Shown here: one piece after another, positions 1-22,376 of the stretch
Layout of the letters: each line of letters starts with the position of its first letter
Numbering within the stretch: the stretch's first letter is position 1
DNA from: a virus
UHGV virus genome: UHGV-0378502
Reading direction: 5' to 3' (one strand)
DNA: 22,376 nt
Notes under the pieces: model-generated
Told to the model about the DNA's origin: nothing
The model's database searches: none
The model's input: the letters and a program-made list of their open reading frames with translations, nothing else
Translations under genes and position numbers: made by a program

Positions 1-383
1 GACTGCTCTGCCGCCCTTTTTAAAGTGAATTTTGTGATGCGGTGAATGCGGCTGAGCGCACGCGGAACAGTTAAAACCAAAAACAGTGTTATGGTTGGAT
101 TCTCTGTATCCGGCGTTAATTGTTAACTGGTTAACGTCACCCCATACTTACCGCCGCGCCATTTCGCGGATTGCCACAACCGGAAGCGCACGGTCGACGA
201 AAATTTAACGACAGGCTATCTATGAACCAGCTACCTCGCCGTGCGCTTTCGCGTTATGGTCTGACTTTTCAGGGAAATATCCTTTCAGTAAACCGTCAGT
301 GCCGGATGCTCACCCGTGTCCGGCGCACGCACTCCACCTCACCCGTGGAGAACTCCTTAATCACCAACCCTCAGGAGGGTGAA

Positions 384-659
384 ATGTCGACTGAAAATGA
401 TGAAATCATTAACTCCCTGATACGCCAGATTAATAATTTTGATAAAGCATTGCAGCATGCTGCGGCGCGTAGTGATATAACTCTTTTAGCAATTTCATTT
501 CTTGCATCTGTAATGGATAAAAATGAAGTCGTACGACAGAGTCTTGTTGATTATATCGACTCGCTTCAACCAGGCACTTTCAATCATGAGAGCTTCAATC
601 ATGAGAAAGAGCATGTTAAATCTGTAATTAATTCTCTTGTTTTGAATCAAAAGAATTAA
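384..659 (+). CDS. Hypothetical small protein (91 aa) in an AT-rich accessory island
   Basis: ATG at 384 preceded by a perfect AGGAGG Shine-Dalgarno (374-379); ORF in frame with the longer track ORF 171..659, whose upstream start would be TTG without an RBS. AT-rich codon usage unlike flanking phage genes. Internal 12-nt tandem duplication ttcaatcatgag x2 (approx 580-606). No recognisable family. Confidence 0.45.
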   Translation: MSTENDEIINSLIRQINNFDKALQHAAARSDITLLAISFLASVMDKNEVVRQSLVDYIDSLQPGTFNHESFNHEKEHVKSVINSLVLNQKN

Positions 660-969
660 TGCTTTTTGTTGCAAGGTAATTTTCAAGGGGTTCTATTCGA
701 ATCCCTTTCTTTTTTATTAACAAGCCAAACCCCTTATCAATGATGTCCATTAATTCCAGAAAGTATTTTTCATGTAAATCCTGGTTATCAGAGAGCTGCT
801 TCTCTTCGTACAGCCCGATAAAGGCTCGGCGTACGTTACCGGATATATTGTCGATGGTTTCTTTTTCTACGGTACTCAGGTCAAGAGTCGCCAGTTGAGA
901 GCGAACCACATTCGATGCCATTTCCTGGAATGGTACTGGTAAATCTTTAAATTCCATCGTCAACCTCAT
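628..969 (-). CDS. Hypothetical protein (113 aa), second gene of a two-gene cassette downstream of cI
   Basis: ATG (plus 967-969) overlaps the stop of the upstream gene by 1 nt (ATGA-type coupling); alternative in-frame ATG at 955-957 with GAGG upstream. AT-rich. No recognisable family. Confidence 0.5.
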   Translation of the reverse strand: MRLTMEFKDLPVPFQEMASNVVRSQLATLDLSTVEKETIDNISGNVRRAFIGLYEEKQLSDNQDLHEKYFLELMDIIDKGFGLLIKKKGIRIEPLENYLATKSINSFDSKQEN

Positions 970-1202
970 CAGTCAGTGTTTCTGGTTAACCAGCGACGCG
1001 CGCCAGCTTCAGTTTTAAACGTTTTGCTTCTGGTATACGCCATCGCGGTAAACGTGCCGTCCTGGTTTGGAAACACGCCGTACACCAGAGATTCGTTGTT
1101 GCCAAGATCGATAGTATCCATGCTGACCTCATTTCCCCTTAACGCCGGGGTAGCGGAACAAAAACCTGCTGCATAGTTATTAAAGTTGAACCCTGCCGTC
1201 AT
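969..1202 (-). CDS. Hypothetical protein (77 aa), first gene of a two-gene cassette downstream of cI
   Basis: ATG start (plus 1200-1202), GAGG-containing leader, stop overlapping the start of the next gene. Lies about 210 bp downstream of the cI stop on the same strand. No recognisable family. Confidence 0.5.
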   Translation of the reverse strand: MTAGFNFNNYAAGFCSATPALRGNEVSMDTIDLGNNESLVYGVFPNQDGTFTAMAYTRSKTFKTEAGARRWLTRNTD

Positions 1203-1300
1203 GTTCTTACGCCTCGGGCTGGCTACTTAACCCCTGACCACTGCCTGGTAACTCGAAGTATTGCCCTGCATTCTGTAGGATGGGGTGAGGGAATGAATGA

Positions 1301-1329
1301 AGTTTAGAAAAACGAACTTTTTAGGTCAA
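1301..1329 (-). promoter_or_regulatory. Putative sigma70 promoter for the 969..1202 / 628..969 cassette
   Basis: On the minus strand: TTGACC (plus 1324-1329), 17-nt spacer, TAAACT (plus 1301-1306), about 90 nt upstream of the cassette start. Sequence-pattern prediction only. Confidence 0.35.
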
Positions 1330-1413
1330 TGTTTTTTTATCAAAACATTTTAAGCAGGCAGCTGTTAAGCCATCACCACGATGGCATACAGTTAATCAAA
1401 TAGATGAGGTTGG

Positions 1414-2052
1414 TTAAATATCTTGTTGAATTTTAAAGCATACGCCCAATATGCAAGATAGATCATCCAGCATAATTGAAGGGTAGCGAGGATTCGTGGG
1501 GACTAAAAGAATATCCGGCCCTTCTATCTCCAGTTTACGAATGACAGGTGTTGTGGTCCCTTTGGGTAAGGCAAGGACAATATTTCCTGGTTGTACGGTT
1601 CGATCGGGATCAACAAAAACTGTTGAACCATTTGGGATGGAAACTCCCCCACCAGATGTTGACATACTGTCACTCTCTAGAACAACTGCAAAGGTATTGA
1701 CCGGGATTTCTCCGACAAGCTGCACACAAGAGGTTATTGAGGAATTTTTCATATAATCACTCCAGCTTGCTGCCTGCTGAAGTGATAGTAGCGGAACCGT
1801 TTTTATCGGCGGTAAAGATAGATCAAGCGAATCACCTGTATTTAACTCTCCTCCATTAAGAAGCCAATTTTCGTTTACTTTCAATATTTTTGCCAGTGAA
1901 CTTATGTAACGCGAGGACGGCGCTCCTCCACCGTTCATCCATTGACTTACGGAGCCTTTTGATGCGCCAGTGCCATTGACAAGGTCTTTGCCTTTCAGGT
2001 TTAGCGCATGCATACGTTGGGTTATGCGTTCAGATATAGTTTGCTTGCTCAT
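1414..2052 (-). CDS. cI: Prophage repressor, cI-like (N-terminal HTH plus C-terminal LexA/S24 autopeptidase domain)
   Basis: 212-aa product with an HTH-like N-terminus and a C-terminal domain carrying the Ser (ESDSM) and Lys (VIRKL) of the S24 catalytic dyad; divergent from a cro-like gene across a 90-bp operator region; no Shine-Dalgarno before the ATG (leaderless-type, as for lambda pRM transcripts). Confidence 0.9.
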   Translation of the reverse strand: MSKQTISERITQRMHALNLKGKDLVNGTGASKGSVSQWMNGGGAPSSRYISSLAKILKVNENWLLNGGELNTGDSLDLSLPPIKTVPLLSLQQAASWSDYMKNSSITSCVQLVGEIPVNTFAVVLESDSMSTSGGGVSIPNGSTVFVDPDRTVQPGNIVLALPKGTTTPVIRKLEIEGPDILLVPTNPRYPSIMLDDLSCILGVCFKIQQDI

Positions 2053-2143
2053 GTTTTGATTTTAAAACACAGATGGTTTTGTTTCTTGACTTTCTTTGGT
2101 TTTGATTATTAAACTTTTGACGTTCAGTTTTATGGAGCGACTC
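2051..2143. promoter_or_regulatory. Divergent cI/cro operator-promoter region with three direct repeats
   Basis: Three copies of a TGGTTTTGnTT-like motif at about 2051-2062, 2073-2084 and 2097-2108 (22-24 bp spacing). Rightward -35 TTGACT (2086-2091) with a weak -10 (TATTAA/TTAAAC); leftward TAAAAT hexamer 6 nt before the cI ATG on the minus strand. Inference from sequence patterns. Confidence 0.45.
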
Positions 2144-2386
2144 ATGAAAAAATCAGAAGTATTAGGCTATTTTGGCGGAGTTGTTAAAACAGCCGCAGCT
2201 CTAGGAACGTCAAAAACCACAGTCAGCATGTGGGGGGAAGAGGTTCCGTGGAAATGGGCGTTGCTAATTCAGGCAGTCACTGCCGGGGCGCTCAAATATG
2301 AGTTACACATACCGACGGTTGTCATTCCCGGTTCTGATCATAATCCGCCTTCTAACCAAGGAGGGATTCATGAAAATCAAGCATGA
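2144..2386 (+). CDS. Cro-like HTH regulator, YdaS family-like
   Basis: Small HTH protein (MKKSEVLGYFGGVVKTAAALGTSKTTVSMWG...) divergent from cI at the Cro position. Start chosen at ATG 2144; the track ORF begins at 2096 and 2132 is another in-frame ATG. The 3' end overlaps the next gene. Confidence 0.7.
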   Translation: MKKSEVLGYFGGVVKTAAALGTSKTTVSMWGEEVPWKWALLIQAVTAGALKYELHIPTVVIPGSDHNPPSNQGGIHENQA

Positions 2387-2795
2387 ACACATCCGCATGG
2401 CGATGAATGCCTGGGCGCATCCGGACGGCGAAAAAGTACCGGCTGCGAAAATTACCAAAGCGTATTTCGAGCTGGGAATGACGTTCCCGGAACTGTATGA
2501 CGACAGCCATCCGGAAGCCCTGGCTCGCAATACCCAGAAAATTTTCCGCTGGGTAGAGAAAGACACCCCTGATGCAGTTGAAAAAATTCAGGCGTTGTTA
2601 CCAGCGATCGAAAAGGCAATGCCACCTTTGCTGGTGGCCAGAATGCGCAGCCACAGTTCAGCTTATTTTCGGGAGCTGGTGGAGACGCGGGAGCGACTGG
2701 TGAGAGACGCTGATGATTTTGTCGCAGTGGCAATCGCCGGTTTCAATCAGATGAACCGTGGTGGCCCGGCAGGAAATGCTGTGGCAGTACATTGA
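2370..2795 (+). CDS. YdaT-like / CII-like regulatory protein
   Basis: ATG at 2370 preceded by AGGAGGG (2358-2364); 141 aa beginning MKIKHEHIRMAMNAW, which I recall as characteristic of YdaT-family proteins encoded next to YdaS-type Cro in Rac-like prophages. Family assignment from memory. Confidence 0.6.
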   Translation: MKIKHEHIRMAMNAWAHPDGEKVPAAKITKAYFELGMTFPELYDDSHPEALARNTQKIFRWVEKDTPDAVEKIQALLPAIEKAMPPLLVARMRSHSSAYFRELVETRERLVRDADDFVAVAIAGFNQMNRGGPAGNAVAVH

Positions 2796-2866
2796 CTGAC
2801 AATAGCCATATCGAATCGCTTCCGGCAACTCGTGAGTAAAAAGATTCGGTATCAGAAGAGGTGAGT

Positions 2867-3937
2867 ATGGCTAACGCCTGGCTCAGATTATGGCATGACA
2901 TGCCAAATGACCCTAAGTGGCGAACAATTGCCAGGGTGTCAGGGCAGCCAATTGCAACAGTGATGGCAGTGTATATCCACCTCCTGGTGAGCGCGTCACG
3001 AAATGTCACGCGAGGTCACATTGATGTCACGACAGAAGATTTGGCAAGTGCGCTCGACGTGACAGAAGAGGTAATTGATTCAATTTTGCAGACGATGCAG
3101 GGGCGGGTACTTGATGGTGATTTAATCACTGGATGGGAAAAACGCCAGGTGCTGAAAGAGGACAACGGCAATATTTTGCAAACCGCAAAATCTCCGGCAG
3201 AGCGCAAGAGGGCGCAGCGAGAGAGGGAAAGAAAGCGGGAACAAAATGGCGATTGTCACGGCGAGTCACGAAATGTCACGCACATGTCACGACGAGTCAC
3301 GACAGATAAAGATACAGATAAAGATACAGATCAAGAAGATCAAAACACTATGGTCCATGGCGTAAAAAACGCCACGAACCAGGCAGGGGATGTTCAGACC
3401 GTCACTCCTGGCCAGCCCGCAGGCACGACACCGGAAGCCGATTCAGCGTATGCGCTGAAAGCCGATTCGGGCGCTGTGCAGCAGGTGATGACCGCAAGGC
3501 AGGAGCAATCACACCAACTTCAGCAGCCTGAAGCCGATTCCGCCATTCAGCGGGAAGCCGATCGGGTAGTCCCGGAAAACACCGGGCAGCCTGTGGGACG
3601 AGTGGATTATCCTGATGTGTTCGAACAGGTCTGGCGGGAATACCCGTTGCGTGCCGGGGCAAACCCGAAGAAATCCGCTTTCAGTGCCTGGAAAGCCAGA
3701 TTACGCGAGGGGGTGCCACCAGAGGCCATGCTGGATGGCGTGAGGCGTTACGCAAGATACCTTGCGGCTACCGGGAAAACGGGAACGGAATTTGTTCAGC
3801 GAGCGACGACGTTTTTTGGACCGGACCGGAATTTTGAAAACCCCTGGCTGCTCCCGGTAAGCGGCACGAACAACCAGCGTTGTGTGAATCATATTTCTGA
3901 ACCGGATAACGAAATTCCGCCGGGCTTCAGGGGGTAA
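2867..3937 (+). CDS. Phage replication initiator (replisome-organizer / O-like protein) containing internal iterons
   Basis: ATG 2867 with GAGG upstream. The N-terminus (MANAWLRLWHDMPNDPKWRTIAR...) resembles the phage replisome-organizer N-terminal domain; an acidic low-complexity linker (DKDTDKDTDQEDQ) separates it from a C-terminal domain; position is immediately downstream of the cro/cII-like genes. Family assignment from memory. Confidence 0.75.
   Translation: MANAWLRLWHDMPNDPKWRTIARVSGQPIATVMAVYIHLLVSASRNVTRGHIDVTTEDLASALDVTEEVIDSILQTMQGRVLDGDLITGWEKRQVLKEDNGNILQTAKSPAERKRAQRERERKREQNGDCHGESRNVTHMSRRVTTDKDTDKDTDQEDQNTMVHGVKNATNQAGDVQTVTPGQPAGTTPEADSAYALKADSGAVQQVMTARQEQSHQLQQPEADSAIQREADRVVPENTGQPVGRVDYPDVFEQVWREYPLRAGANPKKSAFSAWKARLREGVPPEAMLDGVRRYARYLAATGKTGTEFVQRATTFFGPDRNFENPWLLPVSGTNNQRCVNHISEPDNEIPPGFRG
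2995..3031 (+). repeat. Iteron cluster 1 inside the initiator gene (4 x GTCACG at about 10-bp phasing)
   Basis: GTCACG/GTCACA at 2995, 3005, 3015 and 3026 (spacing 10, 10, 11), with an inverted CGTGAC copy near 3058. Confidence 0.7.
3255..3345 (+). repeat. Iteron cluster 2 (5 x GTCACG at helical phasing) plus adjacent AT-rich tandem repeat; candidate origin of replication
   Basis: GTCACG at 3255, 3265, 3275, 3286 and 3296 (spacing 10, 10, 11, 10), followed by gataaagataca x2 and an A-rich stretch (3302-3345). The arrangement is analogous to ori-lambda lying inside gene O. Confidence 0.65.
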
Positions 3938-3977
3938 GTGTTAATTTCTGGTCATGAGGTAATTTTCAGGAGGGCTT

Positions 3978-4400
3978 GTGGCAAAAGTTTTTACACAAGA
4001 AGAGCGGGAAAAAATTAAAGGACAGGTTCTTGAACTCGTACGCCAGAGTGGGCGCGAGACGTTACGACAACTGGAAGCTAAAACTGGGGCAACAAGATAT
4101 CTGATGAGCGTTCTGGCCAGAGAGCTGGTTGCCAGTGGCGATGTATACAATTCTGGCTACGGGTTATTCCCGTCTGAACAGGCTCGTAAAGACTGGCAAA
4201 ATGCCCGCAAAAAATTATCGAGGGCAAAGCTGAAGAAACCGGTTGTGGTTGATCCGGACCTTATCTGGTCGTTACCTGACGGAGAAATACGTCGCTACGA
4301 CAGTCGCCTAAACATAATCTGTCGCGAGTGCCGGAAGAGTGAAGCTATGCAGCGTGTACTGGCTTTCTATCAGGGTAATTTTCAGGAGGCGGTACTGTGA
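3978..4400 (+). CDS. Hypothetical protein (140 aa)
   Basis: GTG start at 3978 preceded by AGGAGGG (3967-3973); ORF follows the initiator gene; no recognisable family. Confidence 0.55.
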   Translation: MAKVFTQEEREKIKGQVLELVRQSGRETLRQLEAKTGATRYLMSVLARELVASGDVYNSGYGLFPSEQARKDWQNARKKLSRAKLKKPVVVDPDLIWSLPDGEIRRYDSRLNIICRECRKSEAMQRVLAFYQGNFQEAVL

Positions 4401-4457
4401 GTGAAATTAGCTATCAGGCTTCAATTACCGCTGGCATTCGCATCAAAGGAGAGGAGC

Positions 4458-4814
4458 ATGGAAATAAAACCAGAGGATGAGTTAAGCAATATCGTTTTAT
4501 TTCCGGTAAAAGAGGATGACCCTCGTAATCAGGTTAATTTTCTTTATGAGCCATCGGAAAGACCATATTGTCATCACGCCTCTGTCCGGGTTGACGAAAA
4601 AGAGCGTCAGGTCCGCTGTAAAATCTGCGGTGCAGTTGTGGAGCCATTTGACTGGATGCTCTCTGTGGCGAAAAGAGAAACCAGACTGGCAGATGATGTA
4701 AGGCTCTTGCGTCAGGAGGAGCGGGAAAGGCGAAAAAATATAGAAAAGCTAATTCAGATTGAGCGTAACGCGAAAGCGCGGATACGCAGGGCGACAAAAT
4801 CCAGAACTGAATAA
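4458..4814 (+). CDS. Hypothetical protein with Cys/His cluster (possible zinc ribbon), 118 aa
   Basis: ATG 4458 preceded by AAGGAGAGGAG; contains CHH ... CKIC spacing suggestive of a zinc-binding motif; basic coiled C-terminus. The track ORF begins at GTG 4401. Confidence 0.55.
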   Translation: MEIKPEDELSNIVLFPVKEDDPRNQVNFLYEPSERPYCHHASVRVDEKERQVRCKICGAVVEPFDWMLSVAKRETRLADDVRLLRQEERERRKNIEKLIQIERNAKARIRRATKSRTE

Positions 4815-4878
4815 TTAAATTTAGCTCTGTTAAAAATTTAATCCTTAACCGGAGGGATTTCTGCACCCTCAGAACATC

Positions 4879-4910
4879 AGGAGGCCGCCCGAAAGGGCGG
4901 TAGTTAAATG
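4879..4910 (+). promoter_or_regulatory. Hairpin-split ribosome binding site (SD - stem-loop - AUG)
   Basis: AGGAGG at 4879-4884, then a perfect 6-bp stem with GAAA tetraloop (CCGCCC gaaa GGGCGG, 4885-4900), then ATG at 4908. Linear SD-AUG spacing is 23 nt; folding the hairpin would bring it to about 7 nt. Confidence 0.35.
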
Positions 4911-5090
4911 CGAAAGTTTAAAATAATTATTGAAACGGGAATAGCCGGTGGAGATTTCGAGGATGAATTCGAAGTGGATGATGATGCGATGCCTGATGAA
5001 ATACATGACGAAGAAAAAGATATTTTCTTTAACTACTGCAATTACTCATATCACGAAATAAAAGACGAAGAGGAAGAACAAAATGGCTGA
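4908..5090 (+). CDS. Small acidic protein (60 aa)
   Basis: ATG 4908; highly acidic product (DFEDEFEVDDDAMPDEIHDEE...); stop overlaps the next ATG (ATGGCTGA). Confidence 0.45.
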   Translation: MRKFKIIIETGIAGGDFEDEFEVDDDAMPDEIHDEEKDIFFNYCNYSYHEIKDEEEEQNG

Positions 5091-5259
5091 TTTTGGTTCA
5101 ACTAAATACAACGTCAGTTTTGAAGAATGGCATGAACTGTTAATGGACTATGCAGAGTTACGTGGTGGCAGTGCTGCTGATGCTGAAGCATGGCGTGATG
5201 ATTATGAAGCAGGAAAAACTCCGGTCGAAGCATATTGTGATGAGTGGGGCGATGAATGA
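5083..5259 (+). CDS. Small hypothetical protein (58 aa), translationally coupled
   Basis: ATG 5083 overlapping the stop of the previous ORF; product MADFGSTKYNVSFEEWHELLMDYAELRGGSAADAEAWRDDYEAGKTPVEAYCDEWGDE. Falls below the 60-aa cut-off of the supplied track and was found by reading the sequence. Confidence 0.45.
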   Translation: MADFGSTKYNVSFEEWHELLMDYAELRGGSAADAEAWRDDYEAGKTPVEAYCDEWGDE

Positions 5260-5314
5260 GCGAGGTTAATTATCAGGAAGGGCATGAAACGGCGGGGCAA
5301 GCAAAAACAGTGGC

Positions 5315-5572
5315 ATGGCGATATCGCTACGTGAAAAAAAAGGCGTTACGGACTTTCAGGGGAAGTAGTGGTCTGGTGACTGGAAATATGTACCGAAAAA
5401 AGAGGATTGTAACGACAGGCCGAACTATGAAATTCAGGCCTTATTCACTGCCCCGCCAGTCCCGGTTACATCAGAAGAACTGGTTAAAGCTGTGCACTTT
5501 TATGAACAACTAAAACGCGAAAATCCACCAGCATCCGGAAACCTGATTACAGATTCCCAGATAAGGCAATGA
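5315..5572 (+). pseudogene. Interrupted ORF: protein-like reading frame broken by a single in-frame TAG (5366-5368); alternatively read via the overlapping frame-0 ORF 5256..5513
   Basis: Frame beginning at ATG 5315 reads MAISLREKKGVTDFQGK-[TAG]-WSGDWKYVPKKEDCNDRPNYEIQALFTAPPVPVTSEELVKAVHFYEQLKRENPPASGNLITDSQIRQ. The supplied track instead calls a very basic 85-aa ORF in another frame (5256..5513). Two A_AAA_AAG heptamers occur in the frame-0 ORF (5336-5342 and 5396-5402). Confidence 0.3.
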
Positions 5573-5742
5573 GCTACCTAGCGCAGAACGGGCTGATAAG
5601 TATGGGGAATGTTTTACGATGAATATTTAGACTAAAGAGTTTGTAACGCTATGTAAGTGATTTTTTCTGGTTTAGATATTTATATGTCCGGCCAAATTGA
5701 GGTGTGTTTAAATGTAATTGCACATTGATTGTAGGAGGAATA

Positions 5743-5922
5743 ATGAAAAACGCATTGCAGTTTTTGTTTGTTGCGTTTTGGTTGTTCGTATCATGTATGC
5801 CCATCATCTTCACAGCAAGGTATATGGAAAAAGTTGATGTTTTGATATTAATATTTGGATATATAAATGCCCTTTTTTTAGGGGTGTTCATGGCGGTCAT
5901 GTGCATTGAATACTGGCGGTAA
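5743..5922 (+). CDS. Small hydrophobic membrane protein (59 aa, two predicted TM segments)
   Basis: ATG 5743 preceded by AGGAGGA (5733-5739); product MKNALQFLFVAFWLFVSCMPIIFTARYMEKVDVLILIFGYINALFLGVFMAVMCIEYWR; very AT-rich surroundings (5580-5950). Confidence 0.5.
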   Translation: MKNALQFLFVAFWLFVSCMPIIFTARYMEKVDVLILIFGYINALFLGVFMAVMCIEYWR

Positions 5923-6180
5923 ATACAGCGAACGCCATTGGTTTAGTTGGATATTTACTGTGCCGGACAAAAACGGTTTGCGGGGAAATCTTAGTTAAGT
6001 AGAATGACTGCGGGTGCTTGAGGCTATCTGTCTCAGGCATGAACACCAAAAGGCAGATAGAGAAAAGCCCCAGTTAACATTACGCGTCCTGCAAGACGCT
6101 TAACATTAATCTGAGGCCATATCTATGCGACACATAGAGATTAGCCTCTTACGGACCGAAAGGTCAAGGAGAAGCAGGCT

Positions 6181-6336
6181 ATGAAGCAGCAAAAGGCGAT
6201 GTTAATCGCCCTGATCGTCATCTGTTTAACCGTCATAGTGACGGCACTGGTAACGAGGAAAGACCTCTGCGAGGTACGAATCCGAACCGGCCAGACGGAG
6301 GTCGCTGTCTTCACAGCTTACGAACCTGAGGAGTAA
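6181..6336 (+). CDS. hokD: Hok-family type I toxin (HokD/RelF-like, 51 aa)
   Basis: Product MKQQKAMLIALIVICLTVIVTALVTRKDLCEVRIRTGQTEVAVFTAYEPEE matches my recollection of HokD/RelF; long structured leader upstream and a GC hairpin plus T-run downstream, as expected for hok mRNAs. Confidence 0.85.
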   Translation: MKQQKAMLIALIVICLTVIVTALVTRKDLCEVRIRTGQTEVAVFTAYEPEE

Positions 6337-6406
6337 GAGACCTGGCGGGGGAGAAATCCCTCGCCACCTCTGATGTGTCAGGCATCCTCAACGCACCCGC
6401 ACTTAA

Positions 6407-6431
6407 CCCGCTTCGGCGGGTTTTGTTTTTT
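6407..6431 (+). terminator. Intrinsic terminator at the 3' end of the hok transcript
   Basis: CCCGC ttcg GCGGG stem-loop (6407-6420) followed by TTTTGTTTTTT. Confidence 0.6.
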
Positions 6432-6503
6432 CCTGGCATTCTGGTTTACAATTCGCACGTCAGCCTGAACACCTGACACCTGCTGCGCCAGCAGAGAAAA
6501 CAG

Positions 6504-6776
6504 ATGGCGCACAAAACCAAATTTCACAATTCTGATACCGACCTTGCCATCCGGCATGAGCGGCGTTCACACGCATTTAAAACCGACTGGTACCAACACC
6601 CACCATGTACTGAAGAACAGGCCGAATGGCTGATTCATTCTTACCGCAGGCGCGGGTTCGAGGTTAAGAAAGCTCTCAGTCTCGACTATCGGCACTGGAT
6701 AATCTCTGTCAGGCTGCCTTATTCCGAACGCCCACCACGTCCGTCCCGCACTTTCCAGCAACGGATCTGGAGGTAA
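6504..6776 (+). CDS. Hypothetical protein (90 aa)
   Basis: ATG 6504; stop immediately followed by a GGAGG RBS and the start of the next gene; no recognisable family. Confidence 0.5.
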   Translation: MAHKTKFHNSDTDLAIRHERRSHAFKTDWYQHPPCTEEQAEWLIHSYRRRGFEVKKALSLDYRHWIISVRLPYSERPPRPSRTFQQRIWR

Positions 6777-6777
6777 C

Positions 6778-7836
6778 GTGCGGGTATTACTTAGACCTGT
6801 TCTGGTGCCTGAGCTTGGGCTGGTGGTCCTTAAGCCGGGCCGTGAATCCATACAGATATTTCATAATCCTCGAGTGCTGGTGGAGCCGGAACCGAAAAGC
6901 ATGTGCGGCCTGCCATCCGGAGTCGTCCCTGCCGTTCGCCAGCCGCTGGCGGAGGATAAATCATTACTGCCATTTTTCAGCAATGAGCGTGTGATTCGTG
7001 CTGCTGGCGGCGCTGGTGCACTGTCTGACTGGCTGTTGCGCCATATTAAATCCTGCCAGTGGCCACACGGTGATTATCACCACAGTGAAACCGTCATTCA
7101 CCGTTATGGTACCGGCGCAATGGTGTTGTGCTGGCACTGCGACAACCAGTTGTGTGACCAGACCTCAGAATCACTTGAGCAACTTGCTCACCAAAACTTG
7201 TCAGCATGGATGATTGACGTCATCCGTCACGCAATCAGCGGTACGCAGGAGAGGGAGTTATCGCTGGCCGAATTATCCTGGTGGGCGGTCTGCAATCAGG
7301 TGGCTGATGCGCTTCCGGAGTCTGTATTGTGTCGTTCACTGGGATTACCGGTGGAAAAAATCCGCTCCGTATACCGTGAGAGTGACATCGTACCGGGAGA
7401 ACAGACTGCCACCAGCATACTGAAGCAGCGCACAAAAAATATTGCGCTGCCACTTCACGTCCACCAGCAACAGCCCCCACTCCAGGAAAAGACGTTAGTA
7501 AGCATCGCCGTTGATCCGGAGTCTCCGGCTCAGTATCTCCAGCGCCAGAAACCACGACGGGAAGAGATGCCTGTATACACGCGCTGGGTAAAAACGCAGA
7601 AATGCATGACGTGTGGTAATCAGGCAGATGATCCGCATCACATCATTGGTCATGGACTGGGAGGGATGGGAACAAAGGCTGATGATTTGTTTGTTATTCC
7701 GCTGTGCCGTAAATGCCATAGCGAACTACACGCCGGGGTAAAAGATTTTGAAGAAAAACACGGCAGCCAGCTGTTGTTGCTGATTCGTTTTTTAATGCAC
7801 GCGAGAAATTCGGGTGTCCTGAAGTGGAAAGCATGA
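6778..7836 (+). CDS. DUF968-like prophage protein with C-terminal HNH-like zinc-finger motif (YdfU-like)
   Basis: GTG 6778 with GGAGG 5 nt upstream; C-terminal CMTCGN ... DPHHIIGHGLGG ... CRKCHSELH (CxxC ... HH ... CxxCH); stop abuts the rusA start. Family assignment from memory of Qin-prophage YdfU. Confidence 0.65.
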   Translation: MRVLLRPVLVPELGLVVLKPGRESIQIFHNPRVLVEPEPKSMCGLPSGVVPAVRQPLAEDKSLLPFFSNERVIRAAGGAGALSDWLLRHIKSCQWPHGDYHHSETVIHRYGTGAMVLCWHCDNQLCDQTSESLEQLAHQNLSAWMIDVIRHAISGTQERELSLAELSWWAVCNQVADALPESVLCRSLGLPVEKIRSVYRESDIVPGEQTATSILKQRTKNIALPLHVHQQQPPLQEKTLVSIAVDPESPAQYLQRQKPRREEMPVYTRWVKTQKCMTCGNQADDPHHIIGHGLGGMGTKADDLFVIPLCRKCHSELHAGVKDFEEKHGSQLLLLIRFLMHARNSGVLKWKA

Positions 7837-8202
7837 ATGACTGAACGCATAGAATTTGTTTTGCCTTACCCGCCAACGGTGAACACTTACTGGCGACGTC
7901 GTGGCAGCACATATTTTGTATCAAAAGCCGGTGAGCGTTATCGCCGTGATGTGGCGCTTATTGTTCGCCAGCAGCGGCTGAAATTAAACCTGTCCGGAAG
8001 GCTGGCGATAAAGATTATTGCAGAGCCACCGGATAAACGTCGTCGTGACCTGGACAATATCCTGAAAGCACCACTGGATGCGCTGACGCATGCCGGACTT
8101 CTCATAGACGACGAGCAGTTTGATGAAATCAATATTGTGCGCGGTCAGCGCGTTCCTGGGGGGCGGCTGGGCGTGAAGATTTACAAAATTGAGAGTGAGT
8201 GA
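7837..8202 (+). CDS. rusA: Holliday-junction resolvase RusA
   Basis: 121-aa product with RusA hallmarks (PPTVNTYW near the N-terminus, RRDLDN acidic catalytic region); typical nin-region position just upstream of the Q-like gene. Confidence 0.9.
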   Translation: MTERIEFVLPYPPTVNTYWRRRGSTYFVSKAGERYRRDVALIVRQQRLKLNLSGRLAIKIIAEPPDKRRRDLDNILKAPLDALTHAGLLIDDEQFDEINIVRGQRVPGGRLGVKIYKIESE

Positions 8203-8210
8203 TCGTAAAT

Positions 8211-8753
8211 ATGATATACCCGGAAATTACAGGCAAAAGCGGCGAGCATTTACGTCTAAAAACGCTGGAAGCCGTCTGGATCCAGGGGAAATTACGGATG
8301 TGGGGGCGTTGGTCGTATATAGGTGGTGGCAAACCAGGAAATATGTTCAATCAGTTGCTGGCATCCAAAAAACTGACAAAAACCGCAATCAATGAAGCCC
8401 TGCGTAGAATCAGGGAGTCAGGGATTGATAAACCAGAGCTGGAAGCATTCTTGCGAGAGATGATCGCTGGCAGACAGAAGAGCTGGTTGTCTCACTGTAC
8501 TGATGCAGAGGCGTTACGCATTGATGGGGTGATAAGTAAAGCGCTTGCACGTTATCCTGGATTGATTGATATCCTGCGGCAAAGGTACGAAGGGCGGGGG
8601 ATGAGTAAACGCAAAATGGCTGAATTGTTGAATGAGGTGCACCCGGAATGGTGTTTTAGTACATGCGAAAAGCGAATTGCTAATTGGTTGGCTGTTGCTG
8701 AATATGCGCTATACATCCCTATGCGAGAATCGTTTGCTCAAAAAATGTCTTGA
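8211..8753 (+). CDS. Putative late-gene antiterminator (Q-like)
   Basis: Positional: follows rusA and precedes a promoter-like element plus a strong intrinsic terminator and the late genes. Contains an LRMWGRWSY segment reminiscent of the WG-W motif I recall in 21-type Q proteins. Start could be GTG 8199 (overlapping the rusA stop) or ATG 8211. Confidence 0.5.
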   Translation: MIYPEITGKSGEHLRLKTLEAVWIQGKLRMWGRWSYIGGGKPGNMFNQLLASKKLTKTAINEALRRIRESGIDKPELEAFLREMIAGRQKSWLSHCTDAEALRIDGVISKALARYPGLIDILRQRYEGRGMSKRKMAELLNEVHPEWCFSTCEKRIANWLAVAEYALYIPMRESFAQKMS

Positions 8754-8778
8754 TTTTTTACGCATAAACTGTTTCAAT
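8750..8778 (+). promoter_or_regulatory. Candidate late promoter (PR'-like)
   Basis: TTGATT (8750-8755), 17-nt spacer, TTCAAT (8773-8778), located between the Q-like stop and the terminator at 8838-8861. Pattern-based prediction. Confidence 0.3.
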
Positions 8779-8837
8779 CCAGCTACGCTTCGCAAAGCTA
8801 TACCGCGAGGCGAATAGCAGACATGGACACCTGAAAG

Positions 8838-8861
8838 AACCCGCTTTATGCGGGTTTTTTT
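8838..8861 (+). terminator. Intrinsic terminator (tR'-like) downstream of the Q-like gene
   Basis: 7-bp stem AACCCGC / GCGGGTT with a 5-nt loop, followed by a T-run (8855-8861). Confidence 0.7.
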
Positions 8862-8984
8862 GTGCCCGAAAAGCGGTACAGGACGTTAAATGCGCTGGTG
8901 GTTGCGAATGCCGGTCTTTCAGCTTGCTGGCTTTTTCGACAAGAGGTATTGGTATGTCACGTTAACCGGAAAAGGGAAAAAGGC

Positions 8985-9182
8985 ATGCTAAAACAGCAGG
9001 ATATGACCGAAACCGCCAGAGTGGTGTTTAATGAATTAAGCGTCACCGAACCGGCGACCGTCGGGGAAATTGCGCAGAATACTTACCTTTCACGCGAACG
9101 CTGCCAGTTAATACTGACTCAGCTTGTTATGGCGGGTCTGGCAGATTATCAGTTCGGTTGTTACAGACGCCTTCCTCAGTGA
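8985..9182 (+). CDS. Small hypothetical protein (65 aa), possible winged-helix DNA-binding protein
   Basis: ATG 8985 (MLKQQDMTETARVVFNELSVTEPATVGEIAQNTYLSRERCQLILTQLVMAGLADYQFGCYRRLPQ); the track ORF starts further upstream at 8862 without an obvious RBS. Confidence 0.4.
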   Translation: MLKQQDMTETARVVFNELSVTEPATVGEIAQNTYLSRERCQLILTQLVMAGLADYQFGCYRRLPQ

Positions 9183-9332
9183 AGGTTTTTTAATTTGTGG
9201 TAATGGGCGGCTGGTGGGTGTTAGCGGCACCTGCCAGCCATCTGCTCATGCGTTGGGGTCACAAGCAAACCTCAGGCCCATCTGCTTTGCGCAAAAGCGG
9301 TATGAGCCTATCAGAGAAGTGCTTATTGATCT

Positions 9333-10382
9333 ATGATTAATACTGTAAAAATATCCAGTTGTGAGTTAATCAACGCTGATTGCCTGGAATTTATCCAGAC
9401 CTTACCGGAAAACTCTGTCGATCTGATAGTCACAGACCCGCCATACTTTAAAGTGAAGCCCGAGGGCTGGGATAACCAGTGGGAGGGCGACGATGATTAC
9501 CTGAAATGGCTGGACCAGTGTCTGGCGCAGTTCTGGCGGGTACTGAAGCCTGCCGGAAGTCTTTACCTGTTCTGTGGTCATCGCCTGGCATCTGACACCG
9601 AAATCATGATGCGTGAGCGCTTTAATGTGCTGAACCACATTATCTGGGCGAAGCCGTCCGGACGCTGGAACGGGTGCAATAAGGAAAGTCTGCGGGCGTA
9701 TTTTCCGGCAACAGAGCGCATTCTGTTTGCAGAACATTATCAGGGACCGTATCGCCCGAAAGATGATGGCTATGTGGCACAGGGGCGCGAGCTAAAACAG
9801 CACGTCATGGCCCCGCTGATTTCTTACTTTCGTGATGCGCGTAAATCACTGGGAATAACGTCAAAACAGATAGCGGAAGCCACCGGAAAGAAAAACATGG
9901 CTTCGCACTGGTTTGGTACCAGTCAGTGGCAGTTACCGAACGAGGGTGATTACAACAAATTGCAGGCGTTGTTTGCGCGTGTTGCGGCAGAAAAACATCA
10001 GCGCGGGGAACTGGAAAAGCCACACCACCAGCTGGTCAGCACATACAGTGAGCTGAACCGGCAGTATACGGAACTGCTGAGTGAATATAAAAATTTGCGG
10101 CGGTATTTCGGTGTGACGGCGCAGGTTCCGTACACCGATGTCTGGACGCATAAACCGGTGCAGTACTATCCAGGGAAACATCCGTGCGAAAAACCGGCAG
10201 AAATGCTGCAGCAGATAATCAACGCGAGCAGTCGTCCGGGAGACCTGGTTGCAGATTTTTTTATGGGTTCAGGTTCAACGGTAAAAGCGGCGATGGCACT
10301 GGGGCGTTGTGCGATTGGTGTTGAGCTGGAGACAGGACGTTTTGAACAGACAGTCAGGGAAGTTCAGGATTTAATCGTTTGA
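9333..10382 (+). CDS. Orphan DNA methyltransferase, beta-class amino-methyltransferase (N6-adenine or N4-cytosine)
   Basis: Motif IV DPPY (VTDPPYF) near the N-terminus and motif I FxGxG (DFFMGSGST) near the C-terminus, the circularly permuted order typical of beta-class MTases (PF01555-like). No adjacent restriction endonuclease gene. Confidence 0.85.
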   Translation: MINTVKISSCELINADCLEFIQTLPENSVDLIVTDPPYFKVKPEGWDNQWEGDDDYLKWLDQCLAQFWRVLKPAGSLYLFCGHRLASDTEIMMRERFNVLNHIIWAKPSGRWNGCNKESLRAYFPATERILFAEHYQGPYRPKDDGYVAQGRELKQHVMAPLISYFRDARKSLGITSKQIAEATGKKNMASHWFGTSQWQLPNEGDYNKLQALFARVAAEKHQRGELEKPHHQLVSTYSELNRQYTELLSEYKNLRRYFGVTAQVPYTDVWTHKPVQYYPGKHPCEKPAEMLQQIINASSRPGDLVADFFMGSGSTVKAAMALGRCAIGVELETGRFEQTVREVQDLIV

Positions 10383-10431
10383 AACGGATGAGATTGCAGA
10401 ATTAATTACGCACCATTATTATTCTGCTCCC

Positions 10432-10507
10432 GGCCCTTTAGCTCAGTGGTGAGAGCGAGCGACTCATAATCGCCAGGTCGCTGGTTCAAATCCAGCAAGG
10501 GCCACCA
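10432..10507 (+). tRNA. tRNA with CAT anticodon (Ile2/lysidine-type or Met)
   Basis: Manual cloverleaf: acceptor GGCCCTT/AAGGGCC, D-arm GCTC-AGTGGTGA-GAGC, anticodon stem AGCGA/TCGCC with loop CTCATAA, T-arm GCTGG-TTCAAAT-CCAGC, discriminator A, encoded CCA. Resembles the ileZ-type tRNA I recall from Stx-converting phages. Confidence 0.8.
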
Positions 10508-10514
10508 TCACATA

Positions 10515-10591
10515 CCGCCATTAGCTCATCGGCAGAGAGCGTCAGCTTTCGAAACTGGCTGTGTGGGGCTCGGGTCCCCGATGGCAATCCA
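10515..10591 (+). tRNA. tRNA-Arg(TCG)-like gene, possibly degenerate
   Basis: D-arm TAGCTCA ... GAGC and an anticodon loop TTTCGAA (anticodon TCG) are recognisable and a CCA is present at 10589-10591, but in my manual fold the first two acceptor pairs and one anticodon-stem pair are mismatched and the T-loop is atypical. Boundaries are approximate. Confidence 0.45.
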
Positions 10592-10604
10592 TTATCTGCA
10601 TTAT

Positions 10605-10681
10605 GCGTTGTTAGCTCAGCCGGACAGAGCAATTGCCTTCTAAGCAATCGGTCACTGGTTCGAATCCAGTACAACGCGCCA
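10605..10681 (+). tRNA. tRNA-Arg (anticodon TCT, reads AGA/AGG)
   Basis: Manual cloverleaf with perfect acceptor stem GCGTTGT/ACAACGC, D-arm GCTC ... GAGC, anticodon stem ATTGC/GCAAT with loop CTTCTAA, T-arm ACTGG-TTCGAAT-CCAGT, discriminator G, encoded CCA. Confidence 0.85.
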
Positions 10682-10695
10682 CGCTTATTTTTCCA

Positions 10696-10720
10696 GGCTC
10701 GCTTTGGCGGGCCTTTTTCA
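10696..10720 (+). terminator. Intrinsic terminator after the tRNA cluster
   Basis: GGCTCGC tttg GCGGGCC hairpin followed by TTTTT. Confidence 0.5.
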
Positions 10721-10928
10721 TATCCGCGCCCGTTATGAAGCGCCACCGCGTTCTGCTAATGCTGAAGCCCTTCGTCAGCTGACTGATGTTGCAGATACTG
10801 ATGATACTGTGAATGTGCTGTGTCTGTGTCTGGATATCGCTGACCAGGACGGTATCGGTCAGGAAGAAGAAGCGCAACTGAAGAAAATTGCGCAGGCGCT
10901 GCAGTTGCCACTGGAGCAGTACCTGTGA
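10704..10928 (+). pseudogene. Start-less 3' remnant of a TerB-like domain gene
   Basis: The frame has no ATG; the track start is a TTG inside the terminator hairpin. The C-terminal half (LDIADQDGIGQEEEAQLKKIAQALQL) fits the ADG ... E ... L pattern I associate with TerB-like domains. Confidence 0.35.
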
Positions 10929-11077
10929 AAAGTGCGCGCCTTGTGCTGGCTGTCATCCTGTTGTTTCTGGTAGTGATGGTGGATTTCACCGGACGACTGA
11001 TGTCAGTGCTGGCAGATGGTGTGCTGGTGGCGATGGCGCTGATCGTGCTCCGGCCTTTACTGCGTAAATCTGAATAA
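10925..11077 (+). CDS. Small membrane peptide (50 aa from GTG; 33 aa from first ATG)
   Basis: GTG 10925 overlaps the stop of the preceding remnant; hydrophobic product MKSARLVLAVILLFLVVMVDFTGRLMSVLADGVLVAMALIVLRPLLRKSE. May itself be a remnant. Confidence 0.35.
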   Translation: MKSARLVLAVILLFLVVMVDFTGRLMSVLADGVLVAMALIVLRPLLRKSE

Positions 11078-11165
11078 CATCACACAAAAGGCATCTGCGG
11101 GTGCCTTTGACGGGGTGTTTTTTTACGGGTCGCTGGTGGCCCTTTTTTTATTTTCAGGAGGAAGT

Positions 11166-11558
11166 ATGTCTGAACCCTTATCCGGTTCCGGCACGGCTGC
11201 GGCGCTGGGTGGCGCGACGGTATTCGGGCTGTTTACCGGGATGGATTTCGGGATTGTGTTTGGCGCGTTCGCCGGGGCGTTATTTGTGGCAACGATGCCG
11301 CAGTCACTTTCAGTCTGGCGCGTGGTGGCGCATTTTCTGGTGTCGTTTATTGTCGGCGTGCTGGGAGCGCGTGTGCTGTCAGCCTGGATTGCATCAAAAA
11401 CAGGGTATGACGGTACATCAGCAGATGCGCTTTGCGCGGTGCTGGTCTCGGTGGTGTCGGTGAAGATTCTCTCGTTCATCCACCAGCAGGATATTGCATC
11501 GCTGGTGTCCGGTGTGTTCTCCCGCCTGCGGGGTGGAGGAGGCGGCAATGTTAAGTAA
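11166..11558 (+). CDS. Putative holin (130 aa, multiple TM segments, charged C-terminus)
   Basis: ATG 11166 with AGGAGGAAG RBS; three to four predicted TM helices and a Gly-rich basic C-terminus; first gene of a lysis cassette followed by an endolysin. Not lambda S-like. Confidence 0.6.
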   Translation: MSEPLSGSGTAAALGGATVFGLFTGMDFGIVFGAFAGALFVATMPQSLSVWRVVAHFLVSFIVGVLGARVLSAWIASKTGYDGTSADALCAVLVSVVSVKILSFIHQQDIASLVSGVFSRLRGGGGGNVK

Positions 11559-11823
11559 CCTTCCCGGATTGCTGAATGTGGCGTTATGCACGGTTATCGT
11601 GCTGACGCTCTTTTTTTATCGTCGCCGTGATTCCAGACATAAACCGCTGGTGTCATGGCTGGCCTGGCTGCTGATGCTGCTGTATGCCTTTGCGCCTCTC
11701 AGCTATCTGTGTGGTCGCCCGTTAGCAACGGGCTGGCTGGAAGTGTTTTTTAACCTGCTGTTCTGCGTGCTGGTGATACGCGCACGCGGGAACGTCACAA
11801 AAATCTTTCCATTGTTGAGGTGA
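11548..11823 (+). CDS. Second lysis-cassette membrane protein (91 aa; holin/antiholin candidate)
   Basis: ATG 11548 with GGAGGAGG RBS, overlapping the end of the holin gene; three hydrophobic segments; lies directly upstream of the endolysin. Confidence 0.5.
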   Translation: MLSNLPGLLNVALCTVIVLTLFFYRRRDSRHKPLVSWLAWLLMLLYAFAPLSYLCGRPLATGWLEVFFNLLFCVLVIRARGNVTKIFPLLR

Positions 11824-11825
11824 AT

Positions 11826-12203
11826 ATGCCGGGTAAATTCAGATTCAGCCGTCGCAGTGAAAAAAATCTGGAGGGTGTCAAACCACAGCTGGTTGCTGTA
11901 GTTCGCCGTGCGCTGGAGCTGACGGAGGTTGATTTCGGTATTACGGAAGGCCTGCGCAGTAAGTATCGCCAGAAACAGCTGGTTGCGGAAGGGAAAAGCC
12001 AGACCATGAACAGCCGCCACCTGACCGGTGATGCGGTGGATGTTGTGGCCTACATCGGCAGCCAGGTGTCATGGGAGTGGCCTCTGTACGAGAAAATCGC
12101 ACAGGCATTTAAGCAGGCTGCCGCAGAGCTGGGGATCGCTATCGAATGGGGCGGGGACTGGAAAACGCTGAAAGACGGACCTCACTTTCAGCTGAAGCGA
12201 TAA
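11826..12203 (+). CDS. Endolysin, peptidase M15 family (zinc L-alanyl-D-glutamate / D-Ala-D-Ala-type endopeptidase)
   Basis: Conserved zinc-ligand motifs SRHLTGDAVD (H-x6-D) and GGDWKTLKDGPHFQL (C-terminal His); 125 aa; follows the holin genes; intrinsic terminator downstream. Confidence 0.85.
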   Translation: MPGKFRFSRRSEKNLEGVKPQLVAVVRRALELTEVDFGITEGLRSKYRQKQLVAEGKSQTMNSRHLTGDAVDVVAYIGSQVSWEWPLYEKIAQAFKQAAAELGIAIEWGGDWKTLKDGPHFQLKR

Positions 12204-12210
12204 GTAAAAC

Positions 12211-12250
12211 AAAACCCCGGCTGGGGGAACAGTCCGGGGTTTTTAGTTTT
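12211..12250 (+). terminator. Intrinsic terminator after the endolysin gene
   Basis: CCCCGG ... CCGGGG stem (12215-12239) followed by TTTTTAGTTTT. Confidence 0.6.
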
Positions 12251-12335
12251 CACGTCAAAGGGGAAATTGTGATTAGTGAGTACGGAGAAAATCCTCGTGG
12301 GAAAGTATAAAAGATTCTTTTTGAGGTTGTCCATT

Positions 12336-12449
12336 ATGAAAGGTATTGAAATGGAAACTCCCGCGAGCCTTGATTTGACAAGGGCTGCGGCCTTTGCAAT
12401 TCGCCTTGTGGCGGTCGCTGTTCTGATTTGGGCTGTGCGTTGGTGGTGA
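12336..12449 (+). CDS. Tiny C-terminally anchored membrane peptide (37 aa)
   Basis: ATG 12336 with GAGG upstream; product MKGIEMETPASLDLTRAAAFAIRLVAVAVLIWAVRWW; stop separated by 1 nt from the next ATG. Below the track cut-off; found by reading the sequence. Confidence 0.35.
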   Translation: MKGIEMETPASLDLTRAAAFAIRLVAVAVLIWAVRWW

Positions 12450-12450
12450 T

Positions 12451-12633
12451 ATGGCGCGAAAACACTGGACACACAGAATGCCGCGAACGGCGGTGAAACG
12501 GGCACTGGTAGCGATACTGGTGCCTTTTTTATTGGTGGGGTGCGTCAGCCTGGATAAGGCGCGCCAGCTTTTCGATACCGCGTCTCAGGTCTGTGAAATT
12601 GTCGACGGTGTTCGGCAGTGTCTGCAGAACTGA
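12451..12633 (+). CDS. Mini-lipoprotein (lipobox LLVGC; mature part about 30 aa with three Cys)
   Basis: Signal peptide with basic n-region, hydrophobic core and lipobox L-V-G-C (MPRTAVKRALVAILVPFLLVGC if started at the internal ATG 12478); mature peptide CVSLDKARQLFDTASQVCEIVDGVRQCLQN. Confidence 0.5.
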   Translation: MARKHWTHRMPRTAVKRALVAILVPFLLVGCVSLDKARQLFDTASQVCEIVDGVRQCLQN

Positions 12634-12804
12634 TCGCCTGTAAGAGCAGAATATTTTGCTGAAAAATGAAGGATTCGCCAGCGTCCGGTAAGCATGAAAT
12701 TCTGTGTTTGTGGCTACTCAATAAAATAAATTCTTTCTGTCGCCGCGAATACTCAAATGTTGATCAGTGCCCGGTGCGGCGACGGGCTTCGATATCAGGA
12801 GACG

Positions 12805-13200
12805 ATGATGGAAAAAACAGAAAACAAACCGATTGTAATTGGTGCTGATGCTGCTCCGTTTAAGTTTGAGTTGTCTCAACTGGTGGAGATGCGTATCAGT
12901 GATGAATGGGGTGAGGTTAAAGCCCGCGCGCAGTATGCGGATGGCGAAAACCAGTACTTGATCCACTACAAAGCAGCTGATGGTCGCGCCACGACGGAGT
13001 GGTTTGGTGAGTCAATGCTGGAAGCAACAGAAGATGATCGTCATCCGGGTTGTCCGGTATTTGCCGGTATGAAATTACCGGAAGGTGCAGTTGAACTGCA
13101 GCCGGGTGAGGTGTTCGTAATGACAGACATCATTGATGGTAAACCGCAGTATTCGCGTATTGAAATGAATAGTAAGAGTGCTCGCCTGATTCGTGAGTAA
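12805..13200 (+). CDS. Hypothetical protein (about 131 aa) immediately upstream of cos
   Basis: ATGATG at 12805/12808 with AGGAGA upstream; protein-like soluble product; no recognisable family. The track ORF begins earlier at 12757. Confidence 0.55.
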   Translation: MMEKTENKPIVIGADAAPFKFELSQLVEMRISDEWGEVKARAQYADGENQYLIHYKAADGRATTEWFGESMLEATEDDRHPGCPVFAGMKLPEGAVELQPGEVFVMTDIIDGKPQYSRIEMNSKSARLIRE

Positions 13201-13593
13201 CAGGCATTACAGCAGCCCTTCACTCTAAGGGGTTGCTGTAATGTGAGAAATAAAAAACCGGTCACAGGGAGCAGCTACACAGAAGCGGCCGGCGAAGACC
13301 GCCAATACCACCCATGCATTGATGCAACATACTAATGACAATAGCCGCTATTGATGTAAATGCAATGTTATGCATCGACGAAAATAAAAAACCGGCAGGG
13401 GAAATCCATTGAAGATTTGCCGGTGGCAAAAGAGGGCCATGTTTTTAACCTTAGTCGCAGAGTTACGGAGTGCAACTACGAATGCTGCCGGTATATGGCT
13501 GAATGGCGTTTCAATGATGTACGTCATCTTATCTGTAAATGTTAATGACAAACGCTCTCATTTGTGCGGGTCCTTCCGGTGGGGTGGCCTGCC

Positions 13594-13641
13594 ACGGGGC
13601 GGAAGGCGCGCGGGTTTTCGCTATTTATGAAAATTTTCCGG
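13594..13641. other. cos site (cosN region) of the lambda type
   Basis: cgcgggttttcgctatttatgaaaattttccgg (13609-13641) is identical to the sequence I recall at lambda positions 13-45, and the upstream flank (gcgggtcctt-ccggtg) resembles the lambda right end; by alignment the 12-nt overhang would be 13597-13608 (GGGCGGAAGGCG). Lies about 190 bp upstream of nu1, as in lambda. Confidence 0.7.
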
Positions 13642-13647
13642 GGAAAA

Positions 13648-13762
13648 TCATGTCGGTACTTCTCGAACATAACTATTTGTTTTTTCTAATATCGAATCCG
13701 TAAAAGGTCCGACATGAAAACGCCTAAAAAAGTCATTTTCGGGCACTTTCATGTCGGACCCT
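13648..13762. promoter_or_regulatory. cosB-like terminase small-subunit binding repeats (three CATGTCGGNCC elements, middle one inverted)
   Basis: catgtcggtac (about 13650-13660, forward), ggtccgacatg (13705-13715, reverse) and catgtcggacc (13752-13762, forward), separated by AT-rich DNA; the last two form a 14-bp perfect inverted repeat (GGTCCGACATGAAA / TTTCATGTCGGACC). Orientation pattern mirrors lambda R3, R2 (inverted) and R1, but the sequence differs from the lambda R consensus. Confidence 0.5.
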
Positions 13763-13784
13763 GTGTTTGTTGTGAGACTGTTTC

Positions 13785-14304
13785 ATGAAGGTTAATAAAA
13801 AGAAACTTGCCGAAATTTTCAACGTGGATCCGCGAACGATTGAACGCTGGCAGTCTCAGGGACTCCCTTGCGTCTCCGGAGGTGGTAAGGGCGTTGAATC
13901 TGTATTTGATACCTCCATGGCAATTCAGTGGTATGCGCAGAGGGAGGCTGATATCGAAAATGAAAAACTCCGTAAAGAGGTTGAGGATTACAGGGCTGCC
14001 AGTGAGGCAGATCTCCAGCCTGGGACTATTGAGTACGAACGCCATCGACTTACGCGTGCGCAGGCCGACGCACAGGAGCTGAAGAATGCCAGAGACTCCG
14101 CAGAAGTGGTGGAAACCGCATTCTGTACTTTCGTGCTGTCACGGATCGCAGGTGAAATTGCCAGTATTCTTGACGGGATCCCTCTCTCGGTACAGCGGCG
14201 TTTTCCGGAACTGGAAAACCGACATGTTGATTTCCTGAAACGGGATATCATCAAAGCCATGAACAAAGCAGCCGCGCTGGATGAACTGATACCGGGGTTG
14301 CTGA

Positions 14305-14330
<26 letters not shown>
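13785..14330 (+). CDS. nu1: Terminase small subunit Nu1
   Basis: 181 aa; from about residue 70 onward essentially identical to my recollection of lambda gpNu1 (... [60 protein letters not shown] ...), while the N-terminal DNA-binding region is homologous but clearly divergent. Confidence 0.95.
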
Positions 14331-18011
<3,681 letters not shown>

Positions 18012-18031
<20 letters not shown>

Positions 18032-19331
18032 TCTCCCGCATATTGCCAGCATGGCTTTTAATGAGCCGCTGATGCTTGAACCCGCCTATGCGCGGGTTTT
18101 CTTTTGTGCGCTTGCAGGCCAGCTTGGGATCAGTCGCCTGACGGATGCAGTATCCGGCGACAGCCTGACTGCCGGAGAGGCACCCGCGGCGCTGGCGTTA
18201 TCCGGTGATGATGACGGACCACGACAGGCCCGCAGTTATCAGGTCATGAACGGCATCGCCGTGCTGCCGGTGTCCGGTACGCTGGTCAGCCGGACGCGGG
18301 CGCTGCAGCCGTATTCGGGAATGACCGGTTACAACGGCATTATCGCCCGTCTGCAACAGGCTGCCAGCGATCCGATGGTGGACGGCATTCTGCTCGATAT
18401 GGACACACCGGGCGGGATGGTGGCGGGAGCATTTGACTGTGCTGACATCATCGCCCGTGTGCGTGACATAAAGCCGGTATGGGCGCTGGCCAACGACATG
18501 AACTGCAGTGCAGGTCAGCTGCTTGCCAGCGCCGCCTCCCGGCGTCTGGTCACGCAGACCGCCCGGACAGGCTCCATCGGCGTCATGATGGCTCACAGTA
18601 ATTACGGCGCTGCGCTGGAGAAACAGGGCGTGGAAATCACGCTGATTTACAGCGGCAGCCATAAGGTGGATGGCAACCCCTACAGCCATCTACCGGGTGA
18701 TGTCCGGGAAACACTGCAGTCCCGGATGGATGCAACCCGCCGGATGTTTGCGCAGAAGGTGTCGGCATATACCGGCCTGTCCGTGCAGGCTGTGCTGGAT
18801 ACCGAGGCTGCAGTGTACAGCGGTCAGGAGGCCATTGATGCCGGACTGGCTGATGAACTTGTTAACAGTACCGATGCGATCACCGTCATGCGTGATGCAC
18901 TGGATGCACGTAAATCCCGTCTCTCAGGAGGGCGAATGACCAAAGAGACTCAATCAACAACTGTTTCAGCCACTGCTTCGCAGGCTGACGTTACTGGCGT
19001 GGTGCAAGCGACGGAGGGCGAGAACGCCAGCGCGGCGCAGCCGGACGTGAACGCGCAGATCACCGCAGCGGTTGCGGCAGAAAACAGCCGCATTATGGGG
19101 ATCCTCAACTGTGAGGAGGCTCACGGACGCGAAGAACAGGCCCGCGTGCTGGCAGAAACCCCCGGTATGACCGTGGAAACGGCCCGCCGTATTCTGGCCG
19201 CAGCACCACAGAGTGCACAGGCGCGCAGTGACACTGCGCTGGATCGTCTGATGCAGGGGGCACCGGCACCGCTGGCTGCAGGTAACCCGGCATCTGATGC
19301 CGTTAACGATTTGCTGAACACACCAGTGTAA
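18012..19331 (+). CDS. C: Head maturation protease / scaffold C (S49 family)
   Basis: 439 aa from GTG 18012 (GGAGGAG RBS at 18001-18007), beginning (M)TAELRNLPHIASMAFNEPLML as I recall for lambda gpC; the track ORF start at 17877 is an upstream in-frame extension overlapping B. Confidence 0.9.
18936..19331 (+). CDS. nu3: Scaffolding protein Nu3 (in-frame internal start within C)
   Basis: Internal ATG 18936 preceded by GGAGGG, giving the 131-aa product MTKETQSTTVSATASQADV ... corresponding to lambda gpNu3, which is co-terminal with C. Confidence 0.75.
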   Translation: MTKETQSTTVSATASQADVTGVVQATEGENASAAQPDVNAQITAAVAAENSRIMGILNCEEAHGREEQARVLAETPGMTVETARRILAAAPQSAQARSDTALDRLMQGAPAPLAAGNPASDAVNDLLNTPV

Positions 19332-19340
19332 GGGATGTTT

Positions 19341-19673
19341 ATGACGAGCAAAGAAACCTTTACCCATTACCAGCCGCTGGGCAACAGTGACCCGGCTCAT
19401 ACCGCAACCGCGCCCGGCGGATTGAGTGCGAAAGCGCCTGCAATGACCCCGCTGATGCTGGACACCTCCACCCGTAAGCTGGTTGCGTGGGATGGCACCA
19501 CCGACGGTGCTGCCGTTGGCATTCTTGCGGTTGCTGCTGACCAGACCAGCACCACACTGACGTTCTACAAGTCCGGCACGTTCCGTTATGAGGATGTGCT
19601 CTGGCCGGAGGCTGCCAGCGACGAGACGAAAAAACGGACCGCGTTTGCCGGAACGGCAATCAGCATCGTTTAA
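19341..19673 (+). CDS. D: Head decoration protein D
   Basis: 110 aa, [43 protein letters not shown] ..., matching lambda gpD as I recall it; ATG 19341 (the track ORF starts two codons upstream). Confidence 0.95.
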
Positions 19674-19694
19674 CCTTACCCTTCATCACTAAAG

Positions 19695-19717
19695 GCCGCC
19701 TGTGCGGCTTTTTTTAC
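19695..19717 (+). terminator. Stem-loop plus T-run between D and E (terminator-like or mRNA-stabilising hairpin)
   Basis: GCCGC ctgt GCGGC followed by TTTTTTT; the same element is present in lambda between D and E as I recall the sequence. Confidence 0.4.
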
Positions 19718-19728
19718 GGGATTTTTTT

Positions 19729-20754
19729 ATGTCGATGTACACAACCGCCCAGCTGCTGGCGGCAAATGAGAAGAAATTTAAGTTTGATCCGCTGTTTCTG
19801 CGTCTCTTTTTCCGTGAGAGCTATCCCTTCACCACGGAGAAAGTCTATCTCTCACAAATTCCGGGACTGGTAAACATGGCGCTGTACGTTTCGCCGATTG
19901 TTTCCGGTGAGGTTATCCGTTCCCGTGGCGGCTCCACCTCTGAATTTACGCCGGGATATGTCAAACCCAAGCATGAGGTGAATCCGCAGATGACCCTGCG
20001 TCGCCTGCCGGATGAAGATCCGCAGAATCTGGCGGACCCGGCTTACCGCCGCCGTCGCATCATCATGCAGAACATGCGAGACGAAGAGCTGGCCATTGCT
20101 CAGGTCGAAGAGATGCAGGCAGTTTCTGCTGTGCTTAAGGGCAAATACACCATGACCGGTGAAGCCTTCGATCCGGTTGAGGTGGATATGGGCCGCAGTG
20201 CGGCGAACAACATCACACAGTCCGGTGGTACGGAGTGGAGCAAGCGTGACAAGTCCACGTATGACCCGACCGACGATATCGAAGCCTATGCGCTGAACGC
20301 CAGCGGAGTGGTGAATATCATCGTGTTTGATCCGAAAGGCTGGGCGCTGTTCCGTTCCTTCAAAGCCGTCAAGGAGAAGCTGGATACCCGTCGCGGCTCT
20401 AATTCCGAGCTGGAGACAGCGGTAAAAGACCTGGGCGAAGCGGTGTCCTATAAGGGGATGTATGGCGATACGGCGATCGTCGTGTATTCCGGACAGTACG
20501 TGGAAAACGACGTCAAAAAGAACTTCCTGCCGGACAACACGATGGTGCTGGGGAACACTCAGGCACGCGGTCTGCGCACCTATGGCTGCATTCAGGATGC
20601 GGACGCACAGCGCGAAGGTATTAACGCCTCTGCCCGCTACCCGAAAAACTGGGTGACCACCGGCGATCCGGCGCGTGAGTTCACCATGATTCAGTCAGCA
20701 CCGCTGATGCTGCTGGCTGACCCTGATGCGTTCGTGTCCGTACAACTGGCGTAA
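19729..20754 (+). CDS. E: Major capsid protein E
   Basis: 341 aa from ATG 19729, MSMYTTAQLLAANEKKFKFDPLFLRLFFRESYPFTTEKVYLSQIPGLVNMALYVSPIVSGEVIRSRGG ..., near-identical to my recollection of lambda gpE. Confidence 0.95.
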   Translation: MSMYTTAQLLAANEKKFKFDPLFLRLFFRESYPFTTEKVYLSQIPGLVNMALYVSPIVSGEVIRSRGGSTSEFTPGYVKPKHEVNPQMTLRRLPDEDPQNLADPAYRRRRIIMQNMRDEELAIAQVEEMQAVSAVLKGKYTMTGEAFDPVEVDMGRSAANNITQSGGTEWSKRDKSTYDPTDDIEAYALNASGVVNIIVFDPKGWALFRSFKAVKEKLDTRRGSNSELETAVKDLGEAVSYKGMYGDTAIVVYSGQYVENDVKKNFLPDNTMVLGNTQARGLRTYGCIQDADAQREGINASARYPKNWVTTGDPAREFTMIQSAPLMLLADPDAFVSVQLA

Positions 20755-20795
20755 TCATGGCCCTTCGGGGCCATTTTCTCTCTGTGGAGGAGTCC

Positions 20796-21191
20796 ATGAC
20801 GAAAGATGAACTGATTGCCCGTCTTCAGGTGCTGGGTGAGCAACTGAACCGTGATGTCAGCCTGACGGGGACGAAAGAAGAACTGGTGCTCCGTGTGGCA
20901 GAGCTGGAAGAGGAGCTTGATGACACGGATGACGCTGCCGGTCAGGACACATCTGTCAGCCCGGAAAATGCGCTGACCGGACATGAAAATGAGGTTGTAT
21001 CAGCGCAGCCGGATACCGTGACTGATACGGCTGATCTGGTCACGGTTGTGGCACTGGTGACGCTGCATACTGATGCACTTCACGCCACGCGGGATGAGGC
21101 TGTGGCATTTGTGCTGCCGGGAACGGCGTTCCGTGTCTCTGCCGGTGTGTCAGCTGAAATGACAGAGCGCGGCCTGGCCAGAATGCAATAA
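20796..21191 (+). CDS. FI: Head assembly/packaging accessory protein FI
   Basis: 131 aa from ATG 20796 (GGAGGAG RBS), MTKDELIARLQVLGEQLNRDVSLTGTKEEL ..., matching lambda gpFI with a few substitutions. Confidence 0.9.
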   Translation: MTKDELIARLQVLGEQLNRDVSLTGTKEELVLRVAELEEELDDTDDAAGQDTSVSPENALTGHENEVVSAQPDTVTDTADLVTVVALVTLHTDALHATRDEAVAFVLPGTAFRVSAGVSAEMTERGLARMQ

Positions 21192-21202
21192 CGGGAGGCG
21201 CT

Positions 21203-21556
21203 GTGGCTGATTTCGATAACCTGTTCGATGCTGCCATTGCCCGCGCCGATGAAACGATACGCGGGTACATGGGAACGTCAGCCACCATGACATCCGGTGA
21301 GCAGTCCGGTGCTGTGATACGTGGTGTTTTTGATGACCCTGAAAATATCAGCTATGCCGGACAGAGCGTGCGCGTTGAAGGCTCCAGCCCGTCCCTGTTT
21401 GTCCGGACTGATGATGTGCGGCAGCTGCGGCGCGGCGACACGCTGACCATCGGTGAGGAAAACTTCTGGATAGACCGGATTTCGCCGGATGATGGCGGAA
21501 GCTGTCATCTCTGGCTTGGGCGGGGCGTACCGCCTGCCGTTAACCGTCGCCGCTGA
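21203..21556 (+). CDS. FII: Head-tail connector protein FII
   Basis: 117 aa, MADFDNLFDAAIARADETIRGYMGTSATMTSGEQSGAVIRGVFDDPENISYAGQSVRVEG ..., matching lambda gpFII; GTG start at 21203 with GGGAGG upstream. Confidence 0.9.
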   Translation: MADFDNLFDAAIARADETIRGYMGTSATMTSGEQSGAVIRGVFDDPENISYAGQSVRVEGSSPSLFVRTDDVRQLRRGDTLTIGEENFWIDRISPDDGGSCHLWLGRGVPPAVNRRR

Positions 21557-21567
21557 AAGGGGGATGT

Positions 21568-22146
21568 ATGGCCATAAAAGGTCTTGAGCAGGCCGTTGAA
21601 AACCTCAGCCGTATCAGCAGAACGGCGGTGCCCGGTGCCGCCGCAATGGCCATTAACCGCGTTGCTTCATCCGCGATATCGCAGTCGGCGTCACAGGTTG
21701 CCCGTGAGACAAAGGTACGCCGGAAACTGGTAAAGGAAAGGGCCAGGCTGAAAAGGGCCACGGTTAAAAATCCGCAGGCCAGAATCAAGGTTAACCGGGG
21801 GGATTTGCCCGTAATCAAGCTGGGTAACGCGCGGGTTGTCCTGTCCCGACGCAGGCGTCGTAAAAAGGGGCAGCGTTCATCCCTGAAAGGTGGCGGCAGC
21901 GTGCTTGTGGTGGGAAACCGTCGTATTCCCGGCGCGTTTATTCAGCAACTGAAAAATGGCCGGTGGCATGTCATGCAGCGTGTGGCCGGGAAAAACCGTT
22001 ACCCCATTGATGTGGTGAAAATCCCGATGGCGGTGCCGCTGACCACGGCGTTTAAACAGAATATTGAGCGGATACGGCGTGAACGTCTTCCGAAAGAGCT
22101 GGGCTATGCGCTGCAGCATCAACTGAGAATGGTAATAAAGCGATGA
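21568..22146 (+). CDS. Z: Tail completion protein Z
   Basis: 192 aa, MAIKGLEQAVENLSRISRTAVPGAAAMAINRVASSAISQSASQVARETKVRRKLVKERARLKRATVKNPQARIKVNRGDLPVIKLG ..., matching lambda gpZ. Confidence 0.9.
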   Translation: MAIKGLEQAVENLSRISRTAVPGAAAMAINRVASSAISQSASQVARETKVRRKLVKERARLKRATVKNPQARIKVNRGDLPVIKLGNARVVLSRRRRRKKGQRSSLKGGGSVLVVGNRRIPGAFIQQLKNGRWHVMQRVAGKNRYPIDVVKIPMAVPLTTAFKQNIERIRRERLPKELGYALQHQLRMVIKR

Positions 22147-22376
22147 AACATACTGAACTCCGTGCAGCCGTACTGGATGTACTGGAGAAGCATGACACCG
22201 GGGCGACGTTTTTTGATGGTCGCCCCGCTGTTTTTGATGAGGCGGATTTTCCGGCAGTTGCCGTTTATCTCACCGGCGCTGAATACACGGGCGAAGAGCT
22301 GGACAGCGATACCTGGCAGGCGGAGCTGCATATTGAAGTTTTCCTGCCTGCTCAGGTGCCGGATTCAGAGCTGGAT
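22143..22376 (+). CDS. U: Tail tube terminator protein U (5' part; continues past the window end)
   Basis: ATG 22143 overlapping the Z stop; MKHTELRAAVLDVLEKHDTGATFFDGRPAVFDEADFPAVAVYLTGAEYTGEELDSDTWQAELHIEVFLPAQVPDSELD resembles lambda gpU; truncated by the window. Confidence 0.9.
   Translation, partial: MKHTELRAAVLDVLEKHDTGATFFDGRPAVFDEADFPAVAVYLTGAEYTGEELDSDTWQAELHIEVFLPAQVPDSELD

Follow-up and report, generated by a model that had tools for sequence, protein, structure and literature searches.

The window analysed here is a stretch of 22,376 nucleotides from the virus genome UHGV-0378502, and near its left end an open reading frame of the plus strand, here called S, lies tail to tail with a gene of the minus strand (Table 1). 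Positions 142 to 4975 of the window were identical to ETEC H10407 (NC_017633; 100% identity with 0 mismatches in 4834 nt), and the genes found there belong to the immunity and early-left regions of a Qin/DicB-type lambdoid prophage of E. coli. In H10407 the minus-strand early-left operon runs on into DicF (Rfam score of 76.7 bits) and then into dicB. The dicBF operon of the Qin cryptic prophage has the order ydfA-ydfB-ydfC-dicF-dicB (PMC10448788, PMC5069750). Positions 1 to 141 of the window are the exact reverse complement of positions 3492 to 3632 of the H10407 locus (L002), with which the window is collinear from position 142. The junction between positions 141 and 142 was absent from 5426 complete E. 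coli genomes, IMG/VR and the GTDB representatives. The AT-richness ascribed to both convergent genes in the original prediction was borne out by GC fractions of 0.348 for ORF 384-659 and 0.382 for the facing gene, compared with 0.519 for the whole window.

Table 1. Features at the left end of the window, with coordinates and strand.
Feature	Position	Strand	Details
Inverted segment	1-141		Reverse-oriented copy of the 3' end of DicF (last ~16 nt and T-run) and of the DicF-dicB spacer
Leader, ~240 nt	142-372		The ydfC-dicF intergenic region of Qin-type prophages; found with or without cargo
Leader hairpin 1	301-324	plus	GCCGGAUGC / GUGUCCGGC, including conserved U-G and G-U pairs
Leader hairpin 2	332-350	plus	CUCCAC / GUGGAG
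Shine-Dalgarno sequence AGGAGG	373-378	plus	5-nt spacer to the S ATG
Gene S (type A cargo)	384-659	plus	91 codons; ATG 384-386, TAA 657-659
Overlap of coding regions	628-659	both	Tail to tail, exactly 32 bp
Facing early-left gene 'MEFKDL...'	628-957	minus	109 aa; PHROG 6937; dN/dS 0.28
Predicted intrinsic terminator of S	685-717	plus	9-bp G+C-rich hairpin (685-707) and TCTTTTTTAT
ydfA-like DUF1391 gene	969-1121	minus	Pfam PF07151 (E=4.7e-27) and PGAP annotation; directly upstream of the facing gene
cI/LexA-like repressor gene	1414-2052	minus	HTH and S24 peptidase; immunity-region marker
Cro/DicC-like gene and YdaT-like gene			Right of the cI/LexA-like repressor gene

Gene S and its protein family

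The perfect AGGAGG ribosome-binding site that had been reported ahead of ORF 384-659 was located at the expected distance from the ATG (Table 1), and a GGAG-type Shine-Dalgarno sequence together with the ATG of S was kept in all nine lineages examined. The PGAP annotation places the start at ATG 222, giving a model of 145 aa. This start was rejected because the in-frame upstream extension is interrupted in the leader of type B loci and is not conserved elsewhere. The comparison of loci indicates that the true start of S is at position 384, which corrects the public annotation.

Copies of type A, the cargo type to which S belongs, were found in 198 of the 5426 E. coli genomes. They form two main clades, 'MSTEND...' and 'MGFDVN...', that share 83.5% nucleotide identity. 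In both of these diverged clades the S frame was the sole stop-free frame of the six. The dN/dS of S between the two clades was 0.31, the lowest among the six frames, and was 0.23 when the first five codons were omitted. All indels seen in S were in frame, comprising a 5-aa repeat (FNHES) present one to three times, one 1-aa deletion and one 9-aa deletion. The homologues of S had a GC of 0.32 to 0.39 throughout. Overall, the comparative results indicate that ORF 384-659 is a genuine gene under purifying selection. The original prediction had allowed for one of the two convergent ORFs being spurious; since both are under purifying selection (dN/dS of 0.31 for S and 0.28 for the facing gene), that outcome was not encountered.

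The relatives of S were traced through the 92-aa type B protein, to which S is 28% identical over 86 aa, the full length (BLASTP, E=5e-6). A joint profile built from types A and B recovered both types; of the 1.84 billion representatives searched, it picked out approximately 10 clusters (50% identity), which came from E. coli, Salmonella and metagenomes. The match of the window protein to PHROG 18692 was weak (E=0.018, residues 9-88 aligned with profile positions 6-89 of 92), and the same PHROG was matched by 7 of 10 members of the S family, among them type B, P0143, P0144 and P0159, with E-values down to 5e-62. The pairwise and profile homology to type B suggests that S is a divergent branch of PHROG 18692, with which it shares the same length, the same three-helix layout and the motifs R-x-D...L..(L/I)S and E-K-x-H, the difference being the divergence of the type A protein reflected in its own weak match. 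PHROG 18692 is listed as function unknown, and the database names of the S family are all 'hypothetical protein'.

The AlphaFold2 model of S is a three-helix bundle (pLDDT 74) with helices at residues 2-43, 48-60 and 68-90. The protein is acidic, with a pI of 5.4, a negative GRAVY and no transmembrane segment. The facing protein is likewise acidic and hydrophilic with a negative GRAVY and no transmembrane segment; the maximum Kyte-Doolittle mean over 19 residues was 1.43 for S and 0.65 for the facing protein. Fold searches with the S model returned generic or designed-protein matches only, none of them informative, and a PDB sequence search with the profiles gave nothing below E=0.28. Searches of Pfam, NCBIfam and PADLOC with S and the facing protein gave either nothing or matches at chance level, and no HTH or other DNA-binding family was found in S with Pfam or NCBIfam. 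The suggestion that S could be a regulator facing the cassette is therefore not supported, since the predicted structure is a plain bundle of three helices and no recognisable domain, DNA-binding or otherwise, was found.

Two further assignments were considered and rejected. In PADLOC-DB 2.0 the only match of S was to BrxA (E=0.014, 12.8 bits), which is at chance level and does not identify S as a known defence protein; neither the facing protein nor types B, C and D gave a match in that database. The anti-adaptor IraP family (PF10796) was matched by 1 of 10 S-family members at E=0.039, with no match for the window protein. No match to type B was obtained by tblastn among 50,697 phage records, and the related-locus search for the S family in the GTDB representatives and IMG/VR returned no relatives. 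No paper on the S family was found when the literature was searched for its protein accessions, locus tags and PHROG number, and a literature search on defence hotspots yielded nothing specific to the S locus.

Leader, cargo slot and promoter search

The two leader hairpins precede the Shine-Dalgarno sequence in all cargo contexts. For hairpin 1, 87.7% of cells were paired with 2 pairs changed on both sides; for hairpin 2, 97.7% were paired with 3 of the 6 pairs changed on both sides. At one related locus (L143) a hairpin of entirely different sequence occupies the place of hairpin 2. Taken together, the hairpins in nine sequences had 89% of cells paired and five pairs changed on both sides. 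The covariation score was reached by no shuffle, and slid controls paired at 31-43%. These results provide moderate covariation support for the leader hairpins, given that the sequences are few and related. Pairing on the plus strand accommodates the conserved wobble pairs, which become mismatches if read on the minus strand. The fold of the leader gave z=-4.55 on the plus strand compared with z=-1.67 on the minus strand, a difference accounted for in part by base composition.

The distal part of the leader contains a stem (184-193/239-248) in which GG/CC is replaced by TA/TA in locus L133. A 190-nt species of DicF has been described as a precursor made by RNase III (PMC10448788), and coordinate arithmetic from that report places the RNase III site at approximately window position 186. 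Since this position is inside the leader, the distal part of the leader may serve processing of DicF on the minus strand. A search of Rfam with window positions 1-3000 and eight related loci revealed no family for the leader; the matches there were DicF, sub-threshold STnc100 and Hrs1, and one chance lncRNA match (ZEB2_AS1_2). Structured, conserved and absent from Rfam, the leader may be a regulatory RNA.

A search of IMG/VR with the probe AACCCTCAGGAGGRTGAAATG revealed that it is followed by one of three alternative ORF families, designated types A, B and C. Type A is S, with 91 aa, and type B, with 92 aa, is homologous to it. Type C has 73 aa and belongs to PHROG 7249; its homology to types A and B was tested and rejected. 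A fourth protein of 100 aa from PHROG 8894, type D, is encoded at the same position in another locus behind a variant leader. Types A, B and C are identical through the ribosome-binding site and ATG and are then unrelated in alignment, the protein homology of A and B aside. Types A and C regain similarity at about the stop codon. Genomes carrying cargo numbered 198 for type A, 127 for type B and 88 for type C, compared with 4176 of 5426 E. coli genomes that carry the leader, which was found at 8601 places with approximately 95% of the copies lacking cargo. In Qin of E. coli K-12 the leader extends to just before the position of the ribosome-binding site and is followed by ydfC, with neither a ribosome-binding site nor a cargo gene. 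Phage 813R8 resembles Qin in having the flanks with S absent, and megablast of the left end of the window against phages matched only the flanks. The frequency of the leader relative to that of the cargo, together with the empty arrangement in Qin, therefore indicates that S belongs to a set of interchangeable cargo genes that occupy a conserved slot, which in most leader copies is empty.

The search for a promoter of S began from the previously proposed element TTGTTA-17-CATACT at about 120-148, which agrees with the consensus at 8 of 12 positions and is sub-threshold and at chance level. The element spans the 141/142 junction that was found nowhere else, with its -35 half within the inverted piece, and it was rejected. 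The GTTAAC repeat, which had also been named as an upstream element, sits in the inverted piece and is an artefact of this unusual, apparent inversion of roughly 271 bp, which brings it just upstream of the leader. In the normal arrangement the repeat is beyond DicF in the DicF-dicB spacer, where its orientation is reversed and its distance from the ATG downstream is approximately 480-500 nt. No plus-strand site upstream of position 384 reached 9 of 12 positions in the promoter scan, and the total count of sites was at the level of shuffled sequence. Among the candidates TTTTCA-17-TAAACT is the best conserved; it ends 89 nt ahead of the S ATG and would start the transcript at the first base of hairpin 1. 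The version in the window reads TAAACC, with loss of the key final T. In locus L133 an extended -10 element (TGtTATTAT) is present at the site of the weak TTTTCA-17-TAAAC(T/C). By these scans the window has no convincing sigma-70 promoter upstream of S, which is the weak point of the explanation favoured below.

Overlap with the facing gene

The ORF facing S extends from 628 to 969 with its stop codon at 630-628. The likelier start is the ATG at 955-957, which has a GAGG ribosome-binding site and is also the start assigned by PGAP. The N-terminal ~55 aa of the facing protein are common to PHROGs 1363, 2151 and 9419, and the C-terminus is variable. The protein was modelled with AlphaFold2 as helical, with residues 90-109 at a pLDDT below 50. 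The 32-bp tail-to-tail overlap described in the original prediction is exact, defined by the stop codons at 657-659 on the plus strand and 630-628 on the minus strand. Between the two clades the overlap is 96.9% identical and the remainder of S differs by 16.5%; the high identity of the overlap is as expected from what dual coding would predict. The extent of the overlap varied with the cargo: type A is faced by a gene of 109 aa or 106 aa with an overlap of 32 bp or 23 bp respectively, type B by a gene of 133 aa (41 bp), type C by a gene of 124 aa (11 bp) and type D by a gene of 122 aa (77 bp).

The predicted terminator of S starts 26 nt past the S stop codon, inside the coding region of the facing gene, at the codons for KKKGIRIEPL. 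An equivalent hairpin and T-run follow S in loci L133, L140, L141 and L142, and also in the type C locus. The terminator candidates are weak in the B-type and Salmonella loci, an observation that counts against the explanation favoured below.

When read in antisense, the T-run and hairpin of S encode the sequence K-(K/M)-K-G-x4-P-L, which is present as KKKGIRIEPL in the 109-aa protein of the window and as MKMKGAQFDPL in a 214-aa P2-like early protein of locus L133. The two proteins are unrelated apart from this sequence. The 140-aa partner in locus L142 contains the related VKMKGPQL and has an N-terminus in common with the L133 partner. The similarity of the partner tails is thus explained by translation of the strand opposite the S terminator and 3' end. 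A 'conserved partner C-terminal module', suggested by the last 15 residues in L133 and Salmonella, was rejected as the antisense image of the conserved C-terminus of S.

Proposed explanation and comparison with known systems

The explanation best supported by the results, and one considered reasonably probable, is that S is a small soluble three-helix-bundle accessory gene of the moron type that lies antisense in a Qin/DicB-type early-left operon, the overlap with the facing gene being incidental. The antisense geometry noted in the original prediction is real and larger than had been stated: in the homologous arrangement of H10407 and Qin, the minus-strand early transcript would have to cross all of S and the leader on its way to DicF and dicB (PMC10448788). 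According to the proposed explanation, S would be transcribed independently and its transcript would end approximately 50-60 nt past the S stop codon, inside the facing gene. The overlap would be a by-product of compact embedding, and the facing ORF would continue across the complement of the S terminator and 3' end as far as the next stop codon, which would give rise to the unstructured tail. The early-left transcript would read all of S in antisense en route to DicF and dicB, and the programmes of S and of DicF/dicB should therefore exclude each other. S would be on while the early-left operon is repressed in lysogeny, and derepression would shut S off via convergent transcription and RNase III-sensitive duplexes. 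Such mutual exclusion by transcriptional interference and duplex cleavage would be analogous to that of lambda OOP and cII. Many prophage accessory proteins modulate the host or exclude other phages through protein binding, and by analogy the S protein probably acts by binding another protein.

A functional unit composed of S and the MEFKDL gene, acting as toxin-antitoxin-like antagonists or as regulator and target and coupled in antisense by the 3' overlap, is unlikely. The tail-to-tail overlap is present in all four E. coli cargo types, in Salmonella and in P2-like prophages, the C-terminus of the facing gene and the cargo type change together, and the overlap is the best-conserved stretch of S; the recurrence of the overlap with several different partners may mean that it is selected and not incidental. 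However, homologues of S without an overlapping partner are found beside cI in two lambdoid contigs and beside an integrase gene in two contigs of one common arrangement. In other loci the genes convergent with S are unrelated P2-like early genes, and across contexts the partners are mostly unrelated (the MEFKDL family, a 71-aa Salmonella protein and P2-like proteins of 140 and 214 aa), the Salmonella protein having its homologue in the C-terminal half of the partner that faces type B in E. coli. The likeness of the partner tails, which would favour a unit, is explained by the antisense translation described above, and the tail of the facing protein, derived from the overlap and terminator, is modelled at low confidence, predicted to be disordered and read-in-like. 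Furthermore, S is greatly outnumbered by the MEFKDL family, which was matched by 1455 records compared with 199 that have S, and well over a thousand genomes carry a member of the MEFKDL family but lack S. The searches linked neither protein to any known family of toxins, antitoxins or defence proteins. The 'one functional unit' offered in the original prediction is therefore not favoured: with the predicted terminator of S inside the facing gene and homologues lacking a partner, S and the facing gene probably form no obligate unit, and the overlap looks like tight packing as opposed to a dedicated two-gene system.

It is also doubtful that the locus acts primarily at the RNA level, with transcription of S, or of the leader by itself, producing a cis-antisense RNA to the early-left polycistronic transcript that would limit leaky read-through into toxic DicF/DicB by transcriptional interference and RNase III, and with the protein secondary. 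The normal arrangement does place S and the leader antisense to the DicF/DicB transcript (PMC10448788), and the stronger fold of the leader on the plus strand (z=-4.55 compared with -1.67), the suitability of the conserved wobble pairs to that strand and the RNase III site at about 186, obtained by arithmetic from the same report, are all consistent with such a role. Set against this are the purifying selection at the protein level and the retention of the family down to 26-31% identity. S homologues also occur in loci with no detectable DicF, and ~95% of the leader copies are without cargo. The intramolecular stem 184-193/239-248 can account for the RNase III site, and the scans identified no promoter from which the RNA would be made.

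A broader proposal regards the leader, comprising the hairpins, an SD-sequestering helix and the RBS-ATG, as an expression platform for swappable antisense cargo (PHROGs 18692, 7249 and 8894) that would be coupled inversely to the lytic and DicF/DicB programme via convergent transcription and RNase III; the cargo proteins would be a new set of factors, expressed in lysogeny, that exclude superinfecting phages or modulate the host. This proposal is speculative and is put forward with low confidence. Finally, the reading of ORF 384-659 as a spurious frame in AT-rich DNA, its conservation reflecting the minus-strand transcript alone, is highly improbable and already contradicted by the comparative data, in that the absence of a Pfam match, the weak PHROG 18692 match of the window protein (E=0.018), the lack of a detected promoter and the inconsistent PGAP start models are opposed by a frame that is the only one open in both clades, despite their 16.5% divergence, and whose dN/dS is the lowest among the six, by in-frame indels, and by full-length homologues at 26-31% identity in other genera, each with its own Shine-Dalgarno sequence and ATG.

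Most E. coli genomes carry remnants of DicF/DicB-type prophages, whose early-left operon specifies toxic cell-division inhibitors. The results identify the interval between the last early gene and DicF as a recurrent slot for small accessory genes in the backward orientation, which adds to the map of prophage hotspots, and they provide three or four compact candidates of 73-100 aa for lysogenic conversion, phage exclusion or control of DicF/DicB. PHROG 18692 was already known; the embedding of S is out of the ordinary, though it can be explained, and its conserved leader may be of interest. The practical value of these candidates is that of a lead.

Among known convergent systems, the type I toxin-antitoxin pairs txpA/RatA and bsrG/SR4 of Bacillus prophages consist of a hydrophobic toxin of less than 60 aa and a non-coding RNA antitoxin. 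The locus resembles these pairs in being prophage-borne, convergent and 3'-overlapping. However, S and its partner, proteins of 91 aa and 109 aa, are hydrophilic, acidic and helical with no transmembrane segment, and a type I system was rejected on the grounds that there is no hydrophobic toxin and that both strands encode proteins under purifying selection. A type II system was likewise rejected, the genes being convergent and not co-directional and having no match in Pfam, NCBIfam or PADLOC. Thus, two soluble products from convergent genes place the pair in neither class. The lambda OOP RNA, 77 nt long and non-coding, has a defined promoter and its effect has been demonstrated; it overlaps cII at the 3' end and is cleaved by RNase III. 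The locus resembles OOP/cII in having convergent units with a 3' overlap in a lambdoid regulatory region, where pairing and cleavage by RNase III are plausible; it differs in that S and the facing gene both encode protein.

The dicBF region of Qin has the same type of operon and the same order as the prophage of the window, with the repressor gene and the ydfA-like DUF1391 gene followed, in H10407, by DicF and dicB, and the leader of S (142-372) is the Qin ydfC-dicF intergenic region. The window differs from Qin in that the MEFKDL gene replaces ydfB/ydfC, S is inserted in antisense and the DicF end is inverted. The closest kind for S is the phage moron. Morons are reportedly accessory genes of lambdoid prophages as described by Hendrix and colleagues, for example bor and lom of lambda and gp15 of HK97. 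S departs from the moron pattern in lying antisense within an early lytic operon and not between late genes, in having its predicted terminator and 3' end embedded in the coding region of a neighbour, and in being without a convincing promoter. It resembles morons in its presence or absence between otherwise near-identical prophages with conserved flanks that allow swapping, in its deviating base composition (GC of 0.348 compared with 0.519) and in its own translation signals and predicted terminator.

The leader and the genes it precedes

Of the 5426 E. coli genomes searched, 4176 carried the ydfC-dicF intergenic region, here called the leader, at up to eight copies in each. It is strongly structured, with covarying stems at window positions 301-324, 332-350 and 184-193/239-248, and matched no family in Rfam. 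By our own coordinate arithmetic, the RNase III site described for the 190-nt precursor of DicF (PMC10448788) falls at approximately window position 186. The slot located 3' of the leader and ribosome binding site, occupied in the window by the type A plus-strand ORF S (91 aa), is filled elsewhere by cargo types B, C and D, the leader preceding type D being a variant. The PHROG families of these three types are all annotated there as 'unknown function'. Cargo of type B was carried by 127 complete E. coli genomes and that of type C by 88.

Features of the cargo locus
Feature	Location	Strand	Remarks
Leader	window 142-372; K-12 Qin (L137) 2043-2382		ydfC-dicF intergenic
15-nt tandem repeat in S	window 582-611		CAATCATGAGAGCTT / CAATCATGAGAAAGA; encodes FNHES-FNHEK
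Predicted S terminator, antisense	window 685-717; L133 (P2-like) ~548-580; L142 (P2-like) ~389-412		coding in early proteins
Type B cargo	L014 3048-3326		PHROG 18692
Type C cargo	L006 3365-3586	minus	PHROG 7249
Type D cargo	L143 2793-3095	minus	PHROG 8894

S occurs in versions of 86, 91 and 96 aa because the copy number of the 15-nt repeat varies, from one to three across alleles. The RefSeq/PGAP model of S in H10407 comprises 145 aa starting from the ATG at 222 (window 222-659), with an upstream extension that is without conservation. The cI-like repressor (window 1414-2052) is modeled by the same annotation as the 112-aa C-terminal half only, although the intact 212-aa ORF of the window is identical in H10407.

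The facing gene and the predicted S terminator

The gene facing S (628-957, minus strand) encodes an N-terminus of approximately 55 almost invariant residues, MEFKDL...SGNVRRAFIGLYEEK, found fused to at least four distinct C-terminal halves (PHROGs 6937, 1363, 2151 and 9419). The C-terminal half of the 133-aa E. coli form has a counterpart that stands alone as a 71-aa protein in Salmonella. Variants of the gene also overlap cargo types B, C and D, each pair being convergent.

The predicted S terminator consists of a T-run and a GGGG...CCCC hairpin that, translated in antisense, yields K-(K/M)-K-G-x4-P-L. This sequence is present in the C-terminal tails of the 109-aa window protein and a 214-aa protein of L133, with the related VKMKGPQL in the tail of a 140-aa early protein of L142. 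The L133 and L142 proteins have an N-terminus in common; apart from this stretch of the tail, neither is related to the 109-aa protein. The peptide motif is imposed by the predicted opposite-strand terminator.

The left end of the window and DicF-related sequences

Window positions 1-141 are the exact reverse complement of the DicF 3' end and DicF-dicB spacer of H10407, and at 141/142 this piece meets otherwise collinear H10407 sequence. The junction was not found in 5426 complete E. coli genomes, IMG/VR or GTDB representatives; it reflects either a real inversion of ~271 bp flipping DicF or an artefact of assembly or construction.

The E. coli spacer contains a match to STnc100 (L002, the H10407 locus, 3465-3605, minus strand) that is below threshold (39.6 vs 47 bits). 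A 141-nt copy of the spacer with 97.9% identity lies at 249953-250093 of MT713136.1, the jumbo Aeromonas phage AP1; an E. coli spacer near the end of the record suggests contamination or chimeric assembly. In a Salmonella Rac-like prophage, a DicF-like sRNA (L134 3734-3782, minus strand), sub-threshold in Rfam (36 vs 48 bits), directly adjoins the leader.

Follow-up and report, generated by a model that had tools for sequence, protein, structure and literature searches.

The window, that is, the whole 22,376-nucleotide stretch of viral DNA that we analysed, contains an open reading frame that was assigned to family phrog_3729 (E 6e-256) and whose product carries the RefSeq name 'phage replisome organizer'. 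By this family assignment, the ORF is a replication initiator. The gene and the features within it are as follows.

2867-3937, + strand: initiator ('replisome organizer') gene, 356 aa
2995-3031, + strand: array 1, four iterons, in three frames, encoding aa 43-55 (ASRNVTRGHIDVT)
3053-3064, - strand: single inverted iteron between the arrays, reading TGTCACGTCGAG on the - strand
3255-3301, + strand: array 2, five iterons, encoding CHGESRNVTHMSRRVT at the start of the predicted disordered linker
3302-3349, + strand: AT-rich, purine-biased tract, ACAGATAAAGAT x2.9 and then GATCAAGAAGATCAAAACAC; proposed DNA unwinding element
3351-3381, no strand assigned: imperfect 31-bp palindrome, TGGTCCATGGCGT-AAAAA-ACGCCACGAACCA, directly after the AT tract
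3869-3934, + strand: C-terminal initiator tail with a match to the C-terminus of DnaT, a primosomal protein of the host (NNQRCVNHISEPDNEIPPGFRG)

The initiator begins with a winged-helix N-domain (aa 1-95) of the DnaD-NTD / RepA_N type, followed by a basic helix (aa 110-131), a linker predicted to be disordered (aa 134-203, pLDDT <50) and a helical C-domain (aa 249-317). A Pfam scan of all 356 aa returned no family at E <= 0.01. A PDB sequence search matched the DnaT chains 6aep, 2ru8 and 9zbt through the tail only, and the match to the DnaT profile NF002770 covers only profile positions 156-179 (19.3 bits against a cutoff of 201). A further PDB match, to a designed repeat protein, was dismissed as spurious. 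The Pfam DnaT ssDNA-binding domain PF17948 was found in close relatives of the initiator. The DnaT-like tail is a candidate connection to the host helicase-loading machinery. Within the window no helicase loader gene adjoins the initiator gene, and the next gene encodes a DUF977 protein.

Two repeat arrays and an AT-rich tract in the initiator gene

Exact + strand copies of GTCACG start at 2995, 3005, 3026, 3255, 3265, 3275, 3286 and 3296. The five copies that the original prediction placed at 3255-3301 are all exact, while of the four that it placed at 2995-3031 three are exact and the other, the third in order, is GTCACA (3015-3020), where most relatives have GTCACG; the two arrays hold nine GTCAC(G/A) copies in total. 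Start-to-start spacing, predicted to be 10-11 bp, measured 10/10/11 bp in array 1 and 10/10/11/10 bp in array 2. We also identified an inverted copy between the arrays, at 3058-3063, which had been overlooked. Its extended match CTCGACGTGACA (3053-3064) is complementary at 11 of 12 positions to the array 2 iterons TGTCACGNCGAG, and with copy 4 of array 1 it makes an inverted pair. Exact GTCACG is present nine times inside 307 bp and nine times in the remaining 22 kb; the chance expectation for the 307 bp is ~0.14 (Poisson P ~6e-14). No other repeat cluster or comparable origin candidate was found in the 22-kb window.

Array 1 is contained in the part of the gene that codes for the DNA-binding domain, where aa 43-55 form a loop and a short strand, and is separated from array 2 by ~225-230 bp, a gap that differs among relatives. 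Of the two arrays, only array 2, together with the AT tract, falls in the linker predicted to be disordered; array 1 is outside it.

The 12-nt tandem repeat and A-rich tract reported to follow the second array were found, with ACAGATAAAGAT spanning 3302-3336. The tract at 3302-3349 is 71% A+T and, on the + strand, 71% purine, and encodes DKDTDKDTDQEDQ (aa 147-159). Among 45-bp stretches of the gene, the one beginning at 3306 has the lowest stability (-50.4 kcal/mol; gene mean -66.2, sd 4.2), and the tract ranks in the least stable 0.6% of all such stretches in the whole window. No DnaA boxes with up to one mismatch were found within 5 kb.

Shigella phage 75/02 Stx retains the adjoining palindrome, whose innermost pair has undergone a compensatory change there from T-A to A-T; the palindrome may conceivably be part of the origin proposed below. 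We rejected it as a third conserved, lambda-like origin element, as it showed no statistical enrichment across the loci of 21 relatives: the best inverted repeat at this position was usually no better than those in windows drawn at random from that locus (over the 21 loci, a fraction of 0.02-1.0 of these windows scored equally high or higher).

Conservation of the repeats independently of the protein code

We compared the gene with 20 loci from ~17 genera of beta- and gamma-proteobacteria, spanning locus GC contents of 34-69% and GC3 values of 0.27-0.83, with a mean nucleotide identity of 69%. Genome loci were fetched with the peptide patterns [AG]S[RQ]NVTRGH and WHDMPND; the first is degenerate at the DNA level but, as a peptide pattern, biased towards the GTCAC class, and the second recovered the other classes. 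Both arrays and a (GATAAA)n tract were present at the same gene positions in the 20 relatives. The two-array layout, which had been called unusual, is the norm in this initiator family. The array 1 gene offsets 128/138/148/159 were kept in at least 20 loci, and roughly three in four loci of the GTCAC class kept GTGAC, the inverted copy, at gene offset 192. Array 2 of the relatives has 3-5 copies at 10/11-bp spacing and always abuts the AT tract, with a conserved junction (GTCACGnnAGATAAAGATAAA); two of the five iterons in our phage are supplied by an insertion of 21 bp (7 aa) that most homologues lack. A (GATAAA/GATACA)n tract follows in every relative, the GAT and AAA codons being kept even at 69% GC, while the linker encoded by the array 2 region is otherwise hypervariable.

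At amino-acid-invariant codons, codon entropy across the 20 loci was 0.16 bits in iteron cores and 1.53 bits outside them (Mann-Whitney p = 2.5e-5), and spacer third positions between cores varied freely (conservation 0.3-0.5). The same pattern was seen at close range. In a set of 48 alleles, distinct but near-identical, variation affected 106 of 1071 sites, compared with one of 60 core positions (Fisher p = 0.013), and gene offsets 398-464 contained no variable sites. These alleles come from the best 80 of at least 550 viral relatives, all 98-100% identical, a sample uninformative for new iteron classes. One allele (L099) carries an additional 12-bp unit of the AT tract.

A repeated requirement in the protein, or a feature of the mRNA, could also conserve such repeats. 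SRNVT and SRRVT recur as an SRxVT peptide repeat, and ASRNVTRGH is invariant in protein alignments. However, synonymous freezing is confined to the 6-bp cores, array 2 encodes a disordered segment, and the cores are read in all three frames, encoding CH, SR, VT and GH, so that no single peptide repeat accounts for the iterons. Direct repeats form no RNA hairpin, and no Rfam family matched within 2800-3500. This explanation is largely refuted, and we regard it as extremely improbable. Instead, the codon-level comparison showed that the GTCACG repeats are strongly selected as DNA elements, independently of the protein sequence they encode. Since synonymous positions are frozen in the cores and free elsewhere, the peptides SRNVTRGHxDVT and CHxESRxVT are read-outs of the DNA repeats.

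Repeat classes and candidate readers

In more distant relatives, both places are occupied by other repeats, GTAACG in four loci (L024, L026, L034, L036) and CGAACGC in four others (L031, L033, L035, L039), in each case with a GATAA-type tract after them. In a subgroup of low GC content (L030, L032, L037), the AT tract and two repeats at the array 2 position are present and there is no clear array 1. In Shigella phage 75/02 an unrelated N-domain is accompanied by its own GGGGCTTC clusters in the same layout. The repeat class also varies with the host, with GTCACG in E. coli and GTAACG in Enterobacter and Pantoea.

The most divergent segment between iteron classes is the winged-helix loop encoded by array 1 (aa 44-55), which reads SRNVTRGHxDVT with GTCACG, SKNETRGNATVT with GTAACG and SNATERGRTQNV with CGAACGC. 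Outside this loop, no alignment column cleanly separated the classes. The basic arm at aa 95-130 tracks iteron class only partly, with L028 as an exception, and the recognition helices of L034 (GTAACG) and L013 (GTCACG) are nearly identical, which suggests that the differing base may not be read by the protein. The repeats may be merely homogenised by slippage or gene conversion. Alternatively, the origin could be self-referential: were the loop to help read the iteron, a base change in the repeat, after spreading through slippage or gene conversion, would alter site and reader in one step. We consider this unlikely. The amino-acid changes in the loop are forced by the DNA changes, and self-referential reading is not required by the evidence.

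The failure of the recognition helix to track repeat class would also fit binding of the repeats by a factor other than the initiator, such as a host protein, a repressor, or a YdaT-like or DUF977 protein. The distribution of the module argues against this. The genes adjoining the initiator in relatives are lambda-P-like, DnaB helicase or DnaC/IstB-like, and the upstream immunity genes differ among carriers; the arrays persist while immunity regions and the downstream gene (P-like, DnaB, DnaC-like or DUF977) change. This leaves the initiator as the only gene consistently linked to the repeats, and the sole one physically inseparable from them. A conserved host factor is further disfavoured by the switch in repeat class between hosts as closely related as E. 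coli and Enterobacter or Pantoea. We therefore judge binding by another factor to be very unlikely, and take the initiator as the probable reader.

The N-domain has homologues in a wide range of proteobacterial (pro)phages, those of Pseudomonas, Bordetella and Aeromonas among them. Protein relatives number at least 950, and the gene is labelled 'hypothetical protein' or 'phage replisome organizer' in RefSeq records. The module is present in 2209 of 5426 complete E. coli genomes (~40%), with up to four copies per genome. A 50.9-kb circular element of P. aeruginosa carries the same arrays and no other typed replicon.

A proposed origin and its relation to known systems

Taken together, these comparisons indicate that the region is likely to be a lambdoid (pro)phage replication origin embedded in the gene of its own initiator. 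The ori-lambda-like arrangement put forward in the original prediction, with iterons and an AT-rich unwinding element inside the initiator gene, is supported by the comparative sequence evidence.

In the mechanism we propose, early rightward transcription through the cro-like, ydaT-like and initiator genes would both produce the initiator and transcribe through the origin. The winged-helix N-domain would bind each iteron, one site per turn, and monomers could line up head-to-tail along a single face of the double helix, in the manner of PhoB/OmpR-type winged helices on direct repeats of 10-11 bp. Further contacts may come from the basic helix (aa 110-131), or it may drive oligomerisation. As the iteron unit, a 6-7-bp core on a 10-11-bp period, is far shorter than the classical 17-22 bp, this binding mode is a guess. 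The nucleoprotein complex on array 2 would then stress and melt the adjoining AT tract, perhaps assisted by looping from array 1 and the inverted copy upstream, and the C-terminal domain would recruit the replicative helicase. Since the initiator has a DnaT-like tail and no adjoining loader gene, the phage probably uses host DnaB-DnaC, possibly via the restart primosome. Where relatives have a different C-domain, the adjoining gene is lambda-P-like, DnaC-like or DnaB-like.

By analogy with iteron plasmids, the arrays, chiefly array 1 with the inverted copy, might instead be regulatory initiator-binding sites, acting as an autoregulatory roadblock to transcription within the gene, in copy control or in incompatibility ('handcuffing'), with initiation elsewhere. 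Array 1 stands 225 bp from the AT tract, at a distance that varies among relatives; its copy 4 and the inverted copy resemble the operators of plasmid Rep proteins; and the low-GC subgroup keeps the AT tract and two repeats without a clear array 1. Cross-talk is plausible because up to four copies of the module coexist in one E. coli genome. Against this, array 2 is joined without a gap to a conserved AT tract in every relative, which is the signature of an origin rather than an operator, and the window offers no other candidate site. Initiation elsewhere is thus improbable in our view. Regulatory and origin roles are not mutually exclusive, and array 1 itself is most likely an auxiliary or regulatory site (an enhancer, autoregulatory roadblock or copy-control site) within the proposed origin.

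The iterons of lambda are 19-bp units, in contrast to the 6-7-bp cores on a 10-11-bp period seen here. In lambda, the iterons and AT tract of the origin occupy the central part of gene O, and iteron number is four in lambda and six in Stx phages (PMC7466680). The present locus resembles it in having an origin, as proposed, within the initiator gene, tandem iterons followed by an AT-rich tract, and the tract and downstream iterons in the part of the gene that encodes a flexible linker joining an N-terminal DNA-binding domain to a C-terminal recruitment domain (array 2 and the tract correspond to aa 130-159). Iteron number likewise varies among relatives (3-5), the module comes after cro and a cII-like gene in the early rightward transcript, and some relatives have a lambda-P-like gene next door. 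It differs in that the initiator does not match the lambda O family in sequence (no Pfam match at E <= 0.01), in the second array upstream in the DNA-binding-domain coding region, in the inverted copy, and in the lack of a P gene, the DUF977 gene taking its place as the next gene.

It is common for RepA_N origins to be located within the coding sequence of rep. RepA_N initiators (pSK41, pTZ2162 and Vibrio PLE RepA) bind iterons through a DnaD-NTD-like winged-helix N-domain and have a variable, host-specific C-domain (PMC7145576). Our initiator shares the predicted fold of the N-domain but has no match to Pfam RepA_N (PF06970), and its repeats are short, purely direct and one turn apart. Classical iteron plasmids (RepA/pi/TrfA) differ in having 17-22 bp iterons and DnaA boxes by the AT-rich region. 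In SPP1, oriL is located in gene 38, whose product binds its direct repeats and AT-rich unwinding element (PMC6316719). Judged on sequence and conservation only, our locus has the same elements, direct repeats and a candidate unwinding element in the initiator's own gene, together with a winged-helix N-domain of the DnaD-NTD type and the NCBI name 'phage replisome organizer'. TIGR01714 matched initiator aa 5-125 weakly but end to end (profile positions 1-119; 15.3 bits against a cutoff of 49.8, E 0.017). The differences from SPP1 are a host range in Proteobacteria, no second distant origin like oriR in the 22-kb window, and no dedicated loader or helicase genes following the initiator gene. 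Origins related to SPP1 oriL are found in lactococcal phages.

The likeness to E. coli DnaT is confined to the last ~22 residues of the initiator (...ISEPDNEIPPGFRG), which match the DnaT C-terminus; the remainder is predicted to be an origin-binding protein. A 2026 preprimosome paper gives no function to the DnaT tail and leaves DnaB/DnaC recruitment by DnaT unresolved (PMC13377028). Neither this origin nor the initiator family was described in the papers that literature searches returned for GTCACG iterons, or for the replisome organizer together with lambdoid or iteron terms; a match from Pseudomonas Pf-5 concerned an unrelated island.

The locus thus most likely represents, on comparative grounds, an origin built on the same plan as that of phage lambda in an unstudied initiator family. 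For annotation, SRNVTRGH and CHxESRxVT are conserved owing to the DNA and should not be taken as catalytic or structural residues. If the loop does read the iteron, initiator and origin could switch specificity together and so give rise to new incompatibility groups. Knowing the origin site would allow the loader-less replication of such prophages to be examined directly, and bears on interference between co-resident copies and on iteron classes as incompatibility groups.

Repeats and unstable DNA within the initiator gene

The window covers the early region of a lambdoid (pro)phage and, after it, late genes. Its 356-aa initiator matched phrog_3729 'replication initiation protein' from end to end (E 6e-256). 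The isolated phages vB_EcoS-640R1, Evi and Tritos carry near-identical genes, variously named 'replication protein O', 'primosomal protein I' or 'replisome organiser' in their records, and no model phage was present among the 24 phage records with the initiator N-domain (residues 1-95).

Genes and exact GTCACG copies in and around the initiator
1414-2052, minus strand: S24/HTH cI-like repressor
2096-2386, plus strand: cro-like ORF
2298-2795, plus strand: YdaT-like ORF
2867-3937, plus strand: initiator ORF, 356 aa; ATG preceded by a GAGGTG Shine-Dalgarno
2995, 3005, 3026, plus strand: exact GTCACG, array 1
3058, minus strand: exact GTCACG, inverted copy
3255, 3265, 3275, 3286, 3296, plus strand: exact GTCACG, array 2
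3978-4400: DUF977/Ren-like gene
4401-4814: gene for a zinc-ribbon-like protein

The window also contains a hok/sok-type toxin-antitoxin locus (6012-6336; Rfam sok at 6012-6183, 106.7 bits), with a 51-aa Hok-like ORF (6181-6336) overlapping the Rfam match, and two tRNA genes (10432-10504 and 10605-10678; Rfam 72.5 and 70.1 bits) in the prophage late-regulatory region.

The original prediction of two GTCACG arrays with 10-11 bp spacing inside the initiator ORF was confirmed: nine exact copies lie within 307 bp, where ~0.14 would be expected (Poisson P ~6e-14), and only nine more occur in the remaining 22 kb of the window. Iteron spacings are 10/10/11 bp in array 1 (2995-3031) and 10/10/11/10 bp in array 2 (3255-3301), and Tandem Repeats Finder reported a period-10 array at 3255-3304. 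Array 1 had been described as four GTCACG copies; three are exact, and the fourth is a degenerate GTCACA at 3015. The inverted copy at 3058, an addition to the earlier list, stretches to 12 nt (3053-3064), 11 of them complementary to array-2 units.

The 12-nt tandem repeat proposed to follow array 2 was recovered as ACAGATAAAGAT x2.9 at 3302-3336. It lies in an AT tract (3302-3349; 71% A+T, 71% purine) directly 3' of array 2. Of all 45-bp stretches of the gene, the one with the lowest stability begins here, at 3306 (-50.4 kcal/mol vs -66.2, sd 4.2), and the tract ranks in the least stable 0.6% of all 45-bp stretches of the window. Directly 3' of the tract is an imperfect 31-bp palindrome (3351-3381), reminiscent of the one to the right of the AT tract in ori-lambda. 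This palindrome is kept in Shigella phage 75/02 Stx (relative locus L001, 2913-2943), where the innermost pair is changed from T-A to A-T, a compensatory substitution; across homologous loci, palindromes at this position showed no statistical enrichment.

Selection on the iterons acts on the DNA

A search with the N-domain identified 953 relatives, reaching from E. coli to Pseudomonas, Bordetella, Achromobacter, Azotobacter and Chromobacterium at 60-70% identity. In protein alignments ASRNVTRGHxDVT and CHxESRxVT are (near-)invariant, the latter within an otherwise hypervariable linker. Locus DNA was retrieved for 39 loci from species-representative genomes. GTCAC was present at offsets 128, 138, 148 and 159 (nt positions within the initiator gene) in more than 20 of these, whose hosts span Entomomonas (locus GC 34%) to Pseudothauera (69%); the inverted copy is present at offset 192 in about three quarters of these GTCAC loci, and all have 3-5 array-2 copies at approximately offsets 386-430.

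Codon-level alignment showed that the codons of the iteron cores (TCA, GTC, ACG, GGT, CAC) are fixed, while every synonym is used in adjoining codons for equally invariant Leu, Val, Arg, Glu, Asp and Ala. When the comparison was restricted to amino-acid-invariant degenerate codons, mean entropy was 0.16 bits in cores (n=7) versus 1.53 bits outside them (n=30; Mann-Whitney p = 2.5e-5). In the spacers, third positions (codons 45, 49, 52 and 56) vary as freely as elsewhere, and the cores, spread over all three reading frames, encode CH, SR, VT and GH. The peptides are therefore conserved because the DNA is, and not the reverse. On this codon evidence selection on the iterons acts at the DNA level, with the peptides as read-outs; four observations exclude a protein-level or RNA-level cause of the repeats: synonymous sites are frozen, all three frames are used, the spacers are free and Rfam gave no match.

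Among 48 distinct near-identical alleles on viral contigs, from the best 80 of at least 550 viral relatives, 106 of 1071 sites were variable, including only 1 of 60 iteron core positions (Fisher p = 0.013) and none at offsets 398-464; one allele has an additional 12-bp unit in the AT tract. Between relatives, repeat number shifts in 10-, 11- and 21-bp steps. Array 2 of the window carries an HMSRRVT insertion (3281-3301; 21 bp, two repeats, seven codons), and array 1 of the E. albertii locus L004 carries a 21-bp two-repeat insertion, TCHGVSL (offsets 155-175). The reading frame appears to limit slippage to repeat pairs (10 + 11 bp).

The 3' end of array 2 always reads GTCAC(G/A/T)nnAGATAA, most commonly as GTCACGnnAGATAAAGATAAA, and the GAT and AAA codons of the AT tract are retained even in high-GC loci. 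Array 1 could have a purely regulatory role; for array 2, which adjoins the AT tract in every case, such a role fits poorly.

The initiator, its gene context and probable cognate repeats

An AlphaFold2 model of the initiator, built on a 77-sequence alignment, was confident for residues 11-95 of the N-domain (pLDDT mostly >90), with helices at 2-11, 16-25 and 29-45, a loop, a strand at residue 51, helices at 56-63 and 67-77, and a beta-hairpin wing. Foldseek gave no significant match in the PDB, and the top hits were all winged-helix regulators. As modelled, the N-domain is a winged helix, the same fold type as RepA_N and DnaD-NTD, and is followed by a long basic helix (residues 110-131), a disordered region (134-203) and a helical C-domain (249-317). 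In this model array 1 (offsets 128-164) encodes residues 43-55, which take in the end of helix 29-45, the short strand and the loop between them. Residues 130-145, the end of the basic helix and start of the disordered linker, are encoded by array 2 (offsets 388-434), and the AT tract encodes DKDTDKDTDQEDQ. Further into the linker, four (G/A)AAGCCGAT copies (window 3431-3562; starts 3434, 3458, 3530 and 3554, in one shared frame) encode EAD/KAD within a PEADSA-like acidic repeat, also found in phage 75/02. These copies have the look of a repeat in the peptide and not of a DNA site, and may form a short acidic docking motif.

The next gene downstream of the initiator varies among relatives: it is lambda-P-like (L005, E 3e-10; L007, E 2e-18), encodes a DnaB-type helicase (L015; L122, a 50.9-kb circular P. 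aeruginosa element) or is DnaC/IstB-like (L021, L026); judged by these matches, the two genes form an O-P type replication module. L122 was deposited as a circular 'plasmid' and carries the same arrays; no typed replicon was found on it. No helicase or loader gene follows the initiator in the window (3938-4814) and no loader in phage Tritos, DUF977 being next in both; phage 75/02, which shares the C-domain, has a DnaC-like gene at this position. The last 22 initiator residues (window 3869-3934) match the C-terminus of host DnaT, with the ending NNQRCVNHISEPDNEIPPGFRG nearly identical. The PPGFRG ending recurs in the relative proteins P0032, P0043, P0051 and P0105, with C-domains otherwise unlike; the tail resembles a transferable peptide for docking onto a replication partner of the host.

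Distant relatives without GTCACG have other repeats at both array positions, and a GATAA/GATAC tract again comes after each. L024 and L026 (Pantoea, Enterobacter), like L034 and L036 (Marinobacter, Sphingomonas), carry GTAACG; L031, L033, L035 and L039 carry CGAACGC. GTCACG is arranged differently in L028 and L029. In a low-GC subgroup (L030, L032, L037) the AT tract persists together with about two (C/T)GAAC repeats, and no clear array 1 is seen. Phage 75/02 has only the C-terminal half in common with the window protein (64% identity from residue 158). Its unrelated N-domain region holds its own GGGGCTTC cluster at 11-bp spacing (L001 2577-2620) and a second, inverted cluster, GAAGCCCC/GAGCCCC, just 5' of a purine-rich (CAGGAA)n tract (L001 2826-2905); from these sequences the two-cluster layout appears to recur in a second initiator family. 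Given these substitutions at the same places, and the separate clusters of phage 75/02, the repeats change and travel with the initiator N-terminal module, which is the pattern expected of cognate iterons. Recognition by a protein other than the initiator is unlikely, as closely related hosts differ in repeat class and, because the immunity genes upstream vary among carriers, the initiator is the sole gene always linked to the arrays.

In L038 (Serratia MAG) and L040 (Pantoea), the N-domain carries another C-terminal part (YVYYVATTDGDVVRVGISRNPWAR…; offsets ~330-560), which we take to resemble a GIY-YIG/T5orf172-type nuclease. Neither locus has repeat arrays or an AT tract, and the DNA-binding module appears to have been reused there outside the origin setting.

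Outside the array-1 loop, other-class proteins are 62-78% identical to the window protein, no more diverged than same-class proteins, and the recognition helices of L034 (GTAACG) and L013 (GTCACG) are almost identical. Iteron specificity could lie in the loop or basic arm (residues 95-130) or in a scattered few substitutions, or the differing base could be unread and the repeats homogenised. Specificity set by the loop would make the origin self-referential, with part of the iteron reader encoded in the very site it binds; we assign this a low probability.

A candidate origin inside its initiator gene

DNA-level selection on phased repeats fused to the gene's least stable DNA, repeat sequences that differ among subgroups of initiator homologues, the winged helix and the replication-module context are the firm results of this analysis. 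The GTCACG repeats are real, and very probably the phage origin. PhoB/OmpR-type winged helices bind direct repeats head-to-tail, one per turn. By analogy, initiator N-domains would occupy the iterons in the same manner, and the bound complex would melt the (GATAAA)n tract. The C-domain or tail would then recruit host DnaB-DnaC, possibly via DnaT primosome partners, and, as in lambda, transcription from the early promoter would run across the origin. For array 1 and the inverted copy, looping to array 2 is one possibility and a role as an autoregulatory or copy-control site another; we rank them as auxiliary because their distance to array 2 varies and one subgroup is without array 1.

The plan matches that of ori-lambda, which combines iterons with an AT tract midway along gene O (PMC7466680). 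[quoted passage not shown] In plasmid and satellite members of RepA_N, the N-domain binds iterons and the C-domains are host-specific (PMC7145576). By sequence, the initiator was placed neither with lambda O or RepA_N, as a Pfam scan gave no hit, nor with TIGR01714 ('phage replisome organizer, N-terminal region') at its curated threshold, the end-to-end alignment being weak (15.3 bits, cutoff 49.8). The window differs from lambda, SPP1-type and RepA_N systems in its very short repeats one turn apart, its second array within the DNA-binding-domain coding sequence, and the inverted copy between arrays. No published description of a GTCACG origin was found in the literature; it is a new, uncharacterised example of the 'origin inside initiator gene' kind, notable for the deep conservation of its repeats, for DNA constraints posing as protein motifs and for its prevalence. 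Of 5426 complete E. coli genomes, 2209 matched the origin region, in up to four places each, and there the gene is named 'hypothetical protein', 'phage replisome organizer' or 'DnaT-like ssDNA-binding domain-containing protein'. Where several copies with identical iterons share a genome, their prophages might cross-activate or titrate one another.

Follow-up and report, generated by a model that had tools for sequence, protein, structure and literature searches.

The chain of small overlapping genes at positions 4908–5572 of a stretch of the UHGV virus genome UHGV-0378502 raises the question of whether its last member, whose most protein-like reading frame is interrupted, is expressed through recoding or is simply a broken gene. 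The original prediction, made on the same 22,376-nt stretch of DNA (hereafter the window, numbered from its first nucleotide), had left three explanations standing side by side: a recent nonsense mutation, suppression-dependent expression of an amber codon, and programmed −1 ribosomal frameshifting. Comparison with related loci makes it highly likely that positions 5256–5622 hold a decayed accessory gene, an ordinary pseudogene that has been hit several times and is not recoded, and the alignments described below do not support the recoding readings. That the interval 5256–5572 is a pseudogene was already known from the RefSeq annotation, in which PGAP lists it as ETEC_RS31135 with the note "frameshifted; internal stop".

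The window is 100% identical to nucleotides 1294386–1316761 of the E. coli ETEC H10407 chromosome (NC_017633.1) and covers the early-right and late regions of a lambdoid prophage. Its 5′ part comprises cro-like and ydaT-like genes, a gene for a 356-aa hypothetical protein (annotated as replication protein O at the same position in phage PhiR42_1), a DUF977 gene, and a gene for a 118-aa protein, after which comes the region considered here (4908–5622). Further 3′ lie sok/hokD, DUF968, rusA, DUF1133, a DNA methyltransferase gene, tRNAs, and the lysis, terminase, portal, and head genes, which places the interrupted gene 3′ of the replication-region genes and 5′ of sok/hokD. An IS66-family element (tnpA, tnpB, and an ISCro1-type transposase gene; 19843–22376) sits immediately 3′ of the head-decoration gene and occupies the place expected for the major capsid gene. 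Given the position of this element directly after the head-decoration gene, the H10407 lambdoid prophage is very probably defective.

The three small ORFs are joined by stop–start overlaps at exactly the coordinates originally predicted, and the first two are real genes on the evidence of Pfam and PHROG profile matches. ORF1 (4908–5090, + strand; PGAP CDS WP_001224659.1) is intact and encodes a 60-aa DUF7167 protein, which matched Pfam PF23768 over model positions 1–60 of 60 (46.3 bits vs. a gathering cut-off of 24.4) as well as phrog_1997 (E 2.6e-27), and which is conserved in three of the orthologous loci (L003, L004, and L006). ORF2 (5083–5259, + strand; PGAP CDS WP_000753060.1) is also intact and encodes a 58-aa acidic protein that matched phrog_519 (E 4.5e-23), with zero matches in a Pfam search. 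ORF1 and ORF2 overlap by 8 nt (ATGGCTGA), and ORF2 overlaps the ATG at 5256 by 4 nt (ATGA); this layout of three overlapping genes was found again in every orthologous locus examined (L003, L004, L006, L010, and L011). Since neither promoter-like sites (+ strand) nor terminator-like sites (both strands) turned up in a scan of positions 4300–6400, the tightly packed genes fit a single polycistronic early transcript, the normal arrangement in phages. ORF1, ORF2, and ORF3 are probably translationally coupled. Coupled small genes with ATGA and similar overlaps are found in phage early operons, and there is nothing unusual in their presence here.

Two further features of the upstream genes were noted. 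The ORF2 protein is very acidic and, with only positions 76–137 of the 143 in the phrog_519 profile being matched, corresponds to the C-terminal module of longer relatives; a partial module of this kind fits the module shuffling at this location, where Ead/Ea22-like and DUF551 proteins are encoded nearby in related phages. Ahead of ORF1, a perfect AGGAGG (4879–4884) lies 23 nt 5′ of the DUF7167 start codon (ATG at 4908), beyond normal Shine–Dalgarno spacing, and is followed at 4885–4900 by a hairpin with a 6-bp stem composed entirely of G+C and a GAAA loop (local fold z −2.2), which has no T-run and is thus not a terminator. The hairpin and the context of the ATG are invariant in six loci, no covariation being available, and in S. 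dysenteriae the upstream homology ends exactly at the hairpin. Hairpin-bridged ribosome-binding sites occur in T4 genes 38 and 25, and the AGGAGG and hairpin together (4879–4910) could represent such a site or a module-boundary element.

As for the third ORF, the first matter to settle is which frame carries the conserved protein. We constructed a repaired reading of 105 aa, which follows the ATG-5256 frame as far as an A-run and the 5315 frame thereafter with the TAG masked, and this reading matched phrog_660 continuously (aa 2–100 against profile positions 34–124 of 193, E 1e-26). The unrepaired 85-aa ORF that opens at ATG 5256 (the frame-0 ORF) matched the same profile over aa 2–31 only (E 0.006). 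A search of a large protein collection returned 317 homologues, nearly all from E. coli and Shigella, and those that are intact are single ORFs of 104, 119, or 171 aa with the consensus …AWRYRYV-KK-GVTDFQGK[Q/L/P/W]W[S/V/A]GDWKYVP…. Intact homologues of 104 aa (P0003) and 171 aa (P0017; 87 contigs) lie directly 3′ of the DUF7167 and 58-aa genes, and in L003 and L004 a hok gene is found 3′ of the intact orthologue. Judging from the repaired reading and from these single-ORF homologues, the conserved protein has its true N-terminus in codons 1–29 of the frame-0 ORF and its remainder in the 5315 frame, the point at which the frame switches being the A-run at 5334–5341 and not the second of the two slippery heptamers considered below. 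The frame at 5315–5572, singled out in the original prediction as the protein-like one, is indeed the one conserved beyond that run; the reverse pattern, with the frame-0 ORF conserved and the other frame not, was not what the homologues displayed, as conservation past the A-run lies in the 5315–5572 frame.

The phrog_660 family is mosaic, P0051 and P0087 having alternative N-terminal modules and P0012 a C-terminal DUF551 module. Pfam searches returned zero matches for the repaired ORF3 and for the intact P0017 and P0011 (171-aa and 119-aa forms), and an AlphaFold2 model of the 171-aa P0017, computed from a 29-sequence alignment, was of low confidence (mean pLDDT 53.6, pTM 0.40).

Measured against its intact relatives, the remnant of the phrog_660 gene (5256–5622, + strand; 171 aa when intact), delimited by the profile match and by protein and DNA alignments, is damaged along its length. 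In the DNA alignments, the first lesion is an A8 homopolymer (5334–5341, + strand) that is 2 nt longer than the A6 of intact loci, which read GTG-A6-GGC or GTG-A6-GAC (V-K-K-G/D), and window bases 5334–5335 are missing from L004. This 2-nt expansion equals a −1 frame change and shifts the frame after codon 29. Because intact orthologues have A6 where the window has A8, the first of the two A_AAA_AAG heptamers (5336–5342) is nothing other than the 3′ end of the A8 run and thus of the frameshift lesion itself.

The second lesion is the amber codon in the conserved frame (5366–5368, + strand; the next base is T), which had been correctly located as the single in-frame TAG within 5315–5572 and which corresponds to codon 38, directly after Lys37, in the repaired reading. 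Alignment with intact orthologues confirmed that the TAG replaces a sense codon, and a variable one at that: the orthologous codon is CTG in L003, CCG in L004, and TGG in the S. dysenteriae locus L006, it encodes Gln in P0005, P0010, and P0011, and CAG is also among the sense codons found at this position in homologues. TAG is one transition away from TGG, as it is from CAG, and the ancestral codon fits either.

The remaining lesions are two deletions, visible as gap runs in the DNA alignment with the 171-aa form, whose junctions fall at 5529–5537 (+ strand). Here, 90 nt are missing after 5529 and 61 nt after 5536, with junction positions that are ambiguous by 1–2 nt, and the 61-nt deletion produces the out-of-frame tail …GNLITDSQIRQ with which the frame now ends. 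A relic of the ancestral C-terminus (…KPDYRFPDKAMSYLAQNGLISMGNVLR and a stop codon) can be translated in a third frame at 5539–5622 (+ strand), extending past the present stop codon at 5570–5572; the corresponding C-terminus in P0017, P0033, and P0120 reads …PDCKLPEKAMDYLKRNxLISxEDVLR. Through the A-run expansion and the 61-nt deletion, three relic segments of the phrog_660 gene are left in three different frames. Intact single-ORF orthologues are thus present at the same position in other loci, and the interruptions in the window are derived.

The distribution of these lesions was surveyed by a census of exact matches to 90–93-nt synthetic queries, representing one haplotype, in 5,426 complete E. 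coli genomes. The combinations A6+TAG, A7+TAG, and A8+TAG gave 424, 75, and 353 exact matches, respectively, counts (the '≥99%' class) of which each may hold 17–27 partial alignments per search. At least one full-length exact match was found for A9+TAG and at most one exact match for A6+TGG, while A8+TGG had none in the E. coli census and was seen in S. dysenteriae only. The TAG on this haplotype therefore occurs in at least ~850 of these 5,426 genomes and is confined to this one near-identical haplotype. It is also present with A6 in phage PhiR42_1 and in E. coli ATCC 8739, where the Qin-type prophage locus, beside ydfW, contains the DUF7167 gene and the phrog_660 gene as pseudogenes, both of them, a sign that this module decays in other prophages too. 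Some differences in the A-run between assemblies could be sequencing error; A8 is common to hundreds of genomes.

Judged by these exact-allele counts, the amber codon is old and widespread on the haplotype, not recent, and its co-occurrence with A6, A7, A8, and A9 suggests that the amber mutation preceded the drift of the homopolymer. Of the recent nonsense mutation first proposed, the nonsense was right in kind, but its recency is at odds with a TAG carried by so many genomes, and the A8 expansion and the 90-nt and 61-nt deletions are present besides. The original prediction overlooked the A8 lesion, the true N-terminal 29 codons within the frame-0 ORF, and the 3′ deletions. Two of the variants retrieved (L011/P0001 and L010/P0054) have the A8+TAG allele together with one further 1-nt insertion, which reopens a long ORF past the TAG. 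The reopened frames of these independent variants could hint at residual selection on the C-terminal part; we have treated them as an ascertainment effect, given that a protein search finds frame-reopening variants only.

Programmed −1 frameshifting at the second heptamer (5396–5402, + strand), which would join the ATG-5256 frame to the conserved frame past the TAG, is very unlikely in light of these comparisons. Both A_AAA_AAG heptamers are where they were predicted to be (5336–5342 and 5396–5402) and stand in X_XXY_YYZ phase relative to ATG 5256, the first base of each being codon position 3, and this motif is among the most efficient −1 motifs in E. coli (PMC4066793). Were ribosomes to slip at the second one, the product would be open to the stop at 5572, a predicted 105-aa hybrid (MSEV…VKKKALRTFRGSSGLVTGNMYRKK joined to EDCNDRPNYEIQ…), and a natural variant (P0054/L010, on 10 contigs) encodes a similar hybrid through its 1-nt insertion. 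However, the second heptamer, which in the conserved frame reads CCG AAA AAA GAG (P-K-K-E), is not conserved, as the site is CCGACAAAAGAG, without the heptamer, in the diverged intact orthologues L003 and L004, and diverged orthologues are single ORFs with A6. Under the frameshift-site criteria of Sharma et al. (PMC4066793), stimulators were absent as well: when the 30 nt before each heptamer were scanned by regex, neither proved to have an SD-like motif 6–17 nt upstream, and downstream structure, evaluated by MFE folds of pseudoknot-free structures, was no better than in shuffles, with z scores of −0.14 (5343–5402), −0.24 (5403–5470), and −0.60 (5380–5480). The hybrid would also swap the nearly invariant GDWKYVP block for out-of-frame residues, and the two-frame layout occurs only in near-identical sequences that also bear the obvious A6-to-A8 lesion. 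AAAAAAG is mildly over-represented in the window, with 10 copies on both strands against 4.9 ± 2.3 expected, a number reached by 1 of 100 shuffles. We infer that both A_AAA_AAG heptamers came about incidentally, through Lys-Lys coding and homopolymer expansion, and are not recoding signals.

Low-level −1 slippage at 5396–5402, which would bypass both lesions, is a separate matter. As A_AAA_AAG is intrinsically shifty in E. coli, some slippage of this kind is biochemically expected, but at most in traces, since without stimulators the motif-to-background ratio is 2–10 over a background of ~0.05% (PMC4066793). There is only a slim chance that the TAG alleles (A6, A7, and A8) are alive at a low level in this manner, with unstimulated slippage at 5396–5402 trickling out the conserved C-terminal half; if true, the +1 insertions in P0001 and P0054 would reflect selection for that half.

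The known −1 sites of the dnaX, IS911, and IS3 type share with this locus the identical slippery heptamer, present here twice and in the right phase. Those sites are accompanied by an upstream SD and a downstream hairpin or pseudoknot, whereas here the regex scan found no SD-like element and the MFE folds no significant downstream structure. Unlike in dnaX and IS3-type systems, moreover, the motif and the two-frame layout are not conserved in diverged homologues, and the first heptamer arose by homopolymer expansion.

Suppression-dependent expression, in which the amber codon would be read through by a suppressor tRNA or by virtue of its context, is scarcely credible, even though the TAG is common on this haplotype (at least ~850 complete genomes) and the frame past it is open to 5572. 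Among diverged homologues the stop is not conserved, its place being taken by a variable sense codon (Q, L, P, or W), and the TAG is followed by T (UAG then U), a stop codon followed by T being a strong termination context in E. coli. No suppressor tRNA was found in the window, the tRNAs of the prophage having the anticodons CAT, TCG, and TCT. In the window, furthermore, the TAG frame is unreachable from ATG 5256 without an earlier frameshift.

Such an earlier frameshift could in principle occur at the A8 run, which would then be a functional slippage site (by A9 transcription or a −1 slip at 5336–5342) or a phase-variable switch. The run is polymorphic in length on the haplotype (A6, A7, A8, and A9), and the A8 allele of S. 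dysenteriae, which has TGG and an undeleted 3′ part, could allow a full-length rebuild in that species. A functional role of the run is nevertheless highly improbable for the window, where either slip meets the TAG eight codons on and the predicted product, whether from a −1 slip at the first heptamer or from an A9 transcript, is a 37-aa peptide ending at the TAG. In diverged intact orthologues the run is a plain A6. Phase variation was considered and rejected, because each of the four lengths that were counted goes with the TAG, and a change of length therefore cannot turn the full protein on or off. Runs at which slippage is efficient are A9/T9, longer than A8.

Transcriptional slippage on long A/T runs, or 'saviour indel' correction, is reviewed in PMC5009743, and such systems resemble this locus in that the A8 lies exactly at the frameshifting indel, which slippage by RNA polymerase or the ribosome might in principle correct in part. 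Unlike in those systems, correction would be futile here, since the TAG follows eight codons after the A8 and an A9 transcript still stops after 37 codons. In S. dysenteriae (L006/L007; CP026836.1 and CP026824.1; gene at 1501–1959), the A8 frameshift is found with TGG in place of TAG and with the 3′ part undeleted; in that species a predicted full-length protein of ~172 aa would be restored by −1 slippage on A_AAA_AAG or through an A9 transcript.

The 85-aa frame-0 ORF (5256–5513) might also be seen as a new functional protein born by overprinting, as it is the longest uninterrupted frame, has its ATG coupled to ORF2, and is common to about 350 genomes. Past residue 29, however, it has no homologue but the same allele, and its out-of-frame part is basic and of low complexity and ends at the first chance stop. 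The carriers are near-identical in sequence and so give no evidence of selection on the 85-aa frame, and we regard an origin by overprinting as extremely improbable.

Decay of a non-essential accessory gene of a defective lambdoid prophage thus remains the preferred account, and the course of events may be proposed as follows. The amber mutation would have arisen first, and replication slippage would then have let the A6 Lys-Lys run, freed of constraint, drift to other lengths. Through the ATGA overlap, translation from ATG 5256 would still be coupled to that of the two intact genes before it, and from this coupled start mainly an 85-aa product of 5256–5513 would be made, the last 56 residues of which would be out-of-frame nonsense. 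Any slip at the A8 would presumably give the 37-aa peptide instead.

This account places the locus with the pseudogenes of cryptic or defective lambdoid prophages in E. coli (Qin/Rac-type early-right regions), with which it shares the same gene company and the presence of several independent disabling lesions, and the neighbours of the pseudogene include dicB, ydfD, cro, ydaT, hokD, rusA, and the DUF968/DUF1133 genes. Intact orthologues elsewhere, the PGAP flag, and the TAG in the Qin-type locus of ATCC 8739 are further points of likeness, and we noted no substantive difference, the spread of the TAG and the A6–A9 run being the only notable features. The biological weight of the finding is small, as it adds one more decayed prophage accessory gene. 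It does carry a caution for scans based on sequence alone, in that an in-phase A_AAA_AAG at a frame junction may be left over from the expansion of a homopolymer and not be a recoding signal, a difference that a single alignment to intact orthologues brings out. The A6–A9 polymorphism on a shared nonsense background also illustrates how a coding homopolymer drifts after loss of constraint.

Several minor observations were made elsewhere in the window. The sok/hokD type I toxin–antitoxin locus (6012–6336; Rfam sok 106.7 bits, PGAP hokD) begins ~440 nt 3′ of the pseudogene, and in H10407 the spacer between them (5573–6010) lacks any annotated gene, but L003 and L010 each have a 59-aa ORF called at the corresponding place. 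A scan of the whole window at Rfam gathering thresholds returned sok and tRNAs only, with zero matches in 4800–5700. A third tRNA, Arg(tcg), was detected by ARAGORN at 10515–10591, between the tRNA with the CAT anticodon (Ile according to PGAP) and tRNA-Arg(tct); it is not in the PGAP annotation and falls below the Rfam tRNA gathering score. Clusters of tRNA genes of the ileZ-argN-argO type are seen in lambdoid and Stx phages, and we presume that the Arg(tcg) tRNA may be a degenerate gene of such a cluster.

Follow-up and report, generated by a model that had tools for sequence, protein, structure and literature searches.

Does the short open reading frame (ORF) in an AT-rich islet beside a hok toxin locus encode a protein, and, if it does, is that protein a second small toxin? 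The islet lies in a 22,376-nucleotide stretch of viral DNA (UHGV virus genome UHGV-0378502), which in its full length is referred to here as the window. An earlier note on this DNA had described a strongly AT-rich segment with a single small ORF, a consensus ribosome binding site and a very hydrophobic 59-aa product with two predicted transmembrane helices and no recognisable family, and had raised the possibility of a second small-toxin module next to hok.

By its gene order, the window is evidently a Qin/Rac-like lambdoid prophage, as in E. coli ETEC H10407, and a 371-bp segment of it matched the H10407 genome (NC_017633.1) with 100% identity. According to the RefSeq annotation, the H10407 region starts with dicB/ydfD, a Cro/CI-type switch, a YdaT-like gene and replication genes, followed by DUF977 and DUF7167 genes, two small hypotheticals, a frameshifted pseudogene and then an unannotated gap. 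After the gap come hokD, a DUF968 (YdfU) gene, RusA, a DUF1133 protein (in related phages, members of this family are annotated as the Q antiterminator), tRNAs, holins and an endolysin. The ORF and the islet occupy the unannotated gap of this nin (early-right) region, and the annotated holins and endolysin are located approximately 5 to 6 kb downstream of the ORF. The features of the region, with positions counted along the window, are as follows:

5256 to 5622, plus strand: upstream nin-region gene, here a frameshifted pseudogene (PGAP: "frameshifted; internal stop").
5623 to 5967, no strand: AT-rich islet of 345 bp with 35% GC, delimited by composition and by comparison with the islet-less prophage L097.
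5733 to 5738, plus strand: Shine-Dalgarno (SD) sequence AGGAGG, read from the sequence, 4 nt 5' of the ATG.
5743 to 5922, plus strand: 59-aa ORF (type A), ATG to TAA, encoding a predicted two-helix membrane hairpin.
5873 to 5879, plus strand: T7 homopolymer within the ORF (codons 44 to 46), flanked by CCC and AGGGG.
5978 to 6005, plus strand: probable hok promoter from a relaxed consensus scan, with −35 TTGCGG (5978 to 5983), a 16-nt spacer and −10 TAGAAT (6000 to 6005).
6012 to 6183, plus strand: hok mRNA leader/sok region (Rfam RF01794, 106.7 bits, E = 1.1e-23).
6181 to 6336, plus strand: hok (HokD-type) toxin gene, 51 aa (Pfam HOK_GEF, E = 1.2e-23, 82.9 bits; hokD in RefSeq).
6405 to 6422, plus strand: terminator-like hairpin, at which the hok transcript terminates; it is also the right boundary of the mosaic block formed by the islet and hok.

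The ORF thus lies beside a genuine hok locus, as the earlier note had proposed, with both the hok gene and the sok model located just downstream of the islet. The TTGCGG/TAGAAT pair is probably the hok promoter; the transcription start predicted from it falls close to the start of the Rfam sok match at 6012.

The limits of the islet were set by composition and by comparison with related prophages. In 200-nt windows, the GC content was 0.33 to 0.39 across positions 5600 to 5999 (0.33 to 0.345 at 5600 to 5899) and approximately 0.47 to 0.56 on both sides, in line with the strong AT richness noticed earlier, and the islet itself is T-rich. Intact homologues of the upstream nin-region gene place its true stop at the TGA at 5620 to 5622, directly 5' of the islet; in locus L006, for example, an intact copy encodes 171 aa and stops at the equivalent of 5622. 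The islet-less prophage vB_EcoS-689R5 (L097) has both flanks in common with the window: the end of its upstream gene reads ...TTTTACGATGA and its hok promoter region reads AAAAACGGTTTGCGGG..., each as in the window, and between them it carries approximately 77 bp of unrelated GC-rich sequence in the place of the 345-bp islet. The left edge of the islet therefore falls straight after the TGA of the upstream gene, and the right edge falls 11 bp 5' of the hok −35 element. Other loci carry a diverged allele of the upstream gene; in them, homology picks up again at approximately 5587 to 5612 and extends to the hok terminator at approximately 6423 to 6430, where homology between loci breaks (6423/6430). 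The islet and hok of type A prophages, by which we mean those carrying the form of the ORF found in the window, evidently travel as one mosaic block from approximately 5612 to 6430. A phage collection yielded 129 records with matches, most of which align only from approximately 5965 to 6009 onward, and the islet was present in 3 of them. Because most phage hok cassettes do not carry it, the islet can be regarded as an optional, cargo-type insertion 5' of hok. The comparison with L097, which keeps both flanks without the islet, bears out the suggestion that the islet is an insertion; more precisely, cargo-type DNA was evidently inserted, or replaced what was there, in the interval that separates the upstream nin-region gene from the hok promoter. 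An islet resembling a MITE or an IS element was also considered and was rejected, as no convincing terminal inverted repeats were found. We also observed a direct repeat of 25 nt (72% identical) at 5672 to 5696 and 5947 to 5971, which may be due to chance.

The translation of the ORF is MKNALQFLFVAFWLFVSCMPIIFTARYMEKVDVLILIFGYINALFLGVFMAVMCIEYWR. Kyte-Doolittle hydropathy showed two hydrophobic blocks in this peptide, with a GRAVY score of 1.31, and AlphaFold2, run with a small alignment, predicted a helical hairpin formed by residues 2 to 26 and 32 to 58 (mean pLDDT of 72). The N-terminus is positively charged (K2), the loop (RYMEKVD) is neutral and the peptide ends in IEYWR. The start codon is preceded by the AGGAGG sequence listed above; one haplotype carries the variant A5736G, giving AGGGGG, which could still pair with the anti-SD sequence through a G-U pair. 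The consensus ribosome binding site and the very hydrophobic peptide with two predicted transmembrane helices were thus confirmed, but the ORF is not the only one in the islet. The opposite strand contains an ORF of 85 codons (5649 to 5906), and in the plus frame an alternative GTG start at 5704 would give a product of 72 aa. Moreover, an ATG-initiated ORF of at least 59 codons occurred in 13% of the dinucleotide-preserving shuffles of the islet. Given this frequency and the longer antisense ORF, the window alone cannot prove a gene, and T-rich sequence alone yields hydrophobic peptides by composition. The ORF could accordingly be read as having no present function, namely, as a frame that is decaying or was never under selection, that is carried along with hok in an AT-rich spacer and that owes its hydrophobicity to its T-rich composition. 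The shuffles and the antisense ORF speak for this reading, as do several observations on annotation and variation described below, and it is the comparison with a diverged homologue that argues against it.

Of the 5426 complete E. coli genomes, 1568 (approximately 29%) carried the islet at 95 to 100% identity, almost always on the chromosome. Carriers of type A include ETEC H10407, O104:H4, ST131, ATCC 25922 and ATCC 8739; K-12 MG1655 is without the islet, relBE abutting hokD there, so that data sets from K-12 are of no help for this ORF. In every RefSeq record inspected, PGAP had left the ORF unannotated, a point in favor of an ORF without function, and the "hypothetical protein" that underlies some islet matches in RefSeq belongs to the upstream gene, whose end they cover. 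GenBank and UniProt hold the ORF only as a "hypothetical protein," often in the 72-aa version with the GTG start.

The statement that the peptide belongs to no recognisable family also held. No match to the type A peptide was obtained in Pfam, PHROGs, NCBIfam, PADLOC or the PDB sequences, the best sub-significant matches being phrog_2720 (E = 0.93) and TIGR04104 (E = 0.2), and a Foldseek search against the PDB returned only generic helical hairpins with E values above 2. A literature search for the peptide string found nothing. A ribosome-profiling study of strain CFT073 lists small membrane-protein candidates in E. coli (bioRxiv 10.64898/2026.09.28.754932); SMP7, the one candidate sequence from that preprint that was compared, is unrelated to the ORF. 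Relatives were sought by a profile search of 5.8 billion proteins, by DNA-pattern scans of GTDB genomes, IMG/VR and JGI metagenomes, and by distant blastn in E. coli genomes and phages. The relatives obtained fell into type A (at least 91% identical), a second form at approximately 41% identity, designated type B, and one degraded A copy; these searches returned no intermediates, no third lineage and no other genera.

Type B was found in an exhaustive HMMER scan of 1.84 billion representative proteins, as a 59-aa relative that aligned from residues 1 to 59 with residues 1 to 59 of type A (E = 3.7e-9, 41% identity). Its common form is MRKILMYLCISIWIVISCVPIILTSEYLTEASIMALMFGHANALCIGVFISIIYIECWR. 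It is present on more than 1000 contigs and, at 99% identity or above, in 1045 of the 5426 complete E. coli genomes (approximately 19%), where it is likewise unannotated; ATCC 25922 carries both types, and H10407 carries type A only. The type B site is bordered on one side by ttcA, the Rac integration site, and an integrase fragment, and on the other by uspF/ompN. The host element is heavily deleted and is read as a prophage-derived remnant. Approximately 60 nt after the type B stop codon lies a 3' remnant of hok, 81% identical to window positions 6249 to 6310. Gene order thus adds to the sequence evidence for the homology of types A and B, since both ORFs are located just 5' of hok or its remnant.

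The two ORFs are 60% identical at the nucleotide level and align with zero gaps, with the start and stop codons in common. The earlier note had looked to conservation of the ORF among related elements, and the ungapped 59-aa type B homologue provides it. Differences between the two were distributed over the first, second and third codon positions as 25, 16 and 31, and the Nei-Gojobori method gave a pN of 0.33, a pS of 0.72 (saturated) and a pN/pS of 0.46. To put the intact frame into perspective, we simulated the divergence by introducing 72 random substitutions into the type A ORF in each of 200,000 runs. The frame stayed open with its start and stop in 0.24% of the runs (P of approximately 0.002), at least 24 identical residues were kept in 0.75%, and both outcomes coincided at a frequency of 1e-5. 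DNA similarity between the two types is concentrated in the ORF and approximately 25 nt past the stop codon and is weak upstream, before the SD sequence.

The plus frame is the only frame that is open in both lineages; neither the 85-codon antisense ORF nor the GTG start is conserved. We consequently rejected the antisense frame, which is labelled "hornerin" in phage ON470612 and is broken in type B, as spurious, and we likewise rejected the 72-aa GTG-start version given in some GenBank records, as its extension is not conserved in type B. At the protein level, the residues conserved between types A and B are W13, S17-C18, P20-I-I, T24, F38-G39, N42-A-L, G47, E56 and W58-R59, and thus include, within the helices, the polar and small residues S17, C18, P20, T24, G39, N42, A43 and G47. 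In helix 2, the stripe G39xxxA43xxxG47xxx(A/S)51 is conserved between the two types, with G47 changed to V in one type B variant. Type B has a positive N-terminus as well (R2 and K3), and its loop (SEYLTEAS) is acidic.

Diverged homologues that keep their frame with pN below pS are what is expected of a protein-coding sequence, and this is what was found for A versus B, with the constraint estimate being one pairwise comparison with saturated synonymous sites between only two lineages, both from Escherichia/Shigella. We therefore consider that the ORF quite probably encodes a protein under purifying selection, or did so until recently. It is on this comparison, and not on the window by itself, that the case rests. 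Types A and B would together make up a new two-member family of small membrane proteins limited to Escherichia and Shigella.

Variation within type A added little to this picture. In a sample of 86 copies (20 haplotypes), which had been pre-selected for good protein matches, 7 sites were variable within the 180-nt ORF, of which 1 was synonymous and 6 were non-synonymous (V16A, M28I, V31I, I37M, Y40H and L44I); the flanks of the ORF in the same copies contained 24 variable sites in 241 nt, so that the ORF is only modestly less polymorphic than they are. The 6:1 ratio of non-synonymous to synonymous changes is no better than neutral and speaks for an ORF without function. Because the copies are so alike, however, the within-type evidence is weak, and with too few changes and pre-selected samples, selection tests within a lineage are uninformative. 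The ORF was intact in 155 of the 158 scorable type A copies sampled, although the A-type copies are all so close (95% identity or more) that intactness could mean youth. In a more diverged A-type copy (L010), the ORF is frameshifted at several places by indels next to a perfect hok, and in L169 and L170 it is broken after codon 41 by an IS-type break, as in the database variants P0026 and P0027; both kinds of damage would be in keeping with a dispensable frame.

The T7 run within the ORF was considered as a possible site of phase variation, as protein variants frameshifted at this run are present in read-archive assemblies. Among complete genomes, T8 was found in at most 3 of 1554 and T6 in none, and the T7 run was unchanged in at least 1551 of 1554. 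We rejected phase variation on these counts; the near absence of T8 and T6 means that the frameshifted database proteins are rare alleles or assembly errors.

Set against the damaged copies, the neutral polymorphism within type A and the missing PGAP annotation, the comparison between types carries more weight. Frame, length, start and stop were kept without an indel over 40% nucleotide divergence, change is in excess at third codon positions, and only the plus frame survives in both lineages; the polar and small residues that are conserved within the helices also speak against a hitch-hiking spacer. We thus regard an ORF without present function as unlikely, while giving it a higher probability than any of the other alternatives considered below.

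To find out how the ORF might be expressed, we scanned positions 5560 to 6020 for sigma-70-like promoters, using standard consensus criteria and a relaxed scan that accepted at least 5/6 of the −10 element together with either TG or at least 3/6 of the −35 element. The standard scan returned no promoter on either strand of the islet and no terminator before hok. On the plus strand, the relaxed scan returned only the hok promoter and an AATAAT within the spacer between the SD sequence and the ATG. On the minus strand, neither scan detected a sigma-70-like promoter in 5560 to 6020, with the proviso that these were consensus scans, which weak or non-sigma-70 sites could escape. The earlier note had proposed a search for the promoter of an antisense small RNA on the opposite strand across 5700 to 5760, and none was found in this larger interval. 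The matches in the window that reached the Rfam gathering score were sok and two tRNAs approximately 4.5 kb downstream, with none in the islet. RNA from the antisense strand showed no excess folding relative to shuffled sequences (z = −0.33), and the plus-strand RNA of the islet folded marginally better than the shuffles (z = −2.06). In type B, several promoter-like sites occur on the minus strand, none at a position common to type A, and a perfect extended −10 element, TGATATAAT, is located approximately 75 nt upstream of the ORF, where it is polymorphic (T to C at the first base).

We lean toward the view that the islet is an AT-rich cargo insertion with one functional element, the gene at 5743 to 5922, which would encode an inner-membrane helical hairpin serving as a phage accessory factor. 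Its transcription would occur by read-through of the antiterminated early-right operon of the phage upon induction, the most likely route given that neither a promoter nor a terminator belonging to the type A gene could be recognised, and translation would start from the strong SD sequence. The hairpin would then be inserted into the inner membrane with both termini inside (N-in/C-in), as suggested by the positive N-terminus and the neutral-to-acidic loop. Through the small-residue/Asn face of helix 2, whose conservation points in this direction, it may self-associate or dock onto another membrane protein. Its part in phage accessory functions would be to modulate the integrity of the inner membrane or a host protein located there. 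Membrane modulation, exclusion and a link with Hok are candidate roles, and over-expression of the 59-aa peptide may well inhibit growth.

A more far-reaching proposal ties the hairpin to Hok. The two could represent an ancestral two-gene membrane module, in which the hairpin gates, enhances or confers immunity to pore formation by Hok on induction, or the hairpin could itself be a new membrane toxin or exclusion factor of a two-helix, glycine-zipper type. We keep this proposal in consideration because the order of ORF and then hok recurs in two lineages that are 40% diverged and because of the small-residue/Asn face. Against a partnership with hok, most hok cassettes do not carry the ORF, and the two genes decay independently. 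In Qin remnants of the L004 type, the ORF is intact and hok has been deleted by an IS, in type B the ORF is intact and hok is truncated, and in L010 hok is perfect and the ORF is broken. This independent loss indicates that neither gene needs the other for host survival, and we hold the proposal to be improbable.

It is also conceivable that the selected unit is not the peptide but the DNA or RNA, with the islet acting in cis on hok, for instance as a silencer bound by H-NS, as an UP-like element or by shielding hok from read-through of the early operon. The islet does end only 11 bp before the hok −35 element, its site 5' of hok is common to both lineages, conservation within type A reaches at least 95% in its non-coding parts too, and its plus-strand RNA folds slightly better than shuffled sequences. 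A cis-acting element of hok is nevertheless difficult to reconcile with the phage records, most of which have a hok cassette without the islet (present in only 3 of 129), with between-lineage conservation that is frame-specific and concentrated in the ORF, with the lack of a predicted terminator in the islet and with the retention of the ORF after hok was lost, as in type B and L004. We give this explanation little credence.

The remaining explanation, a second type I toxin-antitoxin module in which a cis-encoded antisense RNA would check the translation of a 59-aa membrane toxin, draws on the small size and strong hydrophobicity of a peptide adjoining a genuine type I locus, on the conserved helix 2 stripe and Asn (a lead only, as small-residue stripes occur in oligomerising and pore-forming helices) and on the survival of an intact type B ORF with an extended −10 upstream in a heavily deleted remnant, but it is very improbable in view of the absence of minus-strand promoter-like sites in type A even under relaxed criteria, the lack of type A counterparts to the type B sites, the polymorphic first base of the type B −10, the absence of an Rfam family or excess antisense folding, the lack of similarity to Hok/Gef or any other toxin family, the loss of the ORF without consequence in L010, and the two predicted helices, as the well-known E. 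coli type I toxins are single-helix proteins. The second small-toxin module suggested in the earlier note thus found no support: nothing marks the ORF as a type I toxin-antitoxin module in its own right, nor does it appear to depend on hok.

If the gene for an accessory membrane hairpin is real, a conserved small membrane-protein gene that RefSeq leaves unannotated is present in approximately 29% (type A) and 19% (type B) of the complete genomes of E. coli, widely used strains among them, and the catalogue of small membrane proteins would gain an Escherichia-restricted addition. The ORF would also offer an inexpensive test for annotation pipelines that drop short AT-rich ORFs, and its repeated position directly 5' of hok raises the question of whether a membrane partner accompanies some hok cassettes. 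The consequences in practice would be modest unless a phenotype is found, be it exclusion, toxicity or a modulating effect on Hok.

How does the predicted hairpin compare with known systems? Like the Hok/Gef toxins, the 59-aa peptide is small, hydrophobic and, by prediction, located in the inner membrane, and it is linked to hok in two lineages. Hok/Gef proteins, however, match HOK_GEF (PF01848), whereas the ORF peptide had no Pfam match up to an E value of 0.1, and they consist of one helix and a periplasmic tail instead of two helices. The hok/mok/sok system includes an antisense RNA and a long leader of the tac/fbi type, whereas the ORF shows neither an antisense RNA signal nor evidence of such a leader and decays independently of hok. 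With class II holins or pinholins such as S21, the peptide shares its small size, phage origin, two transmembrane helices and a small-residue stripe for possible oligomerisation. Pinholins, in contrast, are encoded in the lysis cassette, carry a charged C-terminal tail and have a dual-start motif, whereas the ORF lies in the nin region with the holins several kilobases downstream, ends only in E-Y-W-R and has no dual start conserved between types A and B. Its peptide matched no holin family in PHROGs or Pfam, and on position, tail and family search we ruled out a class II holin or pinholin.

The islet can also be set beside the moron or cargo genes of phages, in the usage of Hendrix and colleagues. 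As with the moron genes of lambdoid phages, a 35% GC insert lies between conserved phage genes, is absent from a related prophage and contains one small membrane-protein gene without a core role in the phage cycle. Of the features of a moron, the insertion, with its presence and absence among prophages, and the deviant base composition were recovered; the promoter and terminator of its own that a strict moron possesses, which allow it to be expressed from the repressed prophage, were not detected in type A. The ORF, moreover, lies in the early nin region and bears no sequence relation to described accessory proteins. Neither type A nor type B matched a PADLOC defence model.

A final comparison is with the small membrane proteins of CFT073. 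The candidates listed there were found by ribosome profiling, whereas no sign of translation was found for the ORF at 5743 to 5922. They share with the ORF their short length and hydrophobicity, their location on islands or prophages, their restriction to E. coli/Shigella and the fact that annotation pipelines had missed them (bioRxiv 10.64898/2026.09.28.754932).

In the islet-less phage vB_EcoS-689R5 (L097), a 36-aa ORF starts at an ATG that overlaps the stop codon of the upstream nin-region gene; in the window, the nin-region stop is followed by ATG-AAT-ATT-TAG. The stop of the nin-region gene was placed at TGA 5620-5622, as judged from intact alleles (L006, 171 aa). The PGAP pseudogene call implied an end at 5572, which these intact alleles contradict. 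The features discussed here are as follows.

Features of the islet and its surroundings (window coordinates unless a locus is named)
5256-5622: upstream nin-region gene, a frameshifted pseudogene
5672-5696 and 5947-5971: imperfect direct repeat of 25 nt, 72% identical, flanking ORF 5743..5922 on both sides
5865-5866: break point in that ORF, after codon 41, between TATATA and AAT
5649-5906, minus strand: antisense ORF of 85 codons, named "hornerin" in phages ON470612 and ON470619
6378-6557, minus strand: 59-aa "hypothetical protein" WP_001112736.1 (RefSeq annotation)
10432-10504 and 10605-10678: two tRNA genes, Ile and Arg (RefSeq)
Locus L012, 5001-5180 and 5235-5300: type B ORF, with a truncated hok remnant downstream of it

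The ORF for the predicted 59-aa two-helix membrane peptide (type A) was broken at one identical point in independent copies, namely, the genomic loci L169 and L170 and the database proteins P0026 and P0027, all of which run into unrelated sequence beyond codon 41. These shared breaks suggest that insertions have recurred at this site, within the islet's AT-rich core. The islet's right edge falls inside the second copy of the 25-nt direct repeat, and the repeat could be either a trace of the insert's origin or a chance occurrence in AT-rich DNA.

The 85-codon antisense ORF has no conserved counterpart in type B, and the name given to it in the phages appears to be an annotation artefact. WP_001112736.1, which phage records list as "mobile element protein", looks like a doubtful call. 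Its ORF is antisense both to the hok terminator and to the beginning of the next gene, and it overlaps a 90-aa gene on the plus strand (6504-6776). RefSeq omits ORF 5743..5922, which is better supported than WP_001112736.1. Farther downstream, both tRNA genes lie between a DNA methyltransferase gene (upstream) and the prophage lysis cassette (downstream).

The type B ORF, a 59-aa paralog 41% identical to type A and likewise lacking a RefSeq annotation, was found in 1,045 of 5,426 complete E. coli genomes. The arrangement seen in L012 recurs in L011, L013-L016, and L173-L180, and its site is a prophage remnant with ttcA and an integrase fragment on one side and uspF/ompN on the other. Strain ATCC 25922 (Seattle 1946) carries both types.

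Upstream of hok, a mok-like frame (6126-6185) appears from the sequence to be short, about 19 codons, with its end overlapping the start of hok as ATGA; some phage records give mok a long overlap. In L004 (about 3102-3198) and L007, Qin remnants of many phylogroup A/B1-type genomes that represent a common haplotype (about 98% identity), a truncated ISNCY-family transposase replaces the hok coding sequence from the start codon on, with ydfW/flxA adjoining. The islet and the sok/leader region are retained. K-12 MG1655 has another arrangement, relBE-hokD, without the islet.

What the first reader, a model, noticed from the sequence alone, without database searches (positions are those of the whole stretch)
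5990..6431. hok/sok-type type I toxin-antitoxin locus inside the nin-like region
The 51-aa ORF 6181..6336 is a Hok-family toxin, preceded by a long leader and followed by a terminator hairpin (6407-6431), consistent with the fold-back hok mRNA architecture. A short upstream ORF (6125..6184) overlaps the hok start in the position where mok is normally found, but it is much shorter than canonical mok, so translational coupling here may be degenerate or atypical. On a prophage this module may act in stabilisation or phage exclusion.
Basis: partly seen in the sequence, partly recalled or inferred. Interest (0 to 1): 0.45.

Follow-up and report, generated by a model that had tools for sequence, protein, structure and literature searches.

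The report
Intact hokD-type hok/sok toxin–antitoxin locus
This is a complete copy of the well-known hok/sok toxin–antisense-RNA module (the hokD/hokW type common in E. coli prophages); its unusually short upstream reading frame is a widespread allele that should still switch the toxin on, so the finding is correct but ordinary.

Summary
ORF 6181..6336 is a Hok/Gef toxin (Pfam E 1.2e-23) with the same protein accession as E. coli K-12 HokD/RelF. The 169-nt leader matches the Rfam hok-leader model full length (106.7 bits). A terminator lies at 6405-6431.

All regulatory elements of the plasmid R1 paradigm can be located: tac, ucb, mok SD and AUG, dcb, hok SD, 3' protective hairpin, fbi, and an antisense Sok unit. 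Folding reproduces the closed full-length and open truncated conformations. 25 related loci support the structure by covariation.

The short upstream ORF is real: 19 codons, with its UGA overlapping the hok AUG. A 2-nt shortening of the hairpin loop after the mok AUG causes it. Mok-to-hok spacings of 56, 57 and 58 nt all occur in nature, and the window's exact junction is in about 780 E. coli records. R1 mutagenesis shows mok need only be translated up to the hok start, so coupling is atypical in geometry, probably not degenerate.

The locus lies between replication genes and Q in a lambdoid prophage. Expression and toxicity were not testable. Already known; low interest.

The parts
5978..6005 (+). 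Probable hok promoter: -10 TAGAAT at 6000-6005, and a weak tentative -35 TTGCGG at 5978-5983 with a 16-nt spacer.
   Evidence: TAGAAT ends 6 nt before the G at 6012 where the Rfam leader model begins. GTTAAGTAGAAT is invariant in the window, 933W and Rac442. The consensus scan at its thresholds did not call it. Assignment is by position and homology only.
6012..6431 (+). Full-length hok mRNA (about 420 nt).
   Evidence: Rfam RF01794 starts at 6012 and the terminator ends at 6431. MFE -175.1 kcal/mol, z -8.4. On 25 related loci, 88.8% of cells are paired against 38-45% in the slid controls, and 29 pairs change on both sides against 8-14.
6012..6023 (+). tac element (GGGTGCTTGAGG). It pairs with fbi in the full-length RNA and with ucb in the truncated RNA.
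   Evidence: Helix 1 is 95.3% paired across 25 loci, with a GC->AU compensatory pair in 4 sequences. Entropy is 0 across 65 distinct phage-borne loci.
6065..6071 (+). ucb / anti-SD (AAGCCCC). It sequesters the mok SD in the full-length fold and pairs with tac in the truncated fold.
   Evidence: Comparison of the folds. The model is as summarised for R1 in PMC9841398.
6063..6131 (-). Sok antisense RNA (about 69 nt): a single-stranded 5' tail GUCGCAU..., a long hairpin and a UUUU tail.
   Evidence: Maps onto the annotated sokW of 933W (L002 1597..1667) through alignment A1. Fold -29.8 kcal/mol, z -5.7. The transcript itself was not observed.
6138..6167 (-). Probable sok promoter: -35 TTGACC (6167..6162), 18-nt spacer, -10 TAATCT (6143..6138), +1 near 6131.
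   Evidence: Read from the sequence. It is positionally homologous to the sokW region of 933W, where I read TTGCCT-17-TAACCT. Mutating the sokW -10 abolished antitoxin activity in PMC8621323. The scan tool did not call it, because the -10 matches only 3 of 6.
6113..6116 (+). mok Shine-Dalgarno (GAGG), 8 nt before the mok AUG.
   Evidence: It is paired with ucb in the full-length fold and with dcb in the truncated fold. It is invariant in A2.
6125..6184 (+). mok leader ORF: 19 codons, with its stop TGA overlapping the hok ATG (ATGA).
   Evidence: Its ATG aligns with the mokW start. Spacing classes of 56, 57 and 58 nt were seen in relatives.
6123..6137 (+). Hairpin over the mok start (CUAUG-CGACA-CAUAG), targeted by the 5' tail of Sok. 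Its loop is 2 nt shorter than in 933W.
   Evidence: Helix 5 has 2 pairs with changes on both sides. Alignment A1 shows the 2-nt gap after ATGC. This is the most variable stretch of the transcript.
6144..6148 (+). dcb (GCCUC), which pairs with the mok SD region in the truncated mRNA.
   Evidence: GCCTCTT is invariant in A2.
6166..6171 (+). hok Shine-Dalgarno (AAGGAG), inside the mok ORF and overlapping the sok -35 on the other strand.
   Evidence: It is paired in helix 6 of the full-length fold.
6181..6336 (+). hok (hokD-type) toxin gene, 51 aa.
   Evidence: Pfam HOK_GEF E 1.2e-23. PGAP calls the identical sequence hokD, protein WP_000813254.1, the same accession as in the K-12-type relBE-hokD locus.
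6319..6322 (+). TACG motif at Tyr47, a TadA A-to-I editing site (Tyr->Cys) reported for hokD mRNA.
   Evidence: It is invariant in all 25 rows of A2. Editing of hokC/D/E at this aligned position is reported in PMC5630033.
6344..6365 (+). Strong 3' hairpin (GGCGGGGGAG-AAAU-CCCUCGCC), the expected 3' end protector of the processed, active mRNA.
   Evidence: Helices 16-17 are supported. The role is inferred from the R1 model in PMC9841398.
6386..6398 (+). fbi element (CCTCAACGCACCC), which pairs with tac.
6405..6431 (+). Intrinsic terminator of hok mRNA.
   Evidence: 7-bp stem with 5 GC pairs, loop of 4, then a T run.

Best explanation

Shown from sequence and structure prediction:
- A weakly promoted, roughly 420-nt hok mRNA (6012-6431) folds back on itself. 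The tac-fbi pairing forms, and ucb sequesters the mok SD, so the full-length RNA is closed.
- Removing the 3' end (fbi plus terminator) lets tac pair with ucb, and the mok SD region re-pairs with dcb. This is the open form described for R1.
- An antisense Sok RNA (6131->6063) covers the mok SD, the mok AUG and the start hairpin.

Inferred from the R1 and hokW paradigms:
- Unstable Sok binds the processed mRNA, blocks mok translation and triggers RNase III cleavage.
- When Sok supply stops, ribosomes start at the mok AUG (6125), read 19 codons through the structured hok SD (6166-6171) and terminate at the UGA that overlaps the hok AUG (AUGA).
- That opens or hands over the hok start site, Hok is made and the inner membrane is damaged.
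- The short mok is therefore a working alternative coupling geometry (termination next to the hok start), not a broken one.

Likely biological role, in order of preference:
- Help with host killing or lysis after prophage induction, as shown for hokW-sokW. Rightward early transcription from the cro side would run into the sok promoter head-on.
- Addiction-like retention of the prophage segment.
- Exclusion of other phages.
For: - Toxin identity: Pfam E 1.2e-23, and the same protein accession as K-12 HokD. Overexpressed Hok homologues including HokD induce lysis (bioRxiv 10.1101/2025.08.07.668861).
- Leader: full-length Rfam match at 106.7 bits.
- Fold-back and switch: reproduce the tac/fbi, ucb/SDmok, tac/ucb and SDmok/dcb pairings described for R1 (PMC9841398).
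- Conservation of structure: 88.8% paired against about 40% in the slid controls, and 29 against 8-14 pairs with changes on both sides.
- Sok: positional homology to the annotated sokW and a stable hairpin, z -5.7.
- Close relative shown to work: the locus is 90.8% identical to hokW/sokW of 933W/Sp5. That system acts as a TA pair dependent on the sokW promoter, RNase III and Hfq, and promotes phage release (PMC8621323).
- Short mok is sufficient: in R1, the stop codons in mok that abolish toxicity lie upstream of the hok start, and translation beyond it is unnecessary. R1 mok also has exactly 19 codons before the hok AUG.
- Allele is common: about 780 E. coli records hold the exact 75-mer 6112-6186, and 11 of 80 IMG/VR loci carry it. 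The 56-nt spacing also occurs in hokC-type loci of two other Escherichia species.
- Orientation: hok is co-directional with cro, and no + strand terminator-like site was found between cro and hok.
Against: - No transcript, processing or toxicity data exist for this allele. Everything mechanistic is transferred from R1 and hokW.
- The consensus promoter scan called neither the hok nor the sok promoter. The sok spacer is 18 nt and its -10 matches only 3 of 6.
- Chromosomal hokA, hokB and hokC loci tested earlier did not mediate post-segregational killing and were not rifampicin-activated (summarised).
- The Sok-target loop is only 5 nt here, against 7 in most relatives, which could change the binding kinetics.
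- The structure used for the covariation count came from the window's own MFE. That inflates 'cells paired', though not the counts of changes on both sides.
- Whether the carrying prophage is inducible is unknown.
Confidence: 0.85

Rival explanations
1. Silenced relic. The 2-nt loss after the mok AUG truncates mok, uncouples hok from mok and leaves a locus that looks intact but never makes toxin. It would be retained only because it hitch-hikes on a prophage module.
For: The mok ORF has 19 codons against 68-70 in relatives. Several chromosomal hok loci were reported inactive for killing. The target loop is shortened.
Against: R1 data show mok need only be read up to the hok start. Here the ribosome passes the whole hok SD and stops on the hok AUG. 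Every other element is intact and matches the family structure. The Hok coding sequence is unbroken and identical to K-12 HokD. The allele is exact in about 780 records, and the same spacing arose independently in other species.
Confidence: 0.1
2. The module is active, but its main job is regulatory architecture for the phage rather than toxin delivery. The hok terminator and the convergent sok promoter would act as a transcription barrier in the nin-equivalent region that delays Q expression.
For: The hok terminator at 6405-6431 is the only clear + strand terminator-like site found between cro and Q. The locus lies directly upstream of DUF968-RusA-Q.
Against: This rests on position only. The same module sits elsewhere in other phages: near the right end in 933W and on P1-like plasmids. 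Conservation extends over the toxin ORF and all translational control elements, which a mere terminator would not need.
Confidence: 0.05

Closest known systems
hokD (relF) of E. coli K-12, Qin prophage
   Same: The Hok protein has the same RefSeq accession, WP_000813254.1. DNA is 98.9% identical from window 6167 to 6430, covering the hok SD, CDS, 3' UTR, fbi and terminator. A DUF968 (ydfU) gene lies downstream in both.
   Different: In the K-12 type the homology stops at 6167. relB-relE sits upstream, and the promoter, tac, ucb, mok start, Sok target and most of the sok unit are absent. The window has the complete leader, so it represents the undisrupted form of this locus.
hokW / mokW / sokW of Stx2 phage 933W (= Sakai prophage Sp5)
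   Same: The DNA is 90.8% identical over 443 nt. The order of elements is the same, and the annotated sokW and mokW starts map onto 6131 and 6125. It has been shown experimentally to be a type I TA (PMC8621323).
   Different: mokW is annotated in frame with hokW (57-nt spacing, a 70-aa Mok-Hok extension), whereas the window has 56 nt and a 19-codon mok ending on the hok AUG. The window's loop is 5 nt rather than 7. Its sok -35 is TTGACC with an 18-nt spacer, against TTGCCT with 17 nt. 933W carries the module near the genome end, not in the nin region. HokW differs at the C-terminus (…FVDYESEK).
hok/sok (parB) of plasmid R1
   Same: It shares the regulatory logic and named elements: tac/fbi, ucb, dcb, a mok-dependent hok, antisense Sok over the mok start, and 3' processing. 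Both have 19 mok codons before the hok AUG.
   Different: R1 mok is 70 aa and overlaps hok out of frame, with 58-nt spacing deduced from the positions given. The Hok proteins are distant: HokW and R1 Hok share 44% identity. R1 is plasmid-borne and has proven post-segregational killing.
hok/mok of phage 'Rac' from E. coli 442/2 (MN652886) and P1-like phage-plasmids
   Same: The DNA is 94.8% identical. The GGTCAAGG form of the hok SD / sok -35 region is the same as in the window. It also lies between early genes and Q.
   Different: The spacing is 58 nt, with a 68-aa out-of-frame mok. The window differs by the 2-nt gap right after ATGC.

Membership tests
[quoted passage not shown] | A small hydrophobic Hok/Gef toxin ORF of about 50 aa | tested here: met
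   PF01848 at E 1.2e-23, 82.9 bits, covering profile 1-42 of 42. PHROG 251 at E 2.8e-33.
[quoted passage not shown] | A long structured 5' leader of hok mRNA conforming to the family covariance model | tested here: met
   RF01794 at 106.7 bits (gathering score 59), model 1-157 of 157, at 6012-6183 on the + strand.
[quoted passage not shown] | 5'-3' fold-back (tac/fbi) closing the full-length mRNA, with the mok SD sequestered by ucb | tested here: met
   MFE of 6012-6431. Helix 1 is 95.3% paired with one compensatory pair across 25 loci. This is prediction and comparative support, not probing.
[quoted passage not shown] | Refolding of the 3'-truncated mRNA into tac/ucb and SDmok/dcb stems (the active form) | tested here: met
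   The MFE of 6012-6375 shows both stems, matching the R1 description in PMC9841398. This is in silico only, and the truncation point was assumed.
[quoted passage not shown] | A mok leader ORF with its own SD whose translation runs through the hok SD | tested here: met
   GAGG at 6113-6116, ATG at 6125, 19 codons across AAGGAG at 6166-6171, and a stop at 6182-6184.
[quoted passage not shown] | A mok ORF that extensively overlaps hok (about 70 codons), as in R1 | tested here: not met
   Mok ends on the hok start codon. This feature is not required for function in R1 and is variable in the family: spacings of 56, 57 and 58 nt occur.
[quoted passage not shown] | A cis-encoded antisense Sok RNA covering the mok translation start, with its own promoter and terminator hairpin | tested here: inconclusive
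   The sequence equivalent of the annotated sokW maps to 6131->6063, with a stable hairpin plus U tail. TTGACC-18-TAATCT lies upstream. The promoter scan did not call it, and no transcript data are available.
[quoted passage not shown] | Toxicity of Hok, instability of Sok, RNase III cleavage of the duplex, and 3' exonucleolytic activation | not testable with these tools
   These are known for R1 and partly for hokW. HokD-type CDS overexpression is reported to be lytic.
hokD (RelF) orthologue group as named by NCBI PGAP | A protein identical or near-identical to K-12 HokD | tested here: met
   A 100% DNA match is annotated hokD, WP_000813254.1, and the same accession appears in the relBE-hokD locus.
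hokD (RelF) orthologue group as named by NCBI PGAP | K-12 arrangement: a leaderless hokD as the third gene after relBE | tested here: not met
   The window has the complete leader and no relBE. K-12-type loci match only from 6167 onward.

The most novel reading that the evidence does not exclude
The mok reading frame may be free to drift because only ribosome transit matters. The drift would be driven by diversification of the Sok-recognition loop, which lies in mok codons 2-4.

Length and sequence changes in that loop are the most variable stretch of the transcript. They would give each hok/sok copy its own antisense specificity, insulating up to 10 co-resident copies per genome. As a by-product they would move mok between three coupling geometries: out-of-frame overlap (58 nt), in-frame Mok-Hok extension (57 nt), and the window's termination-at-the-start-codon AUGA form (56 nt).

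On this reading the window allele is a naturally occurring minimal mok that couples by termination-reinitiation.
Probability: 0.35. Interest if true: 0.35.

Novelty: already known. Interest (0 to 1): 0.18.

Why it matters
The practical value lies in annotation and in one small mechanistic point.

**Annotation.** The sequence shows what the complete hokD locus looks like. Laboratory K-12 carries only a version cut off by relBE. About 3,800 of 5,426 complete E. coli genomes carry a near-full-length copy.

**Mechanism.** Natural alleles with 56-, 57- and 58-nt mok-hok spacing form a ready-made series for testing how leader-peptide translation activates a type I toxin. The test could be run without designing mutants.

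Neither point changes current understanding of hok/sok.

Tried and rejected
- **Promoter scan.** The consensus scan over 5850-6550 found no sigma-70 site for hok or sok at the tool's thresholds. The promoters were therefore placed only by homology and position.
- **IsrK lead.** I followed the sub-threshold Rfam isrK hit (6345-6426, 27 bits against a gathering score of 50) by fetching a Salmonella locus that matched the hok leader. It lies next to glyQS, not in Gifsy-1, and says nothing about IsrK. I dropped the lead.
- **YUNR U-turn motif.** I considered whether the shortened loop loses a YUNR motif needed for fast Sok binding. By my own reading of the junction sequences, the commonest 7-nt loop variant in IMG/VR (CUCUACA) also lacks a strict YUNR, so this is not a distinguishing defect.
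- **Same prophage as strain 4/0?** No. Only window 3875-8184 is shared, at 97.8%, and the rest is mosaic.
- **Steif & Meyer 2012, 'The hok mRNA family'.** The paper is not held. Literature searches for a description of mok frame classes found none in the held library. This is not proof that none exists.
- **Other ORFs.** The antisense ORF 6141..6314 (57 aa) has no family match and is taken as spurious.

Full report
**Observation.**
- ORF 6181..6336 encodes MKQQKAMLIALIVICLTVIVTALVTRKDLCEVRIRTGQTEVAVFTAYEPEE. It matches Pfam HOK_GEF at E 1.2e-23 and PHROG 251 at E 2.8e-33.
- Rfam RF01794 matches 6012-6183 on the + strand, over the whole model, at 106.7 bits against a gathering score of 59. The family is called 'sok', but the match is in the hok-mRNA sense and its consensus ends in the hok AUG. 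It is therefore evidence for the leader, not for the antisense RNA.
- A terminator-like stem-loop at 6405-6422 is followed by a T run to 6431.
- The upstream ORF 6125..6184 has 19 codons, and its TGA overlaps the hok ATG as ATGA.

**Identity and distribution.** The 511 bases around the locus match 4,956 of 5,426 complete E. coli genomes.
- 3,819 genomes have a place that covers at least 80% of the query. The median is 2 places per genome and the maximum is 10.
- NCBI annotates the match as hokD. A 100% match in strain 4/0 carries protein WP_000813254.1.
- The same accession is found in the K-12-type relB-relE-hokD locus.
- K-12-type loci match only from window 6167 onward. They lack the promoter, tac, ucb, the mok start and the Sok target. 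The window therefore holds the undisrupted form of hokD.
- In phages, the closest annotated relative is hokW/mokW/sokW of 933W, at 90.8% identity. A 'Rac' fragment from strain 442/2 is 94.8% identical.
- 605 plasmid records also match, mostly in non-mobilizable plasmids.

**Context.** The window carries these genes in order:
- a CI-like repressor (1414-2052, minus strand) and a Cro (2096-2386, plus strand);
- a YdaT-like protein and DUF977;
- then hok, DUF968 (6778-7836), RusA (7837-8202) and a Q-type antiterminator (8199-8753);
- then a DNA methylase and two tRNAs.

The locus therefore lies in the nin-equivalent region and points the same way as cro. Only 3875-8184 is shared (97.8%) with the prophage of strain 4/0, so the element is mosaic.

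**RNA anatomy.**
- *Full-length mRNA.* In the minimum-energy fold of 6012-6431, GGGUGCUUGAGG (tac, 6012-6023) pairs with CCUCAACGCACCC (fbi, 6386-6398). AAGCCCC (ucb, 6065-6071) pairs with the mok SD region. The energy is -175.1 kcal/mol, z -8.4.
- *Truncated mRNA.* I removed the 3' end by folding 6012-6375. Tac then pairs with ucb, and the mok SD region (6113-6117) pairs with GCCUC (dcb, 6144-6148).
- *Agreement with R1.* This is the closed-to-open switch described for plasmid R1 in PMC9841398.
- *3' protector.* A strong hairpin at 6344-6365 is placed to protect the processed 3' end.
- *Covariation.* I projected the full-length fold onto an alignment of 25 loci from Escherichia, Shigella, Kluyvera, Pseudocitrobacter and unnamed Enterobacteriaceae. 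88.8% of cells form pairs against 38-45% when partners are slid. 29 pairs show changes on both sides against 8-14.
- *Caveat.* The structure came from the window's own fold, which favours 'cells paired'. The counts of changes on both sides are less affected.

**Sok.**
- The sokW feature of 933W (L002 1597..1667, minus strand) maps through alignment A1 to window 6131->6063.
- That RNA has an unpaired 5' tail (GUCGCAU...), a long hairpin and a U tail. Its fold energy is -29.8 kcal/mol, z -5.7.
- Upstream on the minus strand lie TTGACC (6167..6162), an 18-nt spacer and TAATCT (6143..6138).
- The scan tool did not call this promoter, because the -10 has 3 of 6 matches.
- At the corresponding 933W position I read TTGCCT-17-TAACCT, which is no closer to consensus. 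The sokW promoter is functional, since mutating its -10 abolished protection (PMC8621323).
- Promoter activity in the window is inferred, not shown.

**The short mok.** Three spacings between the mok AUG and the hok AUG occur in nature.

| Spacing | Example | Consequence |
|---|---|---|
| 56 nt | the window | 19-codon mok; stop overlaps the hok ATG |
| 57 nt | 933W | annotated mokW is an in-frame N-terminal extension of HokW (70 aa) |
| 58 nt | Rac442, R1 | 68-70-aa out-of-frame overlapping mok |

- Alignment with 933W and Rac442 shows that the window lacks 2 nt directly after ATGC. The gap falls in the loop of a hairpin that contains the mok start: CUAUG-CGACA-CAUAG here, CAUG-CUGAACA-CAUG in 933W.
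- The R1 spacing is deduced from the mutated positions T117/G118 and G176.
- Across 53 loci from species-representative genomes, all three spacings occur. The 56-nt form also appears in hokC-type loci of E. ruysiae and E. whittamii.
- Among the 80 best IMG/VR loci, all encoding a HokD identical to the window's, 66 have 57 nt, 11 have the window's exact junction and 3 lack the leader.
- In complete E. coli genomes, the exact 75-mer 6112-6186 is present in about 780 records. The exact 933W-type junction is in 612 records and the exact Rac442-type junction in 42.
- The allele is therefore common, not a private lesion.
- R1 mutagenesis found that the stop codons in mok which abolish toxicity lie upstream of the hok start. 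It concluded that translation beyond the hok start is not needed.
- In the window the ribosome reads through the hok SD (6166-6171) and terminates on the hok AUG. I conclude that coupling is atypical in geometry but very probably functional. This is an inference from R1, not a measurement on this allele.

**Function.**
- R1 hok/sok kills plasmid-free segregants, and it is reported to exclude T4 (Pecota and Wood 1996, listed as reference 15).
- hokW-sokW loses Sok after mitomycin C, produces HokW in a RecA-dependent way and roughly doubles Sp5 release.
- Chromosomal hokA, hokB and hokC loci did not show post-segregational killing.
- Here hok is co-oriented with cro, and no + strand terminator-like site was found between cro and hok.
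- I therefore favour a role on induction. Rightward early transcription would oppose the sok promoter and add hok-containing RNA. This step is speculative.
- The hok terminator is also the only clear + strand terminator-like site before Q. That may matter for Q timing.

- The one R1 feature it lacks, a long overlapping mok, is variable within the family and dispensable in R1.
- The locus is annotated in RefSeq.
- Hok loci in phages and prophages were catalogued in a recent census, which deliberately left Mok unanalysed because predicting its start is not trivial (bioRxiv 10.1101/2025.08.07.668861).
- I found no description of the three mok spacing classes in the held literature. Steif and Meyer 2012 was not available.

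**Verdict.** The locus is already known and of low interest.

Noticed in passing
window 6319-6322: Hok Tyr47 is encoded by TAC followed by G (TACG), the TadA A-to-I editing motif. The motif is invariant in all 25 aligned loci. Editing of K-12 hokC/D/E mRNA at this aligned position, recoding Tyr to Cys, is reported in PMC5630033. In a local fold the motif sits in a hairpin loop, but that fold is not better than shuffles (z -0.5).
   Followed up: partly
window 6114-6135: Among 65 distinct phage-borne loci that encode a Hok identical to the window's, the stretch from the mok SD through the mok-start hairpin loop is the most variable part of the transcript. Mean column entropy is 0.55-0.82 there, against 0-0.3 over most of the rest. 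This is where the 5' tail of Sok pairs. In the two genomes with three intact hokD-type copies (E. coli ECMA0423 and S. flexneri SFBU1023), the three loops all differ. The sample is too small to distinguish this from chance. It suggests diversification of antisense specificity.
   Followed up: partly
window 6345-6426: There is a sub-threshold Rfam hit to isrK, a Salmonella Gifsy-1 sRNA (27.2 bits, gathering score 50, E 0.0018). It covers the hok 3' UTR hairpin, fbi and the terminator. It may be no more than hairpin-plus-terminator resemblance. One Salmonella locus fetched to test a link proved irrelevant.
   Followed up: partly
window 5704-5922: An AT-rich ORF of 72 aa, strongly hydrophobic, lies just upstream of the hok promoter. 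It has no Pfam or PHROG match. It is not annotated in the near-identical stretch of strain 4/0. It could be a small membrane-protein moron or a spurious ORF.
   Followed up: partly
window 6378-6557 (minus strand): A 59-aa ORF antisense to the hok fbi/terminator and to the start of the next gene is annotated 'hypothetical protein' by PGAP. It has its own PHROG family, phrog_2947 at E 1.3e-44. Because it overlaps a conserved RNA element and the 5' end of ORF 6504..6776, it may be a propagated mis-annotation.
   Followed up: no
window 6405-6431: The hok terminator is the only clear + strand terminator-like site that the scan found between cro (2096) and the Q gene (8199). The other + strand hits, at 7761 and 7942, lie inside ORFs and are weaker. 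It could act as a nin-region terminator upstream of Q.
   Followed up: no
window 1-22376 vs L001: The window shares only 3875-8184 (97.8%) with the strain 4/0 prophage, which contains a 100% match to the hok locus. The flanks are different or much more diverged. This is typical lambdoid mosaicism, with the hok-DUF968-RusA block moving as a module.
   Followed up: partly
L006 (E. coli ECMA0423, CP178302.1 1947610-1949162): In this hokD-type copy the 5' tac sequence is altered (TGACTGCATGTGGC in place of GGGTGCTTGAGGC), while fbi and the rest remain intact. It may be a copy locked in one conformation, or decaying.
   Followed up: no

What the first reader, a model, noticed from the sequence alone, without database searches (positions are those of the whole stretch)
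9333..10382. Orphan beta-class DPPY DNA methyltransferase as the first long late gene
The methyltransferase has no cognate restriction gene and sits immediately downstream of the late terminator, so it would be expressed at high level late in infection. That position fits a role in methylating progeny DNA for anti-restriction, or in modifying host epigenetic state after induction. Target specificity cannot be read from the sequence.
Basis: partly seen in the sequence, partly recalled or inferred. Interest (0 to 1): 0.5.

Follow-up and report, generated by a model that had tools for sequence, protein, structure and literature searches.

The report
Known non-specific adenine methyltransferase (M.EcoGII family)
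The gene is a real, intact DNA methyltransferase in a prophage, but it belongs to the already characterised M.EcoGII family that methylates adenines in any sequence, so it is ordinary apart from a conserved folded RNA leader just upstream that seems undescribed.

Summary
The ORF at 9333-10382 (+) is real. It encodes a 349-aa beta-class N6/N4 DNA methyltransferase (Pfam PF01555, E=2e-44), with DPPY at residues 35-38 and FxGxG at 309-316.

It is not an unknown. It is at least 91% identical over its full length to M.EcoGII, the non-specific adenine methyltransferase of E. coli O104:H4 prophages (PMC5778455). It is 100% identical in DNA to a gene of ETEC H10407. Copies occur in 1940 of 5426 complete E. 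coli genomes.

The order here is: Q-like antiterminator, pR'-like promoter, strong terminator, 65-aa winged-helix ORF, second weak hairpin, about 130-nt leader, methyltransferase, three tRNAs, lysis genes. SfV, mEp460, phiP27 and Stx2 phages share this order. No restriction gene was found.

The late, orphan, anti-restriction reading therefore matches the published hypothesis. Three points in the finding are off:
- Specificity can be inferred, and it is non-specific.
- "Immediately downstream of the terminator" is really 466 nt.
- High-level expression is doubtful, because the gene lacks a good Shine-Dalgarno sequence and the enzyme is toxic.

By-product: the leader at 9203-9332 is a covariation-supported RNA structure. 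It sits once, directly before the methyltransferase start, in 56 sequences at E<=1.5e-22, and is absent from Rfam 15.

The parts
8199..8753 (+). Q-like late antiterminator gene (184 aa, DUF1133 type)
   Evidence: Pfam DUF1133 E=6e-103 plus Phage_antitermQ at 28.3 bits against a 26-bit cut-off. PHROG 753 'anti-termination protein Q-like', E=8e-78.
8750..8778 (+). pR'-like late promoter candidate (TTGATT, 17 nt, TTCAAT), overlapping the Q stop codon. Inferred, not shown.
   Evidence: Read from the sequence. The -35/-10 positions align with TTGATA/TCATAT and TTGACT/TAATAT in loci that carry the same Q type (L044, L046, L053). The consensus promoter scan did not list it.
8836..8866 (+). Strong intrinsic terminator (tR'-like): AACCCGC, loop, GCGGGTT, then a U7 run
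   Evidence: Fold dG -19 kcal/mol, z -6.5, 0 of 200 shuffles as stable. Stem and U-run are conserved with a variable loop in phiP27, 1720a-02 and Stx2a/Stx2c phages. Homology between loci with different Q types starts here.
8985..9182 (+). 65-aa stand-alone winged-helix protein of unknown function (PHROG 331)
   Evidence: PHROG 331 E=1.4e-37. Weak matches to TrmB, DprA_WH and MarR winged-helix families. Homologues of 37-100% identity lie directly upstream of the methyltransferase in 56 of 80 GTDB loci and in all phage loci checked. N-terminal MLKQQDMT and RCQLILTQLVMAGL are conserved.
9169..9195 (+). Second, weak terminator-like hairpin with a U-run, overlapping the stop of the small ORF
   Evidence: Listed by the terminator scan. 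On its own it is not more stable than shuffles here (z -0.86). A GC hairpin plus U-run occupies the same place in most related loci (columns 1-30).
9203..9332 (+). Conserved structured 5' leader RNA of the methyltransferase gene (helices P1-P5; not in Rfam)
   Evidence: 41-sequence alignment A3 and RNAalifold. 15 pairs change on both sides against 4.1+/-1.5 in shuffles (0/500). 92.7% of cells pair, against 27-47% when partners are slid. Covariance model R1 hits once per locus, on the + strand, always ending at the methyltransferase start: 56 sequences at E<=1.5e-22 in 591 kb. No Rfam 15 match.
9333..10382 (+). M.EcoGII-family beta-class N6-adenine DNA methyltransferase, 349 aa (the finding)
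   Evidence: Identical to RefSeq WP_000611206.1 of ETEC H10407.
9435..9446 (+). Catalytic motif IV, DPPY (aa 35-38)
   Evidence: Translation. Invariant in all seven aligned family members.
10257..10280 (+). AdoMet-binding motif I, FFMGSGST (aa 309-316)
   Evidence: Translation. Invariant in alignment A1.
10432..10681 (+). tRNA cluster of the ileZ/argN/argO type (CAT, TCG, TCT anticodons), downstream in the same transcription unit
   Evidence: ARAGORN and Rfam tRNA hits. Stx phages have the same trio after the methyltransferase.
10695..10724 (+). Intrinsic terminator after the methyltransferase-tRNA block
   Evidence: Terminator scan. Fold dG -14.6 kcal/mol, z -3.9.
11115..12203 (+). Lysis cassette (two holin-family genes and an M15 endolysin), the next late genes
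   Evidence: Pfam Phage_holin_8, Phage_holin_3_7 and Peptidase_M15_4. RefSeq annotation of the H10407 copy.

Best explanation
The gene encodes a member of the M.EcoGII/M.EcoGI family: a beta-class, AdoMet-dependent N6-adenine methyltransferase that methylates adenines in essentially any sequence context.

It sits in a lambdoid prophage of an ETEC-type E. coli as the first long gene of the Q-dependent late operon. In the lysogen no transcript should reach it. It lies behind the late terminator tR' and a second hairpin, and no sigma-70-like promoter is predicted between them and the gene. After induction, Q-modified RNA polymerase starting at pR' would read through. The enzyme would then be made while phage DNA is replicating and being packaged. 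A fraction of adenines in progeny genomes would become m6A. That would blunt the many Type I, II and III restriction systems that are blocked by adenine methylation in the next host.

What is shown here: family membership by sequence, intact catalytic motifs, gene order, conservation of that order, and absence of a restriction partner.

What comes from published experiments on close relatives: non-specific activity, silence in lysogens, and toxicity.

What is inferred: late Q-dependent expression of this copy, partial methylation of virion DNA, and anti-restriction as the selected function.

The conserved structured leader and the missing Shine-Dalgarno sequence suggest that translation is held down or gated. 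This step is hypothetical.
For: Identity. 317/350 aligned positions (91%) match M.EcoGII, a lower bound because that sequence was machine-read from a PDF. By region: N-terminal catalytic part 95%, central target-recognition part 84%, C-terminal part 94%. The length of 349 aa equals that of M.EcoGII (PMC5778455). DPPY and FxGxG are invariant.

Published function. PMC5778455: M.EcoGII methylates up to 99% of dA in any context, also ssDNA and RNA. It is prophage-borne, unexpressed in the lysogen and harmful when constitutive. Its authors named phage 1720a-02 as carrying a very similar enzyme, and that gene is 89% identical in protein to the window's. Reconstructed ancestors retain the activity; one of them, SUPREM/Anc284, is 71% identical to the window protein (PMC11551740). 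Natural homologues have been purified for use as adenine methyltransferases (PMC13540299). REBASE-based predictions list 92-93%-similar homologues as 'nonspecific', and these homologues were silent in two STEC methylomes (PMC6602927).

Context. The Q-like gene lies just upstream, followed by a strong terminator. No + strand promoter-like site is found in 7800-11200. tRNAs and lysis genes lie downstream. The same order is seen in the functional phages SfV, mEp460 and phiP27 and in Stx2 phages, where stx, a known pR'/Q-dependent late gene, lies downstream of the methyltransferase in the same orientation.

Spread. 1940 of 5426 complete E. coli genomes carry a copy, up to 5 per genome. Relatives of 64-91% identity occur in prophage-like contexts across Enterobacterales.

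No restriction partner was found.
Against: No activity or expression data exist for this exact protein.

20 of the 33 differences from M.EcoGII fall in the central 126 residues that should contact the substrate, so altered behaviour cannot be strictly excluded.

Anti-restriction has not, in the papers I could read, been demonstrated with phage particles of this family. [quoted passage not shown]

Heavy M.EcoGII methylation makes plasmid DNA transform 10^4-10^5-fold worse. Unrestrained methylation would therefore harm the phage itself.

m6A also sensitises DNA to methylation-dependent (Type IV, DpnI-like) nucleases.

The pR' promoter here has a poor -10 element (TTCAAT) and was not picked up by the consensus scan.
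Confidence: 0.78

Rival explanations
1. It is a sequence-specific orphan methyltransferase (Dam- or CcrM-like) whose changed central domain recognises a defined motif. On this view it serves regulation of phage or host genes, or packaging, and not broad protection.
For: The central region is the most diverged part against M.EcoGII (84% identity). NCBIfam and PDB relatives such as CcrM, M.RsrI and 8urk are sequence-specific. Some phage orphan methyltransferases do serve replication or packaging, for example P1 Dam (PMC12707154).
Against: Variants far more diverged than this one keep non-specific activity; the reconstructed ancestor SUPREM/Anc284 is 71% identical to it overall and 66% in the central part (PMC11551740). 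The nearest known specific enzyme, M.PflMI, is only about 27% identical to M.EcoGII. There is no insertion or deletion in the central domain relative to M.EcoGII.
Confidence: 0.05
2. It is a silent relic: an intact-looking gene in a decaying prophage that is never expressed and has no present function.
For: M.EcoGI and M.EcoGII are not expressed in their native strain, and that prophage was called cryptic (PMC5778455). The near-identical H10407 prophage carries an IS66 insertion in its head genes. Homologues gave no methylation signal in STEC methylomes.
Against: The ORF is full length with all motifs. It is 99.8-100% conserved among the ETEC, EPEC, porcine and other isolates listed. The family, its leader and its position are maintained across many genera, and also in phages that were isolated as phages: SfV, mEp460, cdtI and phiP27. 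Silence in a lysogen is what a late gene should show. In this window the late genes are uninterrupted ORFs.
Confidence: 0.07
3. The enzyme is active and non-specific, but its selected role is something other than evading restriction. Candidates are shutting down or marking host DNA or RNA during lytic growth, RNA (m6A) modification, interference with competing phages or with host repair, or protection from phage-encoded nucleases.
For: M.EcoGII methylates ssDNA, RNA and DNA:RNA hybrids, and its over-production is harmful to cells (PMC5778455). The biological function is stated to be unknown (PMC11551740). The gene travels with a winged-helix protein of unknown role. Winged-helix domains can act as m6A sensors in other systems (abstracts of bioRxiv 10.1101/2023.06.07.544091 and PMC11037411).
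Against: DNA activity exceeds RNA activity, and RNA activity varies neutrally across the family (PMC11551740). Expression late, just before lysis, gives little time for host reprogramming to matter. Broad protection is the simplest benefit of context-free m6A. The winged-helix ORF is missing from 23 of 79 informative loci that keep the methyltransferase, so it is not an obligatory partner.
Confidence: 0.1

Closest known systems
M.EcoGII and M.EcoGI of E. coli O104:H4 C227-11 (Murray et al. 2018, PMC5778455), sold as EcoGII methyltransferase
   Same: Same length (349 aa), same beta-class motif order, at least 91% identity over the full length. Prophage-borne and orphan. The 65-aa upstream ORF also has a homologue in O104:H4 (note on mEp460 gp52).
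   Different: About 30 substitutions, two thirds of them in the central domain. The host lineage is ETEC-like, not O104:H4. This allele has not been assayed.
Methyltransferases of phages phiP27 (L24), SfV (orf48), mEp460 (gp53), cdtI, 1720a-02 and many Stx2a/2c/2d phages
   Same: 82-90% DNA identity for those found by megablast. SfV, mEp460 and cdtI were found through the leader. Same module: terminator, 65-aa ORF, leader, methyltransferase, then tRNAs, stx or lysis genes.
   Different: Different Q alleles and morons upstream. Several have a 352-aa product with a different C-terminal tail. Stx phages carry stxAB after the tRNAs, whereas this window has none.
Phage Mu Mom with its translational activator Com
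   Same: Works alike in outline: a late, lysogen-silent, host-toxic DNA-modifying enzyme giving broad protection from restriction (PMC12707154). From my own knowledge: mom translation is gated by a small protein acting on a structured mRNA leader. That resembles the small ORF, leader and enzyme arrangement seen here.
   Different: Mom is not an AdoMet methyltransferase and makes a different adenine adduct. No homology. The regulatory analogy is a hypothesis and was not tested.
Alpha-class promiscuous adenine methyltransferases (Hia5, Hin1523, Nma1821; Drozdz et al. 2012, as cited in PMC5778455)
   Same: Phage-associated, near context-free m6A activity.
   Different: Opposite motif order (FxGxG first, DPPY last), which is a different architecture. 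The window protein is beta class.
Structurally solved beta-class enzymes M.RsrI, CcrM, M1.MboII, M.HpyAVI/DpnA and 8urk/9c3u
   Same: Shared catalytic core. They match the N-terminal (8-140) and C-terminal (270-343) parts at E=1e-13 to 1e-24.
   Different: All are sequence-specific. None aligns with residues of about 115-280, the family-specific central domain.

Membership tests
Beta-class amino (N6A/N4C) DNA methyltransferases (Pfam PF01555) | Significant match to the N6_N4_Mtase profile | tested here: met
   E=2.1e-44, 152.5 bits against a 26.7-bit cut-off, profile positions 1-219 of 221.
Beta-class amino (N6A/N4C) DNA methyltransferases (Pfam PF01555) | Motif order: catalytic (D/S)PP(Y/F) N-terminal, target-recognition region central, AdoMet-binding FxGxG C-terminal | tested here: met
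   DPPY at aa 35-38 and FFMGSGST at aa 309-316. Two-piece alignments to M.RsrI, CcrM and M1.MboII.
M.EcoGII / M.EcoGI family | Full-length, gap-free homology to M.EcoGII including the central domain | tested here: met
   91% identity over 349 aa; the only gaps coincide with obvious PDF-reading errors. Central domain 84%.
M.EcoGII / M.EcoGI family | Located in a prophage or phage, with no adjacent restriction endonuclease | tested here: met
   Lambdoid prophage context. No nuclease of restriction type in the window. The flanks in related loci are Q, the small ORF, tRNAs or holins.
M.EcoGII / M.EcoGI family | Methylates adenine N6 in any sequence context (also ssDNA and RNA) | not testable with these tools
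   Known for M.EcoGII (PMC5778455) and for reconstructed ancestors, one of which (SUPREM/Anc284) is 71% identical to this protein (PMC11551740). Inferred here by homology only.
M.EcoGII / M.EcoGI family | Silent in the lysogen, expressed on induction | not testable with these tools
   Consistent with the position behind tR' and a second hairpin, and with no predicted + strand promoter in 7800-11200. No expression data for this locus.
Type II restriction-modification system (methyltransferase with cognate endonuclease) | A restriction endonuclease gene next to the methyltransferase | tested here: not met
   Neighbours are a 65-aa winged-helix ORF and tRNAs. The DUF968/HNHc_6 protein at 6778-7836 is a common lambdoid nin-region gene and has no PADLOC hit.
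Rfam RNA families (for the leader at 9203-9332) | Match to any curated covariance model | tested here: not met
   No relevant hit at E<=1 over 8100-11200 or at E<=10 over 9150-9350. Only a chance-level microRNA model hit and a chance-level CRISPR-repeat model hit, the latter at 9160-9185 just outside the leader. Nothing at gathering score.

The most novel reading that the evidence does not exclude
M.EcoGII-family methyltransferase genes carry a previously undescribed cis-regulatory RNA of about 130 nt immediately 5' of the start codon. It has covariation-supported helices and a possible alternative pairing that sequesters the UGAUCU just before the AUG. It often comes with a co-conserved 65-aa winged-helix protein. 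Together these may act as a post-transcriptional dosage lock on a toxic, context-free DNA and RNA methylase. That would be a functional analogue of Mu com/mom, or a ligand- or protein-responsive switch.
Probability: 0.4. Interest if true: 0.55.

Novelty: already known. Interest (0 to 1): 0.25.

Why it matters
The methyltransferase itself adds nothing new. It is one more copy of a very common, well-characterised prophage enzyme that is already a standard reagent for chromatin footprinting and protein-DNA mapping.

The useful points are corrective. The likely specificity can be stated (any adenine). The natural role of the family (broad anti-restriction from a late, lysogen-silent gene) is still untested in phage particles.

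What could matter is the by-product. This family's genes share a tightly linked structured leader RNA and often a small winged-helix protein. Neither is mentioned in the M.EcoGII papers I read, and the leader is not in Rfam. If they control translation, they would explain how phages use a toxic, self-damaging enzyme safely. They might also help people who express these enzymes heterologously.

Tried and rejected
1. Reading the leader as a coding upstream ORF (9203-9340, 'MGGWWVLAAPASH...', overlapping the methyltransferase start). Rejected: close relatives differ by 1-nt indels there and some loci have early stops, while paired columns covary.

2. Known RNA families for the leader. Rfam 15 gave nothing at permissive thresholds.

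3. Known prophage sRNAs. The Pas sRNAs (bioRxiv 10.64898/2026.05.13.724894) and AgvB/AsxR (PMC4104026) lie elsewhere, beside structural genes or downstream of the moron. Neither paper mentions a methylase.

4. The leader as a free-standing element of late operons. Rejected: blastn and the covariance model find it only directly before the methyltransferase or a truncated remnant of it.

5. Finding a structure or function for the 65-aa protein by sequence. There were only weak, generic winged-helix matches (TrmB, DprA_WH, MarR, ArsR; best PDB profile hit E=0.001 to the winged-helix part of an unrelated methyltransferase). PADLOC had no hit.

6. IMG/VR loci as a source of extra diversity. The 80 returned were all at least 90% identical to the query and added nothing.

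7. Two competing leader folds, A and B. Both pair well. Only P2 and P3 of fold A have strong two-sided covariation, so I could not decide whether the alternatives form a switch.

8. A clean M.EcoGII sequence. Only a machine-read copy with evident errors was available, so 91% is a lower bound.

9. I did not use the large protein searches or structure prediction, because the answer did not depend on them.

Full report
1. The observation.

The ORF at 9333-10382 (+) is present as described: ATG to TGA, 349 codons. It matches Pfam PF01555 (N6_N4_Mtase) at E=2.1e-44 across almost the whole profile. PADLOC's Type II methyltransferase model PDLC03265 matches at E=1e-159.

DPPY lies at residues 35-38 (nt 9435-9446). 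FFMGSGST lies at 309-316 (nt 10257-10280). The catalytic motif therefore precedes the AdoMet motif, which is the beta-class order. Solved beta-class enzymes (M.RsrI, CcrM, M1.MboII, DpnA/HpyAVI, 8urk/9c3u) align in two pieces to the N- and C-terminal parts. Roughly 165 central residues have no solved homologue.

2. What it is.

The DNA is 100% identical to a gene of ETEC H10407 and other ETEC strains, and 99.9% identical to one in EPEC E2348/69. A copy occurs in 1940 of 5426 complete E. coli genomes, up to five per genome. The whole window is 99.3% identical to an H10407 prophage, where the product is WP_000611206.1, 'DNA-methyltransferase'. Phage records with 82-90% identical genes include phiP27, 1720a-02 and many Stx2a/2c/2d phages.

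Murray et al. (PMC5778455) characterised M.EcoGII from an O104:H4 prophage. Their findings:
- It is 349 aa and beta class (DPPY, then TRD, then FxGxG).
- It methylates adenine in any context in dsDNA and ssDNA, up to 99% of dA, and also methylates RNA.
- It is not expressed in the lysogen and is harmful when constitutive.
- They named phage 1720a-02 as carrying a very similar enzyme.

The M.EcoGII sequence printed in the supplement of PMC11551740 is 91% identical to the window protein over the full length. That is a lower bound, because the machine-read copy has obvious errors at three places. Identity is 95% in the N-terminal core, 84% in the central domain and 94% in the C-terminal core.

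The window protein is 71% identical to the reconstructed ancestor SUPREM/Anc284. That ancestor retains non-site-specific DNA and RNA activity, as did the other four ancestors that could be purified (PMC11551740). Natural homologues have also been purified for use as adenine methyltransferases (PMC13540299). In STEC methylome work, 92-93%-similar homologues are listed as 'nonspecific' and were silent in culture (PMC6602927).

The gene is thus a member of a known, experimentally characterised family.

3. Context and mechanism.

Features in order along the + strand:
- DUF968/HNH and RusA genes.
- A Q-like antiterminator gene at 8199-8753 (Pfam DUF1133 plus Phage_antitermQ; PHROG 753 E=8e-78).
- A pR'-like promoter candidate, TTGATT-17-TTCAAT, at 8750-8778. 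Its hexamer positions are conserved in loci with the same Q type. It is weak and was not listed by the consensus scan.
- A strong intrinsic terminator at 8836-8866 (dG -19 kcal/mol, z -6.5).
- A 65-aa ORF at 8985-9182.
- A weak hairpin plus U-run at 9169-9195.
- A leader of about 130 nt, then the methyltransferase.
- Three tRNAs at 10432-10681.
- A terminator at 10695-10724.
- Holins and endolysin at 11115-12203, then terminase, portal and head genes.

The same order is found in SfV, mEp460, phiP27 and Stx2 phages. In the Stx phages stxAB follows the tRNAs. Homology between phages with different Q alleles begins exactly at the terminator.

No + strand promoter-like site is predicted between 7800 and 11200. 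No restriction endonuclease was found in the window or next to the gene in related loci.

The best-supported mechanism is therefore a late, Q-dependent, lysogen-silent, context-free adenine methylase that partly methylates replicating progeny DNA and so blunts m6A-sensitive restriction in the next host. Timing and role are inferred, and this is also the published hypothesis (PMC5778455; PMC12707154). PMC11551740 notes that the biological function is still formally unknown.

'Immediately downstream of the late terminator' is really 466 nt, with a conserved gene and a second hairpin in between.

'High level' expression is doubtful for three reasons. The only purine-rich stretch (AGAGAAG) ends 13 nt before the ATG, and the region is embedded in conserved structure. 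Constitutive expression is deleterious. DNA with 80% m6dA transforms 10^4-10^5-fold less well, so over-methylation would hurt the phage.

'Host epigenetic state' has no support.

5. By-product: a conserved leader RNA and a small partner gene.

I fetched 80 species-representative loci that encode relatives of 64-91% identity across Enterobacterales. In 56 of them a homologue of the 65-aa ORF (37-98% identity) lies directly upstream. The gap to the methyltransferase start is nearly constant: 137-154 nt in the Enterobacteriaceae-type loci (mostly 147-154) and 76-101 nt in Xenorhabdus and Photorhabdus.

The protein is PHROG 331, function unknown. It gives only weak, generic winged-helix matches.

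Loci without that ORF still keep the leader. In a 41-sequence alignment (A3), RNAalifold predicts nested helices. For a five-helix model:
- 15 pairs change on both sides, against 4.1+/-1.5 in shuffles (0/500).
- 92.7% of cells pair, against 27-47% when partners are slid.
- P2 (GGCUGGUGGGUG/CACCnnCCAGCC) is completely rewritten yet still paired in four lineages.
- The closing pair of P3 occurs as C-G in 24 sequences, A-U in 7, U-A in 6 and U-G in 3.

Frequent G-U pairs place the structure on the + strand RNA. An alternative fold pairs GGUCA with the UGAUC just before the AUG. It pairs well but has little independent covariation, so a switch is possible but unproven.

A covariance model (R1) finds the element once per locus, on the + strand, always ending at the methyltransferase start. 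It hit 56 sequences at E<=1.5e-22 in 591 kb. blastn finds it in 58 phage records. Every one I opened has it before the methyltransferase or before a truncated remnant.

Rfam 15 has no matching family. The prophage sRNA papers I checked describe other loci. A coding reading of the leader is contradicted by 1-nt indels among close relatives.

I therefore regard the leader as a real, conserved, probably cis-regulatory RNA of unknown mechanism. The analogy to Mu com/mom is my own suggestion and is untested.

6. Comparison, novelty and verdict.

The gene is a member of the M.EcoGII family by every feature testable here. Activity and expression could not be tested. It is not part of a restriction-modification pair. 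It differs from the alpha-class promiscuous enzymes (Hia5 group) in architecture, and from solved beta-class enzymes in its central domain.

As a finding it is already known and ordinary: an exact copy is annotated in RefSeq and the family is a commercial reagent. Interest is low for the methyltransferase itself. The modest extra value lies in the undescribed leader RNA and its winged-helix neighbour.

Noticed in passing
window 9203-9332 (+): A conserved structured RNA leader of about 130 nt lies directly upstream of the methyltransferase start. Helices are supported by compensatory changes. It occurs once per locus in 56 sequences at E<=1.5e-22. It is not in Rfam 15. A conserved GAUC sits just before the AUG, and there is no well-spaced Shine-Dalgarno sequence.
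   Followed up: yes
window 8985-9182 (+): A 65-aa stand-alone winged-helix protein (PHROG 331, unknown function) is co-conserved upstream of the methyltransferase in 56 of 80 GTDB loci and in all phage loci checked. It is absent from 23 loci that keep the leader or the methyltransferase, so it is not obligatory.
   Followed up: partly
window 8750-8866 (+): The short pR'-to-tR' unit after the Q-like gene would give a transcript of about 80 nt ending at a very stable terminator, analogous to lambda 6S RNA. Rfam gives a sub-threshold isrK hit (21.6 bits, E=0.1) at 8787-8860.
   Followed up: partly
window 10432-10681 (+): tRNA trio of the ileZ/argN/argO type. ARAGORN calls the first one Met(CAT), while RefSeq calls the H10407 copy Ile. 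The middle Arg(TCG) scores below the Rfam tRNA threshold (26.4 against 29 bits) and is not annotated in H10407.
   Followed up: no
window 10690-11100: This is the slot where stxAB sits in Stx phages. Here it holds only short ORFs (RefSeq: a partial gene and a DUF3927 protein) flanked by terminator-like hairpins on both strands (10695-10714 +, 10893-10872 -). That recalls the convergent sRNA pairs described at this moron site in EHEC (PMC4104026).
   Followed up: no
window 6012-6183 (+): Rfam gathering-score hit to the sok antitoxin RNA (106.7 bits), next to the hokD-like toxin gene annotated in the H10407 copy.
   Followed up: no
L088 (phage phiSTEC1575-Stx2k) 2475-3337: The methyltransferase is truncated. 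Only the first 60 nt of the leader and a 714-nt C-terminal remnant (annotated as an HTH protein) remain, between the small ORF and the tRNA-stx2 block.
   Followed up: partly
L053-L085 (Xenorhabdus/Photorhabdus loci), about 100 nt before the methyltransferase start: A shorter leader variant keeps only the AAUGG-CGG-hairpin part, flanked by GGUGAA/UUCACC. Many of these loci have a mini-ORF, AUG GAA UAG, a few nt before a GUG start of the methyltransferase.
   Followed up: no
L052 174-2645: In one Rosenbergiella locus an 823-aa protein with an NPPY-type methyltransferase motif, possibly a Type IIG-like enzyme, occupies the slot upstream of the M.EcoGII-family gene.
   Followed up: no

Follow-up and report, generated by a model that had tools for sequence, protein, structure and literature searches.

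Introduction

The tRNA genes ileZ, argN, and argO form a compact cassette that has long been known and annotated, and whose closest described representatives are those of the Stx phage 933W (NC_000924), of VT2-Sakai, and of many Stx2a and Stx2c phages. In 933W, the cassette is preceded by a feature annotated as 'pT; putative tRNA promoter' and lies between the late antiterminator gene and the lysis genes, with stxA2 starting 91 nt after argO. Its argN folds into a perfect cloverleaf, with zero stem mismatches and the T-loop UUCGAGU. The general idea that phage tRNAs compensate for codon usage has been restated in a Stx-phage paper; in the literature that we searched for ileZ, argN, argO, and Stx-phage tRNA genes, we found neither a discussion of argN function or decay nor a mention of ileZ together with argN. 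More generally, tRNA genes in phage and prophage clusters do decay, and then show uncompensated mismatches, lost tertiary nucleotides, sub-threshold scores, and near-neutral drift. Here, we analyze an ileZ–argN–argO cassette in a 22,376-nt stretch of DNA (UHGV-0378502; hereafter, the window) and follow its middle gene through E. coli prophages.

Results

A 933W-type tRNA cassette in a toxin-less prophage

Positions 10383–10740 of the window match the chromosome of the ETEC strain H10407 (NC_017633.1) and several other ETEC genomes at 100%. The window is part of a lambdoid prophage of H10407 that looks defective, because its head-decoration gene runs directly into an IS66-family element (19843–22376) and PGAP lists two more pseudogenes. 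Its early genes comprise cI/cro-like regulators, hokD/sok, a DUF968 gene, and RusA, and terminase, portal, protease, and head-decoration genes follow the lysis cassette (Pfam, PGAP).

Over the 22.4-kb window, ARAGORN called three tRNA genes and no others; they share the plus strand, and their coordinates are identical to those of the initial annotation. They span ~250 nt in the anticodon order CAT, TCG, TCT, which ARAGORN also returned for 933W. The genes and their surroundings are as follows:

8211..8753, plus strand: Q-like late antiterminator gene (ETEC_RS06605); DUF1133 (342 bits), weak match to Phage_antitermQ (28.3 bits; cut-off 26)
8839..8861, plus strand: hairpin with T-run (ACCCGC-TTTAT-GCGGGT, then TTTTTT) just 3′ of the Q-like gene, read from the sequence
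8985–9182, plus strand: small ORF between the Q-like gene and the methyltransferase gene
9333..10382, plus strand: full-length DNA methyltransferase gene (Pfam N6_N4_Mtase, 152.5 bits; PGAP DNA-methyltransferase)
10394..10422, plus strand: putative sigma-70 promoter pT (TTGCAG, 17 nt, TATTAT), ending 10 nt before ileZ
10432..10507, plus strand: ileZ, anticodon CAT, CCA encoded (ARAGORN; Rfam 72.5 bits, E 2e-14; PGAP tRNA-Ile)
10515..10591, plus strand: argN allele of the W lineage (defined below), derived from tRNA-Arg(TCG), probable pseudogene (ARAGORN; Rfam 26.4 bits)
10605..10681, plus strand: argO, tRNA-Arg, anticodon TCT, CCA encoded (ARAGORN; Rfam 70.1 bits, E 1e-13; PGAP tRNA-Arg)
10695..10719, plus strand: terminator-like hairpin closing the cassette (hairpin 10695–10714; 8 pairs, of which 6 G-C; loop of 4; TTTTT tail)
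10725–10928, plus strand: TerB-like pseudogene, 5′-truncated (PGAP), in the slot of stxAB in Stx phages
10925–11077, plus strand: DUF3927 gene (PGAP), likewise in the slot of stxAB
11166..12203, plus strand: lysis cassette of two holins and an M15 endolysin (Pfam Phage_holin_8, Phage_holin_3_7, Peptidase_M15_4; PGAP)

Judged by its sequence, the segment 10432–10681 is the ileZ–argN–argO cassette typical of 933W-like lambdoid phages, here residing in a toxin-less prophage. Its genes agree with those of 933W in kind, order, and anticodons, and the two cassettes are 91.4% identical over 348 nt, which upholds the likeness to Stx phages that the initial annotation had drawn. In a phage collection, a 358-nt query matched 289 records, mostly Stx2-converting phages at 90–95% identity, with annotated ileZ, argN, and argO features underlying the matches. 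The differences from 933W are unevenly spread: none in the 76 nt of ileZ, one in the 77 nt of argO (A37 in the window, G37 in 933W), and a 2-nt indel only in the spacers, as opposed to 12 of 77 positions in argN.

As in 933W, the cassette lies downstream of a late antiterminator gene and upstream of lysis genes. Its placement between the Q-like gene and the lysis cassette had been recognized before, to which we add that the small ORF and the methyltransferase gene intervene. The DUF1133 type of the Q-like protein sets it apart from that of 933W, and the methyltransferase gene is full-length in the window but reduced to a 3′ remnant before the cassette of 933W. Several Stx phages also carry a methyltransferase gene in this place.

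Downstream of argO, where 933W carries stxA2, the window has the TerB-like pseudogene—strain IrN carries an intact counterpart, labeled TerB family protein—and the DUF3927 gene. A tblastn search with StxA2 of 933W returned no stxA homologue in the 2.5 kb downstream of argO, and PGAP annotates no toxin gene, in keeping with the earlier remark that none follows the tRNAs. The same search gave an stxA match at +91 nt in 15 related loci. Since stxA and stxB are absent downstream of argO, the window is not of the Stx-converting phage type.

The hexamers, spacing, and position of the putative pT equal those of the 933W feature, and the element is kept in 11 of 11 loci carrying the same argN allele lineage. 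The hairpin at 8839..8861 takes the position of the tR′-type terminator annotated after Q in 933W (L001, 2656–2678) and is probably a terminator of this type. Both assignments are based on the comparison with 933W: neither element was listed by a consensus promoter and terminator scan, with pT falling below its cut-off. A terminator is also annotated in 933W at the same relative position after argO as the hairpin at 10695..10719.

A further close match to the locus is found in a non-Stx lambdoid prophage of strain IrN (NZ_CP187535), where the counterpart of 10383–10740 is 94.7% identical. The same kinds of genes flank it in the same order, both upstream (small ORF, methyltransferase) and downstream (DUF3927 gene, two holins, M15 endolysin), and its ileZ and argO are identical to those of the window. 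In contrast, IrN carries a canonical argN, annotated as tRNA-Arg by PGAP, and a different argN–argO spacer, where the window has a decayed argN. This confinement of the differences to argN and the spacer next to it is indicative of patchwise recombination among alleles of the cassette.

The middle gene combines uncompensated mismatches with altered tertiary positions

In the RefSeq annotation of the H10407 region, a tRNA-Ile is followed by one tRNA-Arg, and the middle gene is left without a feature by PGAP, which annotates canonical argN alleles elsewhere as tRNA-Arg. The locus tags skip from ETEC_RS06620 to ETEC_RS06630, a gap that may stem from an earlier call since withdrawn. A genome match search found a single copy of the tRNA cassette in H10407, and the strain thus lacks an intact argN elsewhere.

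The middle gene shares 65 of 77 bases with the argN annotated in 933W and is thus not a chance tRNA-like match. The initial annotation had described it as possibly degenerate, and had named a canonical, high-scoring covariance fold as the outcome that would speak against this. Instead, the Rfam tRNA model (RF00005; gathering score 29 bits) gave it 26.4 bits (E 0.0017 in 361 nt), which is below the gathering score and was seen only in a permissive search over 10380–10740; argN scores 54.8 bits in 933W and 50.8–59.4 bits across canonical alleles.

Both the cmscan alignment and a mapping onto the cloverleaf agree with the earlier manual fold, which had noted acceptor and anticodon-stem mismatches and an atypical T-loop. 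Relative to 933W argN, G72→A and G71→A give C1·A72 and C2·A71 at the terminal acceptor pairs, and G39→A gives C31·A39 at the pair of the anticodon stem nearest the loop. Two further changes, C27→U and C49→U, lead to wobble pairs. The T-loop reads CUCGGGU, with U54→C and A58→G relative to that of 933W, and the D-loop AUCGGCAGA carries G19→C in the register of the family, although an alternative D-loop numbering could keep the GG pair. Nearly all of the 12 differences are transitions, and none is compensated.

Folding of single tRNAs by minimum free energy (MFE) proved uninformative, as good tRNAs also lacked a cloverleaf MFE, and it was replaced by the direct energy of the cloverleaf. This amounts to −16.9 kcal/mol for the middle gene, compared with −28.3 kcal/mol for 933W argN and values down to −31.3 kcal/mol for canonical alleles. 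The cloverleaf of the middle gene lies 9 kcal/mol above its MFE, and the corresponding gap in canonical alleles is 1.5–4.4 kcal/mol.

Could the product, however non-canonical, still work as a tRNA-Arg(UCG) and decode CGA and CGG? ARAGORN calls the gene with the anticodon TCG. The allele has kept its UCG anticodon, A20, C35, G36, and the D stem; its T stem is paired throughout, and CCA is encoded. C·A pairs might be tolerated here as C1·A72 is in initiator tRNA, the altered T-loop might still fold, and weak wobble-like C·A pairs can be envisaged to leave the gene some residual function. However, the gene would have to work with three uncompensated stem mismatches, without G19, U54, and A58, at about half the score of canonical alleles, and with a cloverleaf weaker than the canonical one by ~11 kcal/mol. 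Together with the family-wide evidence below, this makes a working tRNA unlikely in our assessment.

argN varies widely between two nearly invariant neighbors

To place the allele in its family, we collected at least 120 prophage loci by a pattern scan of IMG/VR whose anchors lie at the 3′ terminus of ileZ and the 5′ terminus of argO. These contained 39 full-length argN alleles plus deleted or rearranged forms, which fall into four classes (locus counts among the matches listed):

Canonical argN: no stem mismatch; ~59 loci; Rfam 50.8–59.4 bits
Class B: A6·A67, A52·C62, and G58; 38 loci; Rfam ~43 bits
W class (the lineage of the window): C1·A72, C2·A71, C31·A39, G19C, U54C, and A58G; 11 loci; Rfam 26.4 and 22.2 bits
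Deleted or rearranged argN: anticodon arm deleted or replaced; 10 loci; no Rfam match

Class B bears on the question of function from the other side. Carrying two mismatches and G58, it is much commoner than W (793 records at ≥99% identity) and still annotated as tRNA-Arg by PGAP, so that deviations of this extent may be tolerated; for the same reasons, we do not claim class B to be dead. The wider family nevertheless speaks against tolerated deviation in the W lineage. Across 38 aligned argN alleles, we saw no compensatory double change at any of the 21 cloverleaf pairs; at six of them, every departure is a mismatch. Sister W alleles keep losing positions, namely U55, the CCA end, and D-arm positions, and ARAGORN, which calls the allele of the window, does not call those of loci L093, L089, and L046.

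The neighboring genes behave differently. Among the matches listed, ileZ is the same as in the window in 110 of 121 loci and argO in 83 of 121 (both being the modal alleles), an apparent invariance that the exact ileZ and argO anchors of the IMG/VR sample bias upward. Their rare variants include compensated stem changes. Nucleotide diversity over unique haplotypes is 0.005 in ileZ and 0.036 in argO, compared with 0.118 in argN and 0.12–0.20 in the spacers (among the matches listed).

Within the W lineage, argN has six segregating sites, U55 and the CCA end among them, as opposed to none in the 117 free sites of ileZ and argO (Fisher p = 0.003). Flanking non-coding DNA changed at 2 of 61 sites, which does not differ from argN (p = 0.30); the spacers changed at 0 of 21 sites, so that argN (6 of 77) lies slightly, and not significantly, above the neutral expectation. 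W-lineage argN therefore evolves like non-coding DNA, and ileZ and argO are under strong purifying selection. As the rate of argN is not different from that of flanking non-coding DNA and its neighbors are invariant, its change amounts to near-neutral drift.

The same numbers invite another reading, in which a degenerate argN is kept under diversifying selection for a role other than decoding—as a decoy for nucleases or toxins, as a spacer for the processing of ileZ and argO, or as a source of an sRNA. Indeed, argN varies far more than ileZ and argO, its changes within the W lineage exceed those of the spacers, and 113 of 123 loci preserve both its length of 77 nt and its register (among the matches listed). 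Moreover, the phage sRNAs STnc100, AgvB, and AsxR lie just downstream in related loci, so that regulatory RNAs recur in this part of the genome. Yet argN does not significantly exceed non-coding DNA in variation, and its changes are scattered over stems, T-loop, D-loop, and CCA, with no focus on the anticodon loop. The ten loci in which the anticodon arm is deleted or replaced likewise argue against a retained role, as does a fold of the middle gene that is no better than that of shuffled sequence (z = −0.11). In the search of 10380–10740, no Rfam family besides tRNA was matched. We thus regard a retained non-decoding role as very improbable.

A related proposal is that the mutated alleles (W, and perhaps class B) are selectively diversified tRNA-like RNAs, acting as decoys or escape variants against nucleases and toxins that target tRNA-Arg, or as modules that tune the output of ileZ and argO. 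If true, this would explain both the kept 77-nt frame and the faster change of argN than of the adjacent spacers; we consider it a long shot.

The allele occurs in resident prophages, and stx follows canonical-type argN

Of 5426 complete E. coli genomes, 87 carry the W lineage, defined as ≥95% identity over 97 nt; ETEC, E2348/69, and some O26 strains are among these carriers. The lineage is also present in 11 IMG/VR contigs, and at least three distinct contexts were seen downstream of it. No annotated feature underlies the allele in the 40 listed genomes of these 87 carriers. All occurrences of the lineage are in resident prophages, and none was seen among 50,697 phage records—a distribution that, like the missing annotation, does not favor a functional tRNA.

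A sequencing or assembly artefact of one record, a general possibility for any degenerate gene, has next to no chance of accounting for the defects: it is ruled out by the 100% identity of 10383–10740 in at least six independent complete genomes and by the spread of the lineage over 87 of them as well as the IMG/VR contigs. The number of downstream contexts likewise rules out a pseudogene confined to one clonal prophage.

The cassette as such is present in more than half of the complete E. coli genomes, with roughly 7,600 copies spread over 3,063 of them. Among species-representative genomes, a scan found no W allele, and a broader argN pattern found the cassette only in Escherichia-related records. 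The broader pattern also matched an unrelated yahM relic.

The stx genes are unevenly distributed over the argN classes. Among the matches listed, all 15 stx-linked cassettes carry an argN of the canonical type, one of them (L068) damaged by an indel, whereas stx follows none of the 54 cassettes of class B, of class W, or with a deleted argN for which enough sequence was available downstream (Fisher p = 3e-5). Selection for argN in Stx phages could produce such an association; the close kinship of Stx2 phages is, however, a confounder, and we do not take the association as proof of selection on argN.

Rare codons are enriched in the prophage, mainly outside the head genes

For codon usage, we set the window's annotated CDSs (5163 codons) against 41 core genes of H10407 (14,633 codons). 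Counts per 1000 codons were as follows (p ≤ 1e-4 for all five differences):

ATA: prophage 8.9, host core 3.3, odds ratio 2.7
AGA: prophage 4.8, host core 0.9, odds ratio 5.5
AGG: prophage 5.4, host core 0.5, odds ratio 10.0
CGA: prophage 7.9, host core 3.4, odds ratio 2.3
CGG: prophage 13.2, host core 3.8, odds ratio 3.5

The initial annotation had proposed looking for an enrichment of AUA, AGA, AGG, and CGA in the late genes. The prophage is indeed enriched in all four codons, but the excess of ATA, AGA, and AGG sits mainly in the early, left genes; in the head genes, ATA and AGA are about as frequent as in the host. The counts thus do not support the late genes as the driver of the rare-codon demand.

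A codon-supply rationale fits ileZ and argO. With its CAU anticodon, ileZ is, as predicted from its sequence, of the tRNA-Ile2 type; it contains C4-G69 and C5-G68, which we take to be TilS determinants of E. coli tRNA-Ile2, and it is annotated as tRNA-Ile by PGAP in H10407 and IrN, as is ileZ of 933W. For argN, the 2.3-fold enrichment of CGA and the 3.5-fold enrichment of CGG would suit a working tRNA-Arg(UCG). By the same token, a lost codon demand does not explain the decay of argN, because CGA and CGG are enriched as well. E. coli without the cassette decodes these codons with its own CGN-reading tRNAs.

Discussion

The cassette most likely comprises two working rare-codon tRNA genes, ileZ and argO, and an argN pseudogene. 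As part of the late operon behind the Q-like antiterminator gene, it would be transcribed along with that operon as well as from its own putative pT, yielding a single precursor that is probably cut by host tRNA-processing enzymes. C34 of the ileZ product would be lysidinylated by host TilS and the tRNA would then read AUA; argO, as tRNA-Arg(UCU), would read AGA and AGG. Both genes are intact, and their most likely role is to relieve a shortage of host tRNAs for codons that occur 2.7–10 times more often in prophage genes than in host core genes. In the argN relic, ~12 uncompensated substitutions open acceptor and anticodon-stem pairs and alter G19, U54, and A58 of the elbow. With stem pairs opened and elbow nucleotides altered, the product would most likely be unstable, poorly processed, or poorly charged, and because it is likely defective, the relic appears to be a tRNA pseudogene whose drift roughly keeps pace with that of the non-coding DNA around it.

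In its uncompensated mismatches, lost tertiary nucleotides, sub-threshold score, and near-neutral drift, the relic resembles decaying tRNAs of phage and prophage clusters in general; it is an allele in ordinary decay within a known cassette. Unlike in tRNA pseudogenes at large, the decay is allele-specific within one named family: canonical, mildly affected, heavily affected, and deleted argN co-circulate in E. coli prophages.

These results do not overturn current understanding. Their immediate value lies in annotation, as the H10407 prophage can be credited with two credible rare-codon tRNAs, readers of AUA and of AGA/AGG, and a tRNA-Arg(UCG) relic, which at 10515–10591 should be flagged as a pseudogene and not counted as a third functional tRNA. 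A modest evolutionary observation is that, within one cassette, ileZ and argO are almost frozen while argN spans the range from canonical to deleted, which suggests that argN is dispensable in most prophage backgrounds. Its variation amounts to a natural experiment on what tRNA-Arg(UCG) contributes to the expression of Stx-phage genes.

Linkage of argN alleles to stx

Among the listed cassettes of phage 933W (L001) and the related IMG/VR prophage loci (L004-L123), stxA lies downstream of 15, and all 15 carry argN of the canonical class; one of these stxA-linked cassettes, L068, harbors an indel-damaged argN allele. stx was found downstream of 0 of the 54 listed cassettes in which argN is of class B (A6·A67, A52·C62, G58), of class W (the decayed lineage of the window) or deleted. 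With loci treated as independent despite their shared phylogeny, comparison of argN class with stx linkage gave a Fisher p = 3e-5. In the RefSeq annotation of the host genome (NC_017633.1), the cassette's tRNA-Ile and tRNA-Arg are tagged ETEC_RS06620 and ETEC_RS06630, respectively, and RS06625 is skipped. This gap in the tags is consistent with the middle tRNA having been called in a previous round of annotation and subsequently removed.

A solitary argN-like relic beneath yahM

An argN-like sequence unaccompanied by ileZ or argO occurs in E. coli, Shigella, E. albertii, E. ruysiae, and E. whittamii:

L126-L128, L131-L135, and L137 (for example, L128 727-807), all outside the window: argN-like relic

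It is present in 5169 of 5426 complete E. coli genomes, where it lies beneath the annotated small gene yahM. This tRNA-like relic of 81 nt shares the acceptor, D, and T arms of argN and has a different anticodon arm (CCGCCATTAGCTCATCAGGAAGAGCAGACGACAACCAGGATTGTTGTATGGTACGGGGTTCGAGGCCTCGATGGCGGTCCA). ARAGORN called it a tRNA-Ser(gga), and an Rfam search of the relic returned no tRNA match at E ≤ 1. The 'rearranged' cassette alleles of three prophage loci (L027, L067, L091) contain an inner segment similar to that of the relic.

Small RNAs in the vicinity of the cassette

Rfam searches of the listed loci placed the sRNA family STnc100 within a few hundred nucleotides downstream of most related cassettes, and the anti-sRNAs AgvB or AsxR downstream of some, for example:

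L049 1012-1271: downstream sRNA
L022 2647-2901: downstream sRNA
L080 4433-4623: downstream sRNA

None of the three families was found in the window at the Rfam gathering score; an STnc100 match at 10576-10721, which with 17.7 bits stays below that family's gathering score of 47, overlaps argO and the terminator. Read on the minus strand, ileZ (10432-10505) gave a likewise sub-threshold match to 'Plastid-ycf2 5′UTR RNA' (36.3 bits; gathering score 65.7), which reappeared at all ileZ copies scanned in related loci. Because it coincides exactly with ileZ every time, this is most likely a tRNA-derived cross-match and not a separate element.

Prophage state and codon usage

The prophage in the window looks defective. 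Annotation and Rfam searches yielded the following features:

5256-5572: pseudogene (annotation)
10725-10928: pseudogene (annotation)
19843-22376: IS66-family element with tnpA, tnpB, and an ISCro1-type transposase (annotation)
6012-6183: sok RNA of a hok/sok type I toxin-antitoxin module (Rfam, 106.7 bits)
6181-6336: hokD of the same module (annotation)

The IS66-family element sits directly 3′ of the head-decoration gene, at the expected place of the major capsid gene. The hok/sok module spans 6012-6336.

It is chiefly the early/left genes (222-8753) that use the codons ATA, AGA, and AGG (13.4, 8.3, and 8.3 per 1000 codons, respectively), more so than the head genes (13785-19673; 4.6, 1.5, and 3.5), where CGG peaks at 16.7 per 1000 codons.

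Differences between the window and 933W

Position 37 of argO was located in both sequences:

Window 10641: argO position 37
933W (L001) 3261: argO position 37

The window and 83 of the 121 related loci listed have A37, whereas 933W and six other loci have G37, which adjoins the UCU anticodon and is an unusual base at this position. Upstream of pT, the putative tRNA promoter, the DNA methyltransferase gene of 933W is, as read by eye, reduced to its last ~120 nt (L001 2890-3008). In the window, by contrast, the gene is complete with 349 codons, 10264-10382 being the counterpart of this remnant. The 933W arrangement appears to derive, by deletion, from the methylase-tRNA arrangement.

Follow-up and report, generated by a model that had tools for sequence, protein, structure and literature searches.

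A 30-residue lipoprotein occupies the spanin position in lysis cassettes of enterobacterial prophages

The closest described systems to the locus analysed here are the two-component spanins, such as lambda Rz/Rz1 and P2 LysB/LysC. In these, an i-spanin with an N-terminal transmembrane (TM) domain and a long coiled-coil periplasmic domain is paired with an o-spanin, a small outer-membrane lipoprotein that carries a signal peptidase II signal with a lipobox, is encoded in the lysis cassette and has a proline-rich mature part of ~40–90 residues. Periplasmic cysteines are a recurrent feature of spanins, and the combined periplasmic domains in the published catalogue measure 62–300 residues (PMC6139136). 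The unimolecular spanin T1 gp11 is a single gene for the outer-membrane step; it has an N-terminal lipoprotein signal and a C-terminal TM domain, and its length suffices to span the periplasm (PMC6139136). The disruptin phiKT gp28, soluble, cationic and antimicrobial-peptide-like, disrupts the outer membrane independently of spanins: it is one small protein that takes their place in a spanin-less cassette (bioRxiv 10.1101/515445). Small inner-membrane proteins encoded between endolysin and spanin genes are represented by P2 LysA, the 9NA-like holin/antiholin and LambdaSo Lcc6, the last a 65-aa TM protein that is required at the holin step.

Tiny lipoproteins also act on the enterobacterial envelope as colicin lysis or bacteriocin release proteins, which permeabilize it and have mature parts of ~28–33 residues. 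They are encoded distally in the operon, after a terminator, and have signal peptides of unusual conservation and stability. Other small phage lipoproteins, including T5 Llp, Cor and Bor, have accessory roles.

Here we analyse a lysis cassette in 22,376 nucleotides (nt) of viral DNA (UHGV-0378502; hereafter, the window), in which the endolysin gene is followed by a small membrane-peptide gene (ORF1) and a gene for a cysteine-containing lipoprotein with a mature part of only 30 residues, which we call the mini-lipoprotein. We describe its conservation, its exchange with spanin genes and its distribution, and we weigh what it may do during lysis.

Lysis cassette of the window

The features of the locus are collected in Table 1. 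The two holin-like genes overlap by 11 nt; for the first, a GTG at 11115 opens the ORF and the PGAP form is 130 aa, and this gene lies upstream of the mini-lipoprotein in nearly all related loci. Some other loci that keep the mini-lipoprotein have a GH108 muramidase in place of the M15 endolysin. The lysis terminator named in the original prediction is present 3′ of the endolysin stop (12203), with a stem at 12215–12220/12234–12239, a T-run at 12240–12244 and a free energy of −21.5 kcal/mol (z −4.25). It is followed by the two tiny ORFs of that prediction, which are indeed 1 nt apart: ORF1 ends with TGA at 12447–12449, and T12450 precedes the ATG at 12451.

Table 1 Features of the lysis region in the window
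Feature	Position	Strand	Evidence or description
Holin-like gene 1 (Phage_holin_8)	11163..11558	+	Pfam PF16931, E 4.9e-23
Holin-like gene 2 (Phage_holin_3_7, 91 aa)	11548..11823	+	Pfam PF05449, E 1.2e-21
Endolysin, M15 L-alanyl-D-glutamate peptidase type, 125 aa	11826..12203	+	Pfam PF13539, E 7.5e-13
Bidirectional intrinsic-terminator-like hairpin	12211..12244	.	A-run, CCCCGG...CCGGGG stem, T-run
ORF1, small tail-anchored inner-membrane peptide ending RWW	12297..12449	+	phrog_4493, E 9e-24
Sigma-70 promoter-like site TGGACA-18-TATACT	12304..12333	-	10 of 12 match
Junction CGTTGGTGGTGAtATG	12438..12453	+	ORF1 stop, 1 nt, next gene's start (translational coupling)
Mini-lipoprotein precursor, 60 aa	12451..12633	+	lipobox LVGC; phrog_7528, E 1.5e-35
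Terminator-like hairpin, signal-peptide codons 17–27	12500..12531	+	11-bp stem, GNRA loop, U6
Linker GCAGAATATTTTGCTGAAAAATGA	12646..12669	+	Right boundary of exchangeable module; non-coding here

A conserved lipoprotein under selection

The mini-lipoprotein consists of a signal peptide (12451–12540) and a mature peptide of 30 residues (12541–12630) with three cysteines, in agreement with the original prediction: Cys31 (12541–12543), predicted to be lipidated, Cys48 (12592–12594) and Cys57 (12619–12621). The lipobox, LVG-C, fits the pattern [LVI][ASTVI][GAS]C, the +2 residue is not Asp, and outer-membrane sorting is predicted from V at +2 and S at +3. The gene thus has the features by which o-spanins are recognized: it belongs to a lysis cassette, and its small product has a lipobox and a signal peptidase II signal and is a predicted outer-membrane lipoprotein. 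Its C-terminus (...CEIVDGVRQCLQN) is hydrophilic, and the signal peptide is the sole hydrophobic segment. The mature part is proline-free, has a net charge of −1, +3 or −4 depending on the subfamily and is moderately amphipathic (µH 0.42, with 7% of shuffles equally high); AlphaFold2 returned one low-confidence helix (pLDDT 68). A cationic antimicrobial-peptide-like mechanism was considered and rejected, given a net charge that ranges from −4 to +3 across subfamilies and an unexceptional hydrophobic moment.

The family comprises 136 protein clusters in Enterobacteriaceae. It spans five genera and four cassette types and falls into two sequence subfamilies, with identity as low as 58%. C31, C48 and C57 show no variation in an alignment of 23 sequences, and dN/dS is 0.18 for the gene and 0.13 for the mature part (NG86, 38 unique genes). 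Residues 3–9 (RKHWTHR) are conserved, whereas M10 is T, A, V or I in homologues; on this pattern the start is assigned to M1 rather than to PGAP's M10. Between ORF1 and its GER2 homologue, synonymous differences number 19.5 (pS 0.72) and non-synonymous ones, which are conservative, 5.5 (pN 0.065; pN/pS 0.09). Four of the other five frames at ORF1 have ratios of 1.2–3.4, and the fifth, an antisense frame whose third codon positions coincide with those of ORF1, has a ratio of 0.19. Both ORFs are real genes under purifying selection.

Conservation also extends to an RNA structure within the mini-lipoprotein gene. The hairpin in the signal-peptide codons (−18.4 kcal/mol, z −4.3) is retained in 30 of 30 sequence variants, every stem change preserves pairing, and synonymous change is suppressed at the hairpin (p 0.001–0.015, against the distant subfamily). 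Seven of the 11 pairs vary, one-sidedly and each time to another standard pair; a covariation test found zero compensatory changes, and shuffles do not separate from the real alignment. Support for this hairpin therefore comes from the suppression of synonymous change and not from covariation.

Searches with both ORFs against Pfam (E up to 1), NCBIfam and the PADLOC anti-phage defence models (E up to 1) gave no family match, and PHROGs gave only families of unknown function. An exhaustive profile search of 1.84 billion representative proteins returned 23 relatives only and no link to a known family, a sequence search of the PDB gave nothing meaningful, and a scan of representative genomes found the gene in three species representatives only. 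In the literature searched, there is no experimental work on the mini-lipoprotein. The mismatch with Rz/Rz1 in size and topology that had been pointed out from the sequence is borne out: the TM helix of ORF1 is C-terminal, the lipoprotein is proline-free and neither Pfam Rz nor Pfam Rz1 is matched. Profile similarity between Rz1 and the mini-lipoprotein is confined to the signal peptide (hhalign probability 15%).

Position and exchange with spanin genes

We examined the genomic context in two scans, the first of 72 IMG/VR loci with enough upstream sequence and the second of ~70 loci; many are near-identical E. coli prophages, and the counts are therefore not independent. All 72 loci of the first scan, and nearly all of those in the second, have the mini-lipoprotein behind an endolysin, with or without ORF1-type peptides in between. 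In many loci the endolysin stop and the start of the mini-lipoprotein are 6–14 nt apart or overlap by 4 nt. Among 180 loci, 170 have an intact mini-lipoprotein and 6 have spanin matches, with no overlap between the two groups. No other lipobox ORF occurs within −3.5/+2.5 kb of the mini-lipoprotein, and no i-spanin of the kind described above was found in the window, in phage phiP27 or within the same distance in related loci. A record with neither a spanin nor a mini-lipoprotein annotated also exists (SerU-LTIIb, with the two holins and an endolysin).

A direct exchange is seen in E. coli RM9088, which shares with the window the two holins, the M15 endolysin, an identical terminator and the downstream gene. 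Between these flanks, RM9088 has no mini-lipoprotein but a 45-aa RWW peptide and overlapped i-spanin and o-spanin genes (phrog_214, E 3e-24, and phrog_456, E 7e-27, respectively). The terminator, which is 100% identical in RM9088 and there precedes the spanin pair, delimits the exchangeable module on the left; in GER2 and O157 its stem is retained and its loop differs. At the right boundary, the linker is coding in RM9088, where it specifies the last residues (AEYLAEK*) of a conventional o-spanin, and it is also found 3′ of the R lysozyme in GER2 and O157. By this comparison, the linker in the window is a remnant of the 3′ end of an o-spanin gene. In GER2, which has Rz/Rz1, the copy of the mini-lipoprotein is a decayed pseudogene with one frameshift and three nonsense codons. 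Synteny, the exchange between matching flanks and the lack of overlap with spanin pairs all indicate that the mini-lipoprotein belongs to the lysis cassette and holds the position of the outer-membrane (spanin) step. Roughly 13% of phages that infect Gram-negative bacteria lack a recognizable spanin (PMC6139136), and the absence of a spanin is therefore no proof that the mini-lipoprotein fills this role.

The o-spanin remnant in the linker and the decayed copy in GER2 could suggest that the mini-lipoprotein ORF is itself a non-functional leftover of recombination in the spanin region. Against this stand its dN/dS, its three invariant cysteines and its intact state in 170 loci across both subfamilies, all five genera and all four cassette types, and we regard the idea as barely tenable.

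Four combinations of holin and endolysin genes accompany the mini-lipoprotein: holin8 and holin3_7 with M15, the same holins with GH108, a lambda-S-like holin with GH108 (Lelliottia) and an S-like holin with M15. The packaging and virion modules behind the gene differ between phages, which indicates that the mini-lipoprotein travels with the lysis genes. Carriers include the Shiga-toxin phages phiP27 (Stx2e) and phiSTEC1575 (Stx2k), as well as prophages with subtilase or pertussis-like toxin genes beside the lysis cassette. Accessory ('moron') genes are classically found between the lysis and packaging genes.

An accessory function, late or expressed in the lysogen, has to be weighed in this setting: exclusion or receptor masking as by Cor or Llp, control of lysis timing, or lysogenic conversion. 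The lysis–packaging interval is a hot spot for such genes, and insertions near it in relatives include toxin genes and a KilA-N gene. Yet the mini-lipoprotein is operonic with the endolysin, with gaps or overlaps that leave no room for a promoter, and the terminator-like hairpin inside the gene would block readthrough expression in a lysogen. Across differing terminases and virion modules it co-varies with lysis cassettes and not with genes for tails or receptors. In RM9088 a spanin pair takes its exact place, beside Rz/Rz1 in GER2 it has decayed, and it has no match in Pfam, NCBIfam or PADLOC. An accessory role is in our judgement unlikely, and the exclusion lipoprotein offered as an alternative in the original prediction finds no support in family matches or in linkage.

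The phiP27 entry in the spanin catalogue

A homologue of the mini-lipoprotein is already listed as a putative o-spanin, in phiP27, by Kongari et al. 2018 from the Young laboratory (PMC6139136; SpaninDB). The entry (20706–20861, 51 aa) has 30 periplasmic residues that are predicted to be 83% helical, and it forms part of a 'separated two-component spanin' that is a bioinformatic assignment only, constitutes a singleton family and is the shortest system of the set (PMC6139136). The phiP27 protein is 92% identical to the mini-lipoprotein of the window over the 60-residue precursor and identical over the 30-residue mature part; the catalogue has it start at M10, whereas conservation favours M1. 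The i-spanin of the entry (20348–20542, 64 aa, TTG start; PMC6139136) is found in none of the other loci, belongs to no PHROG family and is absent from the window. On the opposite strand there is a conserved 90-aa ORF with a full-length match to phrog_36812 (E 5e-20), and the i-spanin looks like an antisense artefact, which would correct a published catalogue entry. The complete phiP27 genome holds no other spanin candidates. The catalogue minimum of 62 residues for combined periplasmic domains is the phiP27 system, counted with this doubtful i-spanin.

The catalogue entry raises the question of whether the mini-lipoprotein is a true o-spanin that retains membrane fusion by means of an unrecognized inner-membrane partner, be it one of the two 'holin' proteins, a host protein or the product of a phage gene elsewhere. 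It occupies the spanin slot, its conserved periplasmic cysteines resemble those of Rz1, the catalogue of Kongari et al. classes it with the o-spanins, and with two holin-family genes in the cassette one could serve another role. Nevertheless, no phage membrane protein is common to every context: in place of holin8 and holin3_7, Lelliottia and L099-type cassettes have one lambda-S-like holin, and the phiP27 i-spanin is confined to its own locus. Only 29 residues follow the lipidated cysteine, with no partner domain to bridge the periplasm; 30 residues would leave nearly the whole of it to the partner. We accord this explanation a small chance of being correct.

ORF1 is a separate module

ORF1 is 50 aa long from GTG 12297 and 37 aa long from ATG 12336, with ribosome-binding motifs GGAG (12284–12287) and GAGG (12323–12326). 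The longer form begins MGKYKRFFLRLSIMKG... and covers positions 1–54 of 56 of phrog_4493. GER2 shares the GTG start and its Shine–Dalgarno sequence, and a Cronobacter paralogue has their equivalent, an ATG preceded by AAGGAG; ATG 12336 likewise retains its own GAGG, and both starts with their Shine–Dalgarno sequences are conserved. GTG 12297 may therefore be the start, giving a 50-aa product. The ORF and the single C-terminal TM helix of the peptide first described are thus confirmed, whereas its length of 37 aa may have to be extended.

The same TGGTGGTGAtATG junction leads from ORF1 or a similar peptide into different genes: the mini-lipoprotein in the window, full-size Rz in GER2 and O157, and a LysB-like i-spanin in RM9088. 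Among complete E. coli genomes, 670 have ORF1 in front of Rz and 125 have it in front of the mini-lipoprotein, and a small peptide gene lies upstream of Rz in ~12% of complete E. coli genomes, O157:H7 included. The first scan has 26 loci of 72 without ORF1, most loci of the second scan lack it, and so does phiP27. ORF1 is therefore a module separate from the mini-lipoprotein, made up of terminator, leader and membrane peptide. ORF1-type peptide families (phrog_4493, phrog_1115 and phrog_6632) have no assigned function, and a tblastn search of the phage collection with ORF1 returned no matches, a result that the short, low-complexity query probably explains. ORF1 has no homology to P2 LysA, the 9NA-like holin/antiholin or LambdaSo Lcc6, which it resembles as a small inner-membrane protein encoded between endolysin and spanin genes. 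Judged by its position, ORF1 most likely assists lysis or its timing as an accessory protein of the inner membrane.

These distributions bear on the proposal that ORF1 and the mini-lipoprotein form a miniature two-component spanin, with ORF1 as a C-terminally anchored i-spanin. The 1-nt gap and the apparent translational coupling suit a pair, and an inner-membrane protein with a C-terminal TM domain could in principle be an i-spanin (Kongari et al., PMC6139136). The two genes are not co-inherited as the components of a two-component spanin are, however, and ORF1 mostly stands before a full-size Rz that has its own TM domain. It has practically no periplasmic domain, it would expose at most ~16–29 residues on one side of the membrane, and the basic N-terminus of the 50-aa form predicts that this part is cytoplasmic. 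Co-occurrence largely refutes the pair, which we consider highly improbable; the part of the original prediction that survives is the lipoprotein in the spanin slot of a lysis cassette, with ORF1 no longer its partner.

Leader and opposite-strand promoter-like site

The promoter-like site on the opposite strand lies in a conserved leader, with 1 change in 35 nt between lineages that are 72% diverged at ORF1 synonymous sites, and this block may double as coding sequence for the N-terminal extension of ORF1. An antisense RNA of ~85 nt (12297 to 12212, minus strand) running from this site to the bidirectional terminator is possible. The region has fewer promoter-like hits than expected (1 against a shuffled mean of 3.0), and Rfam has no family at the site and gives only weak, terminator-driven matches. 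Literature on prophage small RNAs in E. coli O157 does not cover the endolysin–Rz interval (PMC4104026).

Such an RNA would be expected if the two ORFs were a toxin/antidote module, either entericidin-like or a type I toxin–antitoxin system with ORF1 as the toxin. ORF1 is small and hydrophobic, the promoter-like site and the terminator could yield the antisense RNA, and the leader is far more conserved than ORF1 synonymous sites. Against this, both partners of an entericidin module are lipoproteins and ORF1 has no lipobox; neither ORF matches the Entericidin (PF08085) or Lysis_col Pfam families (E up to 1); the number of promoter-like hits and the lack of an Rfam family speak against a regulatory RNA; coding of the 50-aa ORF1 partly explains the conservation of the leader; and translational coupling ties ORF1 to lysis genes in each of three arrangements. 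We consider a toxin/antidote module very unlikely, and the entericidin-like alternative of the original prediction finds no support.

Discussion

On balance, we think that the mini-lipoprotein probably carries out the outer-membrane step of lysis in place of an i-/o-spanin pair and without a dedicated phage inner-membrane partner. Under this model, the gene would be transcribed from the late operon, as its spacing from or overlap with the endolysin gene in many relatives suggests, with the terminators presumably read through by Q-modified polymerase. ORF1 would be translationally coupled to whichever outer-membrane lysis gene comes next, whether Rz, a LysB-like i-spanin or the mini-lipoprotein. 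The lipobox and the residues at +2 and +3 predict that the product would be sorted to the outer membrane, where its two invariant periplasmic cysteines may become oxidized. Once holin and endolysin had cleared the wall, the mini-lipoprotein would destabilize the outer membrane. Against this model, a mature part of 30 residues is too short to bridge the periplasm and no inner-membrane partner is conserved, so that spanin fusion as established cannot apply as it stands; nor does the peptide resemble a cationic, membrane-disrupting one.

The mini-lipoprotein shares with Rz/Rz1 and LysB/LysC its cassette slot, outer-membrane lipoprotein signal and periplasmic cysteines, but it has no i-spanin and its shorter mature part is predicted to be helical, not proline-rich. 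It resembles T1 gp11 as a single gene for the outer-membrane step with an N-terminal lipoprotein signal, but has no C-terminal hydrophobic segment. Like phiKT gp28 it is a small single protein in a cassette without spanins, but it is predicted to be lipid-anchored and is not consistently cationic. Its likeness to the colicin lysis and bacteriocin release proteins is limited to size, lipidation and operon position: it has no match to PF02402 (Lysis_col) at E up to 1, and those proteins do not have its two extra cysteines.

We tentatively propose, as an extension that we hold with less than even confidence, that the mini-lipoprotein is a self-sufficient, 30-residue, disulfide-bearing and lipid-anchored disruptor that finishes lysis at the inner leaflet of the outer membrane with no bridge to the inner membrane, and that RWW peptides are a general, hitherto unrecognized accessory component. 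If this is true, the mini-lipoprotein would be a third solution for the outer membrane, after spanins and the soluble disruptin, and in many lambdoid and Stx prophages RWW peptides would be translationally coupled to the genes for outer-membrane lysis. Spanins are thought to link and fuse both membranes, and a 30-residue lipoprotein without a partner cannot act in this way; if it is functional, the mini-lipoprotein would define a different and very compact mode of outer-membrane rupture. Because Stx phages and prophages with other toxin genes are among its carriers, the mini-lipoprotein may also bear on toxin release.

Architecture of the lysis cassette

The window is an E. coli lambdoid prophage resembling phiP27. 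E. coli strain SEC470 matches it at 100% identity across positions 12210-12700, and the Stx2e phage phiP27 matches its lysis region at about 94%. The cassette ends in two small ORFs downstream of the endolysin, with the anatomy of the original prediction: a 1-nt gap separates them, the hydrophobic segment of ORF1 is C-terminal, and the second ORF encodes a lipoprotein with three cysteines among its 30 mature residues and LVG↓C as its lipobox.

Features of the lysis region and neighbouring elements in the window
Feature	Position	Details
sok antitoxin RNA (RF01794)	6012-6183	106.7 bits
tRNA genes	10432-10681	three; anticodons CAT, TCG, TCT
Holin-like gene 1	11163-11558	Phage_holin_8
Holin-like gene 2	11548-11823	Phage_holin_3_7
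Endolysin	11826-12203	M15 L-Ala-D-Glu peptidase
Terminator hairpin	12211-12244	strong, bidirectional
Promoter-like site	12304-12333	minus strand; TGGACA-18-TATACT
ORF1	12336-12449	from ATG; one base before the lipoprotein ORF
Lipoprotein ORF	12451-12633	60 codons
Lipoprotein signal peptide	12451-12540	n-region M.RKHWTHR.PR..AK
Terminator-like hairpin	12500-12531	codons 17-27
Non-coding linker	12646-12669	GCAGAATATTTTGCTGAAAAATGA
phrog_1935 protein	12805-13200	131 aa

The tRNA genes lie just 5′ of the cassette. At the equivalent position in phiP27, tRNAs are followed by stx2e; the toxin site in the window instead carries a truncated TerB-like ORF and a DUF3927 small membrane protein. Between the lipoprotein gene and a Nu1-like small terminase gene is a conserved soluble protein of unknown function (phrog_1935) that is absent or truncated in many relatives. 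The strong Rfam match to sok points to a hok/sok-type module in the prophage early region.

Both ORFs are genes

The two ORFs are both genuine genes. The lipoprotein has a match in phrog_7528 (E 1.5e-35), and a collection of 5.8 billion proteins contains 136 clusters of it, the named ones from Escherichia, Salmonella, Citrobacter and Cronobacter. When 1.84 billion representatives were searched exhaustively with a profile, only a second subfamily (...EKARNWFGVAADVCDTVKKIKDRCNDRK) was added, with no link to a known family. Homologues typically have a mature length of 30-32 residues, and the lipidated cysteine and both periplasmic cysteines are invariant in a 23-sequence alignment. Against the rival reading as a dead remnant stands the selection on 38 unique genes, for which NG86 dN/dS is 0.18 overall and 0.13 in the mature part. 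The signal-peptide n-region is unusually long, basic and His/Trp-rich, with conservation at the protein level. Functional signal peptides have precedent in the colicin lysis proteins. The lipoprotein starts at M1, because M10, the start used by PGAP and Kongari et al., varies in homologues (T/A/V/I) and residues 3-9 (RKHWTHR) are conserved.

ORF1 matches phrog_4493. Compared with its homologue in the Stx phage GER2, it has pS 0.72 and pN 0.065; four of the other five frames give ratios of 1.2-3.4, and the antisense frame with coinciding third codon positions gives 0.19.

The lipoprotein occupies the spanin slot

Six lines of evidence from sequence comparison place the lipoprotein in the slot of the spanin, which carries out the outer-membrane step of lysis. 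An endolysin precedes it in every locus with an identifiable one. It is found with four cassettes, consisting of holin8 and holin3_7 with an M15 endolysin, the same holins with a GH108 muramidase, a lambda-S-like holin with GH108 and an S-like holin with M15, and several unrelated terminase and virion modules lie downstream. E. coli RM9088 shares with the window the two holins, the M15 endolysin, a 100% identical left terminator, the right linker and the downstream gene. Between these flanks RM9088 has a 45-aa tail-anchored peptide ending in IRWW (phrog_6632). The TGAtATG junction is also present there, as is an overlapping pair of i-spanin (inner-membrane partner; phrog_214, E 3e-24) and o-spanin (outer-membrane lipoprotein; phrog_456, E 7e-27, ‘Rz1-like LysC’ in PGAP). 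Relative to the window, this is a clean swap of a spanin pair for the lipoprotein. The linker GCAGAATATTTTGCTGAAAAATGA, non-coding in the window, is the 3′ end (AEYLAEK and stop) of the RM9088 LysC-like o-spanin gene. In GER2, O157 and strain 1EC213 it also comes after the R lysozyme; it appears to be a joint at which lysis modules are exchanged by recombination.

Among 180 loci, the lipoprotein is intact in 170 and a spanin pair is present in 6, with no overlap, although near-identical E. coli prophages account for many loci and both scans share some contigs, so that such counts overstate independence. Spanin absence was judged by four spanin types and a lipobox scan; the latter found no second lipoprotein near any cassette, and the complete phiP27 genome contains no other spanin candidate. 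In GER2, which has the lambda-type pair Rz/Rz1, the lipoprotein copy carries a frameshift and three nonsense codons and is still preceded by a GTGGTGAtATG junction remnant. A rival explanation is that the protein is a non-lytic accessory lipoprotein. As the SerU-LTIIb record shows, the holin-holin-endolysin cassette can also occur with neither spanin nor lipoprotein annotated.

ORF1 is separable from the lipoprotein

The two ORFs had been proposed to form a miniaturized two-component spanin. The lipoprotein half of that proposal is partly borne out by the spanin slot, and the pairing with ORF1 is wrong. ORF1 lies directly before the lipoprotein in 46 of the 72 IMG/VR loci with enough upstream sequence and is not there in 26; in 22 of these 26, the lipoprotein starts 14 nt past the M15 endolysin stop. 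When the distant subfamily served as the seed for another scan, most arrangements lacked ORF1 and had gaps of 6-14 nt, and in one locus the endolysin stop and lipoprotein start overlap by 4 nt. ORF1 is also missing from E. coli LY180 and phiP27. Conversely, GER2, O157:H7 and others have the same leader, ORF1 and TGGTGGTGAtATG junction ahead of a classical Rz with embedded Rz1, and complete E. coli genomes (n = 5,426) contain ORF1-Rz in 670 cases and ORF1-lipoprotein in 125. Because the lipoprotein often occurs without ORF1, and ORF1 often precedes Rz, ORF1 cannot be its i-spanin. The cassette of NZ_CP026085.1 (labelled DH5alpha, 4.83 Mb) is 100% identical to that of LY180; the label is probably wrong.

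In the catalogue of Kongari et al. (2018; PMC6139136), phiP27 is entered under the ‘separated’ two-component spanins; it is the sole member of each of its two families and, with 62 periplasmic residues, shorter than any other system listed. Their o-spanin (20706-20861 in the supplementary coordinates) is a homologue of the window lipoprotein with an identical mature part. The published i-spanin (20348-20542; 3761-3955 in our phiP27 locus, L001) is a 64-codon TTG ORF that was found in none of the other loci, matches no PHROG family and is antisense to a 90-aa ORF with a full-length match to phrog_36812 (E 5e-20). We conclude from these features that the published i-spanin is probably a mis-call and that the lipoprotein is an orphan. 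The literature searched contained no experimental work on the lipoprotein.

Leader and alternative starts of ORF1

Two in-frame starts, ATG 12336 (37 aa) and GTG 12297 (50 aa), are each preceded by a Shine-Dalgarno sequence. GER2 and a Cronobacter paralogue retain both starts; the paralogue has ATG, following AAGGAG, at the upstream one. The 50-aa form has a basic amphipathic N-terminus (MGKYKRFFLRLSIMKG) and covers positions 1-54 of the 56 in phrog_4493. The start is therefore ambiguous and a dual start is possible; the paired starts resemble the dual-start motifs of holin/antiholin genes. The 35 nt 5′ of ATG 12336 show one difference between lineages in which 72% of ORF1 synonymous sites have diverged, and this block may encode an N-terminal extension. 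Within the same block, the minus-strand promoter-like site (10/12 match) faces the bidirectional terminator; judged by these motifs, the two could yield an RNA of about 85 nt antisense to the ORF1 leader, a site with no Rfam match. An unlikely rival reading of the locus, as a toxin-antitoxin module, would draw on this putative RNA.

Arrays of 2-4 differing small single-transmembrane peptides (phrog_1115, phrog_4906, phrog_12997 and others), none with known function, occupy the stretch from the endolysin gene to the spanin or lipoprotein genes of lambdoid prophages, as in the related loci L003 (2519-3068), L095 (3641-3996) and L097 (1212-1560).

A conserved hairpin within the signal-peptide codons

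The terminator-like hairpin in the signal-peptide codons has an 11-bp stem, a GNRA loop and U6 (-18.4 kcal/mol, z -4.3). It is kept in 30 of 30 sequence variants, and its nucleotides are near-invariant even in the Lelliottia homologue (58% protein identity). Stem substitutions all retain standard pairs, including the non-synonymous L23P, which turns G.U into G-C, and the loop varies freely. In comparison with the distant subfamily, the hairpin codons show suppressed synonymous change when set beside other codons whose residues are identical (p 0.001-0.015). This constraint probably accounts for the stronger conservation of the signal peptide's hydrophobic core (ALVAILVPFLLVGC) compared with the mature peptide. 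Plausibly, the hairpin blocks readthrough expression unless the polymerase is antiterminated or the message is under translation.

Proposed action of the lipoprotein

From the lipobox and the +2/+3 residues, established rules predict that the protein would be lipidated, cut by signal peptidase II and Lol-sorted to the outer membrane. The proline-free mature peptide is predicted to be helical (low-confidence model), with a Jpred helix figure of 83% (Kongari et al., PMC6139136). Its two invariant cysteines, 9-10 residues apart, would face opposite ways if the helix were continuous, from which we infer a C-terminal disulfide loop or intermolecular bonds. At its length the mature peptide cannot reach the inner membrane, and its contexts do not all share any one phage membrane protein; we therefore favour action without a dedicated partner over the rival of an o-spanin with an unrecognised one. 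The lipoprotein is unlikely to work as a cationic peptide: its net charge is -1, +3 or -4 depending on subfamily, and muH is 0.42. Colicin lysis proteins, through activation of outer-membrane phospholipase A, offer a functional analogy with no homology.

The lipoprotein was already catalogued as a putative o-spanin. This wholly computational analysis identifies it as an orphan, predicted outer-membrane lipoprotein of the spanin slot, and makes it a realistic candidate for disrupting the outer membrane without a partner.

Follow-up and report, generated by a model that had tools for sequence, protein, structure and literature searches.

The packaging specificities of phages lambda and 21 are discriminated by the helix of TerS and by bp 56 and 59 of the cosB site R3, as worked out by Feiss and co-workers (PMC4669245). 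The hybrid phage lambda-21 hy51, from the same laboratory, carries cosB21, a TerS whose 5' part derives from gene 1 of phage 21 and whose 3' part derives from lambda Nu1, and the gpA and heads of lambda. It is viable and, as a '21-specific helper', packages 21-specific DNA ~10^3-10^4-fold better than lambda-specific DNA (PMC4669245, PMC9026076). Within cosN, bp 7-12 vary naturally and mutations there are of little effect since cosB anchors TerL; selection acts on cosQ, on the left half of cosN and on the CG pairs that flank the nicks (PMC4669245). The cosN of N15/phiD326 differs at bp 9 and 12 and that of Gifsy-1 at bp 8, 9 and 11, and lambda TerL cuts the N15 cosN no less well than that of lambda (PMC4669245). 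A lambda/21 chimera is already known in concept, in mechanism and in design.

Here we describe the homology, anatomy, mosaic boundaries and population distribution of a packaging module found in the window, that is, the whole stretch of 22,376 nucleotides that was analysed. The window corresponds to the late region of an E. coli lambdoid prophage, and the region studied comprises the cos site and terminase genes of that prophage. Judged from its alignments, the module is very likely a natural lambda/21 chimera made by recombination within nu1, in which a 21-like cosB and TerS winged-helix domain are combined with a lambda-type remainder.

Prophage context and the lambda-type remainder

Prophages of ETEC H10407 and of several further strains, mostly ETEC, matched positions 13400-14100 with 100% identity. 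The H10407 prophage is annotated with an integrase, lysis genes, a terminase and lambda-like head and tail genes. Otherwise identical to the window, this prophage (L008, NC_017633) carries the IS66-family element ISCro1 at 26444-29059, in the interval from D to the major capsid gene; at ~19673-19702 the window has no such insertion, and its E is full length. Elsewhere in the window, at 6012-6183 and 10432-10681, a sok antitoxin RNA (hok/sok type I toxin-antitoxin, Rfam 106.7 bits) and, upstream of the lysis genes, the tRNAs Met-CAT, Arg-TCG and Arg-TCT were found. Such a placement of tRNA genes upstream of the lysis genes is usual in many Stx-like lambdoid prophages.

The original prediction, made from the letters alone, held that DNA and protein follow lambda almost exactly from about the middle of nu1 onward, which the alignments bore out: 13929-22376 aligned with lambda 335-8785 at 97.4% identity. 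The nu1 gene (13785..14330, + strand) ends within gene A, its stop overlapping the A start at 14305. Its codons 73-181 and stop (14001..14330, +) make up the lambda-type part, assigned to oligomerisation and TerL binding. Residues 71-181 of Nu1 were identical to lambda at 109 of 111 positions and to phage 21 at 57 of 111, and over residues 72-181 a single difference from lambda remained, L132I. Gene A (14305..16230, +) encodes a lambda-type TerL of 641 aa with 3 differences from lambda gpA (99.5% identical). Pfam matches were obtained to Phage_Nu1 (300.8 bits, over residues 1-164), GpA_ATPase (172.8 bits) and GpA_nuclease (248.8 bits), so that these domains, the overlap of the nu1 stop with the A start, and a lambda-type TerS C-terminus next to a lambda-type TerL are found together, as in a lambda-type terminase. 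Each head gene, nu1 through Z, has a full-length open reading frame.

In two deposited phages, IdasGreatGrand (L003, 3782-5667) and phiSTEC1575-Stx2k (L007, 3450-5335), the 641 codons of gene A are not annotated as one gene; the records have a 144-nt 'hypothetical protein' and, as a separate feature, a shortened terminase large subunit. An artefact of annotation or of start-site choice, or else a frameshift, would seem to explain both records.

A 21-type cosB

Alignment with lambda and phage 21 located an identity breakpoint, upstream of which neither the Nu1 N-terminus nor cosB is identical to lambda. In a sensitive DNA search, 13594-13990 showed 85-86% nucleotide identity to the cos site and gene 1 of phage 21 (over ~380-395 nt), and the block formed by cosB and the 5' part of nu1 was only ~55-60% identical to lambda. 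The prediction had likened the arrangement to the difference between lambda and 21 by way of analogy. The likeness holds and goes further than analogy, the block being homologous to phage 21 cosB and gene 1.

The motif CATGTCGG(N)(A/C)C (CATGTCGGNMC) occurred three times in the 22,376 bases, against 0.09 expected by chance, and all three copies lie in the cosB position, at 13649-13659 (+), 13706-13716 (-) and 13750-13760 (+). Their forward, inverted, forward order had been predicted correctly; the core named at the time, CATGTCGGNCC, is matched by the first copy, CATGTCGGTAC, at only 10 of 11 positions. This first copy lies in R3 (13646..13661, +; AATCATGTCGGTACTT), a predicted 21-type TerS binding site at bp 50-65 from the left end, which is the position of R3 in the phage 21 record OL657228. 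Like 21, R3 of the window has G at bp 56 and 59, and it differs from 21 only at bp 54 (A not G). R2 (~13704..13719, -) is inverted relative to R3 and R1 and reads CATGTCGGACC on the minus strand, and R1 (~13746..13762, +) reads CATGTCGGACC on the plus strand; they correspond to R2 and R1 of phage 21, R1 with two base differences. Between R3 and R2 lies I1, a predicted IHF site (AAACAAATAGTTA on the reverse strand, ~13670..13682) that aligns with the annotated I1 of phage 21. The interval from cosN to R3 has no indels relative to 21 or lambda, and the distance from R3 to R2 is 1 bp longer than in 21. In all, the 21-type R3 position with G56 and G59, the three R sites with R2 inverted and the IHF site between R3 and R2 are each found in the window.

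R2 and R1 also form the cores of a longer 25-nt inverted repeat (13706-13730 and 13736-13760), with arms that are 84% complementary and 5 nt apart, which sits just upstream of the ribosome-binding region of nu1. Promoter/terminator and Rfam scans gave no match in the cos region. An antisense ORF at 13749-14045 and an ORF at 13539-13703 were rejected as genes, as cos and nu1 fully account for the stretch.

The TerS DNA-binding domain

The N-terminal ~70 residues of Nu1 had been described as clearly divergent from lambda, and this was confirmed: 41 of 70 (59%) were identical to lambda and 60 of 70 to gp1 of phage 21. Codons 1-52 (13785..13940, +) encode a 21-type winged helix-turn-helix DNA-binding domain. 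Over the 55 residues of the domain, 48 are identical to gp1 and 30 to lambda. The recognition helix is that of gp1, TerS residues 14-26 being identical to it (lambda counterpart ASIRTIQNWQEQG), and the seven differences from gp1 fall mostly in the wing. The wing itself (13872-13895, Nu1 residues 30-37) reads VSGGGKGV, compared with LRGGGKGN in lambda and ASKGSKGI in phage 21. A lambda-like wing amid 21-type helices may reflect a micro-mosaic or a wing specific to this lineage.

Phage 21 (M81255, OL657228) therefore resembles the window in the spacing of R3-I1-R2-R1 from cosN, in the R cores, in the recognition helix, in cosQ and in I2. It differs in its own TerS C-terminus and TerL (~64% to lambda gpA), in its GGGCGGCGACCT cohesive end and in its SKGSKG wing.

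These differences raise the question of whether the cosB and TerS N-terminal block could constitute a third packaging specificity, related to 21 but distinct, with neither the lambda nor the 21 terminase packaging such DNA. The 13% amino-acid divergence from gp1 in residues 1-55 is concentrated in the wing and helix 3; R3 has A and not G at bp 54, R1 has two differences, and the R3-R2 interval is 1 bp longer. The allele moreover forms a distinct IMG/VR cluster with 87-89% identity to gp1, where classic 21 alleles have 98-100%. The recognition helix is nevertheless unchanged, and the discriminator bases at bp 56 and 59 are 21-type. The 8-bp core CATGTCGG is common to R2 and R1 of both phages, R3 of phage 21 deviating only at bp 54 (CGTGTCGG), and the conservative wing change K35R is phenotypically silent in lambda TerS (PMC9026076). 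A third specificity is thus unlikely. Exact cross-compatibility with phage 21 is not assured, because the wing, bp 54 of R3, R1 and the R3-R2 spacing differ.

The recombination junction and the parental lineages

The original prediction of a swapped unit of cosB and Nu1 N-terminus with a junction inside nu1 was upheld, and the junction was moved from 13980-14020 to 13941-14000 (+, nu1 codons 53-72). Within this short, patchy zone the informative sites turn from the 21-like parent to lambda. Solved TerS DNA-binding-domain constructs span residues 1-54 to 1-68; on the sequence alignment, the junction falls directly after the DNA-binding domain as delimited by these fragments of 54-68 residues.

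Two IMG/VR contigs, L176 and L179, matched the window over 13477-13939 save one or two bases and beyond that point both their TerS C-terminus and their TerL are 21-type, the TerL sharing ~64% identity with lambda gpA. By their sequence, these contigs represent the left parent, in which the cosQ-cosN spacer and the cohesive-end allele of the window were already present. All recovered natural hybrids with a 21 N-terminus and a lambda C-terminus carry the junction peptide KEVEDY(F)RAASEADLQ, and this identity of the junction peptide argues for a single origin of these hybrids followed by spread.

A pattern of this kind could in principle arise without recombination, by unequal rates along one lineage with a fast DNA-binding end and a slow remainder, and specificity determinants do often evolve faster than structural parts. 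Such an account is hardly credible here. The 5' block is near-identical to that of L176/L179, in which it is joined to a 21-type 3' nu1 and TerL, whereas the 3' block is 97-100% lambda. The switch in identity is abrupt, taking place within 60 nt, and the hybrid allele is found with both cosN alleles. We therefore retain recombination between a 21-like and a lambda-like parent.

cosQ and the spacer to the left of cosN

The packaging-termination signal cosQ (GGGTCCT, 13568..13574, +) equals the 7-bp cosQ annotated in phage 21 (OL657228) and that of lambda. In the window it lies 29 bp from the nick, compared with 30 bp in lambda and 21, a one-base deletion in a T run (TCCTTTCC to TCCTTCC) having brought it 1 bp nearer. 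Many contigs share this shorter cosQ-cosN spacing. Wieczorek and Feiss reportedly found in 2001 that base changes between cosQ and cosN are tolerated and that the spacing matters.

The spacer between cosQ and cosN (13575..13596, +) is an alternative haplotype, TCCGGTGGGGTGGCCTGCCACG, in which the nick-adjacent CG is conserved. These 22 bases to the left of the nick differ from lambda, 21, IdasGreatGrand and phiSTEC1575-Stx2k, and the haplotype turns up again in IMG/VR, combined with several cohesive-end alleles and types of cosB. In particular, the spacer haplotype GGTGGGGTGGCCTGCC, with cosQ 1 bp nearer the nick, was seen with the AAGGCG, CAGGCG and AGACCT alleles (the window and loci L226, L236 and L235/L237), and likewise with lambda-, 21- and N15/Monarch-like cosB. 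Since one spacer haplotype accompanies varied alleles and cosB types, the blocks that recombination reshuffles within cos are a few tens of bases long.

A perfect 7-bp inverted repeat, CCTTCCG/CGGAAGG (13572-13578 and 13600-13606), brackets the left nick site; it is created jointly by the one-base deletion beside cosQ and by AAGG in the variant cohesive end. A structural role for the repeat was considered and dropped, and it is probably a product of chance, because other flanks with the same cohesive-end allele have only an imperfect version.

The cohesive-end allele

By positional homology to the cosN of lambda and 21, the predicted 12-nt cohesive end of the window is GGGCGGAAGGCG (13597..13608, +), flanked by CACG on the left and CGCGGG on the right. 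It differs from the GGGCGGCGACCT of lambda and 21 at bp 7, 8, 9, 10 and 12. The left half of cosN and the nick-flanking CG pairs are intact, and these were invariant in 190/190 collected loci, partly owing to the search pattern. The right half (bp 7-12) reads AAGGCG, in which only C11 is kept of the lambda-type bases. As bp 7-12 are variable within the group in the literature, this mismatch is compatible with membership of the lambda-like cos sites. To the right of the nick the prediction had noted 33 nt that match lambda, and blastn showed this segment, which holds the cosN right flank and I2 (13609..13641, +), to be 100% identical to lambda bp 13-45. The phage 21 record M81255 has I2 among its annotations, and termination is reported to need it (PMC4669245).

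Like the window, N15/phiD326 and Gifsy-1 have their changes confined to bp 7-12, with the left half, the CG flanks and cosQ conserved; the window has five cohesive-end differences (7, 8, 9, 10, 12) compared with two or three in those phages. Its allele lies in the tolerant half of cosN, in agreement with the published genetics.

The AAGGCG allele was present in at least 82 IMG/VR stretches and in the phage records PhiR46_1 and YDC107_1, and in an allele-blind sample it was found in 5 of 120 contigs. This frequency leaves out the E. coli counts from a 48-nt cosN probe, for which full and partial matches are not cleanly separable. A scan of genome contigs for the variant cosN returned mostly chance matches in GC-rich genomes and one Escherichia contig. 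Within the searchable literature the string GGGCGGAAGGCG gave no relevant report, the sole match being an unrelated plant paper. Neither PhiR46_1 nor YDC107_1 starts at the cohesive end in its deposited form; as no examined phage record with the GGGCGGAAGGCG allele starts there, the ends of the allele are predicted ones. The plaque-forming status of PhiR46_1 is taken from the host field of its GenBank record and, as far as the available text goes, from a citing paper that used the phage panel.

The allele is combined with cosB/TerS of either the lambda or the 21 type and likewise with TerL of either type, and its different left flanks number more than 20. The original prediction was right that the 3' half of the cohesive end and the left flank of cosN differ from lambda; as a part of the swap they do not hold up. 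The cosN polymorphism is separate from the specificity swap and assorts independently of cosB type. Related cohesive-end alleles were CAGGCG, CAGACG, CTGACG, AGACCT, TGACCT and CGACCG, and across all alleles C11, the left half and the CG flanks were constant.

No gpA residue co-varied with the cosN allele among 83 full-length gpA sequences. The largest difference in any column, 0.26, lay at polymorphic gpA sites without a clear link to the allele. With no linked gpA change in these 83 sequences, a co-evolved nuclease for the AAGGCG allele was rejected. In one AAGGCG locus, gpA is 100% identical to lambda.

An altered cohesive-end half and left flank might also be read as degenerative, the cos site being the decayed relic of a defective prophage that has lost packaging. 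The prophage does sit in a bacterial chromosome, the head region of its ETEC H10407 copy holds an inserted IS66-family element, and five changes are clustered in 6 bp beside a divergent spacer. An identical 6-nt allele is, however, found in at least 82 viral contigs, with many flanks and both cosB types, as well as in the deposited phage PhiR46_1. Furthermore, cosQ, the left cosN half, both nick-flanking CG pairs, C11, I2 and all R boxes are intact, and the head genes of the window from nu1 to Z are full-length. We consider a decayed site very unlikely, and GGGCGGAAGGCG is not read as a product of decay.

Distribution of the hybrid

The hybrid nu1 allele was found in at least 22 IMG/VR and reference loci with a readable nu1 and in the deposited phage IdasGreatGrand (PP925829), which was isolated from swamp mud. 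IdasGreatGrand shares with the window the chimeric nu1 and cosB (95-100% identity over 13613-14330) followed by a lambda-type TerL, and differs from it in having a lambda-type cohesive end and cosQ-cosN spacer. In complete E. coli genomes, a 21-family cosB/nu1 segment (at least 80% coverage of 13613-14060) was present in ~1180 of 5426, a count that mixes the window variant with classic 21-type cosB. In ~565 records the best match had at least 95% identity to the window block, though not all of these need be full-length.

Further TerS N-terminal types were seen behind a lambda-like cosN, for example with the recognition regions VDVRTITAWQSQG and VDIRTIDRWQTQG, and a cosB with repeats of the GGTTGTTGTT type (N15/Monarch-like) also occurs in this position; both observations come from the loci L010, L028, L115, L050, L226 and L229-L235. 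Given these varied TerS N-termini and cosB types, several specificity cassettes circulate on one cosN/I2 scaffold.

Discussion

The block swap described here is real but ordinary, having been built and studied in the laboratory and being common in nature. What is added is that the natural chimera is widespread, that its junction maps just past the DNA-binding domain, that a cohesive-end allele with five substitutions is common, and that reassortment within cos is on a very fine scale.

From their common architecture, namely a 21-type cosB, a TerS that is 21-like 5' and lambda-like 3', and a lambda-type gpA, the window is the natural counterpart of the engineered lambda-21 hy51. It differs from hy51 in that the hybrid arose naturally and in that its 21-like donor shares only ~85-88% identity with phage 21. 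The left-end segment of hy51 is ~600 bp (PMC4669245) and the junction of the window lies at ~bp 345-405 from the left end, apparently nearer to where the DNA-binding domain ends. A different cosN right half and a different cosQ-cosN spacer set the window apart as well.

We propose that the winged-helix DNA-binding domain of TerS (Nu1) came from a phage 21-like lineage together with the adjoining cosB and its matching 21-type R3-I1-R2-R1, and that the rest of TerS, with its self-association and TerL-binding functions, TerL (gpA) and the whole head module are lambda-type. The module probably arose when a 21-like phage already in possession of this cosN allele recombined with a lambda-like phage within codons 53-72 of nu1. 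From lambda/21 genetics, a dimer of the 21-type winged helix-turn-helix would bind R3 and R2 with the DNA between them bent by IHF at I1, and the lambda-type gpA would be held by the C-terminus of TerS, itself lambda-type. Positioned by the R3 anchor, gpA would nick cosN 12 bp apart to give 5' ends of GGGCGGAAGGCG, and termination would be served by cosQ, cosN and I2. With a 21-type DNA-binding domain and cosB on a lambda-type TerS C-terminus and gpA, 21-type packaging specificity is predicted; the module would package 21-specific and not lambda-specific DNA, like lambda-21 hy51. The DNA binding, the packaging specificity and the actual virion ends given here are predictions from this arrangement.

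A more speculative and rather doubtful suggestion is that the cohesive-end alleles GGGCGGCGACCT, GGGCGGAAGGCG and a few intermediates define compatibility groups among lambda-like phages, the polymorphism being kept by selection and not by neutral tolerance at bp 7-12. A mismatch at 2 of 12 cohesive-end positions costs ~fourfold in yield (PMC4669245). If the suggestion were true, a chromosome whose two ends derive from unlike cos sites would be mismatched at 5 of its 12 cohesive-end positions and would cyclise poorly, and the cohesive-end polymorphism would act as a post-packaging barrier to hybrid genomes, possibly also to hijacking by satellites (PICI).

Current understanding is not overturned by the lambda/21 chimera, and the common five-substitution cohesive-end allele joins the list of natural cosN variants. 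The exchange unit that laboratory genetics defined, namely cosB plus the DNA-binding domain of TerS, which can be separated from the part that binds TerL, is also passed on as a cassette among wild E. coli prophages. Prophages with a 'lambda-like terminase' are thus probably not all of lambda packaging specificity, which calls for caution in annotation and is relevant to predictions of helper/satellite relationships and of transduction.
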